Shown here piece by piece: positions 1 to 64,000 of a stretch of 64,000 bases of DNA (positions are counted from its first letter, which is position 1; each line of letters begins with the position of its first letter). A model generated the notes under the pieces. That model ran no database searches, was not told where the DNA came from, and saw nothing but the letters and a program-made list of their open reading frames with translations. Source of the DNA: an uncultured Chloroflexia bacterium (GTDB lineage Bacteria > Chloroflexota > Limnocylindria > Limnocylindrales > CSP1-4); assembly GCA_963795645.1 (NCBI GenBank), contig CAWCIK010000006.1, positions 1,298,259-1,362,258 of the forward strand, written 5' to 3'. The translations under genes and the position numbers were made by a program.

Positions 1-1413
1 AGCTTCAGCTCGAATGTCGTGGGCCAGCCCGTCGTCGGATCTGCCGTGGACTTCGCGGACAACACGTCATCGGCGACGGTGATCGTCAACGTCGACAAGG
101 ACCCGCCGACGATTAGCGGCTCTCCAGCCGGTTCGCCCAACGGCGCCGGCTGGTTCGACGCTCCGGTCACCATCGTGTGGGCGTGTGCCGACCAGGGCGG
201 CTCGGGCTTCTCGCCCGATGAGTGCGCCGACTCAGCCATCAGCGCCGAGGGAACCGGCTTGACCGCGACGAGGTCAGTCAGTGACCTCGCGGGCAACGTG
301 TCGAACCCGGCGACATCGTCGCCGGCTGTGGACGTGGATCTGACCGCGCCACTTACAACGGCCACTCCATCATCTGGCGCGACGTGGTCGTCAAGCGCTG
401 TGTCGGTCACGCTGACCGCGAATGACGCCCTGTCGGGCGTGGCGTCGACGCACTACAGACTGGACGGCGCAAGCGACCAGACATATGCGCAGGGAGATGC
501 ACTGCCATTCGCGACTGACGGCGTGCACACGCTCGAGTACTGGTCGGTGGACGTGGCCGGCAACGAGGAGAGCCATCACACGCTGACCGTGAACGTCGAC
601 AAATCGGCGCCAGACATAGCGACATCGCAGTCCCCGGCGGCCAACTCGGCAGGCTGGAACAACTCGTCAGTGGTCGTCTCGTTCGACTGCTCGGACGCGG
701 TGTCAGGCATAGCGTCGTGTCCGGCCGACGTGGCGGTCGCCTCGGAGGGTGCGAACCAGACTGTTTCGGGGACGGCCTTCGATCTCGCCGGCAATTCCGC
801 CTCCACCTCAGCGGCCGTATCGATCGACCTGACTGCACCCGTCGTCAGCGTTGTCGGCGTGGTCGACGGAGCCACGTATGAGCTGGGCACCTACAGCGCG
901 TCGTGCTCGAGCAGCGACGCCCTGTCGGGAATCGCCGGGACCGCGCGCCTGACCACGAGCGGCGGCCCGACCGGCCCGCTGACGCTCACGTGCAGCGGCG
1001 CAACAGACCGTGCCGGCAACGCGCAGGCAACCCCTGTCAGCGTGACGATCGTCGTGCGCCAAAGCGTCGACGCGTATCAGTTCGGCGGATTCGATCGGCC
1101 ACTTGGCGGCGGCGATGCCGTAAACGTCGTCAAGGCGGGTTCCGCGGTGCCGCTCAGGTTCAGCCTGGGCGGCTACCGGGGCATGAATATCCTTGCGGCC
1201 GGCTTCCCCGCAACCGTCTCGTATGTGTGTGCGACAACACCGCCGGCGACCGCCACGGAGCCGATCGCCACGAACGGCTCACTGAGCTACGACGCAGGGT
1301 CGGACACGTACGCGCTGGTCTGGAAGACGACGAAATCGTGGGACGGCTGCCGCATGCTCCAGCTCAAGTTCAGCGACGGATCTGTGGCCTCCGCCTACTT
1401 CAACTTTCGATAG
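1..1413 (+). CDS. Cell-surface repeat protein, 5' end outside the window; tandem Ig-like/beta-sandwich repeats plus C-terminal PxKF-like domain
   Basis: The ORF is open from base 1 (ORF track 19..1413). It contains about 90-aa repeats, each ending in a VD(L/K)(T/S)AP or VDKDPP motif. One repeat (YRLDGASDQTYAQGDALPFATDGVHTLEYWSVDVAGNEE) resembles the chitobiase/OmpL47-type CHB_HEX_C domain. The C-terminus (NVVKAGSAVPLRFSLGGYRG...WDGCRMLQLKFSDGS) resembles the PxKF domain. Family assignment is from memory and not searched. Confidence 0.55.
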   Translation, partial: SFSSNVVGQPVVGSAVDFADNTSSATVIVNVDKDPPTISGSPAGSPNGAGWFDAPVTIVWACADQGGSGFSPDECADSAISAEGTGLTATRSVSDLAGNVSNPATSSPAVDVDLTAPLTTATPSSGATWSSSAVSVTLTANDALSGVASTHYRLDGASDQTYAQGDALPFATDGVHTLEYWSVDVAGNEESHHTLTVNVDKSAPDIATSQSPAANSAGWNNSSVVVSFDCSDAVSGIASCPADVAVASEGANQTVSGTAFDLAGNSASTSAAVSIDLTAPVVSVVGVVDGATYELGTYSASCSSSDALSGIAGTARLTTSGGPTGPLTLTCSGATDRAGNAQATPVSVTIVVRQSVDAYQFGGFDRPLGGGDAVNVVKAGSAVPLRFSLGGYRGMNILAAGFPATVSYVCATTPPATATEPIATNGSLSYDAGSDTYALVWKTTKSWDGCRMLQLKFSDGSVASAYFNFR

Positions 1414-1625
1414 TGCCTTGAAGCGGGGCCGATAAGGGGCAGCGGCAACCCCGTACTAACGGTTGTTAGGCAGGACGCGTGCAGGGCGTCGTACAATTCG
1501 AATTCGACGAACTGCGTAAGCCGACTCCCGGAGTGAGAACTGCCGGGAACGCGCGGCCGGTCCGCCAGATGGAAGTGCGTGTGCGCCACGGAGCGCACCC
1601 GACCACTGAGCAAGGAGAACCGGCC

Positions 1626-3251
1626 GTGGCGACCACTCTCGACAACCCCGCCAATACCAATGCGACGACGAAGGTCTTCGCTCGTCGCGCCAGTGACATG
1701 CCCGCTCTCGGCAAGGAGCGCCACGCCAATCTGCCGCCGGCAGCCCTTTACGAGCACGCCCTGAGCCACGACGAGGGCATCCTTGCCGCAGCCGGCCCGC
1801 TCGTCGTACGCACTGGCGAGCACACCGGGCGCTCACCAAAGGACAAGTTCATAGTCGACGAGCCGGACGCGCACGACGGCGTCTGGTGGGGCGGCTTCAA
1901 CAAGCCCATCTCGCAGGAGCGCTACGACGCGTTGCGCCAGCGCTTCATCGATCACATGAACGCGCGCGACGTGTACGTCCAGGACGCCTTCGTGGGCGCC
2001 GATCCGCGTTACCGGCGCTCCGTCCGTGCCTACACGGAGACGGCGTGGGCGAGCATCTTCGTCGACAACCTGTTCATCAGACCGAGCGCAGAAGAGCTGA
2101 AGTCGTTCGCGCCCAACTTCACCATCATCGACGCGCCCAGCTTCAAAGCCGACCCGGAGCGCGATGGGACGCGCACCGAGACAGTGATCCTGGTCAACCT
2201 CGACAAGCAGGAGATCCTGATCGGAGGCACCGAGTACGCGGGCGAGATCAAGAAGGGCGCCTTCGGGATCATGAACTACCGACTGCCTGCGGAGGACGTG
2301 CTGCCCATGCACAGCAGCGTCAACGTCGGCCGCGACGGCGACGTGGCGATCTTCTTCGGCCTCAGCGGCACAGGCAAGACGACGCTCAGCGCGGACCCGG
2401 AGCGGATCCTGATCGGTGACGACGAGCACGGCTGGAGCGAGGAAGGCGTGTTCAACTTCGAGGGCGGCTGCTACGCGAAGACGATTCGCCTGAGCCACAT
2501 CTACGAGCCAGACATCTACTCGACGACGCGCCGCTTCGGCACGATCCTCGAGAACGTCGCCATTGATCCGGTGACTCGCGAGTTGGATCTCGACTCGGAG
2601 GAGCTGACCGAGAACACGCGTGGCGCTTTCCCGCTCAACTTCATAAGCAACAGCTCAGAGCACGGGATGGCCGGCCATCCGTCGACGATCATCTTCCTGA
2701 CCGCCGACGCGTTCGGCGTCCTGCCACCCGTCGCGCGGCTGACGCGTGACCAGGCCATGTATCACTTCATCAGCGGTTACACGGCCAAGCTGGCCGGCAC
2801 CGAGGTGGGCGTCAAGGAGCCGACGGCCACGTTCTCGACCTGCTTCGGCGCTCCCTTCATGCCGCGCCACCCAGGCGTGTACGCCGAGATGCTCGGCGAG
2901 CGCATGGATCGCCACAACGTGCCGGTCTGGCTGGTCAACACCGGCTGGACGGGCGGGCCGTACGGCGTAGGCGAGCGCATGAACATCACGTGGACGCGAC
3001 AGATGGTCCGTGCCGCGCTGAGCGGTGCGCTCGACGACGTTGAGATGCGGACGGATCCGATCTTTGGCTTCGACGTGCCGATCCACTGCCCCGACGTCCC
3101 TGCGGAGGTGCTCTGGCCGCGCGACACGTGGGCCGACAAGGACGCCTACGACGCTCGCGCGCGCAAGCTCGCTGACATGTTCGTCGACAACTTCAAGCAG
3201 TTCGATGATCGTGTCGGCGACGCGGTCCGTGACGCCGGGCCGCGTCGCTAG
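1626..3251 (+). CDS. pckA: Phosphoenolpyruvate carboxykinase (ATP)
   Basis: Motifs [22 protein letters not shown] and a C-terminal core co-linear with E. coli/Thermus PckA. Start placed at an in-frame GTG (V50 of the ORF) preceded by AAGGAGAA with a 6-nt spacer, giving 541 aa. Alternative ATG starts at 1569 and 1698 lack an SD. Confidence 0.9.
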
Positions 3252-3266
3252 AGAGCAGGGCTGGTC

Positions 3267-3563
3267 TCAGCCGGCGGCCTTGGCGAGGATCGTGGGCATC
3301 TCCTCGCGCGTGAACGCGCGCATCGTCGCCGTCTGGATGTTGCCCTGCGCGCCGACGCGCATCAACAGAGCGGCCATCGACTCAGGATCCGGCATGTCGA
3401 AGATCGCCACGAAGTCGTACTTGCCGAGAGTCCAGAAGATGTCGACCATTCTGCCGCCCATGGACTCGGCTGCCTTGGCCGAGGCGTCCGCTCGATTGAG
3501 CGTCTGTTTGTAATCCGCGACACCCTGGGCCGTGAACTTGCCAAGGACGATGAACTGGAACAT
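3267..3563 (-). CDS. GYD domain protein
   Basis: 98 aa; GKYDFVAIFDMPDPESMAA motif typical of the GYD family; GGAGG SD before the ATG. Confidence 0.75.
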   Translation of the reverse strand: MFQFIVLGKFTAQGVADYKQTLNRADASAKAAESMGGRMVDIFWTLGKYDFVAIFDMPDPESMAALLMRVGAQGNIQTATMRAFTREEMPTILAKAAG

Positions 3564-3664
3564 GGCGTGCCTCCATAGCGATCTCGCGTTGCGTGCCCGT
3601 GGCGAGCATCGCGCACACCGGACCGCTCGATACGTGCCGTTTGTCGCAATTCGACGATTCGCCG

Positions 3665-5473
3665 ATGATTGGTGCGATGACTGCTGAAGCCTCTACCAGA
3701 CGTTCAAGGACCGAAGCCGATTGGCGCAAGCGCTTTCGGGCGACCCGGACCAGCCTGCCCGTGTGGGCCGATGAAGCGCCCGATCGACTGCTATACGGGT
3801 CAAACGAGTCCGGTACCTGGGAGCTCTACGCGTGGGATAGGTCGACCGACACGAAGCGCCAGCTGACCGAGCGCAAGGAAGGCACGACCAACGGGGCGAT
3901 TGATCCGCGCGGCGCGCACATCTGGTGGTTCGACGACACCGACGGCGACGAGTTCGGGCGTTGGGTGATGCAGCCTTTCGATGGTGGCGACGCCCAGCCA
4001 GTGGCGCTTGAGCGCGCCTACGATTCCGGCCTCGAGCTGGCCGCGGACGTGGCCGTGATCGGCCGCACGACAGATGAGCGCACCGTCATCCATGTCCTGC
4101 GCGGCAATGGCGAATCCGCGGACGTCTATAGCAGCACCGAGCAGGCATGGCTGGGCGGCCTGTCGGCCGACGCGACGATGATCTGCCTGCACCATTCCGA
4201 ACACGGCGATTCACGTCACCCCGCGCTCAGAGTGGTGGACCTGGAAGGCAGGGCCATCGCCGATCTGGCGGACGGTCCTGGATTGGGGCTTGAGGCGCGC
4301 GGCTTCCCGAGAGTCGCGGGCGACGAGCGCGTTCTCGTCCTGCACGAACGCAACGACGTCAAGCGACCCCTCATCTGGTGGCCGAGCACAGGCCAGACTC
4401 GCGAGCCGACCATCGACCTGCCGGGCGACGTTGAAGCTTCGTGGTACCCCGACGGCCAGGCCATCCTGCTCGTCCACGAACATGCGGGCCGTTCGCAGCT
4501 CTTCCGGCTCGAGCTTGATCCCGAGAGGCTGATCGAGATCCCGACCGCGCCGGGCACGATCGCCGCCGCCGCGGCCCGGCCAGACGGTGAGGTCTGGTAC
4601 CAGTGGAGCGACGCCGCCACAACGCCCGAGGTTCGCTACATCGATGCGAGCGGCCGCGACGGCGGCGTGCTGCTGCGGCCGGTGGGCGTCGCATCGCCCG
4701 GCGGCGTGCGCTACACGGACCTGTGGGTCGGCGACGTTCATGCGTTCGTGGCCGAGCCGCCCACCGGCCGTCGCCCGCACCCGACGATCTTCTACATCCA
4801 CGGAGGACCCGAGTCGCACGATCGCGACACGTTCTCGCCGCCGGTACAGGCGTGGGTCGACCACGGCCTGGCCGTGATCCAAGTCAACTACCGTGGCTCG
4901 ACCGGCTATGGCCGCGCGTGGCGCGATGCGCTGACCGGCAACCCGGGCCTGACCGAGCTGGAAGACATCGCCGCCGTGTGGCAGCGCGTCGTCGACGACG
5001 GCATCGCCGACCCTGAGCAGATCGTCCTGCATGGCCATTCGTGGGGCGGCTACCTGACGCTGCTCGGTCTCGGGCTTCAACCCAGGCTGTGGGCGCTAGG
5101 TGTGGCCGGCGTACCGGTGGCGGACTACATCGCCGCGTACGAGGACGAGATGGATCCGCTCAAGGCCTACGACCGCGCGCTTTTCGGGGCCACGCCGGAA
5201 CAGGATCCACAGCGCTATATCGATCGCTCGCCGCTGACGTTCGCCCACAACGTCAGCGCGAGGGTGCTCATCCTGGCTGGCGAGAACGATCCACGCTGCC
5301 CGATTCGCCAGATAGACAACTACATCGCGCGGCTCGAAGAGCTCCGACGACCGTACGAGGTGCTCCGCTTCGACGCCGGCCACGGCTCGCATCGAACGGA
5401 GGAGCGCATTCGCCAGCAGGAAGCGATGCTCGACTTCGTCTCCCGACACGTGGGCACGGCCGAGCCGCTCTGA
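3665..5473 (+). CDS. S9 family peptidase (prolyl oligopeptidase/acylaminoacyl peptidase-like)
   Basis: N-terminal beta-propeller-like region and a C-terminal alpha/beta hydrolase with the GHSWGGY nucleophile elbow. Start uncertain (GTG 3593, ATG 3665 or 3677): the region upstream of 3665 overlaps the divergent GYD gene's SD/promoter, so a later start was preferred. Confidence 0.75.
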   Translation: MIGAMTAEASTRRSRTEADWRKRFRATRTSLPVWADEAPDRLLYGSNESGTWELYAWDRSTDTKRQLTERKEGTTNGAIDPRGAHIWWFDDTDGDEFGRWVMQPFDGGDAQPVALERAYDSGLELAADVAVIGRTTDERTVIHVLRGNGESADVYSSTEQAWLGGLSADATMICLHHSEHGDSRHPALRVVDLEGRAIADLADGPGLGLEARGFPRVAGDERVLVLHERNDVKRPLIWWPSTGQTREPTIDLPGDVEASWYPDGQAILLVHEHAGRSQLFRLELDPERLIEIPTAPGTIAAAAARPDGEVWYQWSDAATTPEVRYIDASGRDGGVLLRPVGVASPGGVRYTDLWVGDVHAFVAEPPTGRRPHPTIFYIHGGPESHDRDTFSPPVQAWVDHGLAVIQVNYRGSTGYGRAWRDALTGNPGLTELEDIAAVWQRVVDDGIADPEQIVLHGHSWGGYLTLLGLGLQPRLWALGVAGVPVADYIAAYEDEMDPLKAYDRALFGATPEQDPQRYIDRSPLTFAHNVSARVLILAGENDPRCPIRQIDNYIARLEELRRPYEVLRFDAGHGSHRTEERIRQQEAMLDFVSRHVGTAEPL

Positions 5474-5572
5474 TCGCGCGATCCTCAACGCCCTCGTGGG
5501 CCATCTGGGCTAACCACGCCAAACGACCGATTGATCCGGCGGACAGTTAAGCGCTGGTAAGTTCTCGGAGAC

Positions 5573-7522
5573 ATGTCTCAGGCGCGCATGACAACGGCTT
5601 ATCTGGCGCTGTCTCTGGCCGCCCTTGTCGGCTACTTCACCCTCGGCGACGTGCTCGCCGCGGCCTGTTATGTGGGAATGTCGGCGCTCGCGCTGGCGGC
5701 AGTAGCCGTCGGCGTGCGCATGCATCGACCGAGGCTCACACGGCCGTGGCTGGTGATTGCGGCGGCACAGGCCGCCTTTCTTGTTGCGGACATCCTTTGG
5801 TATCACAACGCGCTGACCAACCCCCTTGCGGTCGACCAGCCTGGAGCGTCGGATGTCTTGTACCTGGCCGGCTATCCGCTGCTGGCCATAGGTCTGATCA
5901 TGTTCATCCGCGCCCGCCAGCGGCACTACCGGCTGACCGCGGCAATCGACGCGATCCTGATCGGCGTCGCGGCGGTGCTCGCGCTCTGGCTGCTCGTCAT
6001 CGACAACGTGATACGCGACGAGACAATTCCCGTCGTCGAGCGATTGATCACCGTTGCCTATCCCATCGGCGACGCCGCCGTGCTCGCGGCCGCCGCCTAC
6101 CTGCTCCTGACCGGCAGGCAGGGACGCCGCTCGCTGTACCTGCTGCTCGGGTCGCTGGCGGCGCTGCTCGTCGGCGATCTGCTCCAGGCAACGGTCGATA
6201 CGGGAGCCTCCATGGGAGCGGCCGCAGACGCGTTCTGGATGGTCAGCTACGTCTTGTTCGGACTGGCTGCGCTGGACCCGTCGATGCGTCAGCTAGTCGA
6301 GCCCGGCGAGGCCCTCACGGCGCCCGACAGCAACCGTCGGTTGCTGCTGATCGGCGTGGCGATCAGCGCGCTGCCTGCCTTCGCGCTCTATCAGCGCTTT
6401 TTCGAGGACCAGATGGACCTTGCCCTGATCGGCGTGTGCGGCGTGGTCGTGATGACCGCGATCATGCTGCGGATGCACGAGCTGGGTGCCGTGCTGGGTC
6501 GCTCAGAGCGGCGTTACGCATCACTTCTGGCGAATGCTTCGGAGGCGTTCGCGATCATGCGCCGGGACGGCAGCTTCACCTATGTCAGTCCCGCTTCAGA
6601 GCGTGTCCTGGGCTACGGCAGCGACGAGACGATACGCCGTGGGGCGCTCGACCTGATCCATCCGAGGGCGCGTTCGCGAGCTGCGACCCGGTTGCGGCGC
6701 GTCATGGCGCGCCCCGGAGCGCAGTCCGAGTTCGAGCTGCAGGCGCGTCGTGCAGACGGCGAATGGCGCTGGCTCAGCGTGACCGCGACGAATCGCACAG
6801 ACGACCCGCTCATCGACGGCATCGTCCTCAATTACCGCGATATCACCGAGCGCAAGCAGCTCGAGGAGCGTCTCGTCCAGCAGGCCTTCACCGACGGCCT
6901 GACCGGGCTCTCGAACCGGCCGCTGTTCATCGACCGCGTCTCACAGGTCCTGGCTCGCCGCCGGCGCAACGAAGGCCAGATGGCCGTATCGGTTCTGTTC
7001 ATCGATGTCGATGACTTCAAGACGGTCAACGACAGCCTGGGCCACAGCTCCGGTGACCGGCTGCTGGTTGCACTGGCCGGCAGGCTCAAGGCGACGGTCC
7101 GGCCGGCGGACACCGCCGCGCGTCTCGGGGGCGACGAGTTCGCGGTCCTGCTCGAGAACACCGACGCGCCGGAGGCCGAGCGAGTCGCCGCGCGGCTACT
7201 CGCAAGCCTTGCCATGCCGGAGCGCATCGCCGAGTTCGATGTCAGCGTATCCGTGTCGATCGGCATCGCAGTCGATCGCGCCGGCGGGGCCGACACTGTC
7301 GAGGAGCTGTTGCGCGACGCCGATCTGGCGATGTACACGGCCAAGTCGAAGGAACCCGGCAGCTACGCGGTCTACGAGCCGACCATGCACGCTGCGGCGC
7401 TGCGTCGCCTCGAAGCCAAAGCGGACCACCAGCCGGACGCTCGGCGCGTCCGGACCACGACAACGTGGACGCCCGTGGCAGGCCCTGGCTCGCGCGCCGC
7501 GACGGCGGGTGCCGTCGGCTGA
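5573..7522 (+). CDS. Membrane sensor diguanylate cyclase (N-terminal TM region, PAS, GGDEF)
   Basis: Hydrophobic N-terminal third; PAS-like core (FTYVSPASERVLGY...WRWL...DGIVLNYRDITERKQ); GGDEF domain with RLGGDEFAVLL. The ATG lies at the centre of the palindrome GAGACATGTCTC. Confidence 0.85.
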   Translation: MSQARMTTAYLALSLAALVGYFTLGDVLAAACYVGMSALALAAVAVGVRMHRPRLTRPWLVIAAAQAAFLVADILWYHNALTNPLAVDQPGASDVLYLAGYPLLAIGLIMFIRARQRHYRLTAAIDAILIGVAAVLALWLLVIDNVIRDETIPVVERLITVAYPIGDAAVLAAAAYLLLTGRQGRRSLYLLLGSLAALLVGDLLQATVDTGASMGAAADAFWMVSYVLFGLAALDPSMRQLVEPGEALTAPDSNRRLLLIGVAISALPAFALYQRFFEDQMDLALIGVCGVVVMTAIMLRMHELGAVLGRSERRYASLLANASEAFAIMRRDGSFTYVSPASERVLGYGSDETIRRGALDLIHPRARSRAATRLRRVMARPGAQSEFELQARRADGEWRWLSVTATNRTDDPLIDGIVLNYRDITERKQLEERLVQQAFTDGLTGLSNRPLFIDRVSQVLARRRRNEGQMAVSVLFIDVDDFKTVNDSLGHSSGDRLLVALAGRLKATVRPADTAARLGGDEFAVLLENTDAPEAERVAARLLASLAMPERIAEFDVSVSVSIGIAVDRAGGADTVEELLRDADLAMYTAKSKEPGSYAVYEPTMHAAALRRLEAKADHQPDARRVRTTTTWTPVAGPGSRAATAGAVG

Positions 7523-7561
7523 GCCGCGCCTCATTGGCGAGGGAGACCTAATCTTGGACAG

Positions 7562-10210
7562 GTGACAAGCCTGCCGACAGGAACGGTCGCGTTCCTGATG
7601 TCCGATATCGAGGGCTCGACGCGGCTGATCGGTGCCTCCGGCGATTTGTTTCCCGCCCTTCTCGATGCCCACTTCGACATCCTGCGCAGGGCAATCGAGG
7701 CGAATGAAGGCACTCTCGTCTCGACCGAGGGAGACGCTGTCTTTGCTGTCTTTCAGACGGCCCGCCGAGCAATAGCCGCGGCCGCCGACTCGCAGCGCGC
7801 GCTGGCCGAGCATGACTGGCCCGCAGGCATGCCGCTCAAGGTGCGGATGGGCATTCACGTCGGCGAAGCCGTCATGGGCGGCCGCGACTACACCGGGCTC
7901 GATGTCCATCGCACGGCGCGCATCACATCCGCCGCGTGGGGCGGTCAGGTGCTCGTCTCGCAAGCCGTCGAGTCGCTCGTGGGTGATGCGCCGGGCGACG
8001 CCACGCTGCTCGATCTCGGTGCGTACAGCCTGCGCGACATCGCGGATCCGGAGCGGCTTTACCAGCTCCGCGCGCCCGGCCTGACACTCGACTTCCCGCC
8101 ACCGCGCACGGCGGTCGGCGCGACGCCCACGAACTTGCCCACGCCAATGACAGGCTTCGTTGGTCGCGCGCGCGAGCTGCTCGCGGTCCGTCAGCTTTTG
8201 GCCGACGCGCGGCTGCTGACGTTGACCGGGCCGGGTGGCACGGGCAAGACGCGTCTCGCGATCGAGACAGCGCGGCGGATGCCGGAAAGCTATCCCGACG
8301 GCGTCTGGTTCGTCGCCCTCGACAGCGTCCGCGACCCCGGTCTCGTCGTACCGACCATTGCCCACTCCGTGGGCGTGCTCGAGCAGCCGGGGCGCTCGAT
8401 TGAGCAGCTGCTCGCCGAACGCCTGGTCGGCAAGCGCGTGCTGCTCGTGCTCGACAACTTCGAACAGGTCGTCGACGCCGCGCCGACGCTGGGCGGTGTG
8501 CTGGCCCGCAGTGCGAGCGTGGCAGCCCTTGTGACTAGCCGCGAGCCGCTGGGCATCGGCGCCGAACGCGTCTATCCGGTGCCGACGCTGGCGCTGCCGA
8601 GCGAGCCAGGCGAGCCTACGGCGGCGGACCTTGCCGGTTCCGAGTCGGTCCAGCTGTTCGTCGATCGCGCGCGCGCCGTCCGGCCCGGTTTCGCGTTGAC
8701 CGATGAGAACGCAGCCGACATCGCCGCCATCTGCCGCCGCGTCGACGGCCTGCCCCTGGCGATCGAGCTGGCCGCGGCACGCATCAACGTGCTGGCGCCG
8801 GCGCAGATCCGGCAGCGTCTCGACCGTCGGCTGAGTCTCGCCGCCAGCAGCCGGCGCGACGTGCCGGAGCGCCAGCGCACACTGCGCGGTGCGATCGACT
8901 GGAGCCACGAGATGCTGGCGCAGCCCGAGCGCGTCATCTTCCGCCGGCTGTCCGTCTTCGCCGGCGGCGCGGCGCTCGAGTCCGTGCTCGCCGTCGTCGA
9001 AGAAGATGGCGACGTTGGCGCGGATCCCCTCGACACGCTTGCGCTGCTCGTCGATCGCAGCCTCGTGCGATCCGATCAGGAAGCCGACGAAGCACGTTTC
9101 GAGATGCTCGAGACGATCCGCGAATACGCGGCCGAGAAGCTCGACGAGGCGGACGAGCGAACGACCATCTGCGAGCGCCACGCCGAGCACTTCGCGCAGG
9201 TTGCGGGCGAGGCGCGCAACGTGCTTTCGAGTGCCGCCCGCGACTCGCGTCTCGACCAGCTCGACCGCGAGATGCCCAACCTGCGCGCTGCCCTGGATTG
9301 GACGATCGGACGCGCCGATTTCGACCGCGGCTGCCGGATGTGCGTGGGGCTCAAGGACTTCTGGCGGCTGCGCGGCCACCTGGCCGAGGGCCTGCAGGTC
9401 ATGCTGTTGCTGCTCGAGCGATCCGGCGCCGCCGAGGCATCAGCGGAGCGTGCCGACTTTCTCAGCGCCGTTTCCGAGCTCGCCAACTGGCACGGCGACT
9501 ACGAGATCGCGCTGGATCTAGGCGAGCAGCACATCGCCATGCGCACTGCGCTCGGCGACACCGTCGGCGCTGGCAAGGCCTGGACGAACATCGGCTGGTC
9601 GAGCCTTGTCGCAGATCCCGCCCGGGCGCGCGATGCATTCGCAAAGTCGATCGAGGTTACGCGTGCCACCGACGACGATGCGTGGCTGATGGGTGGCCTG
9701 CAGGGCTTGTCCCTTGCCTACCTCGGCCTGGGGGATCTGGAGGCAGCAAGGCAAGCGGCGCTGGAGGCGATCGAGATCGGCGACCGTGCCAGCGACCCAT
9801 ACACCAACGCGATCAACTACATGACGCTCGGCGCGGTCGAAGGGCGGCTTGGGAATCTGGAAGCCGCAGCGGAGGACTTCGCCGAAACCCTGCGGCGCTC
9901 CGTAGCGGCCGGGTCAGTGATGAACATCTCGATCGCCCTCGACGGAATGGCGACGCTTTCCTTCCAGCGCGGGGACGCTCGCAGCGGCGCGCTTCTTGCG
10001 GCGGCGTCCGAACGGATGCGACGGCAGATAGGCGGTGCGCCGTCGATGGAGATGATCGGCGCGGAGGCGCCGCTCTTGATCGCGCGACGCGTGCTTTCGA
10101 GCGGTGATTACGAGCGACTCGCCGGCGAGGGCGCGGCTCTCAGCGACGAAGCCGCCGTCGCGCTGGGTTTCGAGGTCGCGGCAGGCACGCACGCGCAATC
10201 TCAAACCTGA
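7562..10210 (+). CDS. Class III adenylate/guanylate cyclase fused to AAA+ (NB-ARC-like) ATPase and TPR repeats
   Basis: N-terminal cyclase domain (TVAFLMSDIEGSTRL ... GIHVGEAV); Walker A LTGPGGTGKTRLA; C-terminal TPR-like helical repeats; no LuxR HTH. Same frame as the upstream GGDEF gene, 39 nt after its stop; GTG start. Confidence 0.85.
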   Translation: MTSLPTGTVAFLMSDIEGSTRLIGASGDLFPALLDAHFDILRRAIEANEGTLVSTEGDAVFAVFQTARRAIAAAADSQRALAEHDWPAGMPLKVRMGIHVGEAVMGGRDYTGLDVHRTARITSAAWGGQVLVSQAVESLVGDAPGDATLLDLGAYSLRDIADPERLYQLRAPGLTLDFPPPRTAVGATPTNLPTPMTGFVGRARELLAVRQLLADARLLTLTGPGGTGKTRLAIETARRMPESYPDGVWFVALDSVRDPGLVVPTIAHSVGVLEQPGRSIEQLLAERLVGKRVLLVLDNFEQVVDAAPTLGGVLARSASVAALVTSREPLGIGAERVYPVPTLALPSEPGEPTAADLAGSESVQLFVDRARAVRPGFALTDENAADIAAICRRVDGLPLAIELAAARINVLAPAQIRQRLDRRLSLAASSRRDVPERQRTLRGAIDWSHEMLAQPERVIFRRLSVFAGGAALESVLAVVEEDGDVGADPLDTLALLVDRSLVRSDQEADEARFEMLETIREYAAEKLDEADERTTICERHAEHFAQVAGEARNVLSSAARDSRLDQLDREMPNLRAALDWTIGRADFDRGCRMCVGLKDFWRLRGHLAEGLQVMLLLLERSGAAEASAERADFLSAVSELANWHGDYEIALDLGEQHIAMRTALGDTVGAGKAWTNIGWSSLVADPARARDAFAKSIEVTRATDDDAWLMGGLQGLSLAYLGLGDLEAARQAALEAIEIGDRASDPYTNAINYMTLGAVEGRLGNLEAAAEDFAETLRRSVAAGSVMNISIALDGMATLSFQRGDARSGALLAAASERMRRQIGGAPSMEMIGAEAPLLIARRVLSSGDYERLAGEGAALSDEAAVALGFEVAAGTHAQSQT

Positions 10211-10237
10211 CGCCGTTGCGTCCGCGGAAGCTAGCGA

Positions 10238-11611
10238 CTAGGACAGCGGCTCGAACACCGCTGTGAAGTGGCGCAGCTGAGACGGCTGATCGACGATGCG
10301 ATAGCCGCGCAGATCGGTGGAGCGCGCGGCCACGCGTCTGACGACCTCGATCACGTAATCGACGTGCGATTGGGTGTACGTCCGGCGCGGGATGGCCAGC
10401 CGAACCAGGTCGAAGGCGGCCGCTCGCTCGGTGCCGTCGGGATGCATCCCGAACATGACCGTGCCGATCTCGCAGCCGCGAATGCCACCCTCGCGGTAGA
10501 GCTCCACCGCCAGCGACTGGCCGGGGTACTCGAGCGGCGGGATGTGCGGCAGCATCGCTCGCGCATCGATGTACACGGCATGCCCGCCGATGGGCAGGAT
10601 GACCGGGACGCCACTCTCCGATAGCGCCTCCCCGAGATACTCGGTCGACCGGATCCGGTAGCGCAGGTAGTCCTCGTCGACGACCTCGGTCAGGCCCTGG
10701 GCGATCGCCTCGAGGTCGCGCCCGGCAAGGCCGCCATAGGTCACGAAGCCCTCGGTCAGGATGAGCACGTTGCGGCATCGTTCGGCAAGCGAATCGTCGT
10801 TCATCGCCAGCCACCCGCCGATGTTCGCGAGGCCGTCCTTCTTGGCGCTCATCGTCATTCCGTCAGCAAGCGAGGCGATCTCGCCCACGATCTCCGGGAT
10901 CGACTTGTCGGCGTAGCCGTCCTCGCGCTGCTTGATGAACCATGCGTTCTCAGCGAAGCGGCACGCATCCAGGAAGAGCGGCAGCCGATAGCGGTCACAA
11001 ACCTCGCGTACGGCGCGCAGGTTGGCGAGCGAGACGGGTTGTCCGCCCATCGAGTTGTTGGTGATGGTCATGAACACGACCGGGATGCGCTCGGGACCGT
11101 GTTCCGCGATCAGCCGCTCAAGGGCGGCTACATCCATGTCGCCCTTGAAGGGCGCCCGCTCGCGAGGATCGCGAGCGGGCGTGAGATCAACCGCCTGTGC
11201 GCCGGTGAACTCGACGTTGGCGCGCGTCGTATCGAAGTGGGCGTTGTTGGGCACGATCTTGTCCGGGCCGCCGATGACGGAGAAAAGGATCTTCTCGGCG
11301 GCCCTTCCCTGGTGGGTGGGGATGACGTGCTTGAACGGGAAGAGCCGCTGCACCGCCTCGAGGAAGCGGTACCAGGACGGCGAGCCGGCATAGCTCTCGT
11401 CGCCATGCTGGACGGCCGCCCACTGGTCGCGGCTCATGGCGCCAGTGCCCGAGTCGGTCAGAAAGTCGATGATCACGTCGTCGGCGTGGACGTTGAAGAG
11501 GTTGTAGCCCGCGGCTGCGAGCGCCGCCTCTCTCTCCGCCCCGGTCGTGATCCGAATCGGCTCAACCGAGTGGATGCGGAACGGTTCGATGATCGTCTGC
11601 CAGCGTTCCAC
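10238..11611 (-). CDS. tnaA: Tryptophanase / tyrosine phenol-lyase family beta-eliminating lyase
   Basis: Co-linear with E. coli TnaA across the whole length (EPFRI, DSGTGAMS, PTHQGRAAE, SAKKDGLANIGG, RLAIPRRTYTQ). The ORF's N-terminal 79 codons are a spurious extension; start set at an in-frame GTG (IVERWQTIIEPF). Confidence 0.88.
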   Translation of the reverse strand: MERWQTIIEPFRIHSVEPIRITTGAEREAALAAAGYNLFNVHADDVIIDFLTDSGTGAMSRDQWAAVQHGDESYAGSPSWYRFLEAVQRLFPFKHVIPTHQGRAAEKILFSVIGGPDKIVPNNAHFDTTRANVEFTGAQAVDLTPARDPRERAPFKGDMDVAALERLIAEHGPERIPVVFMTITNNSMGGQPVSLANLRAVREVCDRYRLPLFLDACRFAENAWFIKQREDGYADKSIPEIVGEIASLADGMTMSAKKDGLANIGGWLAMNDDSLAERCRNVLILTEGFVTYGGLAGRDLEAIAQGLTEVVDEDYLRYRIRSTEYLGEALSESGVPVILPIGGHAVYIDARAMLPHIPPLEYPGQSLAVELYREGGIRGCEIGTVMFGMHPDGTERAAAFDLVRLAIPRRTYTQSHVDYVIEVVRRVAARSTDLRGYRIVDQPSQLRHFTAVFEPLS

Positions 11612-11642
11612 GATTCTGACTCTAGCGCGTCGCAGTAAGAAG

Positions 11643-11668
11643 AGGCCCGGCCGCTTGCGCGGCCGGGC
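11643..11668 (-). terminator. GC-rich hairpin (GGCCCGGCCGC-TTGC-GCGGCCGGGCC) followed by a U-rich tract on the minus-strand transcript; terminator of the acid phosphatase gene and possible insulator for tnaA
   Basis: Perfect 11-bp inverted repeat with a 4-nt loop, 24 nt downstream of the minus-strand stop at 11692; followed on that strand by TCTTCTTACT. Confidence 0.55.
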
Positions 11669-11691
11669 CTCTGACCGAACGACTTTCTGCG

Positions 11692-12654
11692 CTACGGCAG
11701 GTAATAGTTCGGATTGGGCATCTTGAAGGGCTTGTCCGCGTAGCCGCCCTGCAAGTCGCTGTACTGGTCGCCGAAGTTGGCCACGATGTCGTAGCCGAGC
11801 GACTCGATGTACGCCCGGGTGCCGGCCTTGTACTGGACCGTCGGGCACGACTTGCCGGCCGTGATCGAAGGGCCACAGAACTGGGGCTGGTCCAGGTACG
11901 ACGGATAGTCACCGACCACCGGCTTGGTGAACAGGCCATCGGTGAAGCCGCCGTGGCCGGTGTCGATCGCGGTCGGCATCGGATAGCCGGCGTCGATCTC
12001 GGGCACGAGGTTGCCGAAGCCCGTCGTGGTGTAGTCGGATCCATAACCGGCCGCCACGTCATTGACCAGGTTGGCGATCGTCGCCTGATGCTGAGAGTCG
12101 CCTCGGCCAGTGATGAAGAAGACGGCATAGCCTTTGGCCGCCGCGCGGGTGACCATGTCGACCATGCCCGGCGCAGCCGGGAACATGTTGCCGGTGAACG
12201 TGGATCCGGTCAGACCGACGAATACCGCGTTGGTGGTCGGGTTGTAGTCCCAATTGCTGTACAGCTCGTAGTTCCAGGTGGTCAGCGTCGTGTCATCGAC
12301 GTCGAGCACGATGGCCTGCATGGGGTGCTTGCCGGCCCGCGCATCGATCCACTGGCGGCCTTCCTTGGCCACCTTGGACGCTTCCTTGGCGTAGTTGCCG
12401 CTCATGTTCAGCGCGAGCGTCCAGCCGGCGGTCGAGCTGCTTCCGGTCGAAGCCCCCGGAGTGCCGTAGTAGTTCTTGATCTCACTGCGCAGGACGTCGA
12501 TGTTCGTGACCTGGTCCGCAGACTTGGGGGTGGTGATCTTCGGTCCGGAGAGGCCGCCCGCGGCGACGACACCAGCGGTGGCAAAGACCAGTCCTATTGC
12601 GAGACCGGTCACGAACGAGCGCGGGGCATGTCGAAATCTGGCGATACGAGCCAT
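11692..12654 (-). CDS. HAD superfamily class B acid phosphatase, secreted/lipoprotein-like
   Basis: Start at an ATG preceded by GGGAGGAAGGGAG (the ORF N-terminus upstream is spurious). N-terminal signal/TM (MARIARF...LAIGLVFATAGVVAAGG); VLDVDDTTLTT (DxDxT) and FFITGR motifs of HAD-IIIB acid phosphatases. Confidence 0.75.
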   Translation of the reverse strand: MARIARFRHAPRSFVTGLAIGLVFATAGVVAAGGLSGPKITTPKSADQVTNIDVLRSEIKNYYGTPGASTGSSSTAGWTLALNMSGNYAKEASKVAKEGRQWIDARAGKHPMQAIVLDVDDTTLTTWNYELYSNWDYNPTTNAVFVGLTGSTFTGNMFPAAPGMVDMVTRAAAKGYAVFFITGRGDSQHQATIANLVNDVAAGYGSDYTTTGFGNLVPEIDAGYPMPTAIDTGHGGFTDGLFTKPVVGDYPSYLDQPQFCGPSITAGKSCPTVQYKAGTRAYIESLGYDIVANFGDQYSDLQGGYADKPFKMPNPNYYLP

Positions 12655-12884
12655 CTGCTCCCTTCCTCCCGGCGACCAGCGGGATGGCTGGCGCGCCTCT
12701 TCGCTTGCCCCCGAGGCACGGCGCCCGGGGATGCCCAAGAGCCTAACTCGCAGAGCGCTGGCGCGCCATATCGAACTGGACGGCGCTCTCAAAATCGGCA
12801 CCGCGGCGATCCGCAATACGAACGCAATGGTTGTCGGCTCGCTGCAGTAATCGCGCAACGGCTGGTGAACGAAGATCAAACGCG

Positions 12885-14039
12885 ATGCTGCTGTCACAGA
12901 CGGCGACCAACGCGCTACCGATGGCGCGCAGCGGCGCCGTCATCAATCGTGTCACCGCAACCGCCTACACGATCCCGACGGACCAGCCTGAATCCGATGG
13001 CACCCTTGCCTGGGACCGGACGACGATGGTCATCACCGAGCTCGAGGCCGCGTCAACGCGCGCCATTGGATACACGTACGCCAGCCACGTCGCGGCTGCG
13101 CTCATCGTCGAGGTGCTGGCCCAGGACCTGCTCGGTGGAGATCCTTTCGACCACGCGCGACTGACGGCCGCGCTGAGCAGACGTCTGCGCAACATCGGCC
13201 GGCCAGGTATTGGTGCTACCGCTGTATCGGCGCTCGACCAGGCGCTTTGGGACCTGAAGAGCCGCATGCTGGGTCTCTCATTGGTCGACCTGCTCGGGTC
13301 CGTGCGTGACGAAGCCGCGGCCTACGGTAGTGGCGGCTTCACGTCGTACTCGAACAGCCACCTGTCCGAGCAGCTGGGCGGGTGGGCCGCCGAAGGTTTT
13401 GACATGGTCAAGATGAAGATCGGCCGCAACCCAGAGGTCGACCCCGACCGCATCCGCGAAGCCCGTTCCGCGATTGGCGACAGCGTCCAGCTGTTCGTCG
13501 ACGCCAACGGAGCGTTCGACGAGCGCGGAGCATTGGCGGCATCACGCTGGCTGGACGAGAGCTCGGTGACGTGGTTCGAGGAACCCGTTACGTCTGACGA
13601 CATTGGTGGCCTGCGTTTCGTGCGCGAGCGCGTGCCCCGTTCCATGCCAGTGGCTGCCGGCGAATACGGCTGGACGCCGATCGACTTCGTTCGCCTCGTC
13701 GATGGGGCTGCCGTCGACGTGCTCCAGGCCGATGCGACCCGATGCCTGGGGATCAGCGGCTTCCTCGATGCCGTGGCCATCTGCGCGGCCAGGGCGTTGC
13801 CCATGTCGACGCACTGCGCCCCCACCATTCACTCGAAGCTGGCATGCGTGGCAGAGCCGGTGCGTCACATTGAGTGGTTCCACGACCACGTACGCATCGA
13901 GCGTCGGTTCTTCGATGGCTTCTGCGACGCGAAAGACGGTGTCGTACGTCCGGACCGTGGACGACCAGGGATAGGCATCGAGCTGCGCCGTACCGACCTT
14001 GAGCCATACCTCGTCTGGTATGGGGAGATGACGTTGTGA
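12885..14039 (+). CDS. Enolase superfamily enzyme (mandelate racemase / muconate lactonizing enzyme family)
   Basis: KMKIGRNPEVDPDRIREARSAIGDSVQLFVDANGAF, then WFEEPV and a second metal-ligand region. ATG at 12885 chosen (the ORF track begins at a TTG at 12831). Confidence 0.8.
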   Translation: MLLSQTATNALPMARSGAVINRVTATAYTIPTDQPESDGTLAWDRTTMVITELEAASTRAIGYTYASHVAAALIVEVLAQDLLGGDPFDHARLTAALSRRLRNIGRPGIGATAVSALDQALWDLKSRMLGLSLVDLLGSVRDEAAAYGSGGFTSYSNSHLSEQLGGWAAEGFDMVKMKIGRNPEVDPDRIREARSAIGDSVQLFVDANGAFDERGALAASRWLDESSVTWFEEPVTSDDIGGLRFVRERVPRSMPVAAGEYGWTPIDFVRLVDGAAVDVLQADATRCLGISGFLDAVAICAARALPMSTHCAPTIHSKLACVAEPVRHIEWFHDHVRIERRFFDGFCDAKDGVVRPDRGRPGIGIELRRTDLEPYLVWYGEMTL

Positions 14040-17000
14040 GCCTCCATTCCGGGACGCGCGATGTCGTGCGCCAACGTCTGGATCAGGCGCCCGATTGGCT
14101 GGTGCGCGGCACGGCCGTTGGTAGCGCACTGCCGGGCGCCACGAAGCGGGAACCGCTCTCCGACGCCGCCGGACTCGCCGTCGAGCTACTCAACAACGTC
14201 CGTGGCGAGGTCCGCTTCGATCGCGGAACACGGGCTCTTTACTCGACCGACTCATCGAACTACCGCCAGGTGCCGATCGGCGTGGTGCTCCCGCGTGACA
14301 CGGACGACGTCATTGCCACGGTCGAGACGTGCCGCCGCTTTGGCGCGCCGATCCTGTCCCGCGGCGGCGGCACGAGCCTCGCTGGCCAGACGTGCAACGT
14401 CGCGGTGGTAATGGATCACTCCAAGTACAACAATGCGCTCGTCGAGCTGAACGCCTCCGAACGCTATGCGCGCGTCAGACCGGGCATCGTTCTCGATACG
14501 CTGCGCGATGCGGCCGAAGAACACCATCTGACCTTGGCCCGGACCCGGCCACCCACAACCACTGCACGCTGGGTGGGATGATCGGCAACAACTCGTGCGG
14601 CGTGCACTCGGTCATGGCCGGCAAGACCGACGACAACGTTCTCGAGCTGGACATCCTCACCTACGGCGGCCTGCGCATGACGGTCGGCCCGACAAGTGAC
14701 GACGAACTCGAGCGGATCATCACCGCAGGCGGCATCAAGGGCGAGATCTACCGCCGATGCGTGAGCTTCGCGACGGCCACGCGAACGAGATTCGACGCCG
14801 GCTACCCACCCATCCCGCGTTGCGTGTCGGGGTACAACCTGACCTGGCTGCTGCCCGAGAACGGGGCTTCAACGTGGCCCGGGCCCTCGTTGGTCGCGAG
14901 TCGACGCTCATGACCGTCCTTGAGGCAAAGGTGAGGCTCGTCGACAGCCCTCCCGGCCGGACGCTGGTCGCGCTCGGCTTCGACGATGTCTATGCGGCGG
15001 CCGACGACGTGCCCAACGTCATGGAGTCGGACTGCATAGCGTGCGAGGGCATGGACCACAAACTTGTCCGGACGTGCGCGGGCGTGGGATCCATCCCGAC
15101 GCGCTGGGCCGATGTTGCCCAGCCGGCGATGGCTTTCTGCTCGTCGAGTTCGGAGGCAGCGACCGAAAGGAAGCAGACGCCAAGGCGCACGAGTTCGTCG
15201 ACAAGATCAAGAGCCGCCGTTCGGACGGCACATACCGCGAAGTCTTCGATCGCGGAGACGAAGAAGAGCACTCTGGTCGATTCGCGAATCCGGCCTGGGC
15301 GCGACCTCGATGGTGCCGGGCAAGCCGCTCACGTTGCCAGGCTGGGAAGACTCTGCCGTGCCGCCCGAGCGGCTCGGCGACTACCTGCGCGAGTTGCGCA
15401 AGCTGTTGAACCGACTATTCGGTACGACGCGGACATGTACGGCCATTTCGGCCAGGGCGTCCTGCACTGCCGGATCGACTTCGGCCTGCTGACAGAACCC
15501 GGACTGCACAAGTTCCGCAGCTATCTGGACGAAGCCGCCGATCTCGTGGTTGACATGGGCGGCTCACTGTCCGGAGAGCACGGCGACGGCCAGGCTCGCG
15601 CCGACCTGCTGCCGATCATGTACGGCGACGAGCTCGTCGATGCGTTCGCCGAGTTCAAGTGCGATCTGGGATCCCGAGTGGCGGATGAACCCGGGCAAGG
15701 TAGTCGATCCCAACCCGATCCTGTCCGACCTGAGCCTGGGCGCGGACTACAACCCGCCGAGCGTGGCGACCCACTTCGCCTTCGCCGAGGACCACGACTC
15801 GTTTGCTCACGCGGCGTTCCGCTGCGTGGGCGTCGGCGACTGCCGCCGCCACGACGGCGGCACGATGTGCCCTCGTACATGGTTACGCGCGAGGAGAAGC
15901 ACTCGACGCGCGGCCGCGCTCGGATGCTGTTCGAAATGATGCGAGGGCGACGTAATGACCGATGGCTGGCGCTCGGACGAGGTTAAGCGAGGCGCTCGAC
16001 CTATGCCTGGCATGCAAGGGCGTGTAAGATCGAGTGCCCGGTCAACGTTGACATGGCGACGTACAAGGCCGAATTCATGAGCCACTACTGGGCCGGCCGA
16101 CTACGGCCGCGCCAGGCCTACGTCTTGGGACTCATCGCCGTGGTGGCTGCGAATCTGGGCGAGCGCATGCCGCGTCTGGCCAACCTCGCGACGCAGTTAC
16201 CCGGACTGCGCACGATGGCCAAGGCATTTCGCCGGCGTCGCGCCCGAGCGGCGCATCCCGCGCCTGGCCAGCCAGACATTCAGCGACTGGTTCGCCGAAC
16301 GTCGCAGAAACGCGCCTTCGGCGGACGCACCTGAAGGCCGGCGCGCGTGATCCTGTGGCCCGACACCTTCACCGACCATTTTCACCCCGACTCGGCGCGC
16401 TCCGCGGTCGAGGTGCTCGAGGCCGCCGGTGGCAGGTGGAGATCCCGATGGCTGGGTTTGCTGCGGCCGCCCGCTGTATGACTTCGGTTTCATCGGCCAG
16501 GCGCGCGGCCACTTGCGTCAAGAAGTCGATGCGGACGTGCTGCGCCCGGCACTGCGCGACGGCATGCCGATCGTCGGCCTCGAGCCGATCTGCGTCGCTG
16601 CGTTCCGCGACGAGCTGGTTCGAGCTCAATCCCGAACTGCCGGACGCCACGCCGGCTGCACGAAGCAGACATACCTGCTGAGCGAGTTCCTGGCCAAGGT
16701 GCGACCGGACTACCAGCCGCCGCGCCTCGAAGCCGGCAAGGCGGTCGTCCACGGCCACTGCCAGCAGAAGGCGGTGCTCGACATGGACGCCGAGATCGAC
16801 GCCTTGCGCGCGACCGGCCTGGATGTCGACGTGCTCGAGTCGGGCTGCTGCGGCATGGCCGGCAACTTCGGCTTCGAGAAGCGGCGAGAAGTACGCGCGT
16901 CTCGGTCGCGGCCGGTGAGCGCGTCCTGCTGCCCGCGGTACGCCGGGCGGACTGCCGAGACGTATGTCGTTGCCACCGGTTTCTCAGTGCCGCGAGCAGA

Positions 17001-17110
17001 TCGCCCAGCTGACCGATCGCCGCGCGATGCATCCGGCCGACCTGCTCGCTGCCGGGCTGCATGCGGCGCACCTCCGACTACCAACCCGCTGTCAATCGAA
17101 AGGAAGGTGA
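14036..17110 (+). pseudogene. FAD-linked oxidase fused to a cysteine-rich (Fe-S, CCG) domain (GlcD-GlcF/GlpC-like), disrupted by at least 12 frameshifts
   Basis: A recognisable protein can be threaded through ORF-track pieces in all three + frames: 14036, 14329, 14757, 15041, 15064, 15550, 16053, 16429. These give an FAD PCMH domain (ILSRGGGTSLAGQ), the FAD-oxidase C-terminus, and CxxCxxC/CCG motifs (CCGMAGNFGFEK ... ATGFSCREQIAQLTDRRAMHPADLL). The amino-acid sequence between the shifts looks pristine. Confidence 0.7.
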
Positions 17111-17112
17111 CC

Positions 17113-18874
17113 ATGGCCAAGACCGCAGCTGACGTGCTGATCGAGACACTGATCGACTGGGGCGTCGACACGTCTTCGGGCTGCCCGGGCGACGGCATCA
17201 ACGGGATCATGGAGTCGCTCCGGACCCACCAGGACGAGGTCCGCTTCGTCCAGGTGCGCCACGAGGAGGCCGCCGCCTTTGCGCCGCGGCCGGTATCCAA
17301 GTTCAGCGGGTCGGCTGGGCGTCTGCCTGGCAACGTCAGGCCCGGGCGGGCTGCACCTGACCAACGGCCTGTATGACGCCAAGCTCGACGGGGCGTCTGT
17401 GCTGGCGATCACCGGCCACCACTTCAGCGACCTGATCGACACTCATGCACAGCAGGACGTCGACCTGACGCGCGTGTTCGAGGATCGTCGCGGTCTACAA
17501 CACGCGGGTCATGAACTCCGCCCACGTGCCGAACGTGGCCAATCTGGCGTGTCGCACGGCGCTGGCCTGGAAGGGAGTGGCAGCACATCTGCTTCCCGAC
17601 CGACCTGCAGGAGCAGCCGGCGGATGCCGGGCCGCGCGCGCCGCGCGACAAGCGCGGCCACACGCCGACACGCTCGGCGCGCGGGCCGGCCTGCCGTCCG
17701 ACGCGGACCTGGGCCGCGCGCGGAAGTGCTGAACGCCGGCAGAAGGTCGCCATTCTCGCCGGCCAGGGCGCGCTCGGCGCCGGCTGACGAGCTCGAATGC
17801 CGTGGCCGAGGCGCTCGGGGCGCCGATCGTCAAGGCTCTGCTCGGCAAGAGCGTCGTGCCCGACGACAGCCCGCTACACGACGGGCGGCATCGGCCTGCT
17901 CGGAACGGCGCCCTCCGAGACTGCGCTGGCCGAGTGCGACACGCTGCTGATCGTCGGCAGCTCCTTTCCGTACATCGAGTTCTATCCCAAGCCGGGACCA
18001 GGCGCGTGCTGTCCAGATCGACATCGACCCCGCGCGCATCGCGCTGCGCTATCCGGTCGAGGTCGGCCTCGTCGGCGACGCGAGGGCGACCCTCGCCGCG
18101 CTGCTGCCGACGCTGCAGCGCAAGGAGGACCGCGGTTCCTGGAAAAGGCGCAGTCCGGCATGGCCGACTGGTGGAAGCTGATGGACGAGCGCGCCGCGCG
18201 CATGGACATGCCCATGAAGCCGCAGACCATCACCGCGGCGCTCGATCGGCAGCTGCGTGACGACGCGATCATCGTCTGCGACTCGGGCACCATCACGACC
18301 TGGTATCGCGCGCCATATCCGGGCGCGTCGCGGGCCAGATGATGTCTCGCTCTCGGGCACGCTGGCGACGATGGCCTGCGGGCTGCCCTACGCGGTCGGT
18401 GCCCAGATGGCGCATCCGGATCGGCAGGTCGTCGCCATCGTCGGCGACGGCGGCGCTGTCGATGCTGATGGCCGAGCTGGCGACATGCGGCCAAGTACAA
18501 GCTGCCGGTGCGCGTCATGGTCTACAAGAACGACGTGCTCGGCCAGATCAAGTGGGAGCAGATGGTCTTCCTGGGCAACCCCGAGTTCGGCGTCGAGCTC
18601 TACCCGATCGACTTCGTCAAGGTCGCCGAGGCATGCGGCGTGCGCGGCATTCGGATCGACGACCCCGAGCAGGCCGACGAGCAGCTGCGCGACGCCTTCG
18701 CGACCGAGGGCCGGTGTTGATCGAGGCCGTGATCGACGCCAACGAGGCGCCGATGCCGGGCACGATCAGGCCCAGCAGGCGATCCACTTCGCCGAGTCGC
18801 TGCTGCGCGGCCAGCCCGACCGGATCGAGATCGCCACGACCGCCGCCGGCAACAAGATCCGCGAGATGGTCTAG
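17113..18874 (+). pseudogene. Thiamine-pyrophosphate enzyme (pyruvate oxidase / PoxB-like / acetolactate-synthase-like), disrupted by at least 6 frameshifts
   Basis: N-terminal TPP pyrimidine-binding domain (MAKTAADVLIETLIDWGVD...VRHEEAAAFA), central domain, and C-terminal TPP-binding domain (GTLATMACGLPYAVGAQMAHPDRQVVAIVGDGG ... MRVMVYKNDVLGQIKWEQ) are spread over frames 17092, 17279, 17511, 17797/17802, 18257, 18339 and 18508. Confidence 0.7.
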
Positions 18875-18922
18875 GCGGCACGTGTATGTCATCCGGCACC
18901 TGGATGTCATGAGGAGACTGCT

Positions 18923-19468
18923 GTGACTCAATCCGTAACCTCGGCCGAGGAGCAGGAACAAGAGCATCTCGTCCGCAAGCAGGGAGACGCATATCGCTCG
19001 TCGTATGACGAGCTGATGTCGGAGGATCGCCACGATGGAGTGGAGATCGACGACTACCTCGTGACGGCCGCGTTCGAACCCGCCGAGGGCATGTATATCG
19101 TGGCCAGCGACGGCAGGCTCATGTGGAAGGTTCCAGAGCCACATGAGAACCAACATCTTGAGGTCATTGTTCGCGATCGGCACGATGGCCGCTTTGTGCC
19201 TGGCCTCGATGTGCGCATGCTCCTGCGTAATGGATCCGACATCGTCGTCGACACCCCCGTTCCTTTCATCTGGCACCCATTCGTCTTCCACTACGGGATC
19301 AACGGCCATATACCCGAGGAGGGGTCGTACTCGGTCGAGGTGCGCATCGCCCGGCCCGTGTTCGGCCGCCACGACGAGGTTCGCGGTAGACGCTACGCGC
19401 GCGATGTACAAGTCGACCTGGGGCCACTAAAGCTGCGCCCCGGCCGAAAGGAACACGGACCTGAATGA
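18923..19468 (+). CDS. Hypothetical protein (acidic N-terminus, His-rich beta-rich core; family not recognised)
   Basis: 181-aa ORF with codon usage consistent with its neighbours; no signal peptide. Followed by a GC hairpin. Confidence 0.5.
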   Translation: MTQSVTSAEEQEQEHLVRKQGDAYRSSYDELMSEDRHDGVEIDDYLVTAAFEPAEGMYIVASDGRLMWKVPEPHENQHLEVIVRDRHDGRFVPGLDVRMLLRNGSDIVVDTPVPFIWHPFVFHYGINGHIPEEGSYSVEVRIARPVFGRHDEVRGRRYARDVQVDLGPLKLRPGRKEHGPE

Positions 19469-19478
19469 TGGAGGCGCT

Positions 19479-19498
19479 GCCGGCCCCTGAGGGCCGGC
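19479..19498 (+). terminator. GC hairpin GCCGGCCC-CTGA-GGGCCGGC immediately after the stop of the 18923 ORF; no U-tract
   Basis: 8-bp perfect stem 11 nt after the stop; weak or atypical terminator. Confidence 0.3.
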
Positions 19499-19577
19499 GG
19501 CGCCTCGCACAGCACCGTCCGCTTCGCCCCGGTCGTTACTAGCCAGGTGGCAACTAAAATCTGGTACGCTTGGGCGA

Positions 19578-20006
19578 GTGGAGCCGGACAAGGTCAAGGT
19601 CATCGAGCAGCTGGTGCAAGCAGGCGTGGCCATCACTGCCAGAGCGCTGGCAGGCATCGGCGGCATCGATCTCACCTTTCCCCAGTGGCGCGTGCTTGTT
19701 GTCCTGGGCGAGCATGGCGACGGCGCCACGGTCAGCGAGGTAGCCGGCAGCATTGGCGTGACGTTGCCCGCCACCAGCCGTCAGCTGCGTCGGCTGGAGC
19801 GACGCTCGCTGGTGCGCGTAGAGCCGGATACGAACGACCGGCGCGCGACGCGGGCGCGGCTTACCAGGAACGGCAAGAGAGTGAGGACAAAGATCTTCGA
19901 GCTTCGTCGTGCTGAGATCGCGCGAGCCGTGCAAAGCCTGGAGCTGAGCTCCGACGCCCTCGTTCAGGTCGATCTCGTGGCAAGCGCGATGGCCGACTAC
20001 CGGTGA
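19578..20006 (+). CDS. MarR family transcriptional regulator
   Basis: Winged-HTH MarR pattern (LTFPQWRVLVVLGEHG...TVSEVAGSIGVTLPATSRQLRRLERRSLVRVEPDTNDRRATRARLT); overlaps the downstream gene by 4 nt. Confidence 0.85.
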   Translation: MEPDKVKVIEQLVQAGVAITARALAGIGGIDLTFPQWRVLVVLGEHGDGATVSEVAGSIGVTLPATSRQLRRLERRSLVRVEPDTNDRRATRARLTRNGKRVRTKIFELRRAEIARAVQSLELSSDALVQVDLVASAMADYR

Positions 20007-22066
20007 GCCTCTCCGCCCGCTTCCTGCCCAACACGGATGTCATGCGCGACCTTCGGCACCGCATTCGCGGCGCCGCCTATCTGCGCAAGTGGGTCGTGCT
20101 CGGCGCCCTGATCGGTCTCATTGCCGGCGTGGGGGCCGCTGTCTTTTTCATCGCCCTTCAATGGGCGACCAATTTCTTCCTGGGCACGCTCGCCGGCTAC
20201 TACCCGCCGACCCCAGTCGGCGAGGGAAACAACCCGCTGACGATGCCCCTGCTGCCGCTGGCCGTGCCGTTTGTCGTCGCGCTGGGCGGGCTCATCTCGG
20301 GCATCATCGTGTTCCGCCTCGCACCGGAGGCCGAAGGCCACGGCACTGACGCCGCGATCGCCGCGTTCCATCACGGCGCCCGCCGGATCCGGGGGCGCAT
20401 CCCGATCGTCAAGCTCGTCGCTTCCTCGATAACCATCGGATCGGGCGGATCCGGCGGGCGCGAAGGCCCGACCGCTCAGATCGGCGCCGGCTTCGGCTCG
20501 TTCCTGGCACGGGCGCTCGATCTGGACGCGCGCGACGCGCGCATCGCCGTTGCGTCGGGCATGGCCGCCGGCATCGGCGCGATATTCCGCGCCCCGCTCG
20601 GCGGCGCGATCCTGGGCGCGGAGATCCCGTATCGCGAGGATGTCGAGTCGGACGCGCTGGTGCCCAGCTTCGTCGCGTCGGTGGTCGCCTTCTCCGTCTT
20701 CGGCGTGATCATCGGCTTTGCGCCGATCTTCGGCCAGATAGTCGCCACGTTCCAGGATCCCAGGCAGCTCGTCTACTACGCGCTCATCGGACTCATCTGC
20801 GGCCTGGTCGGGCGCATGTACGTCTCAGGCTTCTACGGTGCAACGCGGTTCTTCCAGGGCTGGAAGATCCCGCGCGAGGTAAAGCCGGCGATCGCCGGCT
20901 TCGTGGTCGGGCTGATAGGCATCGTCATTCCGGGTGCTCTGGGCACCGGCTACGGCTGGGTCCAGCCCGCGCTCGACCGCGGCTCGCTGCTGGCGCTGCC
21001 GCTGTGGATGGTCCTGATCCTGCCCTTCGCCAAGATCGTCGCCACGTCGCTGTCGATTGGCTCGGGCGGCTCGGGCGGCATCTTCGGCCCGGGCATGGTC
21101 GTCGGCGGCCTGCTCGGCGCGGGCGTCTGGCGCCTGCTCGAGCCGTTTGCGCCGGCGGTCCCGCTCGATCCTTCGCCGTTCGTGATCGTGGCCATGATGG
21201 CCCTCTTCGGCAGCGTCGCTCACGCGCCGCTGGCGGTGATGCTGATGGTCGCCGAGATGACCGGCAACCTGTCCATGCTTGCTCCGGCGATGATCGCGAT
21301 CGGAATAGCCACGGTCGTTGTCGGCAATTCGTCCATCTACCGCAGCCAGCTCAAGACACGCACCAATTCGCCGGCGCACCGCTTCCGCTACGCGATGCCG
21401 CTCATGTCCAGCCTCGCCGCGCGCGATGCGGCGCGAAGACCCAGGCTCGTGTTGCGAAGCGACACGGGCGCCCACGAAGCCCTCGATCAGATGCGCCGCG
21501 CGGACGTTCCCGGCGCGCCGGTTGTCGACGGCAACGGTGCAGTGCGCGGAGCCGTTGATGCAGCGGACCTCGAAGGGAGCGACAAGCTGCTGGGCGAGAT
21601 CGTGGGCAGCAAGCATCCGGTCATTGCCGGTGGGGACGGGCTGGATGACGCGCTGGCGACGCTGGCCGACGCGCACGTCTCATGGGCCCCGGTCGTAGAG
21701 GACGCTGAGCTCGTCGGCATCATCTCGGCGCGCGACGCGATCGCGGCCTATCGGCGCGCGCTCAATGACAACGTGCGCAAGGTGCGCGGCCTGTCGGCCG
21801 GCGGCGCACTGGTCGAGGGCCAGCTCGCCGAGCACTCGCCGCTGGCCGGACACGAGCTGCGTGAGGCCCAGCTGCCGACCGGCCTGGTGATCGTGGCCGT
21901 CGAGCGCGGAAATCAGCTCATCGTGCCCAGCGGCACGACGCGACTCGAGCAGGGCGACCGGGTGACGGTCTTCACGGTGCGCGGCGAGGAGGACGCTGCG
22001 CGCGAGGTGATCAGCGGTCCGGGAATGGAGCTTACCGATACCGAGGCTGTGCTCGGCGACGTCTAA
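20003..22066 (+). CDS. ClC-family voltage-gated chloride channel with C-terminal CBS pair and TrkA-C domain
   Basis: Selectivity-filter motifs GSGGSGGREGP and GSGGSGGIFGP; about 10 TM segments; then CBS domains and a TrkA-C-like end (LPTGLVIVAVERGNQLIVPSGTTRLEQGDRVTVF). Confidence 0.85.
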   Translation: MSLSARFLPNTDVMRDLRHRIRGAAYLRKWVVLGALIGLIAGVGAAVFFIALQWATNFFLGTLAGYYPPTPVGEGNNPLTMPLLPLAVPFVVALGGLISGIIVFRLAPEAEGHGTDAAIAAFHHGARRIRGRIPIVKLVASSITIGSGGSGGREGPTAQIGAGFGSFLARALDLDARDARIAVASGMAAGIGAIFRAPLGGAILGAEIPYREDVESDALVPSFVASVVAFSVFGVIIGFAPIFGQIVATFQDPRQLVYYALIGLICGLVGRMYVSGFYGATRFFQGWKIPREVKPAIAGFVVGLIGIVIPGALGTGYGWVQPALDRGSLLALPLWMVLILPFAKIVATSLSIGSGGSGGIFGPGMVVGGLLGAGVWRLLEPFAPAVPLDPSPFVIVAMMALFGSVAHAPLAVMLMVAEMTGNLSMLAPAMIAIGIATVVVGNSSIYRSQLKTRTNSPAHRFRYAMPLMSSLAARDAARRPRLVLRSDTGAHEALDQMRRADVPGAPVVDGNGAVRGAVDAADLEGSDKLLGEIVGSKHPVIAGGDGLDDALATLADAHVSWAPVVEDAELVGIISARDAIAAYRRALNDNVRKVRGLSAGGALVEGQLAEHSPLAGHELREAQLPTGLVIVAVERGNQLIVPSGTTRLEQGDRVTVFTVRGEEDAAREVISGPGMELTDTEAVLGDV

Positions 22067-23274
22067 GCCTGGTCGAGGGCGTGGGTGATGTCGGCGACGA
22101 GATCGGCCGGATCCTCGATGCCGACCGACAGCCTGACCAGCGCAGACGACACCTCGAGCGGCGAGTTGGCCACGGATCCATGGGTCATCACGGCGGGGAT
22201 CTCGACCAGTGACTCGACCCCGCCAAGTGACTCAGCGAGGGCAAAGATGTTCGTGCACTCGGCGAAGCGCGTGGCGCGCTCCTCCGCCGAGCGGCCGGCA
22301 CGCGCGGCCGGGATGAAGGACACCATCCCTGATGTGAAGCTCATCTGGCGAGCGGCGAGGTCGGCTTGTGGATGAGCGTGCCGGCCGCTGCGCAGGCCGG
22401 GGTAATTCACCACGTGGACGTCGTCACGAGCCGCGAGCGCCCGGGCCACGGCGAGCGCGTTGGCCGAGTGGCGCTCCATGCGCAGGGCGAGGGTGCGGAT
22501 GCCGCGCAGGACCAGGAAGCAGTCGAACGGGCCGGGGACCGCGCCGATGGCGTTCTGCAGAAACTTGAGTCGTTCGTAGAGATCGGCGCGGGAGGTGGCC
22601 AGCACGCCACTTACGGTGTCGGAGTGGCCGGCGAGGTACTTGGTCGCGGAGTGGTAGACGACGTCGGCCCCGAACGACAGCGGCTGCTGGCCGAGCGGTG
22701 AGGCGAACGTGTTGTCGACGACGAGGATCGGCTTCTCACCGCGCGCTCCGGTGAAGGTTGCGAGCCGGCCAGCGACGGCCGCGATGTCAATCACGCGCAG
22801 GTGCGGATTGGTTGGCGTCTCAAGCCAGACGATGCGCGTGGCTGGGTCGAGCACCTCGTCGAGCGCCGCGGACTCGTTGCCGGCCAGCGCGACGTAGCTC
22901 GTCGTCACGCCCATGTCATGGAGGACGCGCTCGAACAATCGGAACGTGCCGCCGTAGACGTCGTTGACGCACACGATCTTCTCGCCGGGCAGGGCCAGCG
23001 CGGCGATCGCCTGCGTCGTCGCCGATCCGGACGCGAAGGCCAGCCCGTGCGCGCCGCCCTCGAGCTCAGCGATCGCCGCCTCGAGCCGCGCTCGCGTGGG
23101 ATTGCCGGTCCGGGCGTACTCGTAGCCGCCGCGTGGGCTGCCCACGCCGTCCTGCGCGAACGTTGCCGTCTGGTAGATGGGCGGCGAAACGGCGCCGGTT
23201 GCCTCATCGGGTTCGGCGCCGGCGTGCACCGCCAGCGTGGCTGGTCGCCAGCTCGGGTCGGACTTATCGCTCAT
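22063..23274 (-). CDS. metB: Cys/Met-metabolism PLP enzyme, cystathionine gamma-synthase/gamma-lyase family
   Basis: 403 aa from MSDKSDPSW; the ORF's N-terminal about 180 codons are spurious. Motifs YARTGNPT and SATKYLAGHSDTVSG (PLP lysine). The symbol is family-level only. Confidence 0.82.
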   Translation of the reverse strand: MSDKSDPSWRPATLAVHAGAEPDEATGAVSPPIYQTATFAQDGVGSPRGGYEYARTGNPTRARLEAAIAELEGGAHGLAFASGSATTQAIAALALPGEKIVCVNDVYGGTFRLFERVLHDMGVTTSYVALAGNESAALDEVLDPATRIVWLETPTNPHLRVIDIAAVAGRLATFTGARGEKPILVVDNTFASPLGQQPLSFGADVVYHSATKYLAGHSDTVSGVLATSRADLYERLKFLQNAIGAVPGPFDCFLVLRGIRTLALRMERHSANALAVARALAARDDVHVVNYPGLRSGRHAHPQADLAARQMSFTSGMVSFIPAARAGRSAEERATRFAECTNIFALAESLGGVESLVEIPAVMTHGSVANSPLEVSSALVRLSVGIEDPADLVADITHALDQA

Positions 23275-23501
23275 GTGGAGCGCAGGATACCCGCGCTCCA
23301 CACGCATGACGCATAACTGGTCCGCCGGGGCCCTGGCGCAGGCGAGTTCAGGCGCGCTCCGCCGACTACCAACACGCCGTGCGGTTTGAAAGAAGGAGGG
23401 ACGGCCCAATTCGACGGGTCTGCCGGTGAAGGGCGGACAGGTCATACCTTTCGCGCATGGCCTTCGTTCCGCGAGTGGCCTGGGGCGCCACGGAGGCGAG
23501 T

Positions 23502-24440
23502 TCAGCCCTCGGTGAGGACCCGGTCGACCGCCCTGGAGTACTGCTCGTCGGTCAGCGCGCCCTGATCGTGCATCTGGCGCAGCTGCTCGATCCGATCGGC
23601 CACAGAGCGCACGGACGGCACCGGCTGGCTCGGCAAGGGCGGCGGCGGCGGCGGAGTTTGCTCCTTGCGGCCGGGCTTGTCCTTGGCGCCTTTCTCGAGG
23701 CGGAGCGCGTTGCGCTCCATGTTCTCCTCGATCTCGCGTAGCACGCGCTGCTCGATCAGCGGCCCCGGGTCGAAGTCGTCGCCCTCGCGGATCGCCTGGC
23801 GCGCGATACCCAGCCACGACTTGATGTTCATTGGATCGGCGACCACCGCCTTGATGTTGTCTGGTGGCTGTGGGCCGGGCGCGAGTGCGGTATTGGGCTG
23901 TTGGTCGGGCGTCACTTCGCTGTACACCAGCTCGTACAGCGGTTCGGGCCGATCGATGTCCTTGAGTGTGCGCTCGCCCAGCTCGCGCACGCCGACGCCC
24001 TCGGGCAGGTCATCGCCGACGATCGCGCGCGTCGCCTCGGAAAGCAGGATCTGGCCACCCTCGCCGTCCGCGGCAATTCGTGCGGCGCGGACCACGTCGA
24101 GGCCCGTGTAGCCCTCTTCACCGACGACCGGCTCGCCAGTGTGCAGGCCGAGCCGGACGCGCACCTTCAAGCCCCGCGGCCATTCCTGGGTCTCGTGGCG
24201 GCGCTGCACCTCGACGCACGCGGCGACGGCCGCCCGCGCGCGGCTGAACGAGTAGAAGAACGCGTCGCCCTGAGTGTCGATCTCGCTGCCGCCGTGCATG
24301 GCGAACGTCTCGCGCACGATCTGACGATGGAGCGCCAGCATCTCGGCATAGCCGGCATCGCCGAGCGTCTTGAGCAGGCGCGTGCTCCCCTCGAGATCGC
24401 TGAAGACGAACGTGACGGTACCGCTCGGAAGGTCGGGCAT
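23502..24440 (-). CDS. Class III adenylate cyclase domain protein with C-terminal SHOCT domain
   Basis: N-terminal cyclase domain (TVTFVFSDLEGSTRL ... GLHTGEPV); poly-Pro linker; C-terminal IEQLRQMHDQGALTDEQYSRAVDRVL typical of SHOCT. Confidence 0.8.
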   Translation of the reverse strand: MPDLPSGTVTFVFSDLEGSTRLLKTLGDAGYAEMLALHRQIVRETFAMHGGSEIDTQGDAFFYSFSRARAAVAACVEVQRRHETQEWPRGLKVRVRLGLHTGEPVVGEEGYTGLDVVRAARIAADGEGGQILLSEATRAIVGDDLPEGVGVRELGERTLKDIDRPEPLYELVYSEVTPDQQPNTALAPGPQPPDNIKAVVADPMNIKSWLGIARQAIREGDDFDPGPLIEQRVLREIEENMERNALRLEKGAKDKPGRKEQTPPPPPPLPSQPVPSVRSVADRIEQLRQMHDQGALTDEQYSRAVDRVLTEG

Positions 24441-24490
24441 CGCCGTCAGAGGATAGCCATGCGCCGACTTGCGAGCCGCCTTTCGCTAAG

Positions 24491-26173
24491 TCACGTCCTC
24501 ACATCGCGTCGCTTGAAGCCCCACGTCCCGAGCGCGAAACCGACGACGGCAACGACGGCGCATGCCGCCATTCCGCCCCAGTCCCAGACGCCGACCATGG
24601 GCTGGCCGATGTGGTTCGTGAGCGCCAGCTGCTGGAGGAAATCAGGCAGCTTCAGCACCGGTCCCAGGAGCTGCAGGATCCACGTCGCCAGGACTACGAC
24701 GACCGTGACCGGCGCCGCAAGCCGGCCCGCGATCAGGCCGCCGACGGCCATGCCGATGCCGATCAGCGCCGCGCCGTAGACGAACAACACGAGCGTGCCG
24801 ACGAGAGGCGTGAGCACGTCACCAGCCTGCGCAAGGCCGCCGCCGATGCCGATGCCGATGGCGGTGATCAGCACCACGACGGCCATATCGACCAGGATGC
24901 CGAGGCCGCCGCTGGCGGCCCAGCGGACGCGCGACAGGGGCGCCGCGAGGAGCAGCTCGAGCCGGCCTGAGCTCTCGTCGGACGCCCAACCTGCGACGAG
25001 CGTCGCTGCCGCGAGTCCGACGAAGACGATGCCCAGCTCGAGGAACAGCAGCTGGAGGAAGCCGCCGACGGTGGCGAAGTTGACGCTTGGAAAGACGGTG
25101 CTGAGCAGGTTCATGAAGTCGGCCGAGTTGCGCAGCTGATCGACAAAACTGCCCGAGGCGCTGGCGAACAACAGGCCGAAGAGGCCGATGCCGACACCCC
25201 ACGCAATAGAGGCATTGAGGTTGTGGCCGACCGCGCGCGTAAACGGCCCGCGCAGTCCGACCAGCACTCGCGGGCTCGTGGGCGTTGGCACAGCGCTGGT
25301 GACGCCGATGTCTCGACGCGTGAAGGCGACGATGCCGATGGCCAGCACGACGACGTCGAAGACGGCCAGGAACGCCACGGACGGCCAATCGAATTGACCC
25401 GCCAGCGGTACGTGGTTGTACGTCCAGCCGAACCAGGTCAGCTTGGCAAGAGGAGCCAGCTCGGGCACGGGCGCTGAGTAGCCGCTGACGATGAACCCGG
25501 CAAGCGTGACGAAGCCGGCAATGCCCGCGGCGGCGCCACGACCAACGAACGGGCCCAGGGCGAAGGCGACCGCCCCGGCCGCGAGGGCCATGAGCACCAT
25601 CCACAGGCCGTAGCCGACGGCCTGGGTGAGGCTGATCTCGTCGCCCGGCAGGACCGCAAACGCGGATCCGGCAATCGCGATCGAGATGACTGTGACGATG
25701 CCGACGATCATGAGTCCGGTCAGGTGTCCGGACAGCTTCTCGAGAGCGATCCGTCGGCGCGACATGCCCGTCGCTCCTATGAACTCCAGGCTGCCCCGGC
25801 TCGCCTCGGCGGCGAGCGTCCCGGACAGGGCCAGGACCGACCACAGGCTGAGCAGCAACGGGAAGAAGAGCCCGTACTTGTATTGCAGGTAGCCGCCCAA
25901 CGTGGTCGCGTTGACGATCGGGCCGGCAATGCCCTGCAGGATGGGCGGCACGGAATTGATCAGGGCCTCGAGCTCGAGGCGTGACTCGGGCGTGCTGAAC
26001 TGCTGCGCGACGGCGCCTGTCACGCCGATGAAGACGAGGCCGATCAGGGCCGCGGCGAGGATCACCGCGCGACGCGAATCGCGCATCGTCTTGCCGTAGA
26101 CGCTGCCCAGGCCCCACATGCGGGCGCTCAGCGACGGCCGCGTGATTTGCGCGGCGCTGGCTGCGGCGGTCAT
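24491..26173 (-). CDS. ABC-2 type exporter permease (duplicated 6-TM module)
   Basis: About 12 predicted TM segments in two similar halves. Start ATG overlaps the ATPase stop as ATGA; the ORF's N-terminal 109 codons are spurious. Confidence 0.75.
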   Translation of the reverse strand: MTAAASAAQITRPSLSARMWGLGSVYGKTMRDSRRAVILAAALIGLVFIGVTGAVAQQFSTPESRLELEALINSVPPILQGIAGPIVNATTLGGYLQYKYGLFFPLLLSLWSVLALSGTLAAEASRGSLEFIGATGMSRRRIALEKLSGHLTGLMIVGIVTVISIAIAGSAFAVLPGDEISLTQAVGYGLWMVLMALAAGAVAFALGPFVGRGAAAGIAGFVTLAGFIVSGYSAPVPELAPLAKLTWFGWTYNHVPLAGQFDWPSVAFLAVFDVVVLAIGIVAFTRRDIGVTSAVPTPTSPRVLVGLRGPFTRAVGHNLNASIAWGVGIGLFGLLFASASGSFVDQLRNSADFMNLLSTVFPSVNFATVGGFLQLLFLELGIVFVGLAAATLVAGWASDESSGRLELLLAAPLSRVRWAASGGLGILVDMAVVVLITAIGIGIGGGLAQAGDVLTPLVGTLVLFVYGAALIGIGMAVGGLIAGRLAAPVTVVVVLATWILQLLGPVLKLPDFLQQLALTNHIGQPMVGVWDWGGMAACAVVAVVGFALGTWGFKRRDVRT

Positions 26174-27087
26174 TTCGCGGCAGCCTCGATCGGTTCGACC
26201 GCCGTCTTGCCGTACTCTGCCAGGAACGTCTCCTCGAGCGAGGGCTCGCGGCTCACGAAGTCGGCCAGGTCGTACCGGGCCGCGGTGCGCACGACGTCGG
26301 TGATGTTGCCCGACACGCGCATGCGCAGGACGTGATCCTCCGACGTCACTTCGCTGACGCCCGGCAGTGACTCGAACTCGGCCGCCGGCACGGGCCCGCT
26401 GAAGACCAGCTCCACATGGTGATGAGCAAGGTCGCGCAAGGCCTCGGTCCGGTCTACGCGGGCCAGCTCTCCGCCACGGATGATCGCCACGCGATCGCAC
26501 GTCTTCTCGACCTCGGACAGGATGTGCGAGCTCAGGAATACAGTCCGACCCTCCTCCTTGGCCTCGCGGATGACGGCATAGAACTCCTGCTGGATGAGCG
26601 GGTCCAGACCCGAGGTGGGCTCATCGAGAAGGAGCAGGTCGGGCCTGTGCTGGAGGGCGATGATCAGGCCGATCTTCTGCTTGTTGCCCTTCGAGTACTC
26701 GCGGAACTTGCGCGTCGTGTCCACTTCGAGGCGCTCGATCAGTCGCTTCTGATAAGTGCGATCGATGCCGCCGCGCAGGTTGGCGAAGTAGTCGAGCGTC
26801 TGGCCGCCGCTGAGCTTGTCGTACAGCGCAAACTCGCCGGGCAGGTAACCGAGGCGGCGATGTATCGCGACCGGATCCTGGGTCGTTTCGATATCGAAGA
26901 CCGTGGCCCTGCCGCTGGTGGGTCGGATGTGGTCGAGCAGCGTCCGGATCATGGTCGTCTTGCCCGCGCCGTTGGGCCCCAGGAATCCGAAGGACTCGCC
27001 TTCCTGGACCTCGAGATCGACGTCGATGATGCCCCGGTACTTGCCGTAGTACTTGGTCAGCTTCTCGGTCTTGATGACAGCGGCCAT
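26170..27087 (-). CDS. ABC transporter ATP-binding protein
   Basis: Walker A GPNGAGKTT, signature LSGGQ, Walker B LLLLDEPTSGLD, H-loop. Confidence 0.9.
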   Translation of the reverse strand: MAAVIKTEKLTKYYGKYRGIIDVDLEVQEGESFGFLGPNGAGKTTMIRTLLDHIRPTSGRATVFDIETTQDPVAIHRRLGYLPGEFALYDKLSGGQTLDYFANLRGGIDRTYQKRLIERLEVDTTRKFREYSKGNKQKIGLIIALQHRPDLLLLDEPTSGLDPLIQQEFYAVIREAKEEGRTVFLSSHILSEVEKTCDRVAIIRGGELARVDRTEALRDLAHHHVELVFSGPVPAAEFESLPGVSEVTSEDHVLRMRVSGNITDVVRTAARYDLADFVSREPSLEETFLAEYGKTAVEPIEAAAK

Positions 27088-27869
27088 CAGTTCTCCTCAC
27101 GTGGGTTGGGGGACAGGTCCGGGTCGCCGAACCAAAGTTGAAGCAACTCGTCGTCGATGAGCGCCAGCTCGCCGGGCGACGTGCCCAGCACGCGCTCCAG
27201 AGCCATTTGATAGGTGTCGAACCGACGCCGCACCGTCTGGAAGTCGATCTCGCCGGCCTGACGCGCGACGTACATCTCGCCGGCGTCGTCTCCGGTGACG
27301 AGCATCAGGGCGAGCACGACGCGTGCCATCTGCTCGGGGTCGGCGAGCGCAAACGAGCCTTCGCGGACGCCCTGGCGGATGATCGCGGCGATGTGCGGCG
27401 TGACCCGGTGGATCTGCTCGTGGCGCAGCCTCTCGCGCACGACCGCGTTGTCGTCCGAAAACCACACCTTCATCAGCTCGAACAAGAACTCGCGCTGTTC
27501 CGATTTGTACGTCGCAATCGTGGCGAAGTAGCCGCGGAACTTCTCGATTGCGCTCAGCCTCTCGTCGTCGACGACGGTCGCGACGAGAACGAGGGCGCTG
27601 TCCACGAAGCGATCGACGATCGCCGACAGGAGTGCCTGCTTGGACTCGAAGTAGTGGTAGAAGGCGCCCTTCGATGCGCCGACCTCGCCGAGCAGATCCT
27701 CGATGCTGAACTGCTCGTAGCCGCGCACCTGAATGAGCCTCTGTCCCGCCTCGATGAACTCCTCGCGCCGGGCGGCGTGCTTGCGTGGGTTGACTGCTCT
27801 TGGGGCCGTGTCTTTCCTCTCATTTCGGGGTCGTGGATCGATTAACAAACCGACCGTCGGTCTGATCAT
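27087..27869 (-). CDS. TetR/AcrR family transcriptional regulator
   Basis: HTH (FSIEDLLGEVGASKGAFYHYFESKQALL) and a C-terminal ligand domain. Start at an ATG (MIRPTV) overlapping a palindromic operator; its stop overlaps the ABC ATPase start. Confidence 0.8.
   Translation of the reverse strand: MIRPTVGLLIDPRPRNERKDTAPRAVNPRKHAARREEFIEAGQRLIQVRGYEQFSIEDLLGEVGASKGAFYHYFESKQALLSAIVDRFVDSALVLVATVVDDERLSAIEKFRGYFATIATYKSEQREFLFELMKVWFSDDNAVVRERLRHEQIHRVTPHIAAIIRQGVREGSFALADPEQMARVVLALMLVTGDDAGEMYVARQAGEIDFQTVRRRFDTYQMALERVLGTSPGELALIDDELLQLWFGDPDLSPNPREEN
27849..27861. promoter_or_regulatory. Candidate TetR operator: perfect palindrome ACCGAC-C-GTCGGT overlapping the tetR start codon
   Basis: 13-bp perfect inverted repeat ending 6 nt 5' of the TetR ATG; consistent with autoregulation of the tetR-ABC operon. 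Confidence 0.4.
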
Positions 27870-28292
27870 AAGATGGCGCGTCAAGGGGCGGCGCGCGTCT
27901 GCTTCGACGCAGCGCTGCGGCACCGTGTCGTGCGTCGCGCTCGAGCGTCGCGCGTCGCGCTCGGCCGCCGCGCTCGTCATCGAGGCGCGCTGTCACTGAT
28001 TCGCTGGGCGACCCCTTCTAACGTCGGTGTCAGCGGAGTTACCGGAGAGGCCGGGCTCGCGTTCGGCCCCGTCAGGTGCGCGAGTCGGCCTAATGCCGGT
28101 CCCACCGGTAATTGGAGGCGGATTCGGCGTGAAGCCGGGCGGTCCGGTGGCTCTCAGCTAGGCCGCGTGCTCGCGAGCGTCGGTGTGAGCGGAGTTAGCG
28201 CAACTCGACGACGTGCAGCGGGGTTCGCCACGCCCATGACCGCACCTGCTGGACCGCAACTGCCGGCGGGCGACCGGCTGGCGGCCTGATCC

Positions 28293-29168
28293 TCAGTCGT
28301 CGCTTGTCGTGCTGGCGGCAGTGATCGGTGCCGTCTTCGCCAGGTGCGGGGTCGCCTCGCGTCGCCGAGCGGGCACCGGCCACATGACGAGGACCAGCAT
28401 CGGGACCAGGTAGAGCAGCCAGCCGACCAGCTCGACGGCCGTCGGCTCGGGCTGGATGCCGAGCACGCCCGTCACGAGCACCGACAGGATCGAGCCCGGC
28501 GGAATCAGCCAGTTGAGGTCCGCGAGCTGCATCTGTCCGAAGTTGATCCAGCCGGCCTCGTGGGCCGTGTTGATGCCTGAGGCCACGAGTCCCGCCGCGA
28601 CGAACACGAGCACTATCCCGGTGATCCGGAAGAAGCGGCCGAGGTTGATGCGTACGCCGCCGTGGAAGATGCCCCAGCCGATGGCCGCCGCCGCGCCGAG
28701 CCCGATCACGGCTCCCAGGCCTCCGGCCACGGGACTGCCGCTCGCGTTGAAGGCGGCAAGCAGGAACACGGACGTCTCGAAGCCTTCACGCAGGACGGCG
28801 AGCACGGCCATTCCGATCAGCGCCCATGCCGTGCCGGTCGCCAGCGCGGAGCCGGCGGCAACCTCCAGGTCCTGCTTCAGGTGGCGCGAGTTGCGCCGCA
28901 TCCACACGATCATGTACGTGACCATCACCACGGCCACGGCCGAGATGATCGTCTCGAGCTCCTCCTGCTGTTGCTCCGGCAGGGAAGACGAGAAGAGCTG
29001 CAGGGCCACCGCGAAGATGAGGCACGCGCTGACGGCGATGGCGATGCCGAGCCATACCAGGCGCAGCGCATCCGACCTGCCGCGCTGGGCAAGGAAAGCG
29101 GCGACGATACCCACGATCAAGGCTGCTTCCAGCCCCTCGCGCAGGCCGATCACGAACGTAGGGAGCAA
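28293..29168 (-). CDS. FTR1/EfeU family high-affinity iron permease
   Basis: Two REXXE motifs (REGLEAAL and REGFETSVF) in TM helices 1 and 4; 7 TM segments. Confidence 0.8.
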   Translation of the reverse strand: MLPTFVIGLREGLEAALIVGIVAAFLAQRGRSDALRLVWLGIAIAVSACLIFAVALQLFSSSLPEQQQEELETIISAVAVVMVTYMIVWMRRNSRHLKQDLEVAAGSALATGTAWALIGMAVLAVLREGFETSVFLLAAFNASGSPVAGGLGAVIGLGAAAAIGWGIFHGGVRINLGRFFRITGIVLVFVAAGLVASGINTAHEAGWINFGQMQLADLNWLIPPGSILSVLVTGVLGIQPEPTAVELVGWLLYLVPMLVLVMWPVPARRREATPHLAKTAPITAASTTSDD

Positions 29169-29245
29169 TCTCGCCTCAGCTCAATTCCGATGCACAGGAT
29201 CGGGATGGCAGATTACCCTCGCCCGCCGACGATCGTCAAGCAAGC

Positions 29246-29282
29246 CTGCTAACGCACGGTAGGTCAGCCTGTGCATTAGCAG
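29246..29282. promoter_or_regulatory. Inverted repeat CTGCTAACGCAC-N13-GTGCATTAGCAG with a DtxR/IdeR-box-like core (TAGGTCAGCCT) in the FTR1 promoter region
   Basis: 12-bp arms with one mismatch flank a 13-nt centre resembling TAGGTTAGCCTAA. Lies between the dtxR stop and the FTR1 start. Confidence 0.3.
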
Positions 29283-29330
29283 CAGGAGCGTTAACAATCA
29301 GGCTTCCGGCCGGTTGCCACCGGCGCGGGC

Positions 29331-30053
29331 TCAGGCCCGCGCCGGAGTCCGGTGAAACAGGCTCGGATCGGCCTTGCCGGGCAGGACCAGGATCAGCCGC
29401 GCCGGGTGCAGCCCGAACGTCGCCGATCCGCGCGGCCCCTCGACCGTGACCGCGTCGAGCGACGCGCTGCTGGCGAGAACGACGATCTCCGCTCCCGGCC
29501 GTAGTCCGCGCGCCTCCAGGTACGACAGCAGGCCGGCGTCCTCCTCGGCCTCCTCTGTGATGCGATAGATCGTGGCCCGCTCGCCCGAGCTGAGCGAGCT
29601 CAGAGCAACGCCCGGCGGCCGGCGGCGGGTCGCCGCGACATCGATCGGATTGCCGTGCGGGCACGTCTCAGGATGGCCCAGGAACTCGTCGAGCCGAGCC
29701 TCTACGTTCTCCGAGATGGCGGCCTGCAGGCGATGGGCCTCGAGGTCCAATTCGGCCCAGCCCATGCCCACGACATCGGTCAGCAGCCACTCGACCAACG
29801 CGTGGCGACGGAAGATCGCGTCGGCGATGGTGCGTCCGCTATCGGTCAGGTTGAGCTCGCGGTTGTCGGCGTCCGTGACGAGCCCCTCGCTGCGCAGACG
29901 GCTCATCATCTCCGACGCGGCCTGGGGGCTGACGTTCAACCGCCGCGCGATGGTCGCGATCGTCGCCTTCTGGTTGCTTGCGACCAGGTTGCGCAGCGCG
30001 GCCAGGTACTCCTGCGTGGCCGCAGTGTTGTGCCCTGATCGAGCGGCTGCCAT
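29331..30053 (-). CDS. DtxR/IdeR family metal-dependent repressor with C-terminal SH3-like (FeoA) domain
   Basis: N-terminal winged HTH (ATIATIARRLNVSPQAASEMMSRLRSEGLV); metal-binding and dimerisation region (HRLQAAISENVEARLDEFLGHPETCPHGNPI); C-terminal FeoA-like domain. ATG at 30053 chosen; a TTG at 30128 is the alternative. Confidence 0.78.
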   Translation of the reverse strand: MAAARSGHNTAATQEYLAALRNLVASNQKATIATIARRLNVSPQAASEMMSRLRSEGLVTDADNRELNLTDSGRTIADAIFRRHALVEWLLTDVVGMGWAELDLEAHRLQAAISENVEARLDEFLGHPETCPHGNPIDVAATRRRPPGVALSSLSSGERATIYRITEEAEEDAGLLSYLEARGLRPGAEIVVLASSASLDAVTVEGPRGSATFGLHPARLILVLPGKADPSLFHRTPARA

Positions 30054-30067
30054 GCCACGGAGGATAG

Positions 30068-31117
<1,050 letters not shown>

Positions 31118-31148
31118 CGGCGACGGTTAACCGGGTGGGCAGCGACTG

Positions 31149-31823
31149 ATGCCCGTCATCACCATTTCGCGCCAGTTCGGCGCAGCGGGCGTTCCCATCG
31201 GAACGAAGCTGGCCGAGCGCTTCGGGGCTGAGCTGCTCGATCGGGCGATCGTGGCCCAGGTAGCGGTCCGGTCGGGCATCCCGGAGAACGAGCTCGAGTC
31301 GTACGACGAGCGCCTGCCGTCCTTCTGGCAACGCGTCACGGCGGCACTTGCGTCCGGTTCGCCGGAGCCGCAGATGGCGCCCGTGCCGTACGCCGATCAG
31401 CTGCCGGCGACCTCCATGCAGGAGCGCCTCGTGGCCATCACGCGGGTGGTCATTGAGGAGGCGGCAGAGCGCGGCAACTGCGTGATCATCGGCCGTGGCG
31501 GAGGATGGATCCTGGCCGGCAGGCCGAACGTGCTCCACGTGCAGCTGCACGCCTCGCTCGATGCCCGGGTGCGCTACCTGCTGTCCCGTGTCGAAGAGGC
31601 GCCCGAAGACGTGCGCCCCGAGGAGAAGTCACTGCGCGAGGTGTGCCAGTCCGTCGACGCGGCGCGCGGCGAGTACCTCAAGCGCCTGTTCGGGGTGGAC
31701 TGGCTCGACTCGCGCTCGTACGACCTCGTTCTCAACACCGGGACGCTCGGTGTGGACCGCTCGGTCAGCCTGATCGAGCTTGCCGCCCGGAGCCTCGAGC
31801 CGGCCAAGCCCCACGAGCCGTGA
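31149..31823 (+). CDS. Cytidylate kinase-like family protein
   Basis: ITISRQFGAAG P-loop-like N-terminus and overall resemblance to the cytidylate-kinase-like AAA family; stop overlaps the next start (GTGA). Confidence 0.65.
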   Translation: MPVITISRQFGAAGVPIGTKLAERFGAELLDRAIVAQVAVRSGIPENELESYDERLPSFWQRVTAALASGSPEPQMAPVPYADQLPATSMQERLVAITRVVIEEAAERGNCVIIGRGGGWILAGRPNVLHVQLHASLDARVRYLLSRVEEAPEDVRPEEKSLREVCQSVDAARGEYLKRLFGVDWLDSRSYDLVLNTGTLGVDRSVSLIELAARSLEPAKPHEP

Positions 31824-33133
31824 CCCGCGACACAGCGCCTGCTGAGATCCCGGGCGGCCCACCTCCTTCGCGGCTGCCGCGCGGCCTGAGCGCGTTCCGG
31901 CACCGCAACTTCCGCCTGTTCTGGAGCGGCATGCTCGTGTCGCTCATCGGCACGTGGATGCAGACCGTCGGCCAGGCATGGCTCGTGCTGCAGATGACCA
32001 ACGATCCGCTGGCGCTGGGCATCGTCGCCGCGGCCCAGTTCACGCCGGTGCTCTTCCTGGGCCTGTTCGGCGGCATCGTTGCCGACGCGGTCTCGAAACG
32101 GAAGGCGTTGTACGTGACCCAGGCGTCCGCGGCGGTGCTCGCGCTGATCCTGGGCATCCTCGTCGCCACCGGCGAGGTGCAGGTCTGGCAGGTCTTCGTC
32201 CTCGCCCTGCTGCTGGGCGTCGTCAACGCGTTCGACATGCCCATTCGGCAGGCGTTCGTGGTCGAGATGGTCGGCCGTGACGACGTGGCCAACGCCGTCG
32301 CGCTCAACAGCGCCGTGTTCAACATGTCGCGCATCGTGGGTCCGGCGATCGGCGGGCTGGCCATTGCCATCATCGGCCTGGCGCCGCTCTTCATCGTCAA
32401 CGCCATCAGCTACGTGGCGGTGATCATCAGCCTGGCGCTGATGCGCGAGCAGGACCTCCATTCTGTCGCTCATGTCGTGGTCGAACGGAGCGTGCGCTCG
32501 ATCGTCGATCGGCTCGCCGAGGGCCTGCGCTACGTGCGGCGCGACGAGCAGATCTTCCTGGCCATCTCGGTCCTGACCGTCGTCGCGACATTCGCCATGA
32601 ACTTCACGGTGCTCATCCCGCTCCTCGCGCGCGACGTCCTCCACGGCGATGCCGACACGTACGGGTTCCTGATGGCCGCGAGCGGCGCCGGTTCGCTCAC
32701 CGGCGCGCTGGCCATCGCCTTCGGCGCACGGCCGACCCTGCTGCGGCTGATCGTCGGCGCCGCGACCACGGGCCTCGGCCTGGTGGCCGTCGCATTCTCG
32801 CGCTCAGTGCCGGTCGATCTCGTGCTCATGTTCATCGTCGGCTGGGGCACGATCTCGATGGCCGCGACGTGCAACACCCTGATCCAGATCACCGTCCCGG
32901 ACAACCTGCGTGGACGCGTCATGAGCGTGTACACGACGGCGTTCGCGGGTTCGACGCCTATCGGCGGCATCTTCGCCGGCGTGGTCGCCGGCATCGGTGG
33001 CGCGGCCCTGGCGCTCGGTGTCGGTGGCGCGATCGCGGCATTGGCGGCCGTCATCGGTTTCGCGCGCATGCCCAATCGCCCCGACATCCGCCCGCTCGCC
33101 GCGCTCAACAAACGCGACGCCCACATCCACTGA
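31820..33133 (+). CDS. MFS transporter (DHA3/EntS-like)
   Basis: 12 TM segments, FRLFWSGMLVSLIGTWMQ N-terminus; GTG start overlaps the upstream TGA. The ORF's 105-codon N-terminal overlap with the upstream gene is spurious. Confidence 0.8.
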   Translation: MTRDTAPAEIPGGPPPSRLPRGLSAFRHRNFRLFWSGMLVSLIGTWMQTVGQAWLVLQMTNDPLALGIVAAAQFTPVLFLGLFGGIVADAVSKRKALYVTQASAAVLALILGILVATGEVQVWQVFVLALLLGVVNAFDMPIRQAFVVEMVGRDDVANAVALNSAVFNMSRIVGPAIGGLAIAIIGLAPLFIVNAISYVAVIISLALMREQDLHSVAHVVVERSVRSIVDRLAEGLRYVRRDEQIFLAISVLTVVATFAMNFTVLIPLLARDVLHGDADTYGFLMAASGAGSLTGALAIAFGARPTLLRLIVGAATTGLGLVAVAFSRSVPVDLVLMFIVGWGTISMAATCNTLIQITVPDNLRGRVMSVYTTAFAGSTPIGGIFAGVVAGIGGAALALGVGGAIAALAAVIGFARMPNRPDIRPLAALNKRDAHIH

Positions 33134-33153
33134 CGCGGACCACGTAGCGTGGC

Positions 33154-34760
33154 GTGTTCGGGCGGTGGAGGGCTATCGTTGACGCAGCCGACCAGAAACA
33201 GGGAGCCATCACGATGACCGAGATAGCGGAACGACAGATCGACATGACCGCAGCAGGGCAGGAGATGGGGCGCGTTTCGCACTGGATCGGCGGCGGCACC
33301 GTCGAGGGCACTTCGGGCCGCCACGGCCCGGTCTACAACCCGGCCACCGGCCGCCAGGAGAAGACCGTCGATTTCGCCTCGGTCGAGGAGGTAGATGCCG
33401 CCGTTGCGGCCGCGGCCGCGGCATTTCCGGCGTGGCGCGCGACCTCGCTCTCGAAGCGCACGGAGATCATGTTCCGCGTCCGCAACCTGGTCGATCAGCA
33501 TCGCGCACGGAGATCGCGTGCTTCCTCACCGCCGAGCACGGCAAGGTCCCCTCCGACGCGCTCGGGCGAGGTCGCCCGCGGCCTCGAGAACCTGGAGTTC
33601 GCGACCGGCATCCCGAACCTGCTGAAGGGCGGCTACAGCGAGCAGGTCAGTGGCGGCATCGACGTCTACCAGATCCGCCAGCCGCTCGGCGTCGTGGCCG
33701 GCATCACGCCCTTCAACTTCCCGGCGATGGTGCCCATGTGGATGTTCGCCAACGCCATCGCGTGCGGCAACTGCTTCATCCTCAAGCCATCCGAGAAGGA
33801 TCCATCGGCTTCGATCTACATGGCCCAGCTGCTCGCCGAGGCGGGCGTGCCCGACGGCGTCTTCAGCGTCGTCCAGGGCGACAAGGTGGCGGTTGATCGG
33901 ATCCTCGAGCACCCGGACATCAAGGCCGTCTCGTTCGTGGGCTCCACGCCCATCGCCAAGTACATCTACGAGACGGGCACGCGCAACGGCAAGCGCGTCC
34001 AGGCCCTGGGCGGTGCCAAGAACCACATGATCGTGCTGCCCGACGCGGACATCGACATGGCCGCTGACGCAGCGGTGTCGCGCCGCGTACGGCTCGTCCG
34101 GCGAGCGCTGCATGGCGGTGTCGGTCGTCGTCGCGGTGGGCGATGTCGGCGATCCGCTCGTGGCCGCGATCAAGGAGCGCCTGCCCAGGATCAAGGTCGG
34201 ACCGGGCTCGGACGCGGCATCGGAGATGGGGCCGCTCGTGACGCGCGAGCACCGCGACAAGGTCGCCTCATATCTCGACAAGGCCGCCGACGCGGGCGCA
34301 ACTGTCGTCACCGACGGCCGCGAGGCACCGATCTACGGCGAGGACGGCTTCTTCCTGGGCGTGTCGCTGATCGACAACGTGCAGCCCGACCACGAGTCGT
34401 ACCGCAACGAGATCTTCGGCCCGGTGCTGGAGGTCATGCGCGTCGCGACGTACGACGATGCCGTGAAGCTGGTCAACGACAACCCGTACGGCAACGGCAC
34501 GGCGATCTTCACCCGCGACGGCGGCGCCGCGCGCCAGTTCCAGTTCGAGGTCGCAGGCGGGCATGGTCGGCATCAACGTGCCCATACCCGTGCCGGTCGC
34601 GTACTACAGCTTCGGTGGCTGGAAGGACTCGCTCTTCGGCGACGTGAACATGTACGGCCCGGAGGGCATCCAGTTCTACACGCGCTCGAAGGTCGTCACC
34701 GCGCGCTGGCCCGACCCCGGCACGTCCAAGGTCGACCTCGGCTTTCCGCGCACTCGCTGA
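33154..34760 (+). pseudogene. mmsA: Methylmalonate-semialdehyde dehydrogenase (CoA-acylating) with 4 frameshifts
   Basis: Canonical MmsA sequence (HWIGGG...[58 protein letters not shown]) must be read through frames 33154, 33432, 33154, 34112 and 34563. The first two single-base shifts (about 33510 and 33560) compensate each other within 50 nt. Confidence 0.75.
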
Positions 34761-34828
34761 CCGTCCGGCGTTCCAGCGCGGTGGAGACTGCGTCCGGGCT
34801 GACTCATAGCCCCGGCACCGCTCTATCC

Positions 34829-35851
34829 ATGAGCTACCGGCCTGGGCCGATGAGCAGGTTGATCACCTGGCTCGACGGGACACCCGGACGCGGCCTGTGG
34901 ATGGTCATCCTGCTGGCGGTGGTGCTGCTCGCGTGGGGCAACGGCTTCCTATGGGCCACGGGCCAACTGCCCGTCGGCACATTCGACAGCGGAGTTGCCG
35001 TCCTGGTCGCGTATGGCCCGTACGTGCTGGCGGCGATGCTGCTTGCCCGCTACGTCGCCTTGCGCGCCCTCGACACGTTCTGGCCGGCGACAGGCTGGCC
35101 GCAGACCGACCGGCCAGCGTGGGCATATCAGTTCATGAACACCCCCGCATGGATCGAGCTGGTCGCGCTGGCACTCGGCTTCGTTGTCGCGCTGGCCGCC
35201 CTGATCGCCGCGCCGACGACGGTCGTCGTCTCCGCGTCGACAGTCACCGTGGACTACTACCTGGCCATCGCCCCGATCTTCGTCGTCGGCTACACGCTGA
35301 CAATCGTGGCCGTGTTCATCGCGACCAGGTGGCTATTGCTGGTGATGCGCATCCACCGCGAGGCCAGGGCCATTGACCCGTTCGATCGAGCCCCCGTCTA
35401 CGCCTTCTCGCGGCTGACAGTGGTCATCGGTATGGTCGCGGTGATCGCGGCCTACTACACCTTCACGCTGAACGCCGCCTACCAGGTTGGCAACGTTCCT
35501 TCGCTGGCCTTGATGGCCGCGAGCGTGGCCGGCGGGCTGGGCGCCTTTGTCATTCCCTTGTGGGGCATACACGTGCGCATTGCACGCGAACGAGATGCGC
35601 TGATCCGCGACGTCGAGCGCCGCATCAACCGGATCGCCACGGAGCTCTACGCGGACATCGACGCGGGCTCGTTTGAGGCGGCCACCAAGTACAGCGCCTT
35701 GTTGACCACTCTCGGCAACCTGCGTGAGCGGGTGGGGCATCTGCCGACCTGGCCCTGGCCGCCGAACCTTTTCAGAGGCTTCATCACCGCGCTGCTGCTG
35801 CCGATCCTGATCTTCTTCCTGACCAAGGTGATCTCGACCTACCTGAGCTGA
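34829..35851 (+). CDS. Hypothetical integral membrane protein (about 7 TM)
   Basis: C-terminal part of ORF 34112..35851 after the mmsA stop; ATG at 34829 or 34850; strongly hydrophobic segments; no family recognised. Confidence 0.55.
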   Translation: MSYRPGPMSRLITWLDGTPGRGLWMVILLAVVLLAWGNGFLWATGQLPVGTFDSGVAVLVAYGPYVLAAMLLARYVALRALDTFWPATGWPQTDRPAWAYQFMNTPAWIELVALALGFVVALAALIAAPTTVVVSASTVTVDYYLAIAPIFVVGYTLTIVAVFIATRWLLLVMRIHREARAIDPFDRAPVYAFSRLTVVIGMVAVIAAYYTFTLNAAYQVGNVPSLALMAASVAGGLGAFVIPLWGIHVRIARERDALIRDVERRINRIATELYADIDAGSFEAATKYSALLTTLGNLRERVGHLPTWPWPPNLFRGFITALLLPILIFFLTKVISTYLS

Positions 35852-36030
35852 GAGCCGCGTCGCACTCGACTACGTTTCGCACACGGGTCGACGCCGCTGG
35901 GCATTGTTCTCGTCGTCCTCGGCCTGTTCGCCGGGGGCAACCTTGCGCTGATCGTGCTCGGCCTGCTCGCCGTTCTGGGCGGTGGCGTGCTTCAGATTGC
36001 GCTGGCCAGGCGCAGCTGAGGCGCCCTAGG

Positions 36031-37614
36031 CTAGCCCGAGGATGAGCCGCGTGTGAAGACGGCGCCGTCCAGATCGACCGTGCCCGAGACAACCGTCAGC
36101 TTCAGCACGTGATCGCCGGGCGTCAGCCCGACCTGGACGTCCACGAAGCGCTTATTGCCGGTCGGCGTCAGTGCGCCGATGTCGACCGTGAAGCAGTCCT
36201 CGTCGAGCGTGCCCGGATCGATACAGATCTCGGCCGAGCCCTGGCCGGAGTTGACCGGCATGACGAAGGTCGCGCCGTCGCCGTTGAAGCCTAGCCAGGC
36301 GCTGTCACCCGGGGTCGAGCTGCGGGCAACCTTGTGACGCGTCGCTCCGGCCTGCGCGACGATGCTCCAACTGCCCGTCAGGTGGAGCTGGGTCTCGCGC
36401 CGCCGAAAGGCACTGACGGTGTTGCTCTCGACCCAGTCGCTCCAGTTGCCCGCCTCATCCCTGGCCCGGGCTCGGTACTGGAAGGTGCGCCAGAGCGCGA
36501 TCTCGGGGCTCGAGTGGCCCACGCCGTGGTATGTCCGCTTGCCGTGCCACGCCGACCAGCTGCCGCCGACCATGCGCCGCACCTGGGTCTGGAACACCAG
36601 GTCCTCGGGCGCGGTCACATCGTCGTTGCCATCCCAGAAGAGCGCGATCGAAGCGCTGCCCACCCTGCCGAAGCGGTCGAGCACCGCGGCCACGCCATTG
36701 ACGGTTGGCGCAGTCACGTCGTCCGGCGATGTGTATTCGATGGTCACCATGCCGTCGCCGGACTGAGCGCCGTCGACGACCGACACGTCGGTGGCCGACG
36801 GATCCGTGTAACTCGAGCCGCCGCCGCCACCGCCGCTGCCGGACCAGTCGGTAACGCATAGGCCAATACCGGCTCCGCCACCACCGCCGTAGTAGCCACC
36901 ACCACCACCACCACCTTGGCCTCCGTCGCCGCCGCTACCGCCCTGGCCTTCGGATCCATCACCGCCGGCGCCGCCCGCGTAGACAGTGCCGCAATCGTTT
37001 TGTTGCCCGCCGCCGCCTCCAGCCGAAGATGTACCGGCACCACCCCCGGTGCTACCGACGACGGAGTCGTGGCTGGCTGCAGCGCCACCCCCCGAGCCGG
37101 AGTCCCCGCCGATGCCGCCCGTGCCACCGCTGAAGTCCTCGCCGCCGCCGCCGCCGCCGGCGGCGATCACCAGCGCCGTGGCTCCGTCATAGACGAATGA
37201 GCCGCCCCCACCGCCACCGCCGAAGAGCGAGCTCCCGCCGCCGCCGAAGGCGTTGGTTGGACCAGCGGGGTACACCGATCCCTGGCCGCCTACCGTGACG
37301 TCGAGAACATCGCCGCCCGCGACCGGCACAACCACGTGTACTTGCGCTCCTTGGCCGCCCGGGTTGTCGGCGAGACCAGTGCCGCCGGCGGCGCCGTAAG
37401 CGTCGACGGTGACCTCCGTCACGCCCGCGGGCACGGTCCAGTGCTCTATGGCCCCGGTGTAGTCGAAAGTGCATGTCGTCACGCTGGCTGCGGTCACGCA
37501 ACCACCGGACGGGTCGGCCGCCAGCGTGGCCGTCGGCAGGCTGAGGGCCGCCAACATCAGGGCGACGAGCGAAACGACAGCAGATACGGCCGTGTGACGA
37601 CGCACGACGATCAT
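36031..37614 (-). CDS. Secreted glycine-rich repeat protein with C-terminal beta-sandwich-like domain
   Basis: Start ATG preceded by GGAGGG. Signal peptide (MIVVRRHTAVSAVVSLVALMLAALSLPTATLAA); about 250 aa of GGxGG/GSGG repeats; C-terminal 200-aa globular domain with conserved Trp/Tyr. The ORF's 69-codon N-terminal extension is spurious. Confidence 0.7.
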   Translation of the reverse strand: MIVVRRHTAVSAVVSLVALMLAALSLPTATLAADPSGGCVTAASVTTCTFDYTGAIEHWTVPAGVTEVTVDAYGAAGGTGLADNPGGQGAQVHVVVPVAGGDVLDVTVGGQGSVYPAGPTNAFGGGGSSLFGGGGGGGSFVYDGATALVIAAGGGGGGEDFSGGTGGIGGDSGSGGGAAASHDSVVGSTGGGAGTSSAGGGGGQQNDCGTVYAGGAGGDGSEGQGGSGGDGGQGGGGGGGYYGGGGGAGIGLCVTDWSGSGGGGGGSSYTDPSATDVSVVDGAQSGDGMVTIEYTSPDDVTAPTVNGVAAVLDRFGRVGSASIALFWDGNDDVTAPEDLVFQTQVRRMVGGSWSAWHGKRTYHGVGHSSPEIALWRTFQYRARARDEAGNWSDWVESNTVSAFRRRETQLHLTGSWSIVAQAGATRHKVARSSTPGDSAWLGFNGDGATFVMPVNSGQGSAEICIDPGTLDEDCFTVDIGALTPTGNKRFVDVQVGLTPGDHVLKLTVVSGTVDLDGAVFTRGSSSG

Positions 37615-37709
37615 CGAAGAAAGCCCTCCAACTCGAGCAGCCGCAGCAGGACGCGAAGCCCTCGGCCCGAGGGTACACAACTGGGCAACCCCTAGGTCAG
37701 AATGGCCGC

Positions 37710-38174
37710 ATGAGCGGACGCTACCTGGACGATTTCGCGGTGGGCGAGGTGATCGCCTCGGCCGAGGAGTACGCGATGACCGCAGAGAACATCCACGCCT
37801 ACGCCGAGGAGTTCGACCCACAGCCCATCCACCTTGATCCGGCCGGAGCGGCGCGCGAGATGTTCGGCGGCGTCATCGCCAGCGGCTGGCACAGCCTGTC
37901 GGCGACGATGCGGCTGATGGTCCGCTCGAACATCTTCGACGGGGCACCGGTCGTGGGCGTCGGCGTCGACAACCTGCGCTATCTCAAGCCGGTCCGAGCC
38001 GGCGATCGTCTCCGTGCCCGGGCCGAGGTGCTCGAGATACGTCCCTCACGGTCGCATCCCGACCGCGGCTACCTGGTGTTGCGCGTCACGACCATGCGCC
38101 AGGACGGCGAGCCCGTCCTGACCCAGGAATGGACCGTCCTGGTCCCGTACCGCCTCGATCAGCGGCCTTCCTAG
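37710..38174 (+). CDS. MaoC-like (R)-specific enoyl-CoA hydratase/dehydratase
   Basis: Hot-dog fold MaoC signature (FAVGEVIAS...YAEEFDPQPIHLDPAGA...GGVIASGWHS). Confidence 0.85.
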   Translation: MSGRYLDDFAVGEVIASAEEYAMTAENIHAYAEEFDPQPIHLDPAGAAREMFGGVIASGWHSLSATMRLMVRSNIFDGAPVVGVGVDNLRYLKPVRAGDRLRARAEVLEIRPSRSHPDRGYLVLRVTTMRQDGEPVLTQEWTVLVPYRLDQRPS

Positions 38175-38929
38175 CGCGGGACGGCCACTGTCTCGCCGGG
38201 CGGCGTGAGCAGGATCGGCACATCCGGCGCCCTGGTCGCGGCGGCCTCTGCAAACTCGAGTGGCGGGCGCTCCAGCCTGTGGGGCGTGACGCGGCCCATG
38301 CCCAACGGCCACAGCGTGCCCCAATGGATCGGCACCGCGAGGCGCGGCTGGATCAGCTGCAGCGCGTCGGCCGCGCGGCCCGGGTCCATGTGCCCCGGCC
38401 CCAACCTTGGCCCCCAGCCCCACACCGGCAGCAGCGCCAGGTCCACGCCGGCCAGGTCGGCCATCTCGGGGAAGATGTCCGTGTCGCCGGCGAAGTAGAC
38501 GCTCTCGTTGTCCAGCTCGAAGACGTAGCCGACGGCGTCAGCGGTCGGCCCGAACGGCGGCCTGAAGCCCGAGTGGTCGGCGTGCGTGGCGCGCACCGTG
38601 ACGCCGTCCACAACCATCGATCTGCCCTTGCCGAGCTCCTCGACGCGCGTGAAACCCAGGCGCTGCATGAGCATCCCGGCGCCTCGTGGGACGACCAGCG
38701 GCAGGTCGGTGCCCAGGGCGCGCAGCGAGCGAACATCGAGATGGTCGAGGTGCAGGTGGCTGATGACCACCGCGTCGATGTCGCGGTAAAGGTCGCTCGG
38801 GAGCGTGGGCGCCGCGCGGCGCAGGATCGAGATGCGATCGAGCAGCACCGGGTCGGTCAGGATGCGGGCGTCGCCCATCTCGATCAGCACGGTCGAGTGA
38901 CCGAGGAATGTCACATCGGCCTTGATCAC
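38171..38929 (-). CDS. MBL-fold metallo-hydrolase
   Basis: HLHLDHLD metal-binding motif and a FLGHST N-terminus typical of the metallo-beta-lactamase fold; GTG start. Confidence 0.8.
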   Translation of the reverse strand: MIKADVTFLGHSTVLIEMGDARILTDPVLLDRISILRRAAPTLPSDLYRDIDAVVISHLHLDHLDVRSLRALGTDLPLVVPRGAGMLMQRLGFTRVEELGKGRSMVVDGVTVRATHADHSGFRPPFGPTADAVGYVFELDNESVYFAGDTDIFPEMADLAGVDLALLPVWGWGPRLGPGHMDPGRAADALQLIQPRLAVPIHWGTLWPLGMGRVTPHRLERPPLEFAEAAATRAPDVPILLTPPGETVAVPR

Positions 38930-38965
38930 GGGCTCTCCCTCGTTCCCGGGCTCTCCCTCGTTCCC
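38930..38965. repeat. Perfect 18-bp tandem duplication (CGGGCTCTCCCTCGTTCC x2) immediately upstream of the MBL start; each copy carries a GAGGGAG SD-like sequence on the coding strand
   Basis: Two identical adjacent 18-mers; in frame with and open into the MBL ORF (encodes GNEGEP x2 if translated). Confidence 0.6.
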
Positions 38966-39117
38966 TGCTGGGCTGGCACGTCGGCATTCTCCGGCCTGAG
39001 CACGAAGCGTGCCTGCAACAGGCGTGCCTGCAAAACCATTTTGCGCGGGTGGGCGGTGCGGTGCGCTTGCTTATTGCCCGGGGCGGTTATAGTTGCGACC
39101 GACAAGGAGGAGCCGCC

Positions 39118-39750
39118 GTGCGCATCGCCCCAGCGATGCTGGCCGGCCGCGTCGCCCCAGCGATGTTGGCCGTCTTTGCCAGCCTTATCGCGTTGCCAAT
39201 AGCCATGCCAGCCACAGCCCTAGCTTCGGCCCAACCGAAGCAGTGCACCCAGTGGACATCGACCACGCAGCCGCCGCCGACCATCGAGGTCTACCGCGTC
39301 TCCGAGGGCAAGGTCGACACAGTCGACTTCAAGGACTACGTCGTTCGCGTTGTCTCACGCGAGTGGAACGTCAAGCAAGGCGCCCTGCGCAAAGCGGGCG
39401 CCGTGGCCGTCAAGCAATACGCTTGGTACCACGTGCTGCACTACCGCGGCGGCACGTTCAACGGCCAGTGCTATGACGTGAAGGACACGACCGCGGATCA
39501 GCTGTACGCCGAGAAGCTCATCGCGTCCATCCCAAGTCGGGTCAAAAAGGCCGTCAACGCGACCTGGTCGTGGACACTCAAGCGCGGCGTCAAGTTCCCC
39601 ATGACCGGCTACCGCCGAGGGGCTGATGTTGCCTGCGCTGCGAACGCCGGGTACCACCTGTACGTGCGATCGGCGCGCAAGTGCGCCAAGCAGGGCTGGA
39701 GCGCCGATAAGATCCTGGCGGTGTACTACACGGCCACGGTCCTTCCGTAG
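39118..39750 (+). CDS. SpoIID/LytB domain protein (secreted)
   Basis: GTG start with AAGGAGGAG SD. Signal peptide. YVVRVVSREWNVKQGALRKAGAVAVKQYAWYHV matches the SpoIID/LytB signature. Contains a 27-nt imperfect in-frame tandem repeat in the signal region (APAMLAGRV/APAMLAVFA). Confidence 0.65.
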   Translation: MRIAPAMLAGRVAPAMLAVFASLIALPIAMPATALASAQPKQCTQWTSTTQPPPTIEVYRVSEGKVDTVDFKDYVVRVVSREWNVKQGALRKAGAVAVKQYAWYHVLHYRGGTFNGQCYDVKDTTADQLYAEKLIASIPSRVKKAVNATWSWTLKRGVKFPMTGYRRGADVACAANAGYHLYVRSARKCAKQGWSADKILAVYYTATVLP

Positions 39751-39823
39751 CGGCCGTCGCACCGCGGCCGTCGCACCGGCCCACGGCCGTCTTGCCGGCC
39801 CACGGCCGTATTGCAAATTGGAG

Positions 39824-39860
39824 CCCCGTCGTCGCTAAGCGACGACGGGGCCTTTTCTTT
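39824..39860 (+). terminator. Rho-independent terminator (CCCCGTCGTCGC-TAA-GCGACGACGGGG followed by CCTTTTCTTT)
   Basis: 12-bp perfect stem, 3-nt loop, T-rich tail, about 70 nt downstream of the SpoIID-like stop. Confidence 0.7.
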
Positions 39861-39918
39861 CGCGCCCGGCGCCAGCCGGGCGCTCCCCCTTTCGCGCCCG
39901 GCGCCAGCCGGGCGCTCC
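39857..39918. repeat. Two tandem copies of a 30-bp hairpin-forming unit (CTTTCGCGCCCGGCGCCAGCCGGGCGCTCC), period 32
   Basis: Identical copies each containing the inverted repeat GCCCGGC-GCCA-GCCGGGC. Start of a 480-bp repeat-rich, gene-free interval (39751-40229) that also holds direct repeats CGGCCGTCGCACC x2 and GGCCCACGGCCGT x2. Confidence 0.55.
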
Positions 39919-40229
39919 ATGCCGGCTCCAGCATCCGGCAGTGCCGAAGAGCGCGGCGCCCCGCGCCGAGCCGGGCGCCGCGCTCCGCGCCAAGCCCAGC
40001 GCTCGGCAGCGGACAAGAGCCTGGCGCTAGCACCTCCAGGATTAGTTCCTGGGTACGCAGTGGGCTAACGGGTTTGCTTTGCTCGCCTGGCATCGGCTAA
40101 GGCCGCACGCAGCATCCGGGGGACTAAACGGGCCGCCAAAGGGGCTTATCGGGCGCCCACGCCTAAGTAAGGGGCAGTCGATCGAGCGGTAAGTCGACGC
40201 CAAGCGCTCGCGGTAATCCTGCACGTGCT

Positions 40230-40997
40230 ATGGGATTTCGCACCAGACGGTCGGCCGTGGAGCTGGCAGCGTCGCGCCAGCTGTCGGGCCTGCTCGTGCG
40301 TGAGGGCCGCAAGGTCCGGCAGGCGCGGCGCAGGCGGCGCTGGTCGCAGGAGGAGCTCGGTCGGCGATCGGGTCTTGCGCAGACAACGGTCAGCAAGCTC
40401 GAACGCGGAGACGGTGGCACGCTGGCACTCGAGAGCTGGCAGCAGGTGGCGCTCGCCCTCGCCCTGCCTCTCGACCTCATCCTGGGCCGAGACGCACTCG
40501 ACGAGCCAACCGATGCCGGCCACCTGGCCATCCAGGAGCTCGTGCTCAGGACCGCCCGACACGCCGGATACAGCCGAAGATTCGAGCTCCCGACCAAGCC
40601 CGCCGACCCGACACATTCGACCGACGTCGGCCTACGCCACGACACGCGGCGATGGCTGATCCAGGTCGAGTGCTGGAACACGTTCGGCAACGTCAACGCG
40701 TCTGTGCGCTCGACGGATCGCAAGAAGGCCGAAGCCGAGGCCATGGCGATCGCCATCGGCAATGGCGAGCCGTTCGCCGTCCACGTCGTGTGGGTCGTGC
40801 GCGCCACGCGTCGAAATCGCGCCCTCCTCGCGCGCTATCCGGAGATCTTTGCCACGCGCTTCAGCGGCTCATCGCGGGCATGGGTCGCGGCCCTGTCGGA
40901 CGGTGAGAGGCCGCCCACGGCCGATGGCCTGGTCTGGTGTGACGTGGGCGCCACTCGTGTGTACGAGTGGCGCCCACCCCGTGGCCCGGCGGGTTAG
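40230..40997 (+). CDS. XRE-family HTH transcriptional regulator with C-terminal domain of unknown function
   Basis: HTH_XRE (WSQEELGRRSGLAQTTVSKLERG) followed by about 170 aa with no recognised family. Confidence 0.7.
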   Translation: MGFRTRRSAVELAASRQLSGLLVREGRKVRQARRRRRWSQEELGRRSGLAQTTVSKLERGDGGTLALESWQQVALALALPLDLILGRDALDEPTDAGHLAIQELVLRTARHAGYSRRFELPTKPADPTHSTDVGLRHDTRRWLIQVECWNTFGNVNASVRSTDRKKAEAEAMAIAIGNGEPFAVHVVWVVRATRRNRALLARYPEIFATRFSGSSRAWVAALSDGERPPTADGLVWCDVGATRVYEWRPPRGPAG

Positions 40998-41033
40998 CCC
41001 GGCGGGTTAGCCCTGCGGGTTAGCCCTGCGGGC
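40986..41033. repeat. Four tandem copies of about 13 bp (GCGGGTTAGCCCK) at the junction of two convergent genes
   Basis: CCCGGCGGGTTAGCCCGGCGGGTTAGCCCTGCGGGTTAGCCCTGCGGGCC spans the XRE stop and the DUF4177 gene's stop region. Confidence 0.55.
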
Positions 41034-41694
41034 CTGGCGGGGGAGTCTGGGCGCTGCCCATCTGAGCCTGATCCGGCCCGGCGGGCGCTGCGGGCATGGC
41101 TGGCGCCTCCGGCATGGCAGGCGCCTCCGGCATGGCGGGCATGGCAGGCGCCTCCGGCATGGCAGGCGCCTCCGGCATGACTGGCGCCTCCGGCATTGCA
41201 GGCGCCTCCGGCATGACTGGCGCCTCCGGCGCCGCCGGCGCTGCGGGCGCCGCTGGCGCTGCGGGCCAAGCGGGCGCCGCTGGCGCCGCTGGCGCCGCGG
41301 GCATCGCGGGTGCCATCGCCGCGGTCGGCGCATCCGACGCTGCCGGACCCGGCTGTGCCGCGGCAGAGGTGCTCATCGCCGCGCCGGCGGGCCGATCCGG
41401 TCCCTGGCGCTTGAAGTACCAGTTCGTCTGCAGCTGCGAGGGCGTGATCGCCTGCGGCTGGAGGCGTGTCTCGACCGCGAACATCTCCCACCCGCGATCG
41501 CCGAGCAGGCCCGAGACGTAGCCCAGGTTCACTCGCGAACGATCGAGCGAGATCGACCACTCGGTCGATTGCGGCATGAACACGCCAGCTCCGAGCACAC
41601 CGGCGAGCTCGGCCGCGAGGCCGGTCTGCGGGTGGCTGAAGCCGATCGTCGTGTACGGCTGGTCTGTCATCCAGGCGTACTGCCAACTTGCCAT
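41020..41694 (-). CDS. DUF4177-like N-terminal domain protein with C-terminal Ala/Pro-rich (EAPAMP)n low-complexity tail
   Basis: N-terminal about 95 aa ([17 protein letters not shown]...WEMFAVE) resembles the small DUF4177 fold; the C-terminal 120 aa are [12 protein letters not shown] repeats encoded by 18-bp tandem repeats. Confidence 0.6.
41094..41300. repeat. 18-bp tandem repeat array (GGCGCCTCCGGCATGGCA-like, about 11 copies with variants) inside the coding sequence
   Basis: Visible directly in the sequence at 41094-41300; encodes the (E/A)APAMP repeat. Confidence 0.65.
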
Positions 41695-41750
41695 GGTTTA
41701 CCTCTTCCTCCCGTTCCTGATGGAACGAATGTGAATGCTCGGGACGCGCC

Positions 41751-43152
41751 TCAGACGAGGTACTCGCGAGCCGTCTTGCGGCGCAGGAACTGACCCCAGC
41801 CCTTCTCGCCCTTCCACTCTCCGTCGCGGACGATCACACGGCCGCGAGACATGACCACGTCCGAGCCACCCACCACAGAGCGACCCTCGTAGCACGAATA
41901 GTCGACGTCCATGTGGTGCGTCGAAGCCGAGATCGTGTGGCGTCGCGCCGGATCGTAGACCACGATGTCGGCATCTGCGCCAGGGGCGACCACGCCCTTG
42001 CGGCCGGCGAGCCCGAACATCCGAGCCGGCGCGGCGGAGATGACCTCCACCCACCGCTCGGGCGTCATCTGGCCGCTAACGACGCCACCGTCGTGCATCA
42101 GGTCGACGCGGTCCTCGACGCCCGGGAGGCCGTTGGGGACCTTGCGGAAATCGCCCACGCCCAGGTCCTTCTGGCCGTGGAAGTCGAACGGGCAGTGGTC
42201 GGTCGAGACGATCTGCAGGTCGTCCTTCAGGAGGCCCTGCCAGAGCGGCTCCCAGTGGTCCTTCGGCCGCAGCGGCGGCGAGCAGATGAACTTGGCCCCC
42301 TCGAAGCCGTTGCCCATGTCGTCGAGCGACAGGAACAGGTACTGCGGGCACGTCTCGGCAAAGGCCATCGAGCCGCGGTCGCGGGCGCCGCGAACGGCAT
42401 CGAGGGCGTCGCGCGCGCGACAGGTGGACGATGTAGACCGGCACGTGCGCCGCCTCTGCGAGGCGGATGACGCGGTTCGTGGCCTCGCCCTCGAAGACCG
42501 GGTAGCGCGCGACGCCGTGCCAGTACGGATCGGTCTTGCCCTCGTCGACCAGCTCGGCCGCGACGACGTCGATGGCCATGCCGTTCTCGGCGTGCATCAT
42601 GATCAGGCCGCCGTTCTTGTCGGTCTGCTGCATGGCCCGGAAGATGGCCCCGTCGTCGCTCAGGAAGACGCCCGGGTAGGCGGTGAAGAGCTTGAAGTCG
42701 GTGATGCCCTCGTTGACCAGCTCGTCCATCTCGGCCAGCGAGCCGGGCGTGACGTCCGACATGATCATGTGGAAGCCGTAGTCGACGGTCGCGTTGCCTT
42801 CCGCCTTGGCCATCCACGTGTCGAGCCCCTCGCGCAGCGACTTGCCCTTCGACTGGACGGCAAAGTCGAGGATCGTCGTCGTGCCGCCGAACGCGGCCGC
42901 GCGAGTGCCGGTCTCGAACGTGTCCTTGGCGAAGGTGCCGCCGAAGGGCAGCTCCATGTGCGTGTGGACGTCGATCGCGCCCGGGATCACGTACTTGCCC
43001 GACGCATCGATGGTCTCGTCGAGACCGGCGCCCAGGTCGGTTCCGGAGAGCCCACGCCCGACAGCCACGATCTGCTCGCCATCGACCAGGACGTCAGCCT
43101 GCGTCGATCCGTCGGCGTTGACGACGGTGCCGTTCGCAATGAGTGTTCGCAT
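41751..43152 (-). pseudogene. Dihydropyrimidinase / D-hydantoinase with a single frameshift in a (GC)5 tract
   Basis: ORFs 42076..43428 (true start MRTLIANGTVV at 43152; DVHTHMELPFGG; FKLFTAYPG; VYIVHLS) and 41751..42368 (MAFAETCPQYLFL...STDHCPF...) are the same 467-aa enzyme. They are joined by a 1-nt shift inside GTCGCGCGCGCGAC near 42412-42421. Confidence 0.8.
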
Positions 43153-43187
43153 GCTGCGAATGTAACGCGCCGGGGAAAGAGGCTCTA

Positions 43188-44103
43188 CTACGGCGTTGCG
43201 ATCTCGTAGGCGATCGTGATCTTGGCCTTGATCGGGTCCGGTTGTTGGCAGGCATCCGGCTGGGTTGGGTCGCCGGCGCAACTGATGGCGAACGACAGGA
43301 CCGAGCCGGACTTGGCGTACTTGATCGGGTTGAACTTGACCGTCACCGGATCGCCGCAAATGGTCGGGTACGTGCAGGTCATCGAGGCGATCTTCTTGCC
43401 GTCCAGCTCGAGGAACACCTTGCCCCACGTCGAGTCAGGGAAGATCTGGAACGTGGCCTTGTCGAGGCACCAGCCGTCACTGGTGGTCTGCGTCTGCAGG
43501 TATCCGATCTCGGCGGAGCCCGTTGCGTGACCGGTTGCTGTTGCGCACGGACCGGGGGTTGGCGTGGGGGTCGGGGTCGGTGTTGGCGTCGGGGTCGGTG
43601 TTGGGCGTCGGCTTCTTGGTCGGCGTGGGGGTCGGCTTGTGGGTCGGAGTGGCGGTCGGCGTTGTCGATGGTGTGGGTGTGGGCGAGCCTGGCAGCAGCG
43701 AATCGGTCGGAATCGGGGTCAGGAACGGCGTGTCCGACGGGAAGGGCGTGGGCAGCGGTGGGAACGACTCGGGTGGCGCGGCAGTCGGCGTCGGCGTCAG
43801 ATCGGGCGTCGGCGTCGTCTGGACGAAGACCGGCAGCGATGACTCGGGGGTGCCGGTGGCCGTGGCCACGTTCTGGCCGCCGCCGGGGCGCGCGAAGGCG
43901 ACGAGCATCGCGCCCACGATCAGGCCGGTCAGGGCGAGGGCGAGCGCGGCAATGATCGGCAGCCGACCACCGCCCGTCGACGCCGCCCGTCGCCTGGGAT
44001 ATGTGACGCCGGCCGCTAGCCCGGCGACCGGCAGGCGCTGGTGGCAGCGTCGGCAGAAGGTCGCCCGAGTCGAGTTGCTGGCGCCGCAATTGGGGCAGAT
44101 CAA
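43188..44103 (-). pseudogene. Zn-ribbon / TM / Pro-Thr-linker / C-terminal beta-domain protein (paralog 1), frameshifted inside the PT-linker
   Basis: TTG start; MICPNCG...CRRC zinc ribbon; one TM helix; PT-rich linker. The C-terminal domain (ORF 43188..43418 frame, open upstream through TPTPTPGP) is in a different frame from the N-terminal part (ORF 43477..44103); the junction is near 43600. Confidence 0.6.
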
Positions 44104-44368
44104 GAGTCAGGTCCCCGTCGCGAAGCCGTCAACGAGCCGAGTATAGGTATCCGACCACCCGCCGCGAGCGCGTGCGCGCACACATGATCCGAACGCCAGC
44201 GCACCGTGGTTTCGACTAGAGCTCTCCGACGTCGACGCCGCCGGAGTCGGCGGTGCGGACGTCGGCGTGGCGGCGGTCGGCGGTCGGCGTTACCAGTCGG
44301 CGTTCGGCGGTGGCGGAGTCGCTGCGGCGATGGTCACTGTCTTGCTGCGCGAGCTGGTCAGGCCGTTG

Positions 44369-45127
44369 CTAGTCGGTCACGGTCAGCGTGATCGTGTAGT
44401 CGCCTGGCGTTCGTGTACGTGTGCGTCTTGGGATTGGTCTTGGCCGAGGTCGTTGCCATCGCCGAAGTCCCACAACACCGAGACGATGTCGCCCGTGCTC
44501 TTGTTGGTGAGCGTGGCCGTGTCGCCGCTGACGCTGACTGAGAATTGGCCTTGGGTCCGCTCGGCGTGGGCGTGGCGGTCGGCGTCGGCTTGGGCGTCGG
44601 CTTCGGGGTCGGCTTGGCGGTGGGTGTGGGTGTCGGGCCGGTCCGCTGTGTCGGCGTGGGGGTGGGCGTGGGACCCGTCGGCTGCGTGGGAGTGGGCGTG
44701 GGCGTGGGGAAGTCGAAGCTGGGCGTGGGCGTGAAGAGGTCGGGCGTGGGTGAATCGGGGGCGAACGAGAAGAAGAACGGCGTGGGCGTGGGCTCGGGCG
44801 TCGGCTCGGGCGTGGGCGTCTCCTGGACGAAGACGGGCAGCGACGGGCCGGCCGACGCATCGCCCGCGAACAGGCCTGAGCCGGATCGGTTGGCTGAGGC
44901 GGCGTGGACAGGTAGATCGCGGCGCCGCCGCCGATGAACAGGAATAGCGCGAGAAGCGCAACTCCCAGGACCAGCACACCTCCGCCGCCGCCGCCGGCGG
45001 GCTCGGCAATTGCCGCCCGCCGGTATCCCGTGCCGCCGTATTTCGCGGCAAGCGGGAGTCGTTGTCGACATCGACTGCAGAAGGTGGCGCCAGCTGGGTT
45101 GCGCCGCCCGCAGTTAGGGCAGATCAA
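44369..45127 (-). pseudogene. Zn-ribbon / TM / Pro-Thr-linker / PKD-domain protein (paralog 2), at least 3 frameshifts
   Basis: TTG start; MICPNCG...CSRC; TM. The PT-linker reads in the frame of ORF 44358..45071. The PKD domain (FSVSVSGDTATLTNKSTGDIVSVLWDFGDG / KTNPKTHTYTNA / GDYTITLTVTD) is split over all three frames in 44369-44520 by two single-A insertions (GGCaACG, GCCaGGC). Confidence 0.6.
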
Positions 45128-45286
45128 CGTATGTCCCCAAGCGCCAGATTAGAAACTGGGTTAGTCCCTGAGTATAGGCTCGACCACCAGGCGAGCCGGC
45201 TTTCGGCCCCTGGCAAATGTCTCCCATTCACGTATGACGAACGTTGGCCGGCGTCCGATACGGCGCTCGGCCCGTTTGATCGAGGT

Positions 45287-46291
45287 TCAGCCCGCGCTCG
45301 ACGCCGCCAGCTGCGGGATGATCTCGCGCCCGTACGTCTCGAGCGTCTTCTCCTCGTCGCCGTTCATCAGGTAGATGTTGAACTGGTCCACGCCCGCGTC
45401 GGCCAGCTCGCGCAGCTTGGCGACGTGTGCCTCGACCGGGCCGATGACGGTGAAGCGGTCGACGGTGTCGTCGTCGACGAAGGACGAGTTCGACGAGCCG
45501 ACCTCGGCGTGGTGCAGGTAGTCGTAGCCCTTTCGATCGCGCACGTAGCCGGTCAGGGCCGGAGGCAGGTCCTTGGGGTCGTAACGGTTGACCAGGTCCG
45601 CGACGTGATTGCCGACGAGCGCCGGGAACCAGCGCACGCGCTCGCGGCAATCTGCCAGGTCGCCCACGTGCGCGGGTGCGGCCGCCATGACCTTGAGCTC
45701 GCTCGGGTCGCGCCCGGCGGCTCGAGCCGCGTCGTGCAGCTGGCCCACGAACCAGCGGATCAGGTCGGGATCGGCGAGCTGGAGGATGACGCCGTCGGCG
45801 ATGCGTGCCGTTAGATCGAGCGCCTTCGGGCCGTAGCCGGCGATCCAGACCGGCAGCTTGTCGCCGCGCGTCCACGAGAAGTGGATCTGCGTGCCGTCAT
45901 CGTCCCCGTCGCCGCCCTCGACCAGGGTGCGGATGAGGTTCGTCGCCTGTTCCAGCCGGGCGAGCGTCGTGGGCGGCTTGCCCATGACGCGCCGCGCCGA
46001 GTCGCCACGGCCGATGCCCAGGTCCATGCGCCCGCCACTGATCTCGTTCAGCGTCGCGAGGGCGCTCGCCGTCACGGACGGCTCGCGCGTCGCCGGGTTG
46101 GTGACGCACGTGCCGAGGCGCATCTTCTCCGTGTTGAGCGCCATGACCGTCAGCAGCGGGTACGGATCGCGCCACAGGATGTGCGAGTCGAACAGCCAGC
46201 CGTAGCCGAAGCCGGCCTGCTCTGCCTGCTGGCTGAGGGCGATGGTGCGCTGGTACGGATGGTCGAGCTTGAGCGTGAATCCGAAATCCAT
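45287..46291 (-). CDS. LLM class F420-dependent (luciferase-like) oxidoreductase
   Basis: 334 aa from MDFGFTLK; luciferase-like TIM barrel pattern (GFGYGWLFDSHILWRDPYPLLTV, LGIGRGDSARRVMG, IAGYGPKAL). Confidence 0.8.
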   Translation of the reverse strand: MDFGFTLKLDHPYQRTIALSQQAEQAGFGYGWLFDSHILWRDPYPLLTVMALNTEKMRLGTCVTNPATREPSVTASALATLNEISGGRMDLGIGRGDSARRVMGKPPTTLARLEQATNLIRTLVEGGDGDDDGTQIHFSWTRGDKLPVWIAGYGPKALDLTARIADGVILQLADPDLIRWFVGQLHDAARAAGRDPSELKVMAAAPAHVGDLADCRERVRWFPALVGNHVADLVNRYDPKDLPPALTGYVRDRKGYDYLHHAEVGSSNSSFVDDDTVDRFTVIGPVEAHVAKLRELADAGVDQFNIYLMNGDEEKTLETYGREIIPQLAASSAG

Positions 46292-46370
46292 CGTGAGGCG
46301 AGGATAACCCGCGCCGAAAGTCGCCAACGCCCTTTTTTTGCGCTACTCGGGCTCGATGCACAGATGTGCA

Positions 46371-46399
46371 CGCACAGTTGTTGACCGAGCGATTGGTGG
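46371..46399 (+). promoter_or_regulatory. Candidate sigma-70-type promoter (TTGACC-17 nt-TAGTCT) for the ABC ATPase gene; leader of about 10 nt
   Basis: Consensus-like -35, 17-nt spacer, -10 TAGTCT, about 16 nt upstream of the GTG start at 46416. The palindrome TGCACAGATGTGCA (46347-46360) lies just upstream. Confidence 0.4.
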
Positions 46400-46415
46400 C
46401 CGGTAGTCTGCCTGC

Positions 46416-47216
46416 GTGGAGCAGACCACGCCGGAGCCTACCGGCACTCCCCCTGTGTCGCCGCCGCCGCTGCTCGCCGCGCGCGGTATCTACAAGGCGT
46501 ACGGCGGCGTGCACGCCGTCGAGAATGTCACCATCGATTTCCCCGCCGGCACGGTCACCGCGCTCGTCGGCGACAACGGAGCCGGCAAGACCTCGCTGAT
46601 CAAGATGCTGGCCGGCGCCATGGCCCCCGATGCCGGCCACCTGGAGGTCGACGGCAAGCCGGTGCGCTTCACCAGTCCGGCTTCGGCGCGCGCGGCGGGG
46701 GTCGAGACCGTCTACCAGGACCTCGCGTTGGCCGATCACCGCGACGTCGTCGAAAACCTGTTCATGGGCCGCGAGGCGACACGCGGCTGGGGGCCGTTCC
46801 GCTACCTGGACAAGGGCCGCATGCGGCGCGATACGAGTGCCGCGCTCGAGAGCCTGAACGTCAAGATACCGTCCATCAAGCAGCAGGTCCGGCGTCTGTC
46901 AGGCGGCCAGCGCCAGGGCATCGCCATCGGCCGCGCCGTCCACTGGGGCTCGCGCATCCTGATCATGGACGAGCCGATGGCCGCGCTCGGCCTCCAGGAG
47001 GCGGGCCGCGTCCAGGGGTTGATCAACACGCTCGCCGAGCGCGGCCTGACCCAGATCGTCGTGAGCCACAACCTGGAGCATGTCTTCACCCTCTCCACGC
47101 GGATCGCGGTCATGCGTCTCGGCCGCCTCGTCGGCGTACGCGAGACCGCCAAGACCGATCACGAGGAGATCGTCCGACTGATCGCCGGGCTGGGCCCGTC
47201 ACCCTCGAGCACCTGA
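46416..47216 (+). CDS. Sugar-type ABC transporter ATP-binding protein (single NBD, RbsA/FrcA-like)
   Basis: Walker A GDNGAGKTS, LSGGQRQ signature, Walker B ILIMDEPMAAL; GTG start. Confidence 0.85.
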   Translation: MEQTTPEPTGTPPVSPPPLLAARGIYKAYGGVHAVENVTIDFPAGTVTALVGDNGAGKTSLIKMLAGAMAPDAGHLEVDGKPVRFTSPASARAAGVETVYQDLALADHRDVVENLFMGREATRGWGPFRYLDKGRMRRDTSAALESLNVKIPSIKQQVRRLSGGQRQGIAIGRAVHWGSRILIMDEPMAALGLQEAGRVQGLINTLAERGLTQIVVSHNLEHVFTLSTRIAVMRLGRLVGVRETAKTDHEEIVRLIAGLGPSPSST

Positions 47217-47974
47217 CGACGACGCTACCTGCGCGCCGCTCGGTCGCGTTCCTGTTCGACCTGGACGGCGTGCTGGTCGACACGCACCAGATCGTGATCG
47301 ATGGCTGGCACGCCTTCGCCGCCGAGCGCGGCCGAACGCTCAGCGACCAGGAGATCGTGGAGCGCATGTTCGGGCGCCGAACCGTCGACATCCTGATCGA
47401 GATGTTCGGCATGGACCCTGCCGACGCGGCCGAGCTCGCGACGCACAGCATGGACGACAAGCGAGCCCAGGTGGAGGCCACCGGCGTGCTGCTGGCTGCG
47501 GTGCCCGGAGCACCTGAGTTCGTGCGTGCCACGATCAGGGCCGGCATCCCGTGCGCCGTGGTCAGCTCGGCATCGGGCGGCAACATCCAGCTCGCGTTCG
47601 AGCACATCGGCCTCGCGGGCGTCATCGACGTCGTCATCGCTCACGACCACGTCGAGCACGGCAAGCCGGCGCCCGACCCCTACCTGGCCGGTGCGGCGGC
47701 GCTCGGCTTCACGGCCGGCGAGTGCGTCGTCTTCGAGGACACGGCGCCGGGCATCGAGTCTGCCCATGCTGCGGGCGCACTGTGCGTGGGTGTTGCCTCG
47801 CTGGGCATGCCCGAGATGGTTGCCTCGGCCGACCTGGTCATCGCGGATTTCACCGGCCTTGAGCCGGACGAGCTGATCAGCCGGCTCGACGCGCACGCTC
47901 AGCGCGCAGCGCATCGAGGCGCCAGATCTCGCGATATGTCCACGGCCGTCGGCGGGGGCGAACGCCCGAGCTGA
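47213..47974 (+). CDS. HAD-superfamily hydrolase (beta-phosphoglucomutase-like subfamily IA)
   Basis: Motif I FLFDLDGVLVDT lies upstream of the ORF-track GTG (47270). No ATG/GTG/TTG exists in any frame between 47150 and 47269, so a CTG overlapping the ABC stop (CTGA) is proposed. Motifs VVSSAS (motif II) and GKPAPDPY...FEDTAPGIESA follow. Confidence 0.6.
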   Translation: MTTTLPARRSVAFLFDLDGVLVDTHQIVIDGWHAFAAERGRTLSDQEIVERMFGRRTVDILIEMFGMDPADAAELATHSMDDKRAQVEATGVLLAAVPGAPEFVRATIRAGIPCAVVSSASGGNIQLAFEHIGLAGVIDVVIAHDHVEHGKPAPDPYLAGAAALGFTAGECVVFEDTAPGIESAHAAGALCVGVASLGMPEMVASADLVIADFTGLEPDELISRLDAHAQRAAHRGARSRDMSTAVGGGERPS

Positions 47975-48051
47975 CAATGGCGCCCGGCCGGCGCGCCTCG
48001 AGGTCCGCGATCAGCCGTTCTATGTCCGTGTCGCTCAGTCCGGCCATGTCG

Positions 48052-48996
48052 TCACCTGGTTGCACTGCTCACCTCCCGCACGACGACCCTGCCCCGGAGC
48101 GCCTCGATCCGCGACGGATCGACCTGGCCCGCGCCGAGCTCGAGCACGCTGGCGCTCGCCGCCGCGCCGGCGGCGGCGAGCGCCTCCACGACTGAGCGAC
48201 CCGCCTCGAGCGCCACGACGAGGCCGGCGTTGAAGACATCGCCCGCGCCGACGGCGTTGACCGCCTTGAGACGCGGCACGCGCACCGTCCAGGCCTGCGT
48301 GCCGTCCGACGCGGCCGCACCGTTGGCGCCGTCGGTCACCACGGCCAGCTGCGCGCCGCGCGCCGCGAGGCGCGCGGCCATCGCACCAGCACCGGCAAAG
48401 GACGAACCTTCCGCGGCACCGGCCTCGCGCGCCTCGGCGAGAGTGACCTTGACCACGTCAGGCGCCGCGTCGAGCGCCAGCCCCAGCGCTTCGCCACCGG
48501 CGTCGACGAGGCACCTGGCCCCGGCCTCGTGAGCGGCGTGCACGAGCTGCGCGTACGAGTCGATCGGCAGGCCTGCGGGCAGCGAGCCCGAGCAGACGAG
48601 CCACGCCGTTCGGGGCAGCAGCTCGGCGCGCAGCTGGGCGATCAACCGCTCGAGGTCGCTCTCGGCCAGCACCGGGCCGGGCTCGTATATGAGCATGGAG
48701 CGGCCTGCCGCATCGGTCGCCACGTAGGTCGAGCGCGTCTCCGGTCCGGCGGTCAGGAAATGGGGTTCGAGGCCCTCCGCCGCCAGCGCCTCGACGAGCC
48801 AGGCGCCGGCATGACCGCCGCAGATACCGGTCGTGGCTACCTGCGCTCCGAGCAGCCGCGCCGCGCGGCAGGCGTTGACGCCCTTGCCGCCGGGCAGGAC
48901 GCGGACGTCGCTGGGGCGCAGGATCGTGTCGAACGCGAGCCGATCGACCAGCGCGGTGCGATCGACGGCCGGCGCGAGGGTGACTCCGACGATCAT
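48052..48996 (-). CDS. PfkB family kinase, 1-phosphofructokinase / tagatose-6-phosphate kinase (FruK/LacC)-like
   Basis: MIVGVTLAPAVDRT N-terminus typical of FruK/LacC; GG lid motif; C-terminal anion hole NAVGAGDVFNAGL; ATGA overlap with the upstream kinase. Confidence 0.8.
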   Translation of the reverse strand: MIVGVTLAPAVDRTALVDRLAFDTILRPSDVRVLPGGKGVNACRAARLLGAQVATTGICGGHAGAWLVEALAAEGLEPHFLTAGPETRSTYVATDAAGRSMLIYEPGPVLAESDLERLIAQLRAELLPRTAWLVCSGSLPAGLPIDSYAQLVHAAHEAGARCLVDAGGEALGLALDAAPDVVKVTLAEAREAGAAEGSSFAGAGAMAARLAARGAQLAVVTDGANGAAASDGTQAWTVRVPRLKAVNAVGAGDVFNAGLVVALEAGRSVVEALAAAGAAASASVLELGAGQVDPSRIEALRGRVVVREVSSATR

Positions 48997-50012
48997 CAGC
49001 CGGCTGCGACCGGGCCGTCGAGCAGCTCTGCCTGCGGCACGCGCTCGAGTGCCTGGTCTATCTGGCCGCGGCCGGCAATCGACTCGGCCCCGCCGCGGCC
49101 GCTGAGGCTGGCCGCGGCGGACGCGGTCGCGAAGCGGGCCGCGGTCGCGATATCGTCGCCGCGCGAGAGCGCATCGAGAAAGCCGGCGTCGAACGCGTCA
49201 CCGGCGCCGACTGCCTCGCGGACCAGTGCCTCGTCGATGCGCACCGCGGGCTGGCGATAGAGCCGTGTCCCGTCGCTGACGACGGCGCCGGCGCCGCCGA
49301 GCTTGATCGCCACCAGACGCGGCCCTGCCGCGTGGGCGGCCGCGACGAGGGCGGGCAGCGTGTCGGCCTCGAAGAGCATTCTTGCCTCGTGCTCGTCGCA
49401 CAGCAGGACGTCCGACTCGCGGACTACATCGGCGACATGCGGCAGCCATGGCGCGGGCGTATCGATCAGTGGAAACTGCGGATCGATCGAGGTCAGCACA
49501 CCCTTCGCGCGGGCCTGCCGGAAGAGCGCCGCCTGGCCGCGATGCCACATCTCCGGGAAGTGCAGCAAGCCGCCCGAGTGGAGCAGCCCGAGCGGGCGCG
49601 CGCCGGGCTCGTCAGCCCACAGGCCGGGCGGGGGATCCGGCCACGGCTCGAAGCTGGGCATGCGGTAGGTCATCGGGCGCTTTATGCCGCCGAAGAGCAT
49701 CACGTAGATCGCGATCGCGGTCACGCCGTCAGCGTCGGCCAGGTGCCGACAGTCCAGGCCGCGCTGCTCGAGCTCCTGCCGTATGGCGGCACCGAAGGCG
49801 TCCGAGCCGACCGTCGAGCAGACGTCGACGTGCCAGCCAAGCCGGGCGAAGACCTGCACGGTGTAGCCGATCGACCCGGCAACGAGCAGGTCGACATCGG
49901 ACGGGCCGACCCACGCGTTAAGCGGCTCCCGCTCAAGGGGTGCCGTGCCGCGCATGAAGAGGTCCATGTTCAGCGGCCCGATGACGGCCACACGCGGCCG
50001 TGCGTCGCTCAT
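48996..50012 (-). CDS. PfkB family carbohydrate kinase (ribokinase-like)
   Basis: 338 aa from MSDARPRVAVIGP; GAGDAFDAGFL motif. The ORF's N-terminal 263 codons are spurious. Confidence 0.8.
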   Translation of the reverse strand: MSDARPRVAVIGPLNMDLFMRGTAPLEREPLNAWVGPSDVDLLVAGSIGYTVQVFARLGWHVDVCSTVGSDAFGAAIRQELEQRGLDCRHLADADGVTAIAIYVMLFGGIKRPMTYRMPSFEPWPDPPPGLWADEPGARPLGLLHSGGLLHFPEMWHRGQAALFRQARAKGVLTSIDPQFPLIDTPAPWLPHVADVVRESDVLLCDEHEARMLFEADTLPALVAAAHAAGPRLVAIKLGGAGAVVSDGTRLYRQPAVRIDEALVREAVGAGDAFDAGFLDALSRGDDIATAARFATASAAASLSGRGGAESIAGRGQIDQALERVPQAELLDGPVAAG

Positions 50013-50026
50013 AGGTTCGTGATTGC

Positions 50027-51325
50027 TCAGTGCGTCCCGGGCGGGAAGAGCATGTTCCAGACGCGGGCGTGCTTGGGCACGTTCGAGCGCTGCGTATCGG
50101 GGTTGAGACCCAGGCCGACGCCGCAGTAGTAGGGGATGAGCTGGCCGGGCAGGACGGCCAGGACGGTGAACAGCACCTCGTCCTCGATCGGCAGGCGGAC
50201 GACGTAGTCGACGATGTCGGCGATCTTGTCGTCGTTCTGGCTGACGATCGCCACGGCCGGGCTCTTGAGCTGCTCGGTCACGCGGGCGATGTCGTGCAGG
50301 TCGCCATACGAGTCGCCCGGTGGCGCGACGAGCACGGTCAGGATCGATTCCTCGGTCAGGCCCAGCGCGCCGTGGATGTGGCGCCCGGGGTTCATCGACT
50401 TGGCCGGGATATGGCTCATCTCGTCGAACTTGAGCGCGATCTCCTCGGCCGTGCCGAAGTTCGCGCCGGCACCCACGACGAGCACGCTGCGCACGCCGAG
50501 GAACATGTCGGCGATCGTCCGGCAGCGCTTGTCGACAGCATCGAACATCTCGCCCATCAGGCGCGGCGTGTCGAGCAGCTGCGCCTGGAGCTTGTCGAAG
50601 TCGAACTTGCCCGGGTTGCGCAGCTTGCCCAGCTCGAGGGCCAGGTAGATCGCCGCGGCGATTCGAGTGGTGTAGTGGAAGGTGTCCGAGCCGCCGGTGT
50701 CGAAGCCGCCGGCGGTCAGGATGCGCGCGTCGCTGGCCTGCACTACCGGGCTGCCCTCGACGCTGGTGAGCGAGAGGGTGTACGCGCCGCGCTCGCGGCA
50801 CTCGCGCGCCGCGGCGACGGTGTCGACGGTGCTGCCGCTGCCCGAGTAGGCGACGGCGAGCAGCTTGCTGTAGTCGTACGGCGGCGGATAGCGCAGGAAC
50901 GCCTGCGAGTCGTAGTCCCAGCCGGGCACGCCCGCGAAGCGGGCAAAGGCCGCGTTGGCGACCTGGGCCACGAACTGCGAGGTGCCCGAGCCGAGACCCA
51001 CGATGCCCATGAAGTCGCGCTCGGCCAGCGTGCGCGCGACCTGCGCGATCTCGTCGGCGTGCTCGAAGGTCCCGCGCAGCGCCGAGGGCTGGCTCTTGAT
51101 ATCGCCGTACAGGTTGAACGGGTGATGGGTCTGGGCCGGAGTGCCGAGCGCCTTGTACATGATCGGCTCTTCGCCGGTCGCTTCGATCTGCTCGCGGATG
51201 TCGCCGACGATGCCCCAGGTCTTGATGCGCTGGCCGCGTTGCCGGACCTCGTCAAGGTCGACGGGTGCGCCGTCGGCCGATCCAGCGGCGCTCGGGGCCG
51301 TGCCTCGGTCGTGATCCTGTGGCAT
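50027..51325 (-). CDS. Double-SIS-domain sugar-phosphate isomerase/deaminase (AgaS/GlmS-C/FrlB-like)
   Basis: C-terminal 432 codons of the 1245-codon ORF. Own start ATG preceded by AAGGAG with an 8-nt spacer. Two SIS domains (GLGSGTSQFVA... and VVGAGANFGTAEEIALK...). Confidence 0.75.
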   Translation of the reverse strand: MPQDHDRGTAPSAAGSADGAPVDLDEVRQRGQRIKTWGIVGDIREQIEATGEEPIMYKALGTPAQTHHPFNLYGDIKSQPSALRGTFEHADEIAQVARTLAERDFMGIVGLGSGTSQFVAQVANAAFARFAGVPGWDYDSQAFLRYPPPYDYSKLLAVAYSGSGSTVDTVAAARECRERGAYTLSLTSVEGSPVVQASDARILTAGGFDTGGSDTFHYTTRIAAAIYLALELGKLRNPGKFDFDKLQAQLLDTPRLMGEMFDAVDKRCRTIADMFLGVRSVLVVGAGANFGTAEEIALKFDEMSHIPAKSMNPGRHIHGALGLTEESILTVLVAPPGDSYGDLHDIARVTEQLKSPAVAIVSQNDDKIADIVDYVVRLPIEDEVLFTVLAVLPGQLIPYYCGVGLGLNPDTQRSNVPKHARVWNMLFPPGTH

Positions 51326-53248
51326 GTCGTTCAACTCCTTGCGTGGATGCCAGCGCCAACCCGGGTGGTCCGGCCGGCTCCAGCCGCCGCGGGGCGGCTG
51401 GGAGGCCGACCGCGGACCAGGCACAGGTCCGCTGTCTGATGTGCTCGATCGGGATCCGGAAGCCGCGGCGGAGCCCGCGCTGCGCTCGTTCCTTGGCGGC
51501 ATGAGCGGCAGTGCCGGACGTCCGCCCGGTGCGGCGTGCGTCGCGCCATCCGTCGTGGCGGAGGGCACTGCCGGCCGGCCGTTCATGCCGGCGACCGCGC
51601 GGACGGCCTCATCGCGCAACCGGTTGCGCTGGACCTTGCCCGATTCGGTCATCGGGAAGGACTCGACGAAACGCACGTAGCGCGGCACCTCGAACCGGCC
51701 GAGGTGCTCGGCCAGGTGGCGCAGCAGCTCGTCCTCTGTCAGCTGCGCGCCTGCCGCCGGCCGCACGAAGGCGAAGATCTCCTCGCCGTAGTACTCAGAG
51801 GGCACGCCCACGACGTGCATCTCGGCGACCTTGGGGTGGCGCCGGCCGGCCGACTCGACCGCAGCCGGGTCGATGTTCTCGCCGCCGCGGATGATCATGT
51901 CCTTGATCCGTCCGACGATGCGCCAGACGCCGCTCGCGTCGACCGTGGCCAGGTCGCCGGTGTGCAGCCAGCCCTGGCGGTCGATAGCCTGGGCCGTTTC
52001 AGCGGGCATGTCGAAGTAGCCGCGCATGACCATCGAGCCGCGCGTGACCAGCTCGCCGGGCGTGCCGGCTGCGACCGGCTTGCCGGTGGCCGGGTCGATC
52101 GCGCGCACCTCTGCCCCCAGGATCGGCCGCCCGACACTGCCCAGGCGCACGTCCTCGGGATCGTCGATCGAGGTCTGGGTCACGACCGGCGCCGCCTCGG
52201 TCAGGCCGTAGGCAACGACCAGCTGCGGGATGTGCAGCTCGTGCGCCACGCGCCGACCCAGGTCGACCGGCACCGGGGCGCCGGCGATGATGCCCGTGCG
52301 CAGCGAGGACAGGTCCGTTCGCGTCCGCTCGGGGCTCTCGAGCAGGGCGACGAACATCGTCGGCACGCCATAGAGCACCGTGCAGTGCTCGGCGGCGACC
52401 GAGCGCAGCACAGCGTCCGCGTCGAAGACCTCGGACGGCAGCACGATGGCCGCCCCGTAGGTAACCGCCGCGAGCGTGCCCATGACCGCCCCGAAGCAGT
52501 GGTGGAAGGGGACCGGCAGACATACTCTGTCGCCGTTCGAGAGGCGGATGTTGGCGCCGACGGCAGCCGCGTTCTGGAGCATCGCCCGGTGCGTCAACTG
52601 GACGCCCTTGGGGAAACCGGTCGTGCCCGACGTGTACAGGATCATGCTCACATCGTCGGGCTGAGTCCGGCTCGCGGCGCGCGCCAGCTCGGCTTCGCTC
52701 GTGCCTTCGGCCGCGGCCGTGAAATCGGCCCAGCGCATGGCCGCGCCGGGAACGTCGGCGACCTCGGGCAGGGCAACGACGCGGCGCAGCGAGCGCGGCC
52801 CCTCGCCGCGAGCCAGGCGATCGAGGAGCGCGGTGCGCGGCTTGCGGTGAGTGCCGGCGATGAGCATGGCGGCCCCGGAGTTGGCCAGGATCTGCTCGAT
52901 CTCCTCGTCGCCCAGGCCGGCGTTGGCCGTGGCCACGATCACGCCCGCGTACGCCGCGCCGAGCTGCACGAGTGGCCACTCGGGCGCGTTGCGTGCCCAC
53001 ATGACGACCCGCTCACCCGGCGTGACGCCGAGCGCGAGCAGGGCGCGGCCCACCTGCTTGGCCTCGGCGTGGAGCTCGGCATAGTCGAGGCGCCTGCCGC
53101 TCGAGGCATGGACGAGAGCCTGACGCTGGCCGTTGCTGCGTGCTGCCCGATCGAGCAGCGCTCCGATGGTCGCGCTGCGCAGCTGGGGTTGGTGGCCGTT
53201 GCTGCCGGTCGCGGCCCTGCGCGCGAAGCCCGCCGGCGGCGCTGCGAC
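51326..53248 (-). CDS. AMP-forming acyl-CoA synthetase/ligase (FadD-like), reading through without a stop into the SIS gene frame
   Basis: Motifs ILYTSGTTGFPKGV, YGLTE, TGDL, IKDMIIRGGENI, ESGKVQR. Then an 85-aa low-complexity Pro/Ser/Arg tail with no stop codon before the SIS ATG. In another frame a TGA sits inside the SIS SD (AAGGAGTTGAACGACATG), as expected for a natural gene end. Boundaries approximate. Confidence 0.6.
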
Positions 53249-53764
53249 GGCGGCAAAGGCGGGCGTGGCCAGCAATGCGCCGAGCTCGGTCGCCCTGACC
53301 AGCAGGCCGGCCGCACCGCTGCGCAGCATCTGGTCGACCTCAGCGACGCCGGAGGCGGTGCCGATGACCGTCACACCCGGCGTGTCGCGCAGAGCGTCGA
53401 CCAGTGCGGGATCGCGCACGACGAGGGCGGTCGCGCCGCTCTCCACCGCGCGCCGCGCCTCGGCCGCGTTGGCGACCTGGGCCGCGATCGGCGCGCGACC
53501 GCGGCGGACGAGCTCGGTCACGAGCTGGTCTGTTGTCTCTGCCGGGCGATACAGGATGCCGGCACGGACCGGCAGCCGGGCCGCGAGCTGGGCGGGCGCG
53601 ATCTTGCCGTCGCGCTCGTCGATGCGCATGCACAACGTGTCGCCGGGCCGGCCGTAGAGCGGGCTGCTCCCGTTGACGACGATGATCGCGGCGATGCCCG
53701 ACGCGCGCGCGGCATCGAGCCCGGCGCGATCCTCGACCTCGACCCACAGGGCGGGCGTGCTCAT
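53249..53764 (-). CDS. Unknown about 170-aa alpha/beta domain (no confident family), first reading frame after the BMC shell genes; in frame with the ligase with no intervening stop
   Basis: ATG at 53764 overlaps the BMC-T stop (ATGA). Alternating hydrophobic beta-strand and Ala-rich helix pattern (GIAAIIVVNGSSPLYG ... ALVVRDPALVDALRDTPGVTVIGTASGVAEVDQML). Weak resemblance to KDPG-aldolase/OMPDC-like TIM folds, but catalytic Lys not found. Confidence 0.45.
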
Positions 53765-54411
53765 GCCGCGCTCCTGCGCGCGCCGCCGTCACGGCCGCTG
53801 AGCGATGCGAGCGCATCGAGTGCGCGCTCCTGGGCGATGCGCACGCTCGACTCCTCGCCGCTCACGTACAGCCGCCCGAATCGCCCGATGGGCCTGACAT
53901 CGATGATGTCGATATCTGCCGCGCGCTCGGCCTCGTTGGCGGCGAGCAGGATGTACGCCGCCGGCGTGACCTCGAGCACGAGCAGCGTCTCCTGGGGCAC
54001 CAGCAGCGAGCCCTTGCGGAAACGGTTCACCAGCTGGGCCTGGAAGGGCGTCACGTTGGTGATCAGGTTCTGCGACACGACCTGCGGTCGAAGGCGGTCG
54101 CCCTCGCTCAGGCCGATCCGCTCGAGAATGACGCGGCCCGCCTCGGCGACTTCCTGCGGGTCGGTCGCGTGGAGTGAGAGCATGCCGAACTCGCGCTCGA
54201 CGACCTGCGAGCTCGGACGCACGTTGGTCGCCTTGAGCGCCGCGTCGGCGAGCAGGTATATCTCGTTGCCCGGGGCGACCTCGATGAACAGCTGGGCCAT
54301 GCCGACGAGCGGGATGTCGCCATCTGCAACGGTCGCCTCGTAAGCCGCATAGCGCGGCTGCATGCGCGAGACGATGCCGTAGGCACGCAGCTCTCGACCG
54401 GCTCCGGGCAT
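53761..54411 (-). CDS. BMC-T shell protein (tandem/permuted BMC domains, EutL/PduB-like)
   Basis: Two BMC-like repeats (LFIEVAPGNEIYLLADAALKATNV and LLVLEVTPAAYILLAANEAERAADIDIIDV). Paralog of the BMC-T gene at 54707-55333. Start 3 nt after the EutN-like stop. Confidence 0.75.
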   Translation of the reverse strand: MPGAGRELRAYGIVSRMQPRYAAYEATVADGDIPLVGMAQLFIEVAPGNEIYLLADAALKATNVRPSSQVVEREFGMLSLHATDPQEVAEAGRVILERIGLSEGDRLRPQVVSQNLITNVTPFQAQLVNRFRKGSLLVPQETLLVLEVTPAAYILLAANEAERAADIDIIDVRPIGRFGRLYVSGEESSVRIAQERALDALASLSGRDGGARRSAA

Positions 54412-54414
54412 CAC

Positions 54415-54705
54415 TCAGACCTTGGTGTACTTGATCTTGCCGCCCTGGCGGACGGATTCGACGATGGCCACGATCGCGGCGTCGACGGGCACGCCATCGA
54501 TGCCGAGGGAACGTGCGGCCGGCGTGCCGCGCACGACGATGACCAGCTCCCCTTCGCCGGCGCCGACCGAGTCAGCCGCCACGTAGGCCTGGCCGGTGCC
54601 GGAACCATCGGCCGCTGCCTCCTCAACGAGGAGCAGCTTCATTCCTGTCAGCCGCGGCTCCTTGACCGAGGCTACGGCGCTGCCGACAACTCGTGCGAGC
54701 TGCAT
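54415..54705 (-). CDS. BMC vertex protein (BMC-P; EutN/PduN/CcmL family)
   Basis: 96 aa: MQLARVVGSAVASVKEPRLTGMKLLLVEE...GELVIVVRGTPAARSL...AAIVAIVESV is the EutN_CcmL fold signature. Strong SD GGAGGAGG. The ORF's upstream part is spurious. Confidence 0.85.
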   Translation of the reverse strand: MQLARVVGSAVASVKEPRLTGMKLLLVEEAAADGSGTGQAYVAADSVGAGEGELVIVVRGTPAARSLGIDGVPVDAAIVAIVESVRQGGKIKYTKV

Positions 54706-54706
54706 C

Positions 54707-55333
54707 TCAACCTCCTCCCGCGCCAACCGGCGCGACGCTCGATTCGCTGCGCAACGCGTCCACGACGGCGAGTGCCGTCTGCTCCGCAGCTGCGGCGTCC
54801 GCTTCGGTCCCGGCGACGAGCAAGCGTCCGAACAGACCCGTGCCGGCGACGCGCACCAGCTTGATGTCGACCGCCTTCTCGAGCTCGTTGGCCAGCACAT
54901 AGACGTACGCGGCGGGCGTGACCTCCATCACGAAGAGCGCGTCGCCGGGCAGCGTCCAAGCGCCGCGCCGCACCTTGTTGAACAGCTGGCTGTGGTCCGG
55001 AGCGATGTTCGGCAGCAGCTGGGTCGAGACCACTCTCGGCTCCAGCCGGTCGGACATGCGCATGCCGAGCTCGTCGAGGATCGCCTCGGATGCCTCGAGC
55101 ACCACGTCCGGCGCAGGCGCGTGGAGCTCGAGCAATCCGAAGTCACGCTCGATCAGCGTTCCCGCCGACCGAACGTCGCTGGCCTTCATGGCCCGATCCG
55201 TCAACGGGAAAACGGCATTGCTCGGCGAGACCTCGACCAGCAGCTGCGAGTACCCGGCACGGGGCATCGAGCCCTGTGCCATCAGCCCCCAATAGGCCGC
55301 GTACTGCGGACCCATGCGGTCGACATGGGCCAT
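54707..55333 (-). CDS. BMC-T shell protein (tandem/permuted BMC domains, EutL/PduB-like)
   Basis: 208 aa from MAHVDRMGPQYAAYW. Repeats LLVEVSPSNAVFPLTDRAMKASDV and LFVMEVTPAAYVYVLANELEKAVDIKLV. The ORF's long N-terminus is spurious. Confidence 0.78.
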   Translation of the reverse strand: MAHVDRMGPQYAAYWGLMAQGSMPRAGYSQLLVEVSPSNAVFPLTDRAMKASDVRSAGTLIERDFGLLELHAPAPDVVLEASEAILDELGMRMSDRLEPRVVSTQLLPNIAPDHSQLFNKVRRGAWTLPGDALFVMEVTPAAYVYVLANELEKAVDIKLVRVAGTGLFGRLLVAGTEADAAAAEQTALAVVDALRSESSVAPVGAGGG

Positions 55334-55368
55334 CACCCGCAGGCTGGTGCCGCTCGAGGCGGCGATCG

Positions 55369-55665
55369 TCACCCTTCGGCGACCATGATCGACTCGACCG
55401 CGTCGTCGGGCCGGGCGATGACGTGCTGGCTGACGAGCTCGCCGACCTTCTGGGCAGCCATGCCGCCGGCCTCGACCGCGGTCTTCACCGCGCCGACCTC
55501 GCCCTTGACGATGACCGTGACCAGGCCGTCGCCGACGAGCTGGCGCGACATGAGCGTGACCTGGGCCGCCTTGACCATTGCGTCGGCGGCCTCGACCGCG
55601 GCCACCAGGCCACGTGTCTCGATCATGCCGATTGCCGTTCCCGCTCCGCGGGCTGACTCTGCCAT
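55369..55665 (-). CDS. BMC-H shell protein (PduA/EutM/CcmK-like hexamer)
   Basis: IGMIETRGLVAAVEAADAMVKAAQVTLMSRQLVGDGLVTVIVKGEVGAVKTAVEAG is the canonical Pfam BMC (PF00936) sequence; SD AAGGAGG. Confidence 0.9.
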   Translation of the reverse strand: MAESARGAGTAIGMIETRGLVAAVEAADAMVKAAQVTLMSRQLVGDGLVTVIVKGEVGAVKTAVEAGGMAAQKVGELVSQHVIARPDDAVESIMVAEG

Positions 55666-55725
55666 TTCGGTTTCCTCCTTGTCCTTGCCTGAGATTGCCT
55701 TTGATTGACGGGGTGGCTGCTGGGC

Positions 55726-56019
55726 CTAGGGCTCCCTCCCTTCGAAGCGGAAGGCTCGATCGACCTCTTCGAACAGGCGCCCGAAAGTGCGCCCGCCGAT
55801 GAGCGTTCCCAGCCGGGAGGCCACCGCGCTTCCCGCGGCGACGGCCTCGTTGACCGCGGCGATGTCGCCGCGACATACGATCGTCACCAGCCCGTCGCCG
55901 ATAAGCACGGGGCCGGCGAGCCTGACCGGGGCGGACTTGGCCATCACGTCGGCAGCTCCGATCGCCCCGGTCAATCCACGCACCTCGACAAGTCCCACAG
56001 CACTGCCTCCGCCGCTCAC
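55726..56019 (-). CDS. Divergent BMC-H shell protein
   Basis: VGLVEVRGLTGAIGAADVMAKSAPVRLAG...GLVTIVCRGDIAAVNEAV matches the BMC domain core, but the C-terminus diverges. GTG at 56019 overlaps the Fe-ADH stop (GTGA); an internal GTG at 55998 with a GGAGG SD is an alternative start. Confidence 0.8.
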   Translation of the reverse strand: MSGGGSAVGLVEVRGLTGAIGAADVMAKSAPVRLAGPVLIGDGLVTIVCRGDIAAVNEAVAAGSAVASRLGTLIGGRTFGRLFEEVDRAFRFEGREP

Positions 56020-57158
56020 AGGGCGCGCTCGAACAGGCGCACCACGTCCTGCTCGCTCATGGGCCGCGGGTTGGTGGTCATGGTCAGATCAGCCATCGCG
56101 CGCGCGGCCAGATCCGGGATGCGCTCGCGCTCCACCCCAAGTGTGCCCAGGCCCTTGGGCAGCCCGATGCGGTCTCCGAGCCGGCGCAGCAGCGCAGGCA
56201 GGCGACGCGCGGACGCGCCCGGGGCGAGGATGCGCGCGACGCGCGCGTAGCGCTCACGAGCCGCCGGCTCGTTGTACTCGACGACATGGGGCAGCACGAT
56301 CGCGTTGCAGATGCCGTGGGGCAGGTCGTAGACGCCGCCCAGCGCGTGGGCCATGGCGTGCACCGCGCCGACGAGGGCCGAGTTGATCGCCAGCCCGGCG
56401 AGCAGCGCGCCGAGCATCATCGAATCGCGCGCCTCCAGGTCGTCGCCGTCCTCGACGGCCCGCTCCAGTGAGCCCGCGATCAGCTCGACCGCGCGCAGGG
56501 CATAGAGGTCGGTCATGTCCGACGCGAGCGTCGACACGTATGCCTCGATGGCGTGCGTCAGCGCGTCGAGGCCGGAGGCAACGGTCACGTTGCGCGGCAG
56601 TCCGACCGTCAGCAGCGGATCGTTGATCGCCAGGCGGGGCATCAGGTGCCGGTCGGCGATGATCATCTTCAGCTCGCGCGCAGGATCGGTGATGACCGCG
56701 TAGCGGCTCACGTCCGCGCCGCTGCCGGAGGTCGTGTTGACGCAGATCAGGGGCACCGAGCGATGCGCCGAGCGATCGACGCCCTCCAGGTCGCGTATTT
56801 CGCCGCCGTTGGCCGCGACGAGGGCGACGGTCTTGGCGCAGTCGTGCGCGCTGCCGCCGCCGACAGAGACGACGACCGCGACGTCGCGCCCGGCGCCGGC
56901 GTCGAGCGCCTCCTCGACCTGGCCGACGGTCGGATTTGGTTCGACTCGATCGAACACGATCACCTCCACGCCGGCGTCGCCCAGAGTGCGGTCGACGGAG
57001 CGCAGGATGGAGCTCGCGGCCAAACCGCGATCGGTGATGACCAGAGCTGTGCGCCCATAGCCTCGTGCGGCGGGGCCGAGCGTCGACAGCGCGCCGCGGC
57101 CGAAATTGATGCGCGGCGGAAGGTGGATCTCGGCGACGGACGGCATGCTCGCGGTCAT
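56016..57158 (-). CDS. Iron-containing alcohol dehydrogenase (FucO/PduQ/EutG-like)
   Basis: 380 aa; GGGSAHDCAK NAD-binding motif; Fe-ligand histidines (HAMAHALGG...LPHGICNA). Start ATG overlaps the ALDH stop (ATGA). Confidence 0.88.
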   Translation of the reverse strand: MTASMPSVAEIHLPPRINFGRGALSTLGPAARGYGRTALVITDRGLAASSILRSVDRTLGDAGVEVIVFDRVEPNPTVGQVEEALDAGAGRDVAVVVSVGGGSAHDCAKTVALVAANGGEIRDLEGVDRSAHRSVPLICVNTTSGSGADVSRYAVITDPARELKMIIADRHLMPRLAINDPLLTVGLPRNVTVASGLDALTHAIEAYVSTLASDMTDLYALRAVELIAGSLERAVEDGDDLEARDSMMLGALLAGLAINSALVGAVHAMAHALGGVYDLPHGICNAIVLPHVVEYNEPAARERYARVARILAPGASARRLPALLRRLGDRIGLPKGLGTLGVERERIPDLAARAMADLTMTTNPRPMSEQDVVRLFERAL

Positions 57159-58651
57159 CGGTCGCTCTCGGCGAACCAGTCGGTCGAGTGCTCGGCGAGG
57201 TTGACGTAGACGTTCTTGACCTCGGTGAACGACTCGATCGCGTGCGGCCCGTTCTCGCGTCCCCAACCGCTCTGACGGAAGCCGCCGAATGGTGCCTCGC
57301 TGGTGACGACGTTGTACATGTTGACCCAGATCGTGCCCGCCCTGATCGCGCGCGCCACGCGGTGCGCGAGCTTCACGTCGCGCGTCCAGACGCCCGCGGT
57401 CAGGCCGAAGATCGTGTCGTTGGCGATCCGGATCGCGTCCTCGGGCGTGTCGAAGGGCATGATCGCCACGACCGGGCCGAAGATCTCCTCGCGCGCAATG
57501 CGCATCTCGGGATGAATGTCGACAAAGACTGTCGGCGCTATGTAGTTGCCCCGCGCGAGCTCCGGCGCGGACGGCTTGACGCCTCCGATCAGCAGTCGCG
57601 CACCTTCCTCCCGACCTGAGCGGATGTGGTCCATGACGCGCGAGCAGTGGGTCGGCGAGATCAGTGGCCCGACGTCCGTCCGTGGATCAAGCGGATCGCC
57701 CATGCGCAATGCACCGGCGCGCTCGGTGAAGCGGGCGACAAAGGCGTCGAAGATGGGCCGCTGGACGAGCAGCCGCGAGCCGGCCGTGCAGATCTGACCC
57801 TGCGTCCAGAAGACGCCGAAGAGCGCGCCTGCGACGGCATCCTCGAGGGGCGCGTCCGCGAAGACGATGTTGGGCGCCTTTCCGCCCAGCTCGAGCGACA
57901 CACGCTTGAGGTTGCCTGCCGCCCCGGCGGCGATCTGCTTGCCAACGTCGGTCGAGCCGGTGAACGTGATCTTGTCGACGTCGGGGTGCTCGACCAGCGC
58001 CTGGCCGACCTTCGAATCTCCGATGACGACGTTGATCACGCCGGGCGGCAGGCCCGCTTCCTGGCAGATCTCGCCCAGGCGCAGTGTCGTCAGCGGCGTG
58101 TCGGACGCCGGCTTGATGACGACCGTGTTGCCCGCTGCCAGCGCTGGTCCGAGCTTCCAGGAAGCAAGCAGGAGCGGGAAATTGAAGGGCGTGATCGCGC
58201 CGACCACGCCGAGCGGCTCGCGCAGCGTGTAGCTCAGCACGTCGCCCGGAACCGGCAGCGTCTCGCCGGTGATCTTGGTCGCGAATCCGGCCCAGTACTC
58301 GAAGCAGTCGGCCGAGAGCGGCACGTCGATCTGGCTGCTCTCACGGATCGGTTTGCCGTTGTTGCGCGTCTCGAGCTCGGCGATGGCCTGGTTGTCACGC
58401 TCCATCAGAGCGGCGACGCGGAGCAGGTAGCGTCCGCGCTCGCTGGCCGACATGCGCGGCCACGGCCCCTCGTCGAACGCGCGCCGCGCCGCGGCAACGG
58501 CGGCATTGAGGTCGCGCAGGTCACCGGCCGGGACCTCGGCCAGCGGCTCGCCCGTGGCCGGGTTGTGGACGGTGGTCAGCCGGCCGCTGGCAGGCGCGAC
58601 CCAGCGGCCGTCGATGAGCTGGTTGGGGAAGGTCAACAGCGGGCTCGTCAC
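57155..58651 (-). CDS. NAD(P)-dependent aldehyde dehydrogenase, classical non-acylating type (AldA / betaine-aldehyde-DH-like)
   Basis: ITPFNFPLLL, VIKPASDTPLTT, ELGGKAPNIVFADA, GQICTAGSRL (catalytic Cys), EEIFGPVVAI, PFGGFRQSGWGRENG. Not the PduP/EutE acylating type. GTG start placed at MTSPLLTFPNQLIDGRW; a CTG overlapping the permease stop is an alternative. Confidence 0.85.
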   Translation of the reverse strand: MTSPLLTFPNQLIDGRWVAPASGRLTTVHNPATGEPLAEVPAGDLRDLNAAVAAARRAFDEGPWPRMSASERGRYLLRVAALMERDNQAIAELETRNNGKPIRESSQIDVPLSADCFEYWAGFATKITGETLPVPGDVLSYTLREPLGVVGAITPFNFPLLLASWKLGPALAAGNTVVIKPASDTPLTTLRLGEICQEAGLPPGVINVVIGDSKVGQALVEHPDVDKITFTGSTDVGKQIAAGAAGNLKRVSLELGGKAPNIVFADAPLEDAVAGALFGVFWTQGQICTAGSRLLVQRPIFDAFVARFTERAGALRMGDPLDPRTDVGPLISPTHCSRVMDHIRSGREEGARLLIGGVKPSAPELARGNYIAPTVFVDIHPEMRIAREEIFGPVVAIMPFDTPEDAIRIANDTIFGLTAGVWTRDVKLAHRVARAIRAGTIWVNMYNVVTSEAPFGGFRQSGWGRENGPHAIESFTEVKNVYVNLAEHSTDWFAESDR

Positions 58652-58659
58652 GGCCGCGG

Positions 58660-59610
58660 TCAGTCCCTGAACCGGTCGAGCGAGATGGCCACGATCAGGA
58701 TCGCGCCGAGCAGGACACGCTGGTACTCGGAATCGACGTGGAGCAGGATCAGGCCGTTGAGCAGGCTGGCCAGGAAGATCGACGCTATAAGCGTGTTCTC
58801 GATCCGGCCTCGACCGCCCTGCAGTCCGGCACCGCCGAGGATGACCGCGGTCAGGACCGGAAACAGCGCCGCATCGCCGAGCGACGCCGTCGCCTGCGAT
58901 ACGCGCGATACCCAGACCACTCCACCCAGGCCGGCCAACGCCCCAGCTGCGATGAAGACGGCCATCCGAATCCGATTGACGCGGATGCCCGCACGGAACG
59001 CCGCCTCGCGGTTGTCGCCGACGAGGTAGACATGGGCGCCGAACGGAGTCCGGTTGAGGATGAACCAGGCGATCGTGTAGCCGATGAACATGAGCAGGAC
59101 CGGGATGGGCACGATGCCGATGTAGCCGCCCGCCAGCCAGTCGATCGGATCGAGCGCGGGACCGGTGATCGCGTGGCCCTGCGTATAGACCAGGCCAATG
59201 CCGAGCACGACGCTGAGCATGCCCAGAGTGGCTACGACCGACGGGATGCGGAAGAAGGTCACGAGTGTGCCGTTCACCACGCCGACAAGCGTGCCGATGA
59301 GAACCGCGGCGCCGATCGCGATGATCGGGTCGTAGCCCGAGACGAGCAGCTCCGCGGCGGTCACGCCGGCGACGCCGATGACGCTGCCGAACGAGAGGTC
59401 GAGCTCGCCGACCAGGATGACGAACGTCGCGCCGATGGCCGGGATGGCATAGATCGAGGCCTGGCGCAGGAGGAGCGGGATATTCCGCTCGGTCAGGAAC
59501 GTGTCCGTGGTGAACGACAGGAAGATGATCCAGCCGATGAAGAAGACGATGAAGCCGTAGTCGGCCAGGAAGTCGATGACGCGGACCCGGATGGGCGTGC
59601 GGTGCAGCAT
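58660..59610 (-). CDS. Sugar ABC transporter permease (RbsC/BPD_transp_2 family)
   Basis: 8-10 TM segments and the conserved GG.G...N.L...D.G motifs of monosaccharide ABC permeases. ATG at 59610 chosen (a TTG at 59664 is the alternative). Confidence 0.8.
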   Translation of the reverse strand: MLHRTPIRVRVIDFLADYGFIVFFIGWIIFLSFTTDTFLTERNIPLLLRQASIYAIPAIGATFVILVGELDLSFGSVIGVAGVTAAELLVSGYDPIIAIGAAVLIGTLVGVVNGTLVTFFRIPSVVATLGMLSVVLGIGLVYTQGHAITGPALDPIDWLAGGYIGIVPIPVLLMFIGYTIAWFILNRTPFGAHVYLVGDNREAAFRAGIRVNRIRMAVFIAAGALAGLGGVVWVSRVSQATASLGDAALFPVLTAVILGGAGLQGGRGRIENTLIASIFLASLLNGLILLHVDSEYQRVLLGAILIVAISLDRFRD

Positions 59611-59630
59611 GGGGACGTCGGCCGCGACGC

Positions 59631-61793
59631 TCACGAGGCCGGCTCCAGGCGCAGCACGGCACAACCCTGCGGCGGCACCTCGAACGTGAACGACACGACA
59701 TCTTCGTCGCCGGTCGCGTTGTTCGCCGCGATCGGCGGAGCCGACGCGTTGACGCTGACCGCGTTGTAGGCGACGCCGGCCTCAAGGCCGACTCTCGTGC
59801 GCGGCAGGTTGACCGTGACCTGGCGCGCAAAGCGCGAGTCGCCCATCCAGCCCGACTCGAGGTTGCCCAGCAGCAGGTGGATGCGCCCATTGCTACGCCA
59901 GCAGCTGACCGTGACCGGCTCGTGGGCGGCCACCTGGTCGACGCTCAACCCACCGCTTTGGGCGGCGCGATCGTTGAGCAGACGGGCGACCTCCACGTAC
60001 GGGTTGACGCTGCCGATCTGCGAATGAGGGACGAGCGGGTTACCCGGGTCGGCCAGGTCGGGCGGTTGCCAGTGGTAGACGCCGTCGCGACCGGCGAGAA
60101 GAGGCAGACCATCGGACGCGTAGCCGATCCAGGTGCCTTCGTCGGCGCTCAGCGCGCTGCGCTCGGGCAGGTGAACACGTTCCTCGGGCGCCAGGTCGTG
60201 GCTCGACGGCGCTCCGAGACGGTAGCCATCGGGCTGGCGTTCGCCGGTCAGGGCGACGCCCGCCGCGGTCAGGAGCGCCGGCTCGACCAGGTCCGCCCGG
60301 CCGCTGCCGACGAGTGCACCCCAGCGGCCATCGAGCTTTCCCGCTGCCGCTGCCGACGGCATCTGCCAGAGCAGGCCGTCGGGCCACTGCCCGGGCAGCC
60401 ACTCTGGGCGGCTGGCGGCCAGGAAGGCCGCCCCCCATTTGAGCGCCATTCCGGCATAGTCCTCGGCCCACTCGCTGCCGTTGCTGGCCGGGTCGTGCTC
60501 GTACTTGGCCTCGAGGCCGGCCCGGTCATGGACGAGCAGCGGCCCGAAGACGGCCTCGATGCCAGCGGCGCTCGACTCTGCCGCGGCCAGCCGCGTGGCA
60601 AGGAAGTCGACGTCCTGCGTGCTGATCAGGCGCTTGTTCCAGTCGTTCATCCAGCTGATGTAGGTCCCCTCGGGAACCACCGGCCGGCCGTCGCGATCGA
60701 GCACAGCGGCGTGGCCGAAGGCCCACATCGCCCATTCGAGCTTTCCCGGCGTGTCGTGCAGCGTGTCCCACGGCTCCCAGCCGTCCCAGGTCTCGATCAA
60801 GTTGTATTGGCGGCACGGGCTTGCCCCTGTCGCGGCGCGCGTCTCGTTGCCGCCGCGGATCTGGGCGCCGTGGCCGAGCAGGTAGGCGAGCTGGAAGGTC
60901 CAGCCCTTCCAAGTGTCATCCCACCAGTCTTGCCAGGCACCGCCCCAGGTCTGGTCGATGAAGATGTCGAGTGCGCCGTCGGCGACTATCGCCTCCAGGT
61001 CGACGCAGCCGGCGAGCCACTCCGACGTGCCGCTGATGCCGCTCGAATAGGTCATCACCAGGCCTTCGGGATGGGCTTCCTTGCACGCCCGGAAGAGGCG
61101 CCGGACAGCGTCGGTCCACGAGCGGTTCTCGTCCGGGTCGCTCGAGGCGACGCTGCCATACGGGCCTACGCGGGTGTAGAGCAGCGGGCCGAACATGCCG
61201 TCGCGCAGGTGGATCAGGTCGAGCCCGAGATAACGGGCGACCGAGCCCCACTGGGCGCCGAAGAACTCTGGAAAGGGCTCGCCCTCGGCGATGCCGTCGG
61301 GCCGAGTCGCGTAGCGGTACGAGTCGGCATGAAGCCGCACTCGAGGATCGAGGTCGGGTCCGGGCAGGGGCGAGATGTCGAGCGGATAGAGCTCGGGATG
61401 GCGGTCGTACCAGAACGAATAGAGGTCGTACATGCTGCCCGTATCAGGCGGGGCCACGACCTGGCCGAGACCGGCGATGAGCACGCCCATCTTGATGTCG
61501 GTCAGGCCGTGCGCGGCATACGCCGCACGGAGCGAGGAGATGAACTCGCGCAGGTCGGCATAGCTGAGGCCGGCCCAGCGCGCGTAGCGGCGGGAGCGGA
61601 GCGGCAGCGGCTGGTCGCCGCTGCCGCTCCATTCGGTTACGAGATCGGCCAGCCAGCCGATGTTGAAGCAGACGCCGCGCAGATCACGCTCACCCGCCAA
61701 CAGGGGCAGGGTGCGCTCGGCAAACTCGACCTGGCGGTCGGCCCAGGGCCGTTCGCCAAACCAGTCGATGTCCACCTCGATCCAGCGGTCCAC
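59631..61793 (-). CDS. Hypothetical 720-aa cytoplasmic protein (Trp-rich; possibly glycoside-hydrolase-like TIM barrel) embedded in the sugar ABC transporter gene set
   Basis: GTG start with GAGGGAGA SD 25 nt after the SBP stop; no signal peptide; many W/Y/D residues (QTWGGAWQDWWDDTWKGW); no family recognised. Confidence 0.55.
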   Translation of the reverse strand: MDRWIEVDIDWFGERPWADRQVEFAERTLPLLAGERDLRGVCFNIGWLADLVTEWSGSGDQPLPLRSRRYARWAGLSYADLREFISSLRAAYAAHGLTDIKMGVLIAGLGQVVAPPDTGSMYDLYSFWYDRHPELYPLDISPLPGPDLDPRVRLHADSYRYATRPDGIAEGEPFPEFFGAQWGSVARYLGLDLIHLRDGMFGPLLYTRVGPYGSVASSDPDENRSWTDAVRRLFRACKEAHPEGLVMTYSSGISGTSEWLAGCVDLEAIVADGALDIFIDQTWGGAWQDWWDDTWKGWTFQLAYLLGHGAQIRGGNETRAATGASPCRQYNLIETWDGWEPWDTLHDTPGKLEWAMWAFGHAAVLDRDGRPVVPEGTYISWMNDWNKRLISTQDVDFLATRLAAAESSAAGIEAVFGPLLVHDRAGLEAKYEHDPASNGSEWAEDYAGMALKWGAAFLAASRPEWLPGQWPDGLLWQMPSAAAAGKLDGRWGALVGSGRADLVEPALLTAAGVALTGERQPDGYRLGAPSSHDLAPEERVHLPERSALSADEGTWIGYASDGLPLLAGRDGVYHWQPPDLADPGNPLVPHSQIGSVNPYVEVARLLNDRAAQSGGLSVDQVAAHEPVTVSCWRSNGRIHLLLGNLESGWMGDSRFARQVTVNLPRTRVGLEAGVAYNAVSVNASAPPIAANNATGDEDVVSFTFEVPPQGCAVLRLEPAS

Positions 61794-61817
61794 TCGGCGT
61801 CTCCCTCGCTATCGGGC

Positions 61818-63908
61818 CTACTGACCCTGACCCATGTACGTGGAGACCGGCACTTCGAGCGAGTTCGGCACCAGCGCTCCGGCCATCAGCTTGGCGATGG
61901 CGTTGGCCGCCAGCGTGCCTGTGCCGGCGGGGTTGGTGTCGACGCAGCCGCGGTACATCGTGCCCTGGTCGATCAGGGTGACCGCCGCGGGATCACAGTC
62001 GATGCCGAAGATGGCTACGTCATCGGCCGTCTTGCCGGCCTGGTCGAGGTACTGGTAGGCGCCCAGGTCGCCGCCGTCGTTGATGCCGGTGACGAGCCTG
62101 ATGGCGGGGAACGCGGTGAAGGCCGTCTCGGTCGAGGCGACCGCGTTTTCGGCCAGACCGCCGAGGTAGCGGCCGACGACGTTGACGTTCGGGTTGGTTT
62201 CGGTGAGGCCCTGCTGGATCGCGTCGGCGCGAGCGACCAGGTCGGGGATGTCGGGGTAGTCGAGGATCATCGTCTGGACTTCCTCGCCGGGCCACGTCTG
62301 GGCCGCGAAGGTGCCCGCCGAGCGGCCTTCCTGGAGGCCGATAGTCAGGTTGTCGACGCTGATGCCGACGGCGCCCGTGTCACCCAGATCGAGTCCGGTG
62401 ACCTGGACCACGATGATGCCATCGTTGATCGCGGTCGTGGCCGCATCGCCTACGGTCGCCGACGAGCTGGTCGTGATGATCGCCGCGACGCCGTCCTGGA
62501 CGAAGCCCTCGAAGCACTGCAGCGCCTTGTCGGCGTCAGTCTGCGAATTGCAGATGTTGACCGTGGCGCCCATGGCTTCGAGTGCGTTCTTGGCCGTGTT
62601 GTTGAGCAGCGTGTGGTACTCGGTCTCCATCGTCGTGGCGACGATGCCGACCGTCTTGCCGGCCAGCGCGGCCGATGCTGCGGTCTGCTCCTCGGGGGTG
62701 AGCTCGAAGTCCGAGCCCTGGCCCTTCTGGCCGAGTGCCACGGCGCCGTTGCCAACCGAGACCTTGCCCTGGTAGGTCGAGACCGGAACCTCGACACTGC
62801 CCGGAACGTCCGCTCCGGCCATCAGCTTGGCGATGGCGTTGGCCGCCAGCGTGCCTGTGCCGGCGGGGTTGGTGTCGACGCAGCCGCGGTACATCGTGCC
62901 CTGGTCGATCAGGGTGACCGCCGCGGGATCACAGTCGATGCCGAAGATGGCTACGTCATCGGCCGTCTTGCCGGCCTGGTCGAGGTACTGGTAGGCGCCC
63001 AGGTCGCCGCCGTCGTTGATGCCGGTGACGAGCCTGATGGCGGGGAACGCGGTGAAGGCCGTCTCGGTCGAGGCGACCGCGTTTTCGGCCAGACCGCCGA
63101 GGTAGCGGCCGACGACGTTGACGTTCGGGTTGGTTTCGGTGAGGCCCTGCTGGATCGCGTCGGCGCGAGCGACCAGGTCGGGGATGTCGGGGTAGTCGAG
63201 GATCATCGTCTGGACTTCCTCGCCGGGCCACGTCTGGGCCGCGAAGGTGCCCGCCGAGCGGCCTTCCTGGAGGCCGATAGTCAGGTTGTCGACGCTGATG
63301 CCGACGGCGCCCGTGTCACCCAGATCGAGTCCGGTGACCTGGACCACGATGATGCCATCGTTGATCGCGGTCGTGGCCGCATCGCCTACGGTCGCCGACG
63401 AGCTGGTCGTGATGATCGCCGCGACGCCGTCCTGGACGAAGCCCTCGAAGCACTGCAGCGCCTTGTCGGCGTCAGTCTGCGAATTGCAGATGTTGACCGT
63501 GGCGCCCATGGCTTCGAGTGCGTTCTTGGCCGTGTTGTTGAGCAGCGTGTGGTACTCGGTCTCCATCGTCGTGGCGACGATGCCGACCGTCTTGCCGGCC
63601 AGCGCGGCCGATGCTGCGGTCTGCTCCTCGGGGGTGAGTGTCAGATCGTCGGCCGTCCCCTTCTGACCGACGAGGACGCTGCCGTTACCCGAAGCGGGTG
63701 TGCTCGGCGCCGCTGTCTCGGGCGCCGCTGTCACGGGCGCCGCTGTCTCAGGCGCCGCTGTCACGGGCGCCGCTGTCACAGGTGCCGCCGTTGCCGTTGG
63801 CTCCGGCGCAGCGCTCGCAGGCGCCGCTGTGGGCGACGCCGTCGGCGTGCCCGAGCACGCCGCGACCATCAGTACGGCCGCCGCGGCCGTCAACCAGGTT
63901 CGCTTCAT
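61818..63908 (-). CDS. Lipoprotein sugar-binding protein (periplasmic-binding-protein type I, RbsB-like) with two tandem binding modules
   Basis: ATG with AGAGGAGG SD; lipobox LMVAAC-S; Ala/Pro/Thr linker encoded by tandem 18-bp repeats (63700-63800); then two about 312-aa PBP modules that are 100% identical at the nucleotide level over about 830 bp. Confidence 0.8.
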   Translation of the reverse strand: MKRTWLTAAAAVLMVAACSGTPTASPTAAPASAAPEPTATAAPVTAAPVTAAPETAAPVTAAPETAAPSTPASGNGSVLVGQKGTADDLTLTPEEQTAASAALAGKTVGIVATTMETEYHTLLNNTAKNALEAMGATVNICNSQTDADKALQCFEGFVQDGVAAIITTSSSATVGDAATTAINDGIIVVQVTGLDLGDTGAVGISVDNLTIGLQEGRSAGTFAAQTWPGEEVQTMILDYPDIPDLVARADAIQQGLTETNPNVNVVGRYLGGLAENAVASTETAFTAFPAIRLVTGINDGGDLGAYQYLDQAGKTADDVAIFGIDCDPAAVTLIDQGTMYRGCVDTNPAGTGTLAANAIAKLMAGADVPGSVEVPVSTYQGKVSVGNGAVALGQKGQGSDFELTPEEQTAASAALAGKTVGIVATTMETEYHTLLNNTAKNALEAMGATVNICNSQTDADKALQCFEGFVQDGVAAIITTSSSATVGDAATTAINDGIIVVQVTGLDLGDTGAVGISVDNLTIGLQEGRSAGTFAAQTWPGEEVQTMILDYPDIPDLVARADAIQQGLTETNPNVNVVGRYLGGLAENAVASTETAFTAFPAIRLVTGINDGGDLGAYQYLDQAGKTADDVAIFGIDCDPAAVTLIDQGTMYRGCVDTNPAGTGTLAANAIAKLMAGALVPNSLEVPVSTYMGQGQ
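61875..63638. repeat. In-frame tandem duplication, period 936 bp; 61875-62702 is identical to 62811-63638
   Basis: Line-by-line comparison at offset 936 shows identity. The ORF track shows identical antisense ORFs 62020..62295 and 62956..63231 and matching + ORFs 62311 and 63247. Flanks diverge (C-terminus ...VPVSTYMGQGQ vs the inter-module ...VPVSTYQGKVSVGNG). Confidence 0.85.
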
Positions 63909-64000
63909 GAGGCCTCCTCTGTCTGTTTGGCCCTGAACCGTGGGCTCCATCCCCCGTTGTGTTGCTGCCGGCCGTCCCGTTCCCTAATGCGGGTATTCAG

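Follow-up and report, generated by a model that had tools for sequence, protein, structure and literature searches.

What is the function of the protein domain encoded directly behind the shell genes of this bacterial microcompartment (BMC) locus? The window, by which we mean the whole 64-kb stretch of DNA analysed, holds a shell gene cluster and an adjoining sugar cassette, joined by an open reading frame whose first part had been singled out, in a sequence-only reading, as an unrecognised α/β domain that might be either the missing signature enzyme of the locus or an encapsulation or scaffold module.

The fusion ORF and its distribution

The window contains a metabolosome locus: two BMC-H genes, two BMC-T genes, an EutN-type gene, an aldehyde dehydrogenase (ALDH) and an Fe-dependent alcohol dehydrogenase (Fe-ADH) lie contiguously at 53761-58660 (Table 1). 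Orthologues of the first BMC-T protein in the loci L001 and L006 match CsoS1D_N, and the true start of the BMC-P ORF is probably internal. The ALDH matches a betaine-aldehyde-dehydrogenase-like (BADH-like) NCBIfam family with 569 bits, and neither it nor the Fe-ADH of the locus has a terminal extension of at least 20 aa able to carry an encapsulation peptide. The two PfkB kinases of the sugar cassette have equal lengths in BMC and non-BMC loci.

Table 1. Features of the microcompartment locus, the fusion ORF and the sugar cassette, in order of descending coordinates.
Feature	Coordinates	Strand	Basis or remark
Periplasmic sugar-binding protein	61818-63950	minus	
720-aa orphan protein, sugar uptake part of cassette	59631-61793	minus	
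Ribose-type ABC permease, sugar uptake	58660-59781	minus	
NAD(P)-dependent aldehyde dehydrogenase, canonical non-acylating type	57155..58660	minus	Pfam Aldedh 2.3e-182
Fe-dependent alcohol dehydrogenase, lactaldehyde-reductase/ErcA-like	56016..57266	minus	no terminal extension
Two BMC-H hexamer genes	55369-55665, 55726-56019	minus	Pfam BMC 2.2e-27, 2.8e-18
BMC-T shell protein copy 1, CsoS1D-like	54707..55372	minus	translation like copy 2; weak Pfam BMC match
BMC-P pentamer protein (EutN/CcmL)	54415..54900	minus	Pfam EutN_CcmL 1.5e-25, residues 66-147
BMC-T shell protein copy 2, CcmP/CsoS1D-like, 217 aa	53761..54414	minus	NCBIfam CcmP 1.3e-67; Pfam BMC
ATGA stop/start overlap, 4 nt, BMC-T gene and fusion ORF	53761..53764	minus	
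Fusion ORF, 1245 aa, ATG start	50027..53764	minus	
N-terminal orphan α/β domain, residues 1-175, predicted minimal (βα)8 TIM barrel	53240..53764	minus	AF2, Foldseek
PLYGRPGD loop, residues 35-42, replacing helix α2	53639..53662	minus	only run of invariant residues
Poorly conserved connector between barrel and ligase, residues 176-195	53180..53239	minus	0-31% identity among homologues
AMP-forming acyl-CoA synthetase domain, residues 196-725	51590..53179	minus	Pfam, NCBIfam
Pro/Ala/Gly/Ser-rich interdomain linker, residues 726-835	51260..51589	minus	composition, alignment
Linker motif RPALPLMPPRN	51488-51520	minus	conserved
Linker motif GWSRPDHPGWRWHPRK	51338-51385	minus	conserved
GlmS-isomerase-type double SIS domain, residues 836-1245 and stop codon	50027..51259	minus	Pfam SIS, 2 stretches
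PfkB sugar kinase, ribokinase/fructoselysine-kinase-like	48996-50030	minus	
PfkB sugar kinase, 1-PFK/tagatose-6-P-kinase family	48052-48996	minus	passes TIGR03168 cut-off

The 1245-aa ORF carries the peptides IAAIIVVNGSSPLYG and ALVVRDPALVDALRDTPGVTVIGTASGVAEVDQML at its N-terminus and is composed, in order, of the orphan domain, an AMP-forming acyl-CoA synthetase, a linker of ~110 aa and a GlmS-type double-SIS domain. Its overlap with the stop codon of the upstream BMC-T gene, reported by the sequence-only reading, was found as described (start ATG at 53764-53762, TGA stop at 53763-53761) and is kept at homologous loci as ATGA in L003 and L001, GTGA in L006 and TGATG in L005. Although conserved, this translational coupling is weak evidence: directly adjoining ends, or overlaps of a few bases, are also seen between the other minus-strand genes of the cluster. 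The edge of the domain had been placed at 53249 (residue 172) and lies nearer residue 175 (53240); a conserved α/β domain of ~175 aa stands.

The orphan domain is real coding sequence under purifying selection. In-frame GC3 was 0.83-1.00 (~0.9) across the domain region, dN/dS between the window domain and its L004 homologue was 0.19, and the homologues share a conserved N-terminus (MSxxxxLWVEV). Uninterrupted full-length fusions were present in the window, L003, L005 and P0005; the window fusion protein is a singleton cluster.

That the domain is fused to a ligase was borne out, the orphan domain lying directly N-terminal to it in one ORF that runs on into the SIS domain. The ligase scored above the gathering thresholds of both AMP-binding (PF00501; 1.5e-94, 317 bits) and AMP-binding_C (PF13193; 7.9e-19, 69 bits), identifying it as an adenylate-forming acyl-CoA synthetase, and matched an NCBIfam fatty-acid CoA ligase family at 6.7e-170. 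Its PDB relatives are generic acyl/aryl-CoA ligases. Both linker motifs align in the window, L003, L004, L005 and P0005, and standalone SIS homologues of 411 aa (88% query coverage) exist without the linker. The SIS domain was the part of the ORF that the first note had left unmentioned. It matched the NCBIfam GlmS isomerising family (1.5e-41) and the GlmS isomerase domain 1moq in the PDB (3.6e-24); the NCBIfam GlmS scores stay under the cut-offs set for full-length proteins, as there is no glutaminase domain here. By these matches the C-terminus of the fusion is a putative phosphosugar isomerase/deaminase of the GlmS/AgaS/FrlB double-SIS type.

Five further loci, from uncultured Chloroflexia and from metagenomes, have the three-part fusion in this position behind shell genes. 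Wherever neighbouring genes are available (the window, L001/L002, L003, L005 and L006; L004 has no genomic context) the orphan domain directly follows shell genes, as the sequence-only reading had proposed to check, and a family HMM gave one match in each of these BMC loci (1e-60 to 1e-75) and none in the non-BMC cassettes L007-L013. Five versions of the sugar cassette outside BMC loci contain neither the domain nor the ligase. The domain and the fusion are thus confined to BMC loci of a few uncultured soil bacteria; the opposite picture, a housekeeping family without synteny to shell genes, was looked for and not found.

A predicted minimal TIM barrel

The description of the domain as unrecognised held: no Pfam or NCBIfam model matched the window copy or 16 family members at E<=10, PA domain and Mur_ligase matches in these scans (E about 0.03-0.1) being regarded as noise. 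An exhaustive phmmer search of 1.84 billion cluster representatives returned ~11 true relatives. One further match, P0012 (E 6e-4), is a repeat protein of 850 aa and was set aside as a false positive. Three standalone-looking copies (P0001, P0004 and P0006) have tails resembling out-of-frame ligase sequence and stem from long-read MAGs in which genes are split; they were therefore treated as frameshift artefacts and dropped as evidence of an independently existing domain.

The regular β-α periodicity noted from the sequence was reproduced by AF2. With a 13-sequence alignment, several members of which are fragmentary or frameshifted, the model reached pLDDT 88.4 and pTM 0.85 over ~165 residues, with eight strands (5-10, 25-31, 44-47, 69-72, 93-97, 113-116, 132-136 and 153-157) and at least eight helices intervening, superseding a single-sequence run of pLDDT 52; from residue 176 onward pLDDT fell below 50. 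The domain is accordingly modelled as a (βα)8 TIM barrel. Foldseek matched the model to TIM barrels at probability 1.0 (TM 0.66-0.73), among them the de novo sTIM11 (TM 0.66, rmsd 3.4 Å). The family profile detected designed TIM barrels in the PDB at E 2e-7 to 1e-5, closer than any natural family, with KDPG aldolase appearing only at E 0.2. The top natural Foldseek neighbours were the smallest class I aldolases, namely transaldolase/FSA (3r8r, 4xz9, 1vpx, 4rxg) and KDPG/KDPGal aldolase (2v82), at E about 4e-7 to 5e-6, TM 0.66-0.73, 12-17% identity and rmsd 3.6-6 Å.

Like the designed barrels (sTIM11/DeNovoTIM; PDB 5bvl, 6yqy, 7osv, 7mcd), which have about 170-185 residues, eight βα units and minimal loops, the orphan domain shows recurrent 'helix-GA-x-x-L-V-V' α-β junctions and appears pocketless in the model. 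Unlike them, it occurs in nature, evolves under purifying selection and is fused to two enzymes, its second helix is replaced by the YGRPGD loop (no helix was modelled between strands 25-31 and 44-47), and clear sequence repetition is limited to barrel quarters 3 and 4. The small class I aldolases are likewise compact single-domain TIM barrels and act on sugar phosphates; they have 198-225 residues, whereas the orphan domain has about 165.

Conservation was read from at most 16 sequences, in which Y37, G38, R39 and P40 of the loop were 100% and G41 and D42 87% conserved. Four arginines (R13, at the C-terminal end of strand 1, R39, R67 and R90) were invariant and three (R20, R88 and R126) nearly so. 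No alignment column of the family held a conserved Lys or His; the single Lys of the window copy, K54, varies among relatives. The YGRPGD loop and R13 might jointly shape a small site for a ligand or for catalysis, which would speak against a structural reading of the domain.

Catalytic residues of TIM barrels lie at strand C-termini, next to elongated β-α loops, and stability resides in the α-β loops, minimal-loop designs being without binding cavities (PMC11081422). In the orphan domain the β-to-α loops on the catalytic face were modelled as only 2-3 residues long, and, by a face assignment that rests on that single model, positions conserved in at least 85% of sequences made up 1 of 20 in the β-to-α loops vs 17 of 35 in the α-to-β loops of the stability face. 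The general features of catalytic TIM barrels are therefore missing from the model. Nor did the features of particular aldolases appear: no conserved Lys could serve as the Schiff-base lysine of a class I aldolase (on strand β4 or β6), Pfam TAL_FSA and Aldolase models matched none of 16 family members at E<=10, and the conserved His and Pfam match of a class II FBP/TBP aldolase (PF01116) were absent. With no conserved Lys or His and with conservation on the stability face, the domain therefore falls outside the aldolases by their defining features, and we infer that it is non-catalytic.

Structural module, ligase accessory or enzyme

The reading we favour, at about an even chance, is that the orphan domain performs no catalysis but has a role in structure, assembly or encapsulation, and that it belongs specifically to a sugar-phosphate microcompartment of a type not yet catalogued. 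Residues 1-175 would form an autonomous, very small (βα)8 barrel without a conventional TIM-barrel active site, heading a conserved polypeptide (acyl-CoA synthetase, motif-bearing disordered linker and putative GlmS-type sugar-phosphate isomerase/deaminase) that is confined to the microcompartment form of a sugar-utilisation cassette which is itself widespread. The barrel would offer a self-association or docking surface, for which the conserved Arg/Pro/Gly-rich α-to-β-loop face and the YGRPGD loop are candidates, and so help the ligase-SIS fusion to assemble with the shell or to become enclosed in it; the two linker motifs may act jointly with the barrel. It would thereby stand in for the short encapsulation peptides missing from the ALDH and ADH of the locus. 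Naming its partner (the shell, the ligase or the barrel itself) is speculative.

Encapsulation peptides of BMC cargo are terminal amphipathic helices of ~15-20 aa, typically about 18, with a flexible linker to the cargo. The extension found here differs in being a folded domain of 175 aa, although it too is followed by a flexible connector, residues 176-195. It resembles the PduP/PduD-type N-terminal helices in being a BMC-specific, non-enzymatic-looking cargo extension with a poorly conserved linker, and the fusion resembles CcmM/CsoS2-type carboxysome organisers in being a multi-domain polypeptide with disordered, motif-bearing linkers; sequence similarity to CcmM or CsoS2 is lacking. The great majority of TIM barrels are enzymes, and no folded TIM barrel that serves as a BMC targeting element is known to us.

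A further-reaching form of the favoured reading, doubtful as a whole, would make the domain, at about 165 residues, smaller than any natural TIM barrel seen so far, nearly idealised in the manner of de novo designs and with a detectable quarter-barrel repeat. It would be a non-enzymatic, folded encapsulation or nucleation domain representing a new class of BMC cargo targeting. Jointly with both linker motifs, this domain would organise an uncatalogued sugar-phosphate microcompartment in which the non-acylating ALDH and the AMP-forming CoA ligase replace the acylating-AldDH/PduL core.

The domain might instead serve the ligase and have no part in targeting. It would then be a small module for ligand binding, regulation or oligomerisation, modulating or feeding the acyl-CoA synthetase, and might, for instance, use the conserved arginines to sense a phosphorylated sugar or nucleotide. 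Its constant position directly N-terminal to this ligase fits such a role, the invariant and near-invariant arginines suggest anion or phosphate binding, and its occurrence in BMC loci only would follow from the ligase being BMC-specific, consistent with the absence of the ligase too from the non-BMC cassettes. We regard this as unlikely, however: most of the conserved arginines lie in α-to-β loops, where they are commonly structural clamps, the standard phosphate-binding Gly-rich β7/β8 loops are not conserved, and no known ligase family carries such a module, the PDB relatives being only ordinary ligases.

The signature enzyme, the other role first proposed, would be a divergent aldolase or lyase inside the compartment. 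It would split the ketose bisphosphate that the second PfkB kinase yields, or an intermediate related to it, and release an aldehyde for the adjacent ALDH and Fe-ADH. The cassettes without shells lend it some support. A Streptosporangiaceae non-BMC operon (L009/L010) ends SIS-PfkB-PfkB-F_bP_aldolase (PF01116), and this class II tagatose/fructose-bisphosphate aldolase (GatY/KbaY-like, L009 13164-14015) fills the aldehyde-generating step there. A tblastn search with it found no PF01116 homologue in the 64-kb window or any BMC locus (nothing below E 0.5), and no aldolase family, DeoC, Aldolase_II and transaldolase included, was found among ~35 window ORFs scanned with Pfam. The BMC operon, lacking the aldolase of its non-BMC paralogue, therefore has a catalytic gap that the orphan domain, gained in the BMC version, could fill, and the nearest natural folds are small class I aldolases (3r8r, 4xz9, 1vpx, 2v82; E about 4e-7, TM about 0.7).

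Against this, the absence of a conserved Lys means that the mini-barrel has no Schiff-base nucleophile, and the absence of a conserved His that it has no class II Zn ligands. Its catalytic face is the least conserved and has minimal loops, and it evolves faster than both enzyme domains of the fusion while still constrained (identity between fusions 38-42%, compared with 57-65% for the ligase and 72-86% for the SIS domain). The Foldseek matches, at their low identity and rmsd of 4.5-5 Å, may reflect only that these are the smallest natural barrels, and the genome may encode a housekeeping aldolase at another place that does the work. The L009 aldolase is a TIM barrel too, of 283 aa, but its His/Asp metal ligands are absent from the mini-barrel and no homology was detectable. 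A degenerate remnant of that enzyme was likewise rejected, hhalign giving a probability of 0.2% and a local likeness over 21 columns (TELVRRGRAPIAAQV vs HELARQSRVPVALHL). A signature enzyme is thus distinctly unlikely. Of the aldolase-like idea, the neighbouring folds and the missing class II aldolase survive and the defining catalytic residues do not; of the two proposed roles, the encapsulation or scaffold module appears the better fit, because of the missing Lys and His, the least-conserved catalytic face and the minimal loops.

Finally, a spurious N-terminal extension or mis-joined ORF holding no folded domain, although long spurious ORFs are common in DNA of 68% GC and several database relatives are frameshifted fragments out of long-read MAGs, is effectively refuted by the in-frame GC3, the dN/dS, the conserved N-termini, the intact fusions, the confident AF2 model and the single family-HMM match in each BMC locus.

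Relation to catalogued metabolosomes

With the catalogued SPU, MIC, MUF and ARO metabolosomes the window shares two BMC-H, two BMC-T(dp) and one BMC-P gene, a pfam00171 aldehyde dehydrogenase and an Fe-ADH; its sugar-phosphate theme is that of the SPU type, and its AldDH without an encapsulation peptide is as in ARO and MIC2 (PMC8217296). It differs in the lack of DeoC, RpiB and a PTAC. DeoC (pfam01791) and RpiB (pfam02502), the signature enzymes of SPU-type BMCs (Sutter et al. 2021, PMC8217296), were matched by none of the scanned locus and window ORFs, and the canonical core of a CoA-acylating AldDH with the phosphotransacylase PduL/Pta was not found; no PTAC was seen among the locus ORFs, and an AMP-forming ligase is present instead. 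PF00501, PF01380 and PF00294 are absent from the supplementary files of the catalogue (Sutter et al. 2021, PMC8217296), and in the literature searched no account of this kind of locus turned up and no described BMC type combines an AMP-forming ligase with SIS and PfkB proteins. None of the types catalogued in 2021 fits the locus.

The core of this metabolosome looks unusual, with a non-acylating ALDH, an Fe-ADH and an AMP-forming CoA ligase, and neither PduL nor a recognisable aldehyde-generating enzyme; its cargo is apparently organised as a three-domain fusion of 1245 aa. If the model is true, a natural minimal-loop (βα)8 barrel of ~165 residues would be a natural counterpart to the sTIM11-type designs, the more so as its profile lies closer to designed barrels than to natural families, and a test case for models of quarter-barrel duplication. 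An experimental contrast is at hand in the sugar cassette with and without the shell, ALDH, ADH, ligase and barrel module, one non-BMC version having a class II aldolase. The role of the barrel, once solved, would provide either a new targeting or assembly principle useful in shell engineering or a new catalytic route to an aldehyde.

The fusion protein and its coding status

The N-terminal domain opens a minus-strand ORF that starts with ATG and reads MSTPALWVEVEDRAGLDAARASGIAAIIVVNGSSPLYGRPGD at its N-terminus. Both peptides quoted by the sequence-only reading are present in this ORF, and the overlap it described with the BMC-T stop was verified, the fusion ATG (53764-53762) overlapping the TGA (53763-53761) of the upstream gene. 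In-frame GC3 was 0.83-1.00 over the first 180 codons, and dN/dS relative to the closest homologue, on contig L004 (85% amino acid identity), was 0.19 for the barrel and 0.15 for the ligase part. The flagged domain is therefore real, constrained coding sequence.

Fusion to the ligase was also borne out, but the architecture of domain plus ligase was incomplete, as Pfam and NCBIfam searches revealed a SIS region at the C-terminus. Within the ligase-SIS linker of the window fusion GC2 exceeded GC3, and read-through was suspected; the uninterrupted ORFs of the same architecture in two other loci, L003 and L005, and in the database protein P0005 (1221, 1233 and 1236 aa) speak against this. The L004 ORF continues through the linker up to the contig end. 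Two linker motifs, (R/G)xxLPL(M/L)xxK/R and GW(S/T/E/Q)RPxxxxWxWxP (LPLM..K/R and GWSRPD...WRW.P in the window), are kept in the window, L003, L004, L005 and P0005. The linker and both motifs are absent from the standalone SIS homologues compared, and these short linear motifs are candidate shell- or partner-docking peptides.

Features of the fusion gene and its surroundings (window positions, or residues of the fusion protein)
Feature	Position	Strand	Support or remark
Fusion ORF, 1245 aa	50027..53764	-	
AMP-forming acyl-CoA synthetase	residues ~196-725	-	AMP-binding 1.5e-94; AMP-binding_C 7.9e-19
Ligase-SIS linker, 110 residues	51260-51589	-	Pro/Ala/Gly/Ser-rich; between ligase and SIS domains
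Linker motif (R/G)xxLPL(M/L)xxK/R	51488-51520	-	
Linker motif GW(S/T/E/Q)RPxxxxWxWxP	51338-51385	-	
GlmS-isomerase-type double SIS	residues ~836-1245	-	PDB 1moq 3.6e-24
Barrel quarters 3 and 4	53258-53491	-	residues 92-130 and 131-169
BMC-T shell protein, CcmP/CsoS1D-type, 217 aa	53761..54414	-	NCBIfam CcmP 1.3e-67; Pfam BMC
Second CsoS1D/CcmP-type double-stacking BMC-T paralogue	54707-55372	-	with 53761-54414 brackets single BMC-P gene
Fe-ADH, lactaldehyde-reductase-like	56016-57266	-	paired with ALDH
Aldehyde dehydrogenase (ALDH), canonical non-acylating, betaine-aldehyde-DH-like	57155-58660	-	569 bits
Trp-rich orphan protein	59631-61793	-	counterparts: L003 1926-3746, L005 1621-3807, L007 6839-8980, L009 6114-8267, L012 6103-8256
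F420-dependent LLM oxidoreductase	45287-46327	-	downstream
HAD phosphatase	46416-47216	+	downstream
ABC ATPase	47270-47974	+	downstream

Distribution and predicted fold of the barrel family

The domain had been called unrecognised, and neither residues 1-180 nor any one of the 16 family members matched a Pfam or NCBIfam model with the cut-off relaxed to E<=10. An exhaustive phmmer search of 1.84 billion cluster representatives returned 12 matches (11 credible, mostly fragments); word-indexed searches added three barrel fragments, and GTDB species genomes and JGI metagenomes, when scanned, yielded only four additional barrel loci. Where a source is named, it is an 'uncultured Chloroflexia' MAG or Candidatus Dormibacteraeota. 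Among six-frame ORFs of all fetched sequence, every BMC locus gave a single match to the family HMM (E 1e-60 to 1e-75), and no match lay outside BMC loci. In the Microflora Danica-type long-read MAG contigs L001/L002 and L006, apparent frameshifts interrupt the BMC-T gene, the barrel-ligase junction and the ligase. The database proteins P0001, P0004 and P0006 were rejected as genuine standalone barrels, being spurious products of apparent frameshifts in assemblies of this type.

AF2 performed poorly on the single sequence (pLDDT 52) and reached pLDDT 88.4 and pTM 0.85 with a 13-sequence alignment, which is shallow and includes fragments; the resulting model underlies both the assignment of faces and the counts of conserved positions. 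Eight predicted strands (residues 5-10, 25-31, 44-47, 69-72, 93-97, 113-116, 132-136 and 153-157) alternate with helices, with a loop, PLYGRPGD, in place of helix 2 and beta-to-alpha connections of merely 2-3 residues. Foldseek matched this model to TIM barrels in the PDB with probability 1.0. Among natural proteins, the smallest class I aldolases, from the transaldolase/FSA family together with KDPGal aldolase, matched best (E 4e-7 to 5e-6, TM 0.66-0.73, 12-17% identity, targets of 198-225 aa), and the de novo barrel sTIM11 matched with TM 0.66 and rmsd 3.4 Å. With the family sequence profile, designed TIM barrels (E 2e-7 to 1e-5) outscored every natural protein, IMPDH, KDPG aldolase and PdxS giving E 0.02-0.7. 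The predicted barrel is shorter than all natural matches and slightly shorter than sTIM11. On this model the domain appears to be a full barrel of minimal size, and we regard it as a new family of a known fold.

Quarters 3 and 4 of the barrel are alike (hhalign P 4.5e-5), with alignment scores of z 3.2-4.5 over shuffles in six members (window, L004, L003, P0004, L005 and P0011); quarter 1 showed weak similarity (P 0.014-0.04). The resemblance may be a relic of beta-alpha-beta-alpha duplication or have arisen by convergence through a common secondary-structure pattern. In P0007, a 259-aa partial protein from Candidatus Dormibacteraeota, the barrel seemingly stops after strand 6 or 7, with its last quarter apparently missing, and, compared with the Chloroflexia proteins, the ligase begins ~45 residues closer to the N-terminus. 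This reflects either tolerance of a shortened barrel or mis-assembly of the short contig; the truncation, if real, would count against a strict need for a closed barrel.

Locus organisation and the aldolase step

The association with shell genes held in every locus with flanks (window, L001/L002, L003, L005 and L006), where gene order is identical: sugar-binding protein, ~715-aa orphan protein, permease, ALDH, Fe-ADH, BMC-H, BMC-H, BMC-T, BMC-P, BMC-T, barrel-ligase-SIS fusion, PfkB, PfkB. The BMC-T/fusion stop/start overlap is kept in all of them. The BMC-T/BMC-P/BMC-T arrangement is also kept in L001 and L006. Gated double-stacking BMC-T trimers are thought to admit larger metabolites and would suit passage of ATP, CoA or sugar phosphates. 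The operon is followed on the opposite strand by genes for an ABC ATPase, which probably completes the sugar transporter, and a HAD phosphatase, and then by a TIGR03842-family LLM oxidoreductase gene; L001 and L006 share the ATPase-HAD pair in synteny, with the LLM gene (Bac_luciferase) next in L001.

The SIS moiety falls in a large family whose standalone members are 411-415 aa long and 55-85% identical. The common non-BMC cassette (L007, L008, L012 and L013) comprises a SorC-type regulator, sugar-binding protein, ~715-aa orphan, permease, SIS and PfkB, and the BMC module appears to have been inserted into this cassette. The Trp-rich orphan (~715-728 aa), for which Pfam, NCBIfam and the PDB gave no match, is common to BMC and non-BMC cassettes of Chloroflexota and Actinomycetota MAGs. 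It may set the substrate as a glycoside-processing enzyme that has so far escaped recognition.

The cassette of a Streptosporangiaceae MAG (L009 10001-14015 and L010) additionally carries a class II F_bP_aldolase of 283 aa and a second PfkB, resembling an Aga-like amino-sugar/tagatose-bisphosphate route. The second PfkB of the window passes the 1-PFK/hexose-kinase family cut-off, which suggests the route ketose-6-P -> ketose-1,6-P2 -> aldol cleavage. tblastn with the L009 aldolase gave no match in either the window or the BMC loci, and Pfam scans of ~35 window ORFs found no DeoC, F_bP_aldolase, Aldolase_II or transaldolase. With the second kinase present and the aldolase not found, gene content argues for a real catalytic gap at the aldolase step of the BMC version.

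Role of the barrel

We favour, at about even chances, a non-catalytic structural, assembly or encapsulation module, which would bind the shell or itself. In support, the PfkB kinases are equally long in BMC and non-BMC loci, the ALDH is non-acylating, the locus has no PduL/phosphotransacylase, and neither ALDH nor Fe-ADH has a terminal extension able to hold a classical encapsulation peptide. With ALDH and Fe-ADH lacking extensions and PfkB unchanged in length, the barrel, its connector and the linker motifs account for all of the locus's BMC-specific sequence that is not enzymatic. A CoA ester would have to come from the AMP-forming ligase, costing ATP. That the barrel serves this ligase as an accessory or sensor domain is fairly unlikely.

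The defining features of the proposed aldolase-like enzyme, catalytic residues and conservation pattern, were looked for in the barrel and not found. No column of the family alignment has a conserved Lys or His; the single Lys of the window barrel (K54) varies among relatives. Mapped onto the AF2 topology, 17 of 35 positions in the alpha-to-beta ('stability face') loops are at least 85% conserved (G38, R39, P40, G41, L64, P65, R67, A68, R88, R90, P92, G110, A111, R126, S149 and G150, plus M1), and 1 of 20 (Y37) in the beta-to-alpha ('catalytic face') loops, the least conserved class, below the helices. Conservation in the modelled barrel is thereby inverted relative to enzymes. The stability of TIM barrels resides in alpha-beta loops, and minimal-loop designs are without cavities for binding or catalysis (PMC11081422).

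An unconventional aldolase or lyase is quite improbable: the BMC version keeps the second PfkB and misses the Streptosporangiaceae aldolase, and the barrel came in together with shell, ALDH, ADH and ligase, but hhalign of the family against the L009 aldolase gave a probability of 0.2%, a housekeeping aldolase elsewhere in the genome may serve, and identity between fusions is lower for the barrel (38-42%) than for ligase (57-65%) or SIS (72-86%). As the residue, conservation and evolutionary-rate tests failed, the barrel was not classed as a class I or class II aldolase.

The locus was also compared with known BMC types. The SPU type is defined by DeoC and RpiB, and ARO, ACI, MIC, MUF, BUF and FRAG are also listed (Sutter et al. 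2021, PMC8217296); none of the type descriptions there fits this enzyme set, and PF00501, PF01380 and PF00294 are absent from its supplementary files. Literature searches for loci of this kind from Chloroflexota or Dormibacterota found nothing, and in our view it is a metabolosome variant that has not been catalogued.

Follow-up and report, generated by a model that had tools for sequence, protein, structure and literature searches.

A possible self-contained microcompartment cassette with a hydrolytic-type aldehyde dehydrogenase in a Chloroflexota sugar-transport operon

Introduction

What does an acid-forming aldehyde dehydrogenase do at the head of a bacterial microcompartment (BMC) operon, and by which route would its product become an acyl-CoA? 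This question is raised by a locus in a 64,000-nt stretch of DNA (the window) from a soil Chloroflexota genome, where an aldehyde dehydrogenase (ALDH) and an Fe-dependent alcohol dehydrogenase (Fe-ADH) precede the shell genes. An acid-forming ALDH, apparently followed by an ATP-dependent CoA ligase, is a departure from the usual BMC design. We tentatively favor, at a little below an even chance, the reading that the two dehydrogenases open an unclassified, self-contained BMC cassette within a glycoside/amino-sugar ABC-transporter operon, and that the ligase replaces the logic of acylating ALDH and phosphotransacylase (Pta).

Operon layout and shell proteins

Thirteen genes, all on the minus strand like every feature below unless stated otherwise, run from position 63950 to 48052 with spacings of -34 to +60 nt. 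The ALDH gene (57155..58651) starts 8 nt past the stop of an ABC permease gene (58660..59664; BPD_transp_2 profile match, ribose/arabinose/allose type). Its stop overlaps the start of the Fe-ADH gene (56016..57158) in the sequence ATGA (-4 nt), and the ADH stop likewise shares the sequence GTGA (-4 nt) with the first BMC-H gene, which starts with GTG. The position of the pair directly 5' of the shell genes and the ATGA coupling had been described in the initial annotation; the coordinates are exact, the overlap can be read straight from the sequence, and the gene order recurs in related loci. Within the operon no intergenic terminator-like site was found; overall there are four such sites versus 3.3 expected, and the sole one on the minus strand falls within the ALDH coding sequence. 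The cassette covers ~7.4 kb (window positions ~51263-58651) between the permease and SIS genes of the sugar/amino-sugar operon, in the order ALDH, Fe-ADH, BMC-H, BMC-H, BMC-Tdp, BMC-P, BMC-Tdp, and a TIM-like domain joined to an acyl-CoA ligase.

The first BMC-H protein (55726..56019) is divergent (PF00936, E=2.8e-18; 41% identical to Escherichia coli EutM) and is missing at locus L027, whereas the second (55369..55665) is canonical (PF00936, E=2.2e-27; 57% identical to EutM), with a conservation of 84-91% among the loci. The GTG start of the gene for the first tandem-domain BMC-Tdp protein (54707..55372), which is CsoS1D/CcmP-like and has orthologues with PF27545 CsoS1D_N, overlaps the stop of this second BMC-H gene. 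It is followed by a BMC-P pentamer protein of the EutN/CcmL type (54415..54705; PF03319, E=3.5e-26; 39% identity to EutN) and by a second BMC-Tdp protein (53761..54414; PF00936, E=8.4e-8), also with CsoS1D_N in its orthologues.

The aldehyde dehydrogenase

Like the compaction of the operon and the identities of its genes, the hydrolytic catalytic residues of the ALDH are directly observed. The protein is full length (498 aa, GTG start) and is covered by PF00171 over profile positions 1-461 of 461 (E=3.7e-183; Pfam), as a classical CoA-independent-type NAD(P)+ aldehyde dehydrogenase. All four motifs quoted in the initial annotation are present: ELGGKAP (residue 254), GQICTAGSR (residue 285), EEIFGPVVAI (residue 388) and PFGGFRQSGWGRE (residue 454). 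The catalytic set comprises the general-base Glu E254, the catalytic Cys288 and N157, the Asn of PFNFP; in the alignment, all three are invariant across the ALDH clade, and the Glu is missing in EutE and AdhE. In the PDB, the protein matches ALDH2, ALDH1A1 and BADH best (E~1e-145), and the nearest solved relatives are all hydrolytic. To EutE, only a partial alignment with 23% identity was obtained (E=1e-6), in line with the earlier statement that PduP/EutE-type sequence is lacking. Phylogenetic placement, which had been proposed as a check, gave the same picture, since a neighbor-joining tree groups the protein inside the hydrolytic ALDHs and not with CoA-acylating enzymes. The sequence thus supports an assignment to the hydrolytic, CoA-independent class, unlike PduP/EutE.

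If the ALDH were CoA-acylating despite these hallmarks, in the manner of methylmalonate-semialdehyde dehydrogenase (MMSDH), the locus would be a conventional metabolosome. The classical branch of PF00171 does include the CoA-acylating MMSDH family, and the protein scores 305 bits with TIGR01722, the model of that family. However, this score is far under the cut-off of 448 and ranks below ~20 hydrolytic families, with 569 bits for the BADH model, and the general-base Glu is conserved. Moreover, no Pta homolog to take up an acyl-CoA is detectable in the window and seven related loci, the locus gene tables contain no PTAC Pfam, and the operon encodes a CoA ligase of its own. We therefore regard an acylating ALDH as exceedingly improbable. 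An EutE/AdhE-type ALDH is likewise undetectable in the window and these seven loci. Since neither an acylating ALDH nor a Pta-type phosphotransacylase is encoded nearby, the CoA logic is unlike that of canonical metabolosomes, as had been anticipated.

The alcohol dehydrogenase and the lactaldehyde alternative

The second gene encodes a group III Fe-dependent alcohol dehydrogenase of 380 aa (PF00465, E=3.5e-46; PF25137, E=1.2e-60) with the motifs GGGS, D..H and H..H and an NAD-type Asp41. In the ALDH, S183 takes the position of ALDH2 Glu195, which is Ser/Pro throughout the cassette-linked clade and Glu in the sister clade. Ser/Pro in this place may move the preference of an ALDH towards NADP+, and such a possible preference would imply a weaker NAD(H) couple with the NAD-type Fe-ADH.

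The pair had initially been named AldA-like and FucO-like and compared to the lactaldehyde branch point, which would place a 6-deoxyhexose (fucose/rhamnose-like) pathway in the BMC operon. An ALDH together with an Fe-ADH is indeed present, PVM-type BMCs handle fucose and rhamnose via lactaldehyde, and the FucO/lactaldehyde reductase model TIGR02638 reaches a sizeable 331 bits with the Fe-ADH, albeit below its cut-off of 523. Nevertheless, neither name is supported. Among the E. coli hydrolytic ALDHs compared, AldA shows the lowest identity (37%, versus 43-44% for PuuC, BetB and AldB, or 42-44% with FeaB included), and the AldA model NF007497 yields 363 bits at a cut-off of 500. The Fe-ADH is 42% identical to YiaY versus 36% to FucO, and methanol dehydrogenase, Zymomonas ADH2 and DhaT rank above FucO in the PDB search. 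Furthermore, the sugar enzymes of the operon are of the SIS/PfkB/tagatose type, and no locus table lists a class II fuculose/rhamnulose-1-P aldolase (PF00596), an FGGY kinase or a fucose/rhamnose isomerase. A lactaldehyde branch point is therefore very unlikely.

The CoA ligase and its fusion to the SIS domain

The last cassette gene begins with a domain of ~190 aa (53195..53764), probably a small beta/alpha TIM-barrel-like fold according to an AF2 model of modest quality, whose matches are to TIM barrels in general. It has no Pfam match and no invariant Lys, and is kept in all cassette loci. The following AMP-forming acyl-CoA ligase domain (51590..53194; PF00501, E=1.5e-94, and PF13193) scores 566 bits with the NCBIfam PRK12583 fatty-acid CoA ligase family and matches feruloyl-, 4-coumarate-, FadD13-, oxalyl- and malonyl-CoA ligases in the PDB; these matches are generic for medium-chain/aromatic CoA ligases only and stay under every equivalog cut-off. 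Across the cassette loci, an AMP-forming CoA ligase is always located directly 3' of the shell genes. The initial annotation mentioned neither this ligase nor that ALDH, ADH, shell and ligase act as one cassette. A low-complexity tail or linker (51263..51589) contains two conserved motifs, LPLMxP(K/R) (51491-51511) and PPRxGWxRPxxxxWxW (51344-51397), which are kept where ligase and SIS are fused and also at L027, where the ligase is unfused, and are not found in stand-alone SIS proteins. This tail is a candidate shell-targeting element.

In this genome, the ligase is fused in one protein to a GlmS-type double-SIS sugar-phosphate isomerase/deaminase/deglycase domain (50027..51262; PF01380), with the GlmS isomerase domain (E=4e-24) and SIS-type GlcN-6-P deaminase as PDB matches. 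The domain is 56-78% identical to stand-alone SIS genes of cassette-free loci and is part of the host sugar operon, outside the cassette.

Distribution of the cassette

The cassette is carried by ~20 Chloroflexota or metagenome loci, and all examples, including the present one, are metagenome-assembled. The same gene order is found in L001-L005, L016, L018, L027, L029, L036, L038, L044, L049 and others. All related loci for which enough sequence is available repeat the ALDH-ADH-shell order, which is no chance juxtaposition. At L040, L052 and L070, the permease (71-73% identical) is directly followed by SIS (75-78%) and K1, a PfkB-family kinase, and ALDH, ADH, shell and ligase genes are all lacking. 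In a tree without support values, built from the conserved 720-aa protein of the host operon, these cassette-free loci nest in the cassette-bearing clade. The whole block is gained or lost as one unit.

It could be argued that both dehydrogenases are normal enzymes of the cytosol whose genes just happen to lie in this operon, and that the shell holds something else, e.g., the ligase-SIS fusion only, or that the compartment does not handle aldehydes. In keeping with this assumption, neither enzyme has a terminal extension compared to non-BMC homologs or a recognizable encapsulation peptide: the C-terminal DWF tail of the ALDH is also seen in unlinked homologs, and N-terminal extensions of the ADH vary and are not conserved. 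Extensions specific to the cassette occur on the ligase alone, as its N-terminal domain and its W-rich tail. However, ALDH and ADH come and go together with the shell and show translational coupling to its genes, and the ALDH clade at ≥61% identity was met only in cassette loci, whereas a 55% identical relative (P0082) has a BMC-free context. Moreover, the AldDhs of the ARO, MIC1 and MIC2 types lack encapsulation peptides and are still counted as BMC enzymes. A purely cytosolic role is thus unlikely, and ALDH, ADH and ligase may be encapsulated.

The host operon and a proposed pathway

The operon starts with a lipoprotein sugar-binding protein of the CUT2 type (61818..63950; Peripla_BP_4), whose RbsB/XylF-like matches in two stretches reflect an entire binding domain in tandem duplicate and which has orthologues in all related loci. 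The adjacent gene (59631..61793) encodes the 720-aa cytoplasmic protein, here called UNK. It has no Pfam or NCBIfam match and 264 clusters of homologs; its AF2 model (pLDDT 90.9, pTM 0.93) shows a TIM barrel with two further domains and a predicted GH42/GH35/GH164-like fold. Against the PDB (Foldseek), the model retrieves GH42 beta-galactosidases (E~1e-16), GH164 and exo-beta-D-glucosaminidase, so that UNK is probably a glycoside hydrolase. Downstream of the SIS domain follow K1 (48996..50012; no equivalog match), with orthologues in cassette-free loci, and the PfkB kinase K2 (48052..48996) of the 1-phosphofructokinase/tagatose-6-P kinase (LacC) subfamily (TIGR03168, 226.6 bits, cut-off 216.4). 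A HAD-family sugar phosphatase-like gene (47270..47974, plus strand) is convergent to the operon and keeps its position in L001-L005 and L018. Next to it lies an ABC transporter ATPase (46416..47216, plus strand) that contains one nucleotide-binding domain and whose orthologues, 73-79% identical, adjoin related loci. In genomes other than this one, the place of the SIS gene is taken by an FAD amine oxidase.

In our preferred reading, the imported compound would be cleaved by the GH42-like protein, and its sugar part would be converted to triose phosphates by the successive action of K1, the SIS enzyme, K2 and an aldolase for tagatose/ketose bisphosphates. The cassette would take a non-sugar alcohol or aldehyde moiety: the Fe-ADH would interconvert alcohol and aldehyde on the NAD(H) pool, the ALDH would irreversibly oxidize the aldehyde to the free acid without CoA, and the ligase would spend ATP to convert the acid to the acyl-CoA, standing in for acylating ALDH and phosphotransacylase. 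For cofactors of large size, or for phosphosugars, the likely passage would be the two large-pore BMC-Tdp proteins. Within this proposal, which aldehyde is handled, where it arises and in which direction the ADH works are all inferred; no aldehyde-generating signature enzyme except the ADH is identifiable in the cassette. In the ETU (ethanol-utilization) BMC of Clostridium kluyveri, the aldehyde is made by the alcohol dehydrogenase and then oxidized by the aldehyde dehydrogenase, and no other signature enzyme is needed. The cassette would resemble ETU in having the ADH itself as aldehyde source; ETU is clostridial, has acylating acetaldehyde dehydrogenases and is not known to contain a CoA ligase or sugar module.

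Alternatively, K1, SIS, K2 and aldolase could yield DHAP and an aldehyde (glyceraldehyde, glycolaldehyde, lactaldehyde or G3P) in the compartment, one half of which the ALDH would oxidize to the acid and the other half the Fe-ADH would reduce to the alcohol, with internal recycling of NAD+ and salvage of the acid by the ligase. AldDh and AlcDh are the standard cofactor-recycling pair of metabolosomes (PMC8217296), LacD-type or class II ketose-bisphosphate aldolases adjoin many cassette loci, SIS is physically joined to the ligase, and the catalog links BMC-Tdp to sugar-phosphate BMCs. However, the aldolases are of two unrelated types, lie outside the operon and are missing within 10 kb at L002 and L004; K2 is not called in GWC2_73_18; and a bisphosphate aldolase would yield phosphorylated trioses only. 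Cassette-free relatives retain UNK, K1 and SIS, so that sugar catabolism is evidently complete without ALDH and ADH. Dismutation therefore has a low probability, and we slightly prefer a serial oxidation like that of ETU, here from alcohol via aldehyde and acid to acyl-CoA.

Comparison with known microcompartments

Like PDU and EUT, the locus groups its shell genes with those for an aldehyde dehydrogenase and for an alcohol dehydrogenase of the Fe type. PDU/EUT, however, combine the acylating PduP/EutE and the Fe-ADH PduQ/EutG with the phosphotransacylase PduL/EutD, whereas here a hydrolytic-type ALDH and an AMP-forming CoA ligase occur without a Pta-type enzyme and without recognizable encapsulation peptides. 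The initial claim of a difference from known metabolosomes holds for these canonical types but was overstated, because the AldDh of ARO (pfam00171) already falls outside the CoA-dependent family, lacks an encapsulation peptide and forms the free acid (PMC10470539). The actinobacterial ARO is the only described BMC type with a CoA-independent AldDh (Sutter 2021, PMC8217296; Doron et al. 2023, PMC10470539). Its AldDh is a 2-aminomuconate-semialdehyde dehydrogenase acting after a ring-cleavage dioxygenase and not BADH/ALDH2-like as here, its shell consists of just two BMC-H together with a single BMC-P in contrast to the cassette with its two BMC-Tdp, and it is found in Actinobacteria without Fe-ADH, CoA ligase or sugar enzymes, whereas the present cassette lies in a sugar operon of Chloroflexota.

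The SPU (sugar-phosphate utilization) type is defined by DeoC (PF01791) and RpiB (PF02502) together with three BMC-P in a triplet and an AldDh that is acylating and bears an encapsulation peptide (PMC8217296 Supplementary Data 2; PMC11585597). The cassette shares with it the setting amid sugar-phosphate enzymes, BMC-Tdp and, near some loci, a PF01791-family aldolase, but has no RpiB, a single BMC-P, a LacD-type aldolase outside the operon and a hydrolytic ALDH. RMM1 also has two different Tdp, and the AldDhs of MIC1/MIC2 lack encapsulation peptides as well; however, in the tree of BMC AldDhs, those of all three fall on the major branch, which is EutE-like, and their enzyme sets differ, with aminotransferase/kinase in one and lactate/malate dehydrogenase plus glutamine synthetase in the other. 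On the sugar side, the GH42/GH35-like protein, PfkB kinase, GlmS-type SIS, LacC-like kinase and aldolases resemble the archaeal GlmA/GlmD chitin route, Aga (GalN to tagatose-6-P) and FrlD/FrlB. In contrast to these amino-sugar/Amadori modules, no host-operon member reaches an equivalog cut-off and the GH-like protein falls outside the described families; a BMC is associated with none of these pathways. The BMC catalog of 2021 (PMC8217296) has one instance of the locus, that of Chloroflexi GWC2_73_18, under “unassigned, omitted”.

Organization of the operon and its shell genes

The aldehyde dehydrogenase (ALDH; 57155-58651, minus strand) is a protein of 498 aa, the gene of which starts with a GTG at position 58651, 8 nt past the stop codon of an ABC permease gene (58660-59664, minus strand). 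It is followed by the gene of a 380-aa Fe-dependent alcohol dehydrogenase (Fe-ADH; 56016-57158, minus strand), which ends in a TGA that overlaps the GTG start codon of the first BMC-H gene (GTGA). The initial annotation had placed both dehydrogenases directly upstream of the shell genes, which is borne out in every particular with respect to coordinates, open reading frames and overlaps, and the proposed ATGA coupling is directly visible in the sequence, as the ATG of the ADH gene overlaps the TGA of the ALDH gene. Both are part of a series of 13 genes that runs from 63950 to 48052 with spacings of -34 to +60 nt. No terminator-like site was found between these 13 genes, the scan for promoters and terminators yielded nothing above expectation, and a search against Rfam gave zero matches. 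On the 5' side of the ALDH gene a duplicated CUT2-type sugar-binding lipoprotein, a 720-aa protein of no assigned family and the permease are encoded. On the 3' side of the ADH gene the order is BMC-H, BMC-H, BMC-Tdp, BMC-P and BMC-Tdp, followed by a 1245-aa fusion protein and two PfkB kinases, K1 (48996-50012) and K2 (48052-48996), the second of which belongs to the 1-phosphofructokinase/tagatose-6-P kinase subfamily. In the fusion protein, an N-terminal domain of ~190 aa is followed by an AMP-forming acyl-CoA ligase, which a low-complexity linker connects to a GlmS-type double-SIS domain (SIS; 50027-51262). An ABC ATPase and a HAD phosphatase are encoded convergently to the 3' end of the operon. 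The shell genes match the Pfam family PF00936 three times and PF03319, CsoS1D_N is found on orthologues of both Tdp proteins, and homology to EutM/EutN is present. A search of the window and of seven related loci found neither an EutE/PduP-type ALDH nor a homolog of the phosphotransacylase Pta, and the precomputed gene tables of the related loci contain neither PF06130 nor PF01515, the PTAC families. Besides the ADH, the cassette encodes no recognizable aldehyde-generating signature enzyme, and the N-terminal domain of the ligase has neither a family nor an invariant Lys.

The ALDH most likely belongs to the hydrolytic, CoA-independent enzymes

The ALDH covers the complete profile of PF00171 (positions 1-461 of 461, E=3.7e-183), and its 60 best matches in the PDB are all hydrolytic enzymes with E-values down to 3e-145, among them ALDH2, ALDH1A1-3, and betaine-aldehyde, phenylacetaldehyde and hydroxymuconic-semialdehyde dehydrogenases. 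All four sequence motifs that had been put forward as hallmarks of the hydrolytic type are present, at residues 254, 285, 388 and 454. Compared with proteins of Escherichia coli K-12, the ALDH is 44% identical to PuuC, 43% each to BetB and AldB, 42% to FeaB, 39% to GabD and 37% to AldA, the lowest value among these six hydrolytic ALDHs. Identity to EutE is 23% in a partial alignment of 308 aa (E=1e-6), and to the N-terminal domain of AdhE 27% over 194 aa. The general base E254, the catalytic C288 and the oxyanion residue N157, which correspond to E268, C302 and N169 of ALDH2, are invariant across the ALDH clade, whereas the position of the general-base Glu is Ala or Val in EutE and AdhE in the same alignment. 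In a neighbor-joining (NJ) tree the ALDH lies inside the hydrolytic group and not on the branch of AldA and GabD, and the distant outgroup is formed by EutE and AdhE. Both identity and tree therefore place it outside the EutE/PduP branch, which agrees with the reported lack of PduP/EutE-type character. No equivalog cut-off of NCBIfam is reached, the best model being that of BADH with 569 bits vs. 669, and the CoA-acylating MMSDH model gives 305 bits with a cut-off of 448. Based on identities, residues, tree and model scores, the ALDH is a classical enzyme, almost certainly of the CoA-independent type. It is not specifically AldA-like, as had been assumed, since it scores 362.8 bits with NF007497 (cut-off 500), shares only 37% identity with AldA and forms a separate branch. 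At the position of Glu195 in ALDH2, all cassette-linked ALDHs have Ser or Pro (S183 in the window; 58094-58120, minus strand), but the nearest relatives not linked to the cassette have Glu. This exchange presumably could widen cofactor use towards NADP+. Exact-sequence look-ups returned no identical record for the ALDH or the ADH of the window, and the genomic context was taken from homologs.

A second ALDH-like sequence is located at 33286-35851 on the plus strand and is split over two reading frames. Its identity to the cassette ALDH amounts to 34% in 33286-34038 and to 27% in 34088-34519, and PF00171 positions 270-416 map to the start of the ORF 34112-35851. Either the gene is frameshifted or fused, or the sequence contains an error.

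The Fe-ADH

The ADH matches the N- and C-terminal Fe-ADH families of Pfam (PF00465 and PF25137) and harbors the GGGS dinucleotide motif as well as the Asp/His metal ligands, which together define a group III Fe-dependent alcohol dehydrogenase. The respective motifs are GGGSAHD (residue 100), LDALTHAIEA (residue 197), VHAMAH (residue 266) and LPHG (residue 279). The designation "FucO-like" turned out to be over-specific: the ADH shares 42% identity with YiaY, 36% with FucO and 34% with EutG, and the models TIGR02638 (331 vs. 523) and NF007911 (288 vs. 537) stay below threshold. Moreover, methanol dehydrogenase, ADH2 of Zymomonas and 1,3-propanediol oxidoreductase (DhaT) all rank above FucO among the PDB matches. 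As both dehydrogenases thus fall below orthologue level in the similarity tests, the suggested analogy to the AldA/FucO branch point of lactaldehyde is not supported.

The cassette is present or absent as a whole

Homologs of the ALDH at 61-93% identity form ~77 clusters, and all of those with readable contigs share the arrangement of the window, i.e., the loci L001 (93%), L002 (79%), L003 (76%) and L004/L005 (71%). It is also found in a JGI contig (ALDH 68%) and in L027 (62%), and synteny is complete in L016 and L018. For a relative with 55% identity, a BMC context is absent. The named genomes carrying the ALDH locus are Chloroflexota, namely Chloroflexi GWC2_73_18, 'Candidatus Limnocylindrales' and Chloroflexota/Chloroflexia MAGs. 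In L027, ligase and SIS are encoded by separate, overlapping genes next to a single BMC-H, and therefore the ligase-SIS fusion is not universal. The locus L025, which contains an ALDH, two BMC-H and BMC-P, was considered as an independent minimal BMC architecture and rejected; since fragments of Tdp2 and of the ligase N-terminal domain remain, it is a decayed copy. Frame breaks occur within conserved genes of several related MAG contigs, for example of L002 and L003 (both in the ligase N-terminal domain) and of L018 (many genes). They fit indel errors of long-read assemblies, and the true proteins are longer than those called there.

Metagenomes were scanned with an alignment of the 720-aa protein, which is similar to glycoside hydrolases of family GH42, and the proteins of the window locus were mapped onto the resulting 60 loci. 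A module of regulator, binding protein, GH-like protein and permease occurs in four settings. In setting A (11 loci plus those identified previously) it is followed by ALDH, ADH, shell genes, ligase-SIS and K1; in setting B directly by a stand-alone SIS and K1; in setting C by a K1-like kinase and an FAD amine oxidase; and in setting D by a two-domain ATPase, SIS and K1, in one case with a GatZ/KbaZ-like protein. In the setting B loci L040, L052 and L070, the permease is 71-73% identical to that of the window and followed after ~55 nt by SIS (75-78%) and K1 (64-67%), and ALDH, ADH, shell genes, N-terminal domain and ligase are all missing from these three loci. They are as near to the window as other setting A loci, the SIS of which is 72-73% identical, and L040 and L052 nest within the cassette-bearing clade in an NJ tree of the GH-like protein without support values. 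The ~7.4 kb that encode ALDH, ADH, the five shell proteins and the N-terminal domain with the ligase (~51263-58651) therefore behave as a single unit, which is either present or absent as a whole between permease and SIS. This is the strongest evidence here that ALDH and ADH belong functionally to the compartment, and it makes the ligase a part of the same device.

The host sugar operon and its possible substrate class

The AlphaFold model of the 720-aa protein (59631-61793, minus strand; pLDDT 90.9, pTM 0.93) gave GH42 beta-galactosidases, the GH164 beta-mannosidase and archaeal exo-beta-D-glucosaminidases as best structural matches. The protein is likely a glycoside hydrolase of the cytoplasm and represents a family not described so far. 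This family comprises 264 protein-database clusters, has a confidently predicted GH42/GH35/GH164-like fold, matches no Pfam or NCBIfam model, and its members, which are also present in Actinobacteria (Microcella), are always encoded between the CUT2 binding protein and the permease. In six loci from metagenomes and Microcella (L023, L047, L048, L053, L054, and L063), SIS is replaced by an FAD amine oxidase beside the PfkB kinase in an operon that is equivalent in other respects, an alternation that parallels the two known routes of C-N cleavage in Amadori compounds and amino sugars. Together with the likeness to exo-glucosaminidases and the presence of a tagatose-type kinase and aldolases, this suggests an amino sugar or a glycated amine as substrate class, although no equivalog threshold was reached. 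Three other readings, namely sulfoquinovose, myo-inositol (via malonate semialdehyde) and RuMP/formaldehyde, were considered and rejected, since matches at the level of YihT, IolC/IolJ or HPS/PHI were not obtained. K1 scores 77 bits in the IolC model (cut-off 300), the aldolase is LacD-type and the SIS is a GlmS-type double domain.

The gene of the sugar-binding lipoprotein (61818-63950, minus strand) is a head-to-tail duplication of the entire Peripla_BP_4 domain and contains two identical 91-aa shadow ORFs 936 nt apart (62020-62295 and 62956-63231). The N-terminal linker is rich in Pro, Ala and Thr. The double form is also present in L001 and L018, whereas the other loci encode a single protein of ~360 aa.

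Comparison with known BMC types

In the 2021 catalog of 68 BMC types, the shell proteins A2X23_10740, A2X23_10745, and A2X23_10750 of Chloroflexi GWC2_73_18 are labeled bmcType=UA (main)(omitted) (PMC8217296). The respective contig holds the locus type of the window, with an ALDH orthologue (P0045) of 71% identity and A2X23_10710 as orthologue of the 720-aa protein, and thus the type had been encountered once before without being assigned. No fit was obtained among those type descriptions of the catalog that were compared, and no description of the locus type was found in the literature searched.

The AldDh tree of the catalog contains two CoA-dependent branches with ARO as the sole outlier (PMC8217296), and the AldDh of ARO differs from every other BMC AldDh in that it has no encapsulation peptide and lies outside the CoA-dependent family (PMC10470539). 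The initial annotation had taken an acid-forming dehydrogenase in a BMC operon to imply a redox and CoA logic other than that of known metabolosomes. This is supported with respect to CoA logic, but has to be tempered as a claim of uniqueness, since the ARO enzyme is CoA-independent and without encapsulation peptide as well. The window locus is hence a second case of a predicted CoA-independent BMC ALDH and is unrelated to ARO: the subfamily of the ALDH, the composition of the shell, the phylum and the pathway are different, and the Fe-ADH and the CoA ligase come in addition. The ARO signature, a pair of ring-opening dioxygenase genes (pfam02900) with two BMC-H and a single BMC-P, is not found, as the gene tables of window-type loci list no such dioxygenase genes and their shell contains two BMC-Tdp. 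SPU loci are characterized by DeoC (pfam01791), RpiB (pfam02502) and a BMC-P triplet, whereas in the window type BMC-P is single and PF02502 absent; near some of the loci a PF01791 protein of the LacD-type is encoded (NF009498, 250 with a cut-off of 184). Furthermore, a metabolosome is defined by a pfam00171 AldDh using CoA and NAD+ plus a phosphotransacylase, neither of which applies to the window locus, and its ALDH is outside the branch of EutE-like (IPR013357) and PduP-like (IPR012408) AldDhs and has no recognizable encapsulation peptide.

A separate BMC locus was observed in L019 (Chloroflexota SMAG_U4645, DASXRR010000052.1, 1700-15200), in which an ALDH was not seen. It encodes a family-5 binding protein, two cupins (DUF4437), hydantoinase A, an amidohydrolase, BMC-P, BMC-H, BMC-Tdp, hydantoinase B, an AMP-binding CoA ligase and an isochorismatase, and is possibly another unclassified BMC type with a CoA ligase.

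Encapsulation signals and ligase extensions

The helices that typically direct enzymes into a shell were also looked for at the termini of both dehydrogenases. Compared with non-BMC homologs, the ALDH is not extended at its N-terminus, the short DWF tail at its C-terminus is also present in the unlinked homologs P0082 and P0106, and the N-terminal residues of the ADH vary among loci. A hydrophobic-moment scan for amphipathic terminal helices was discarded, as it could not tell the known peptide of EutE (0.43) from the negative controls. The conserved stretch "GQRIKTWGI..." ahead of the SIS domain was rejected as an internal encapsulation peptide: stand-alone SIS proteins of cassette-free loci have it too, and therefore it belongs to the SIS protein itself. 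Cassette-specific extensions are located only on the ligase, and both are found only in cassette-bearing loci. The first is the N-terminal domain (53195-53764, minus strand; ~190 aa), a beta/alpha domain kept in all cassette loci with the motifs LWVEV, SPLYGRPGD and LPVRAG. The second is the Pro/Trp-rich tail (51263-51589, minus strand) with the motifs LPLMxP(K/R) and PPRxGWxRPxxxxWxW, both of which also occur in the unfused ligase of L027. A word search returned one database homolog of the N-terminal domain, and no consistent Pfam match was obtained even at E-values up to 10. Its AF2 model, the confidence of which is modest, is similar to small TIM barrels with generic matches only; a role as aldolase is unsupported because there is no invariant Lys. 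The N-terminal domain and the tail motifs are candidates for shell targeting.

Proposed function of the compartment

The ALDH carries the residues for hydrolytic deacylation and is co-operonic and co-inherited with the shell, the Fe-ADH and the CoA ligase. Comparative genomics of uncultured organisms thus supports the initial view that a hydrolytic ALDH replaces the acylating one, hence a different CoA logic, and no acylating ALDH or Pta-type phosphotransacylase is encoded. The compartment would confine an aldehyde, which the ALDH would convert to the free acid, with the ADH drawing on the same nicotinamide pool. The ligase would then form the acyl-CoA with ATP, and therefore the CoA step would leave the dehydrogenase. 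Since relatives without the cassette still encode the GH-like protein, K1 and SIS, and can evidently deal with the sugar, we think that the aldehyde originates from a non-sugar moiety of the imported compound. The simplest reading is a serial oxidation from alcohol via aldehyde and acid to acyl-CoA, in which the ADH generates the aldehyde. A serial oxidation with an ADH as the source of the aldehyde is also the principle of the ETU compartment. Alternatively, an aldehyde released by a neighboring aldolase could be dismutated. The neighboring aldolases are of the LacD-type or of the class II ketose-bisphosphate type (TIGR00167, 240 vs. 216). A tentative and in its entirety rather doubtful proposal would be a new class of metabolosomes that runs on ATP and NAD(P) instead of an internal CoA/phosphate cycle. 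Here, the ALDH would detoxify the confined aldehyde by turning it into the free acid and a dedicated ligase would deliver the thioester, a degenerate TIM-barrel domain and the Trp/Pro-rich tail on the ligase would act as a novel type of shell-targeting signal, and the whole would be a portable cassette that a sugar-utilization operon can acquire or lose.

Metabolosomes are usually explained by a single core, in which an acylating AldDh is joined by a phosphotransacylase for the recycling of CoA within the shell and by an ADH for that of NAD+. If the window type is indeed another BMC type with a CoA-independent ALDH besides ARO, and phylogenetically unrelated to it, this core would not be obligatory; moreover, the window type brings its own ATP-dependent CoA ligase. 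This raises the questions of how ATP, CoA and acyl-CoA pass the shell, for which the two large-pore BMC-Tdp proteins are candidates, and of how enzymes without classical encapsulation peptides are targeted. The pairs of close relatives with and without the cassette represent a natural experiment on what a BMC contributes to a pathway. Furthermore, the locus gives a function-linked handle on the abundant, uncultured soil Chloroflexota (Limnocylindria-like) and on the GH42-like family.

Apart from this locus, two adjacent paralogous ORFs are located at 43477-45127 on the minus strand, which begin with a zinc-ribbon-like MICPNCG and continue with long low-complexity regions rich in Pro and Thr.

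Follow-up and report, generated by a model that had tools for sequence, protein, structure and literature searches.

How can two long stretches of one gene be identical at every base when the sequence around and between them has diverged? This question is raised by a minus-strand gene near the end of the 64-kb stretch of DNA that we analyzed (hereafter, the window), which comes from an uncultured Chloroflexia lineage. The initial annotation had offered two answers, namely that the duplication was either very recent or an assembly artefact. We reach a different one and consider it very probable that the gene carries an old intragenic duplication homogenized by concerted evolution, and that it encodes a two-module lipoprotein of a CUT2-type (RbsB/RbsC-like) importer.

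An exact 828-nt repeat within a twin-module lipoprotein gene

We compared the assembled sequence with itself base by base at an offset of 936 nt and found that positions 61875-62702 and 62811-63638 are the same in one unbroken exact run (828/828 nt). A repeat search returned the 936-nt spacing, and this pair is the only long repeat in the window. Chance cannot account for an exact repeat this long. Both copies lie in frame inside a single minus-strand open reading frame (61818..63950). The initial annotation had placed about 828 bp of 100% identity at this offset, and its coordinates agree with ours, with zero base differences on alignment. It had also spoken of a "perfect 936-bp" unit, which is too long: identity is limited to 828 nt, and although homology extends into the outer flanks and the 108-nt spacer (62703-62810), divergence there is strong (57-65% identity in strictly homologous parts).

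Based on the list of open reading frames, Pfam PF13407 and the starts of orthologues, we annotated a twin-module lipoprotein SBP gene of 696 aa (61818..63908, minus strand, as are all features of the gene given below). The start was set at MKRTW (nt 63908), as in database entries and all orthologues (P0002 and P0003 begin MKRTW/MKRSW); the first in-frame ATG lies upstream at 63950 and would give a 710-aa alternative. The translation opens with a signal peptide and a lipobox, the latter assigned by inspection (MKRTWLTAAAAVLMVAA followed by C; Cys18; 63855..63908). A Pro/Ala/Thr-rich tether of ~55 residues follows (63690..63854), predicted to be disordered (AF2 pLDDT < 50 for residues 1-73) and containing a 15-nt tandem repeat found by TRF (63706-63788, 5.5 copies) that encodes (AAPVT/AAPET)n. 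Next come a module-1-specific N-flank (GNGSVLVGQKGTADDLT; 63639..63689), a homologue of the module-2 N-flank at only 57% identity, and the first homogenized core, module 1 (aa 91-366; 62811..63638; AF2 pLDDT > 90), comprising the PBP domain and a 17-aa N-terminal helix. The diverged spacer (62703..62810) encodes the module-1 C-flank (DVPGSVEVPVSTYQGK), a flexible linker of ~16 residues (aa 382-397, about nt 62718-62765; AF2 pLDDT < 50) and the module-2 N-flank (GNGAVALGQKGQGSDFE). The second homogenized core, module 2 (aa 403-678; 61875..62702), again matches Pfam and is followed by what flank comparison delimits as a module-2-specific C-flank (LVPNSLEVPVSTYMGQGQ) with the stop codon (61818..61874).

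The protein matched Peripla_BP_4 (PF13407) in two stretches, one per module (E = 4e-56, 190.9 bits against a cut-off of 35.1), both of them full length; the better one, in module 2, covers profile positions 1-256 of 258. In the AF2 model, both modules had pLDDT > 90, the linker at 382-397 was disordered, and pTM was 0.58. Foldseek searches with this model returned 2fn9, 2ioy and 1drj (E about 1e-15, target-normalized TM-score 0.81-0.87), and the best PDB folds were ribose-binding proteins (target-normalized TM-score 0.81-0.89). The predicted structure thus shows two independent ribose-binding-protein folds with a ~16-residue flexible linker between them. Pfam and AF2 therefore bear out the initial annotation: this lipoprotein SBP is built from two PBP type I (Peripla_BP_4) modules, both complete and arranged in tandem. 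The linker peptide that it quoted, GKVSVGNGAVALGQKGQGSDFEL, is correct and indeed unlike the termini.

Module cores are more alike within genomes than between them

The closest relatives also have the double form. Two-module genes were found in two other long-read Chloroflexia assemblies, at L001 (protein P0002, 84% aa identity) and L002 (P0003, 75%). The sequence of a third relative, L011 (89.6%), starts within core 1, 65 nt before its end, and continues through the shared linker into a complete module 2; its two core ends are identical to each other at 64/65 positions. The linker of the window gene is conserved in all three. The MAG that contains L002/L004 was built from Nanopore data with Flye and Medaka, and its reads span the ~1.9-kb structure. 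The three full-length two-module orthologues probably stem from one project and pipeline, and independent support comes from L011, one partial short-read (Illumina) contig from a separate JGI project. The occurrence of the same two-module gene and linker in L001, L002/L004 and the Illumina contig contradicts the proposal of a very recent or artefactual duplication. More distant relatives (L003, L005-L010 and L012; 59-64% aa identity) are single-module, so the expectation in the initial annotation that related SBPs would be single modules of about 385 aa holds for these and fails for the closest ones.

Core nucleotide identity between the two modules of the same gene was 100% in the window, 99.9% in L001 and 99.6% in L002. 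Over 837 nt, a single synonymous G/A difference separates the L001 modules; those of L002 differ by two 1-nt insertions only. Between the three genomes, by contrast, core identity was 91%, 83% and 81%, with 73-155 substitutions separating orthologous cores (dS 0.22-0.44, dN 0.06-0.15). Because synonymous changes are also common to both modules, protein-level selection cannot explain the identity.

The flanks (~50 nt per side) behave in the opposite way. The same position compared across genomes was 75-84% identical, whereas the two positions within one genome were only 54-71% identical; for the N-flank, module 1 against module 1 across genomes gave 76-84% and module 1 against module 2 within a genome gave 57-59%. 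Position-specific signatures were common to all four lineages, among them GTADDL versus GQGSDF (N side) and VPG versus VPN (C side). Across three genomes, the N-side ends of the homogenized tract agree to within 1 nt and the C-side ends to within about 12 nt. Since the flanks are more diverged within a genome than across genomes, the duplication is old and the identity of the cores has been maintained secondarily. Paralogous cores are closer than orthologous ones, synonymous sites included, and the flanks keep their orthologous relationship, which is the pattern of concerted evolution.

We also looked for GC-biased conversion by comparing core GC3 with that of neighboring genes and single-module orthologues and saw no signal, in a comparison that leaves little room for one because GC3 was 0.80-0.94 in all genes compared.

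A model of repeated homogenization

We propose that the ancestral gene had one module, some 312 codons long, which underwent tandem duplication before the split from the L001, L002 and L011 lineages, and that the 828-nt cores were then repeatedly homogenized by homologous recombination, a process for which the exact repeat is a substrate, as the initial annotation anticipated in calling such repeats hotspots for recA-dependent copy-number variation. The route may have been intrachromosomal gene conversion, unequal sister-chromosome exchange via 3-copy intermediates, or both; the sequence pattern does not separate gene conversion from unequal crossing-over. Each lineage-fixed substitution would thereby reach both modules. 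Homogenization appears to halt at two constant points in every lineage, beyond which the edge segments (tether-side, linker and C-terminus) would have diverged into position-specific sequence. These segments may now be too different for recombination and are probably also held different by selection, which could account for the sharp boundaries.

In the product, a single lipid anchor would carry two identical ribose-binding-protein-like domains, each folded independently, and the twin modules may keep twice as many ligand-capture sites close to the permease, the ligand presumably being a sugar. Recombination between the repeats would excise exactly 936 nt in frame and leave a normal single-module SBP. 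That two modules have nevertheless been retained across species despite such an easy deletion argues for selection for the double form, and hence that doubled binding sites are advantageous.

A more speculative extension, which we think unlikely, is that selection maintains twin-module SBPs as a functional class and that nucleotide identity between the modules is useful in itself. The perfect 828-nt repeats would then turn the gene into a recombinational contingency locus whose number of binding modules shifts in frame among one, two and three. If so, capture capacity would be tuned within a population, and recurrent homogenization would keep the switch operable. The idea is tenable because several RbsB-like subfamilies independently have near-identical modules and because deletion between cores would yield a normal single-module SBP.

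Alternative explanations

Of the explanations that compete with an old, homogenized duplication, the one that survives best is still improbable: the duplication is old and real, but its identity has been inflated by collapse or polishing, with the true copies up to a few per cent apart. De Bruijn-graph assemblers can traverse a collapsed loop and so make two copies identical by construction, as probably happened in L013, a SPAdes contig from another tandem-SBP family. The copies were, however, evidently called separately in L001 (one substitution) and L002 (two indels), and the MFD assemblies are long-read assemblies polished with spanning reads. A hidden divergence of a few per cent would in any case be far smaller than the 9-19% divergence between orthologues, so the conclusion of concerted evolution stands.

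We find it highly improbable that the module was re-duplicated independently in each lineage, with no homogenization of one old event. Tandem SBP duplications have arisen several times in RbsB-like families, and the P0017 family interleaves single- and two-module proteins at similar levels of identity, as repeated duplication would predict. Within the clade of the window, however, the linker and the position-specific flank signatures are common to all four lineages and the tract boundaries coincide within about 12 nt; separate events would not rebuild an identical diverged junction.

There is similarly scant probability that the repeat reflects a very recent tandem duplication in this genome with too little time for divergence. 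Zero differences across 828 nt would fit such an event, but it predicts that the whole 936-nt unit is identical and that the C-terminus joins the N-terminus at an exact junction, whereas the spacer and outer flanks are at 57-65% and the same diverged linker is found in orthologues that are 9-19% apart in the core. Least credible of all is an assembly artefact falsely doubling a single-module gene, of which perfect repeats are a classic symptom, given a unique junction that is diverged from both termini and 75-84% conserved at the nucleotide level in two further assemblies as well as in the Illumina contig of a separate project, a window devoid of any other long repeat, and an intact frame with both modules complete.

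Comparison with other tandem and concertedly evolving systems

To the initial annotation, two modules in series were a rare architecture. This needs qualification, as the 150 nearest representatives of 50% clusters included about ten tandem two-module proteins. In L015, a Nanopore locus from a separate tandem-SBP family, the modules differ at 14 positions, all synonymous, which indicates that both modules of such proteins are under purifying selection. The P0017 family contains exact repeats of 818 nt (L013) and 744 nt (L014), the former possibly reflecting graph collapse because L013 is a SPAdes contig. In L017, L018 and L019, most 30-nt core windows match at 23-28 of 30 positions between modules, with exact runs reaching 47 nt at most. 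The P0017 family is thus heterogeneous and by itself no proof of conversion. As twin-module genes recur in other RbsB-like subfamilies, the architecture looks under-described rather than a one-off.

Concerted evolution of bacterial repeats by gene conversion is known from tufA/tufB in Salmonella, from rRNA operons, from Rib/alpha-C surface proteins with their nucleotide-identical repeats and from mycolactone-type polyketide synthases, whose modules are near-identical. The window gene resembles known cases of concerted evolution in that paralogues within a genome are closer than orthologues between genomes, synonymous sites included, with orthologous flanks. It differs in that the homogenized unit is an entire 276-aa ligand-binding domain, in a two-copy intragenic array within a transporter component, and in that the tract ends at points that agree to about 12 nt between species. 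As an example of intragenic concerted evolution, here in uncultured bacteria, we regard it as unusually clean: over at least three speciation events, both copies of a 276-residue ligand-binding domain have been held to one and the same nucleotide sequence. The locus provides a natural case for calibrating the rate of conversion against that of mutation, and it cautions that perfect repeats need not mean recent events or artefacts.

Among transport systems, the closest likeness is to RbsB-like proteins (cluster B/PBP type I, CUT2). Each module is a full-length Peripla_BP_4 match and superposes on ribose, allose and galactofuranose binding proteins (target-normalized TM-score 0.8-0.89), and the window operon includes an RbsC-like permease. 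All PDB matches, in contrast, are single-module proteins that cover half of the query (query-normalized TM-score ≤0.37), whereas the window protein has two modules and is lipid-anchored via a ~55-residue Pro/Ala/Thr tether. The operon also differs from RbsB-type systems in having no adjacent RbsA-type ATPase and in carrying a 720-aa gene between the SBP and permease genes.

In GlnPQ of Lactococcus lactis, tandem SBDs of class F (type II fold) form one polypeptide with the transmembrane domain; they are joined by a linker of 14 aa, act largely independently and have different specificities and affinities (PMC8025302). The window protein is similar in placing two SBDs in series with a short flexible linker (~16 disordered residues) and, putatively, in providing more sites near the translocator. 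Its modules, unlike those of GlnPQ, belong to the type I sugar binders, sit on a lipoprotein of their own and have sequence-identical cores of 276 residues. It can thus be seen as a natural counterpart of the GlnPQ tandem SBDs, here with identical, lipid-anchored type I sugar-binding domains. A literature search of partial coverage, directed at tandem sugar SBPs and at SBPs evolving in concert, returned only GlnPQ-type work and unrelated cases, with no account of this pattern in SBPs.

Genomic neighborhood

We then characterized the genes next to the SBP gene. A scan of 58500-64000 for promoters and terminators found none, the region upstream of the gene being cut by the window end. Beginning 24 nt downstream of the SBP stop codon is a gene for a conserved co-operonic protein of 720 aa (59631..61793, minus strand), which is preceded by a GAGGGAG ribosome-binding site and directly follows the SBP gene at every related locus. 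It has no family match: searches of Pfam and NCBIfam, phmmer against the PDB, and a 5-sequence profile against the PDB all gave zero matches.

An RbsC-like ABC permease (BPD_transp_2, Pfam E = 1.6e-39) is encoded at 58660..59664 on the minus strand; it also matched the NCBIfam ribose ABC permease (E = 1.7e-59), though under the equivalog cut-off. This permease is presumed to be the docking partner of the SBP. No CUT2 two-domain (tandem) ATPase gene was found beside the permease or in the operon, and since none adjoins the permease, the transporter assignment is incomplete. The sole ABC ATPase found was a single ABC_tran open reading frame on the other strand, ~12 kb from the permease.

Orthology to RbsB itself, and with it ribose specificity, was not supported, as the protein scored 58.9 bits against the 337 required by the NCBIfam RbsB equivalog; XylF and YtfQ were likewise far under cut-off. 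Finally, we observed that the operon adjoins a bacterial-microcompartment locus.

Identical module cores in a tandem substrate-binding protein

We compared 61875-62702 with 62811-63638 base by base at offset 936 and found one unbroken exact run of 828 nt with zero differences, in agreement with the numbers and coordinates of the initial annotation. A repeat search also returned the 936-nt spacing, and this pair is the sole long repeat in the 64-kb window. The "perfect 936-bp" duplication described earlier is accurate for this 828-nt core and not for the 936-nt unit: the 108-nt spacer (62703-62810) and the sequence immediately outside the copies are mutually homologous and strongly diverged. 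Both copies are in frame within a single ORF (61818..63950, minus strand), and the MKRTW start at nt 63908, used in the database entry and all orthologues, gives a substrate-binding protein (SBP) of 696 aa. By inspection, the protein starts with a signal peptide and lipobox (MKRTWLTAAAAVLMVAA, then the lipobox Cys), followed by a Pro/Ala/Thr-rich stretch partly encoded by a 15-nt tandem repeat (63706-63788, minus strand; 5.5 copies) specifying the (AAPVT/AAPET)n of the lipoprotein tether, which varies in length and sequence among orthologues. Short-period coding repeats are also present at 41020-41694, 43477-44103 and 44369-45127 (all minus strand); a 9-nt-period repeat at 41027-41359 encodes (PEAPAM)n, and two adjacent paralogous genes that start with MICPNCG (zinc-ribbon-like) carry Pro/Thr-rich 12-nt-period repeats.

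Pfam assigned two full-length Peripla_BP_4 domains (E = 4e-56, profile positions 1-256 of 258). The modules were nearest RbsB, XylF and YtfQ in NCBIfam, with scores far under the equivalog cut-offs, and the best PDB-sequence matches in a profile search were ribose-binding proteins. At the protein level, the identical tract corresponds to the Pfam domain together with an N-terminal helix of 17 residues. An AlphaFold2 model (input alignment of 55 sequences) had a mean pLDDT of 85, with both modules mostly >90 and values <50 in the signal peptide and tether (residues 1-73) and in the inter-module linker (residues 382-397); a pTM of 0.58 is what two domains placed independently would be expected to give. 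Foldseek against the PDB returned ribose, allose and galactofuranose binding proteins (target-normalised TM-score 0.8-0.89), each spanning one module only (query-normalised TM-score ≤0.37), and no solved structure with the tandem form was present in the PDB library searched. With two full-length domains, both modelled, and a lipobox, the annotated two-module SBP lipoprotein architecture stands.

Two-module and single-module relatives

We searched the whole SBP against 5.8 billion proteins and found only four relatives besides its own entry. The orthologues P0002 (689 aa, 84% identity to the window SBP) and P0003 (635 aa, 75% identity, with a frameshifted tail) are both two-module proteins, and modules 1 and 2 look identical inside each. 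We retrieved the corresponding DNA as L001 (P0002) and L002 (P0003); L002 is the same as L004, which belongs to the Chloroflexia MAG MFD09964.bin.2.266 as one of its contigs. Since the MFD MAGs were built from Nanopore R10.4.1 reads with Flye and one Medaka round (PMC12313526), single reads cover the whole ~1.9-kb structure in L002, and the polishing of each copy drew on the read segments belonging to that copy. Scanning metagenomes with an alignment specific to the linker yielded a further partial orthologue, JGI contig Ga0075304_1006951 (L011), from an independent short-read project. L011 is 89.6% identical to the window SBP in amino acids; it opens with the last 65 nt of core 1, a break point to be expected of k-mer assembly at a near-perfect repeat, passes through the same linker and continues into a complete module 2, its two core ends being 64/65 identical. 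The earlier expectation of single-module relatives therefore fails for the close ones (P0002 and P0003) and holds at 59-64% amino acid identity (L003, L005-L010 and L012), where the L003/L005-L010 set includes the short-read MAGs GWC2_73_18 and H27_376.

Concerted evolution of the module cores

Core 1 and core 2 differed at 0/828 nt in the window, at 1/837 nt in L001 (a synonymous ACG/ACA difference) and by 0 substitutions in L002, which has two frame-breaking 1-nt insertions. These insertions, 7 nt apart in module 2 (L002 9686-9700), turn GCAGGTCGAAGTCG into GCAGCGTCGAACGTCG and shift the frame; they may be Nanopore consensus errors, as this MAG has many split genes, or a real inactivation of module 2. 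Between the three genomes, the cores differed by 73, 141 and 155 substitutions (91%, 83% and 81% identity; dS 0.22-0.44, dN 0.06-0.15). The pattern was the opposite in those flanks that are strictly homologous (N side, 51 nt; C side, 48 nt): module 1 and module 2 flanks were just 54-71% identical inside one genome, whereas across genomes module 1 flanks were 76-84% identical and module 2 flanks 62-84% (75-84% on the N side). Every lineage, L011 among them, had the same residues specific to module position, with GTADDL contrasting with GQGSDF in the N-side flanks and VPG with VPN in the C-side flanks. Across the three genomes, the ends of the identical tract were offset by no more than 1 nt (N side) and ~12 nt (C side).

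The gene encodes an RbsB-like lipoprotein SBP with twin modules, and the cores of these modules evolve in concert. Judged from the sequences, the module duplication is older than the split of the window, L001, L002 and L011 lineages, its age being recorded in the flanks, and the cores have been repeatedly homogenised since, so that every lineage-specific substitution, synonymous ones included, appears in both modules. That all three lineages show near-identity implies that homogenisation has recurred and was not a single chance occurrence. With 73 core differences between the window and L001 against 0 or 1 between copies, the last homogenisation in each lineage would fall, by rough scaling, within a few percent of the window-L001 divergence time, in support of homogenisation being frequent.

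Core identity in the window itself may be somewhat overstated by assembly, though hidden divergence of even a few percent would leave this conclusion unchanged. Had a module been re-duplicated separately in each lineage, the same diverged junction and the same boundaries would not recur. A very recent tandem duplication in the window genome or a false duplication by assembly, the two origins proposed in the initial annotation, are both contradicted by a junction that is diverged, conserved across species and present in independent assemblies.

Homogenisation of the cores could proceed through gene conversion or through unequal exchange with three-copy intermediates, and the pattern fits either; a route via a one-copy state is excluded because the conserved linker would be lost. 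A divergence barrier is the simplest explanation for boundaries that are both sharp and shared, in that heteroduplex would be unable to extend into the 54-71% identical flanks. The edge segments are probably also under position-specific purifying selection, which would strengthen the effect.

Other tandem RbsB-like proteins

We performed an exhaustive HMMER search with one module as query across 1.84 billion cluster representatives, and ~10 of the best 150 representatives were two-module proteins. Among the loci of these other subfamilies (L013-L016), intragenic exact repeats of 620-818 nt occur: 818 nt in P0017, of an Anaerolineae-like family, 744 nt in P0259 and 620 nt in P0007. The P0017 repeat lies on a SPAdes contig, and its identity may derive from graph collapse. 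P0061, P0068 and P0149 have near-identical modules too. In P0156, on a Nanopore contig (L015), 14/14 inter-module differences are synonymous, which shows directly that purifying selection acts on both modules. Modules in the P0017 family are usually closest to their own partner (90-100% within versus 71-84% between proteins), with the exception of P0257, P0258 and P0260, which have orthologous module 1/module 2 pairs. At three loci of this family (L017, L018 and L019), most 30-nt core windows match at 23-28/30 between modules, and exact runs reach 47 nt at most. A clade of P0008, P0009, P0013, P0014 and P0023 has two strongly diverged modules and a similar linker motif; P0009 and P0014, the only two that aligned cleanly, have modules 31-33% identical. 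This survey indicates that tandem RbsB-like SBPs have emerged on repeated occasions, with modules anywhere between full homogenisation and full divergence, and the window clade is the case in which old age and present identity are both demonstrable.

Retention of the double form

Recombination between the cores would delete exactly 936 nt (312 codons) and leave a 384-aa lipoprotein joining the module 1 N-flank to the module 2 C-flank, which is how the single-module outgroup proteins are built. Direct repeats that are long and perfect are prone to deletion, yet every clade member has kept the double form, which argues for selection favouring it. The benefit would most likely be extra capture sites per anchored molecule beside the permease. 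The feature is a variant on two themes already known, the tandem-SBD importers and the concerted evolution of repeats in bacteria; within partial coverage of the searchable literature, we found no description of concerted module evolution for sugar SBPs. In GlnPQ, the two tandem SBDs are largely independent in action (PMC8025302). The window SBP resembles GlnPQ in having tandem binding domains that would place more capture sites near the translocator, and differs from it in three respects: the SBDs of GlnPQ adopt a type II fold, form one chain with the membrane domain and are not alike in specificity.

Genomic neighborhood

A conserved 720-aa ORF (59631-61793, minus strand), preceded by GAGGGAG, begins 24 nt past the SBP stop codon and sits where an RbsA-type ATPase would normally be. 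It had no match in Pfam, NCBIfam or PDB sequences, a 5-sequence profile included. The protein starts MDRWxEIDIDWFGxPPW... and carries Trp-rich motifs, and at every related locus a member of its family (710-720 aa, 64-91% amino acid identity) separates the SBP gene from the permease gene, with orthologues at L001 4310-6352 and in L005, L008, L010 and L012. Next is an RbsC-like permease (58660-59664, minus strand; Pfam, NCBIfam). Directly downstream of the transporter genes is a bacterial-microcompartment locus (~48052-58657, minus strand) with an aldehyde dehydrogenase, an Fe-alcohol dehydrogenase, two BMC-H proteins, EutN, a BMC-T-like shell protein, a PfkB kinase and a 1245-aa ORF joining AMP-ligase and SIS domains; we take it to resemble the "SPU" (sugar-phosphate-utilisation) type. 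In orthologous loci, a DeoC aldolase and a SorC-type regulator are encoded upstream of the SBP gene. This gene neighborhood indicates that the SBP is part of the uptake module of a sugar or sugar-phosphate microcompartment locus. No two-domain CUT2 ATPase adjoins the SBP and permease genes in the window; the only ABC ATPase found within the scanned portion is a single-domain ORF of 266 aa on the opposite strand (46416-47216, plus strand), ~12 kb from the permease.
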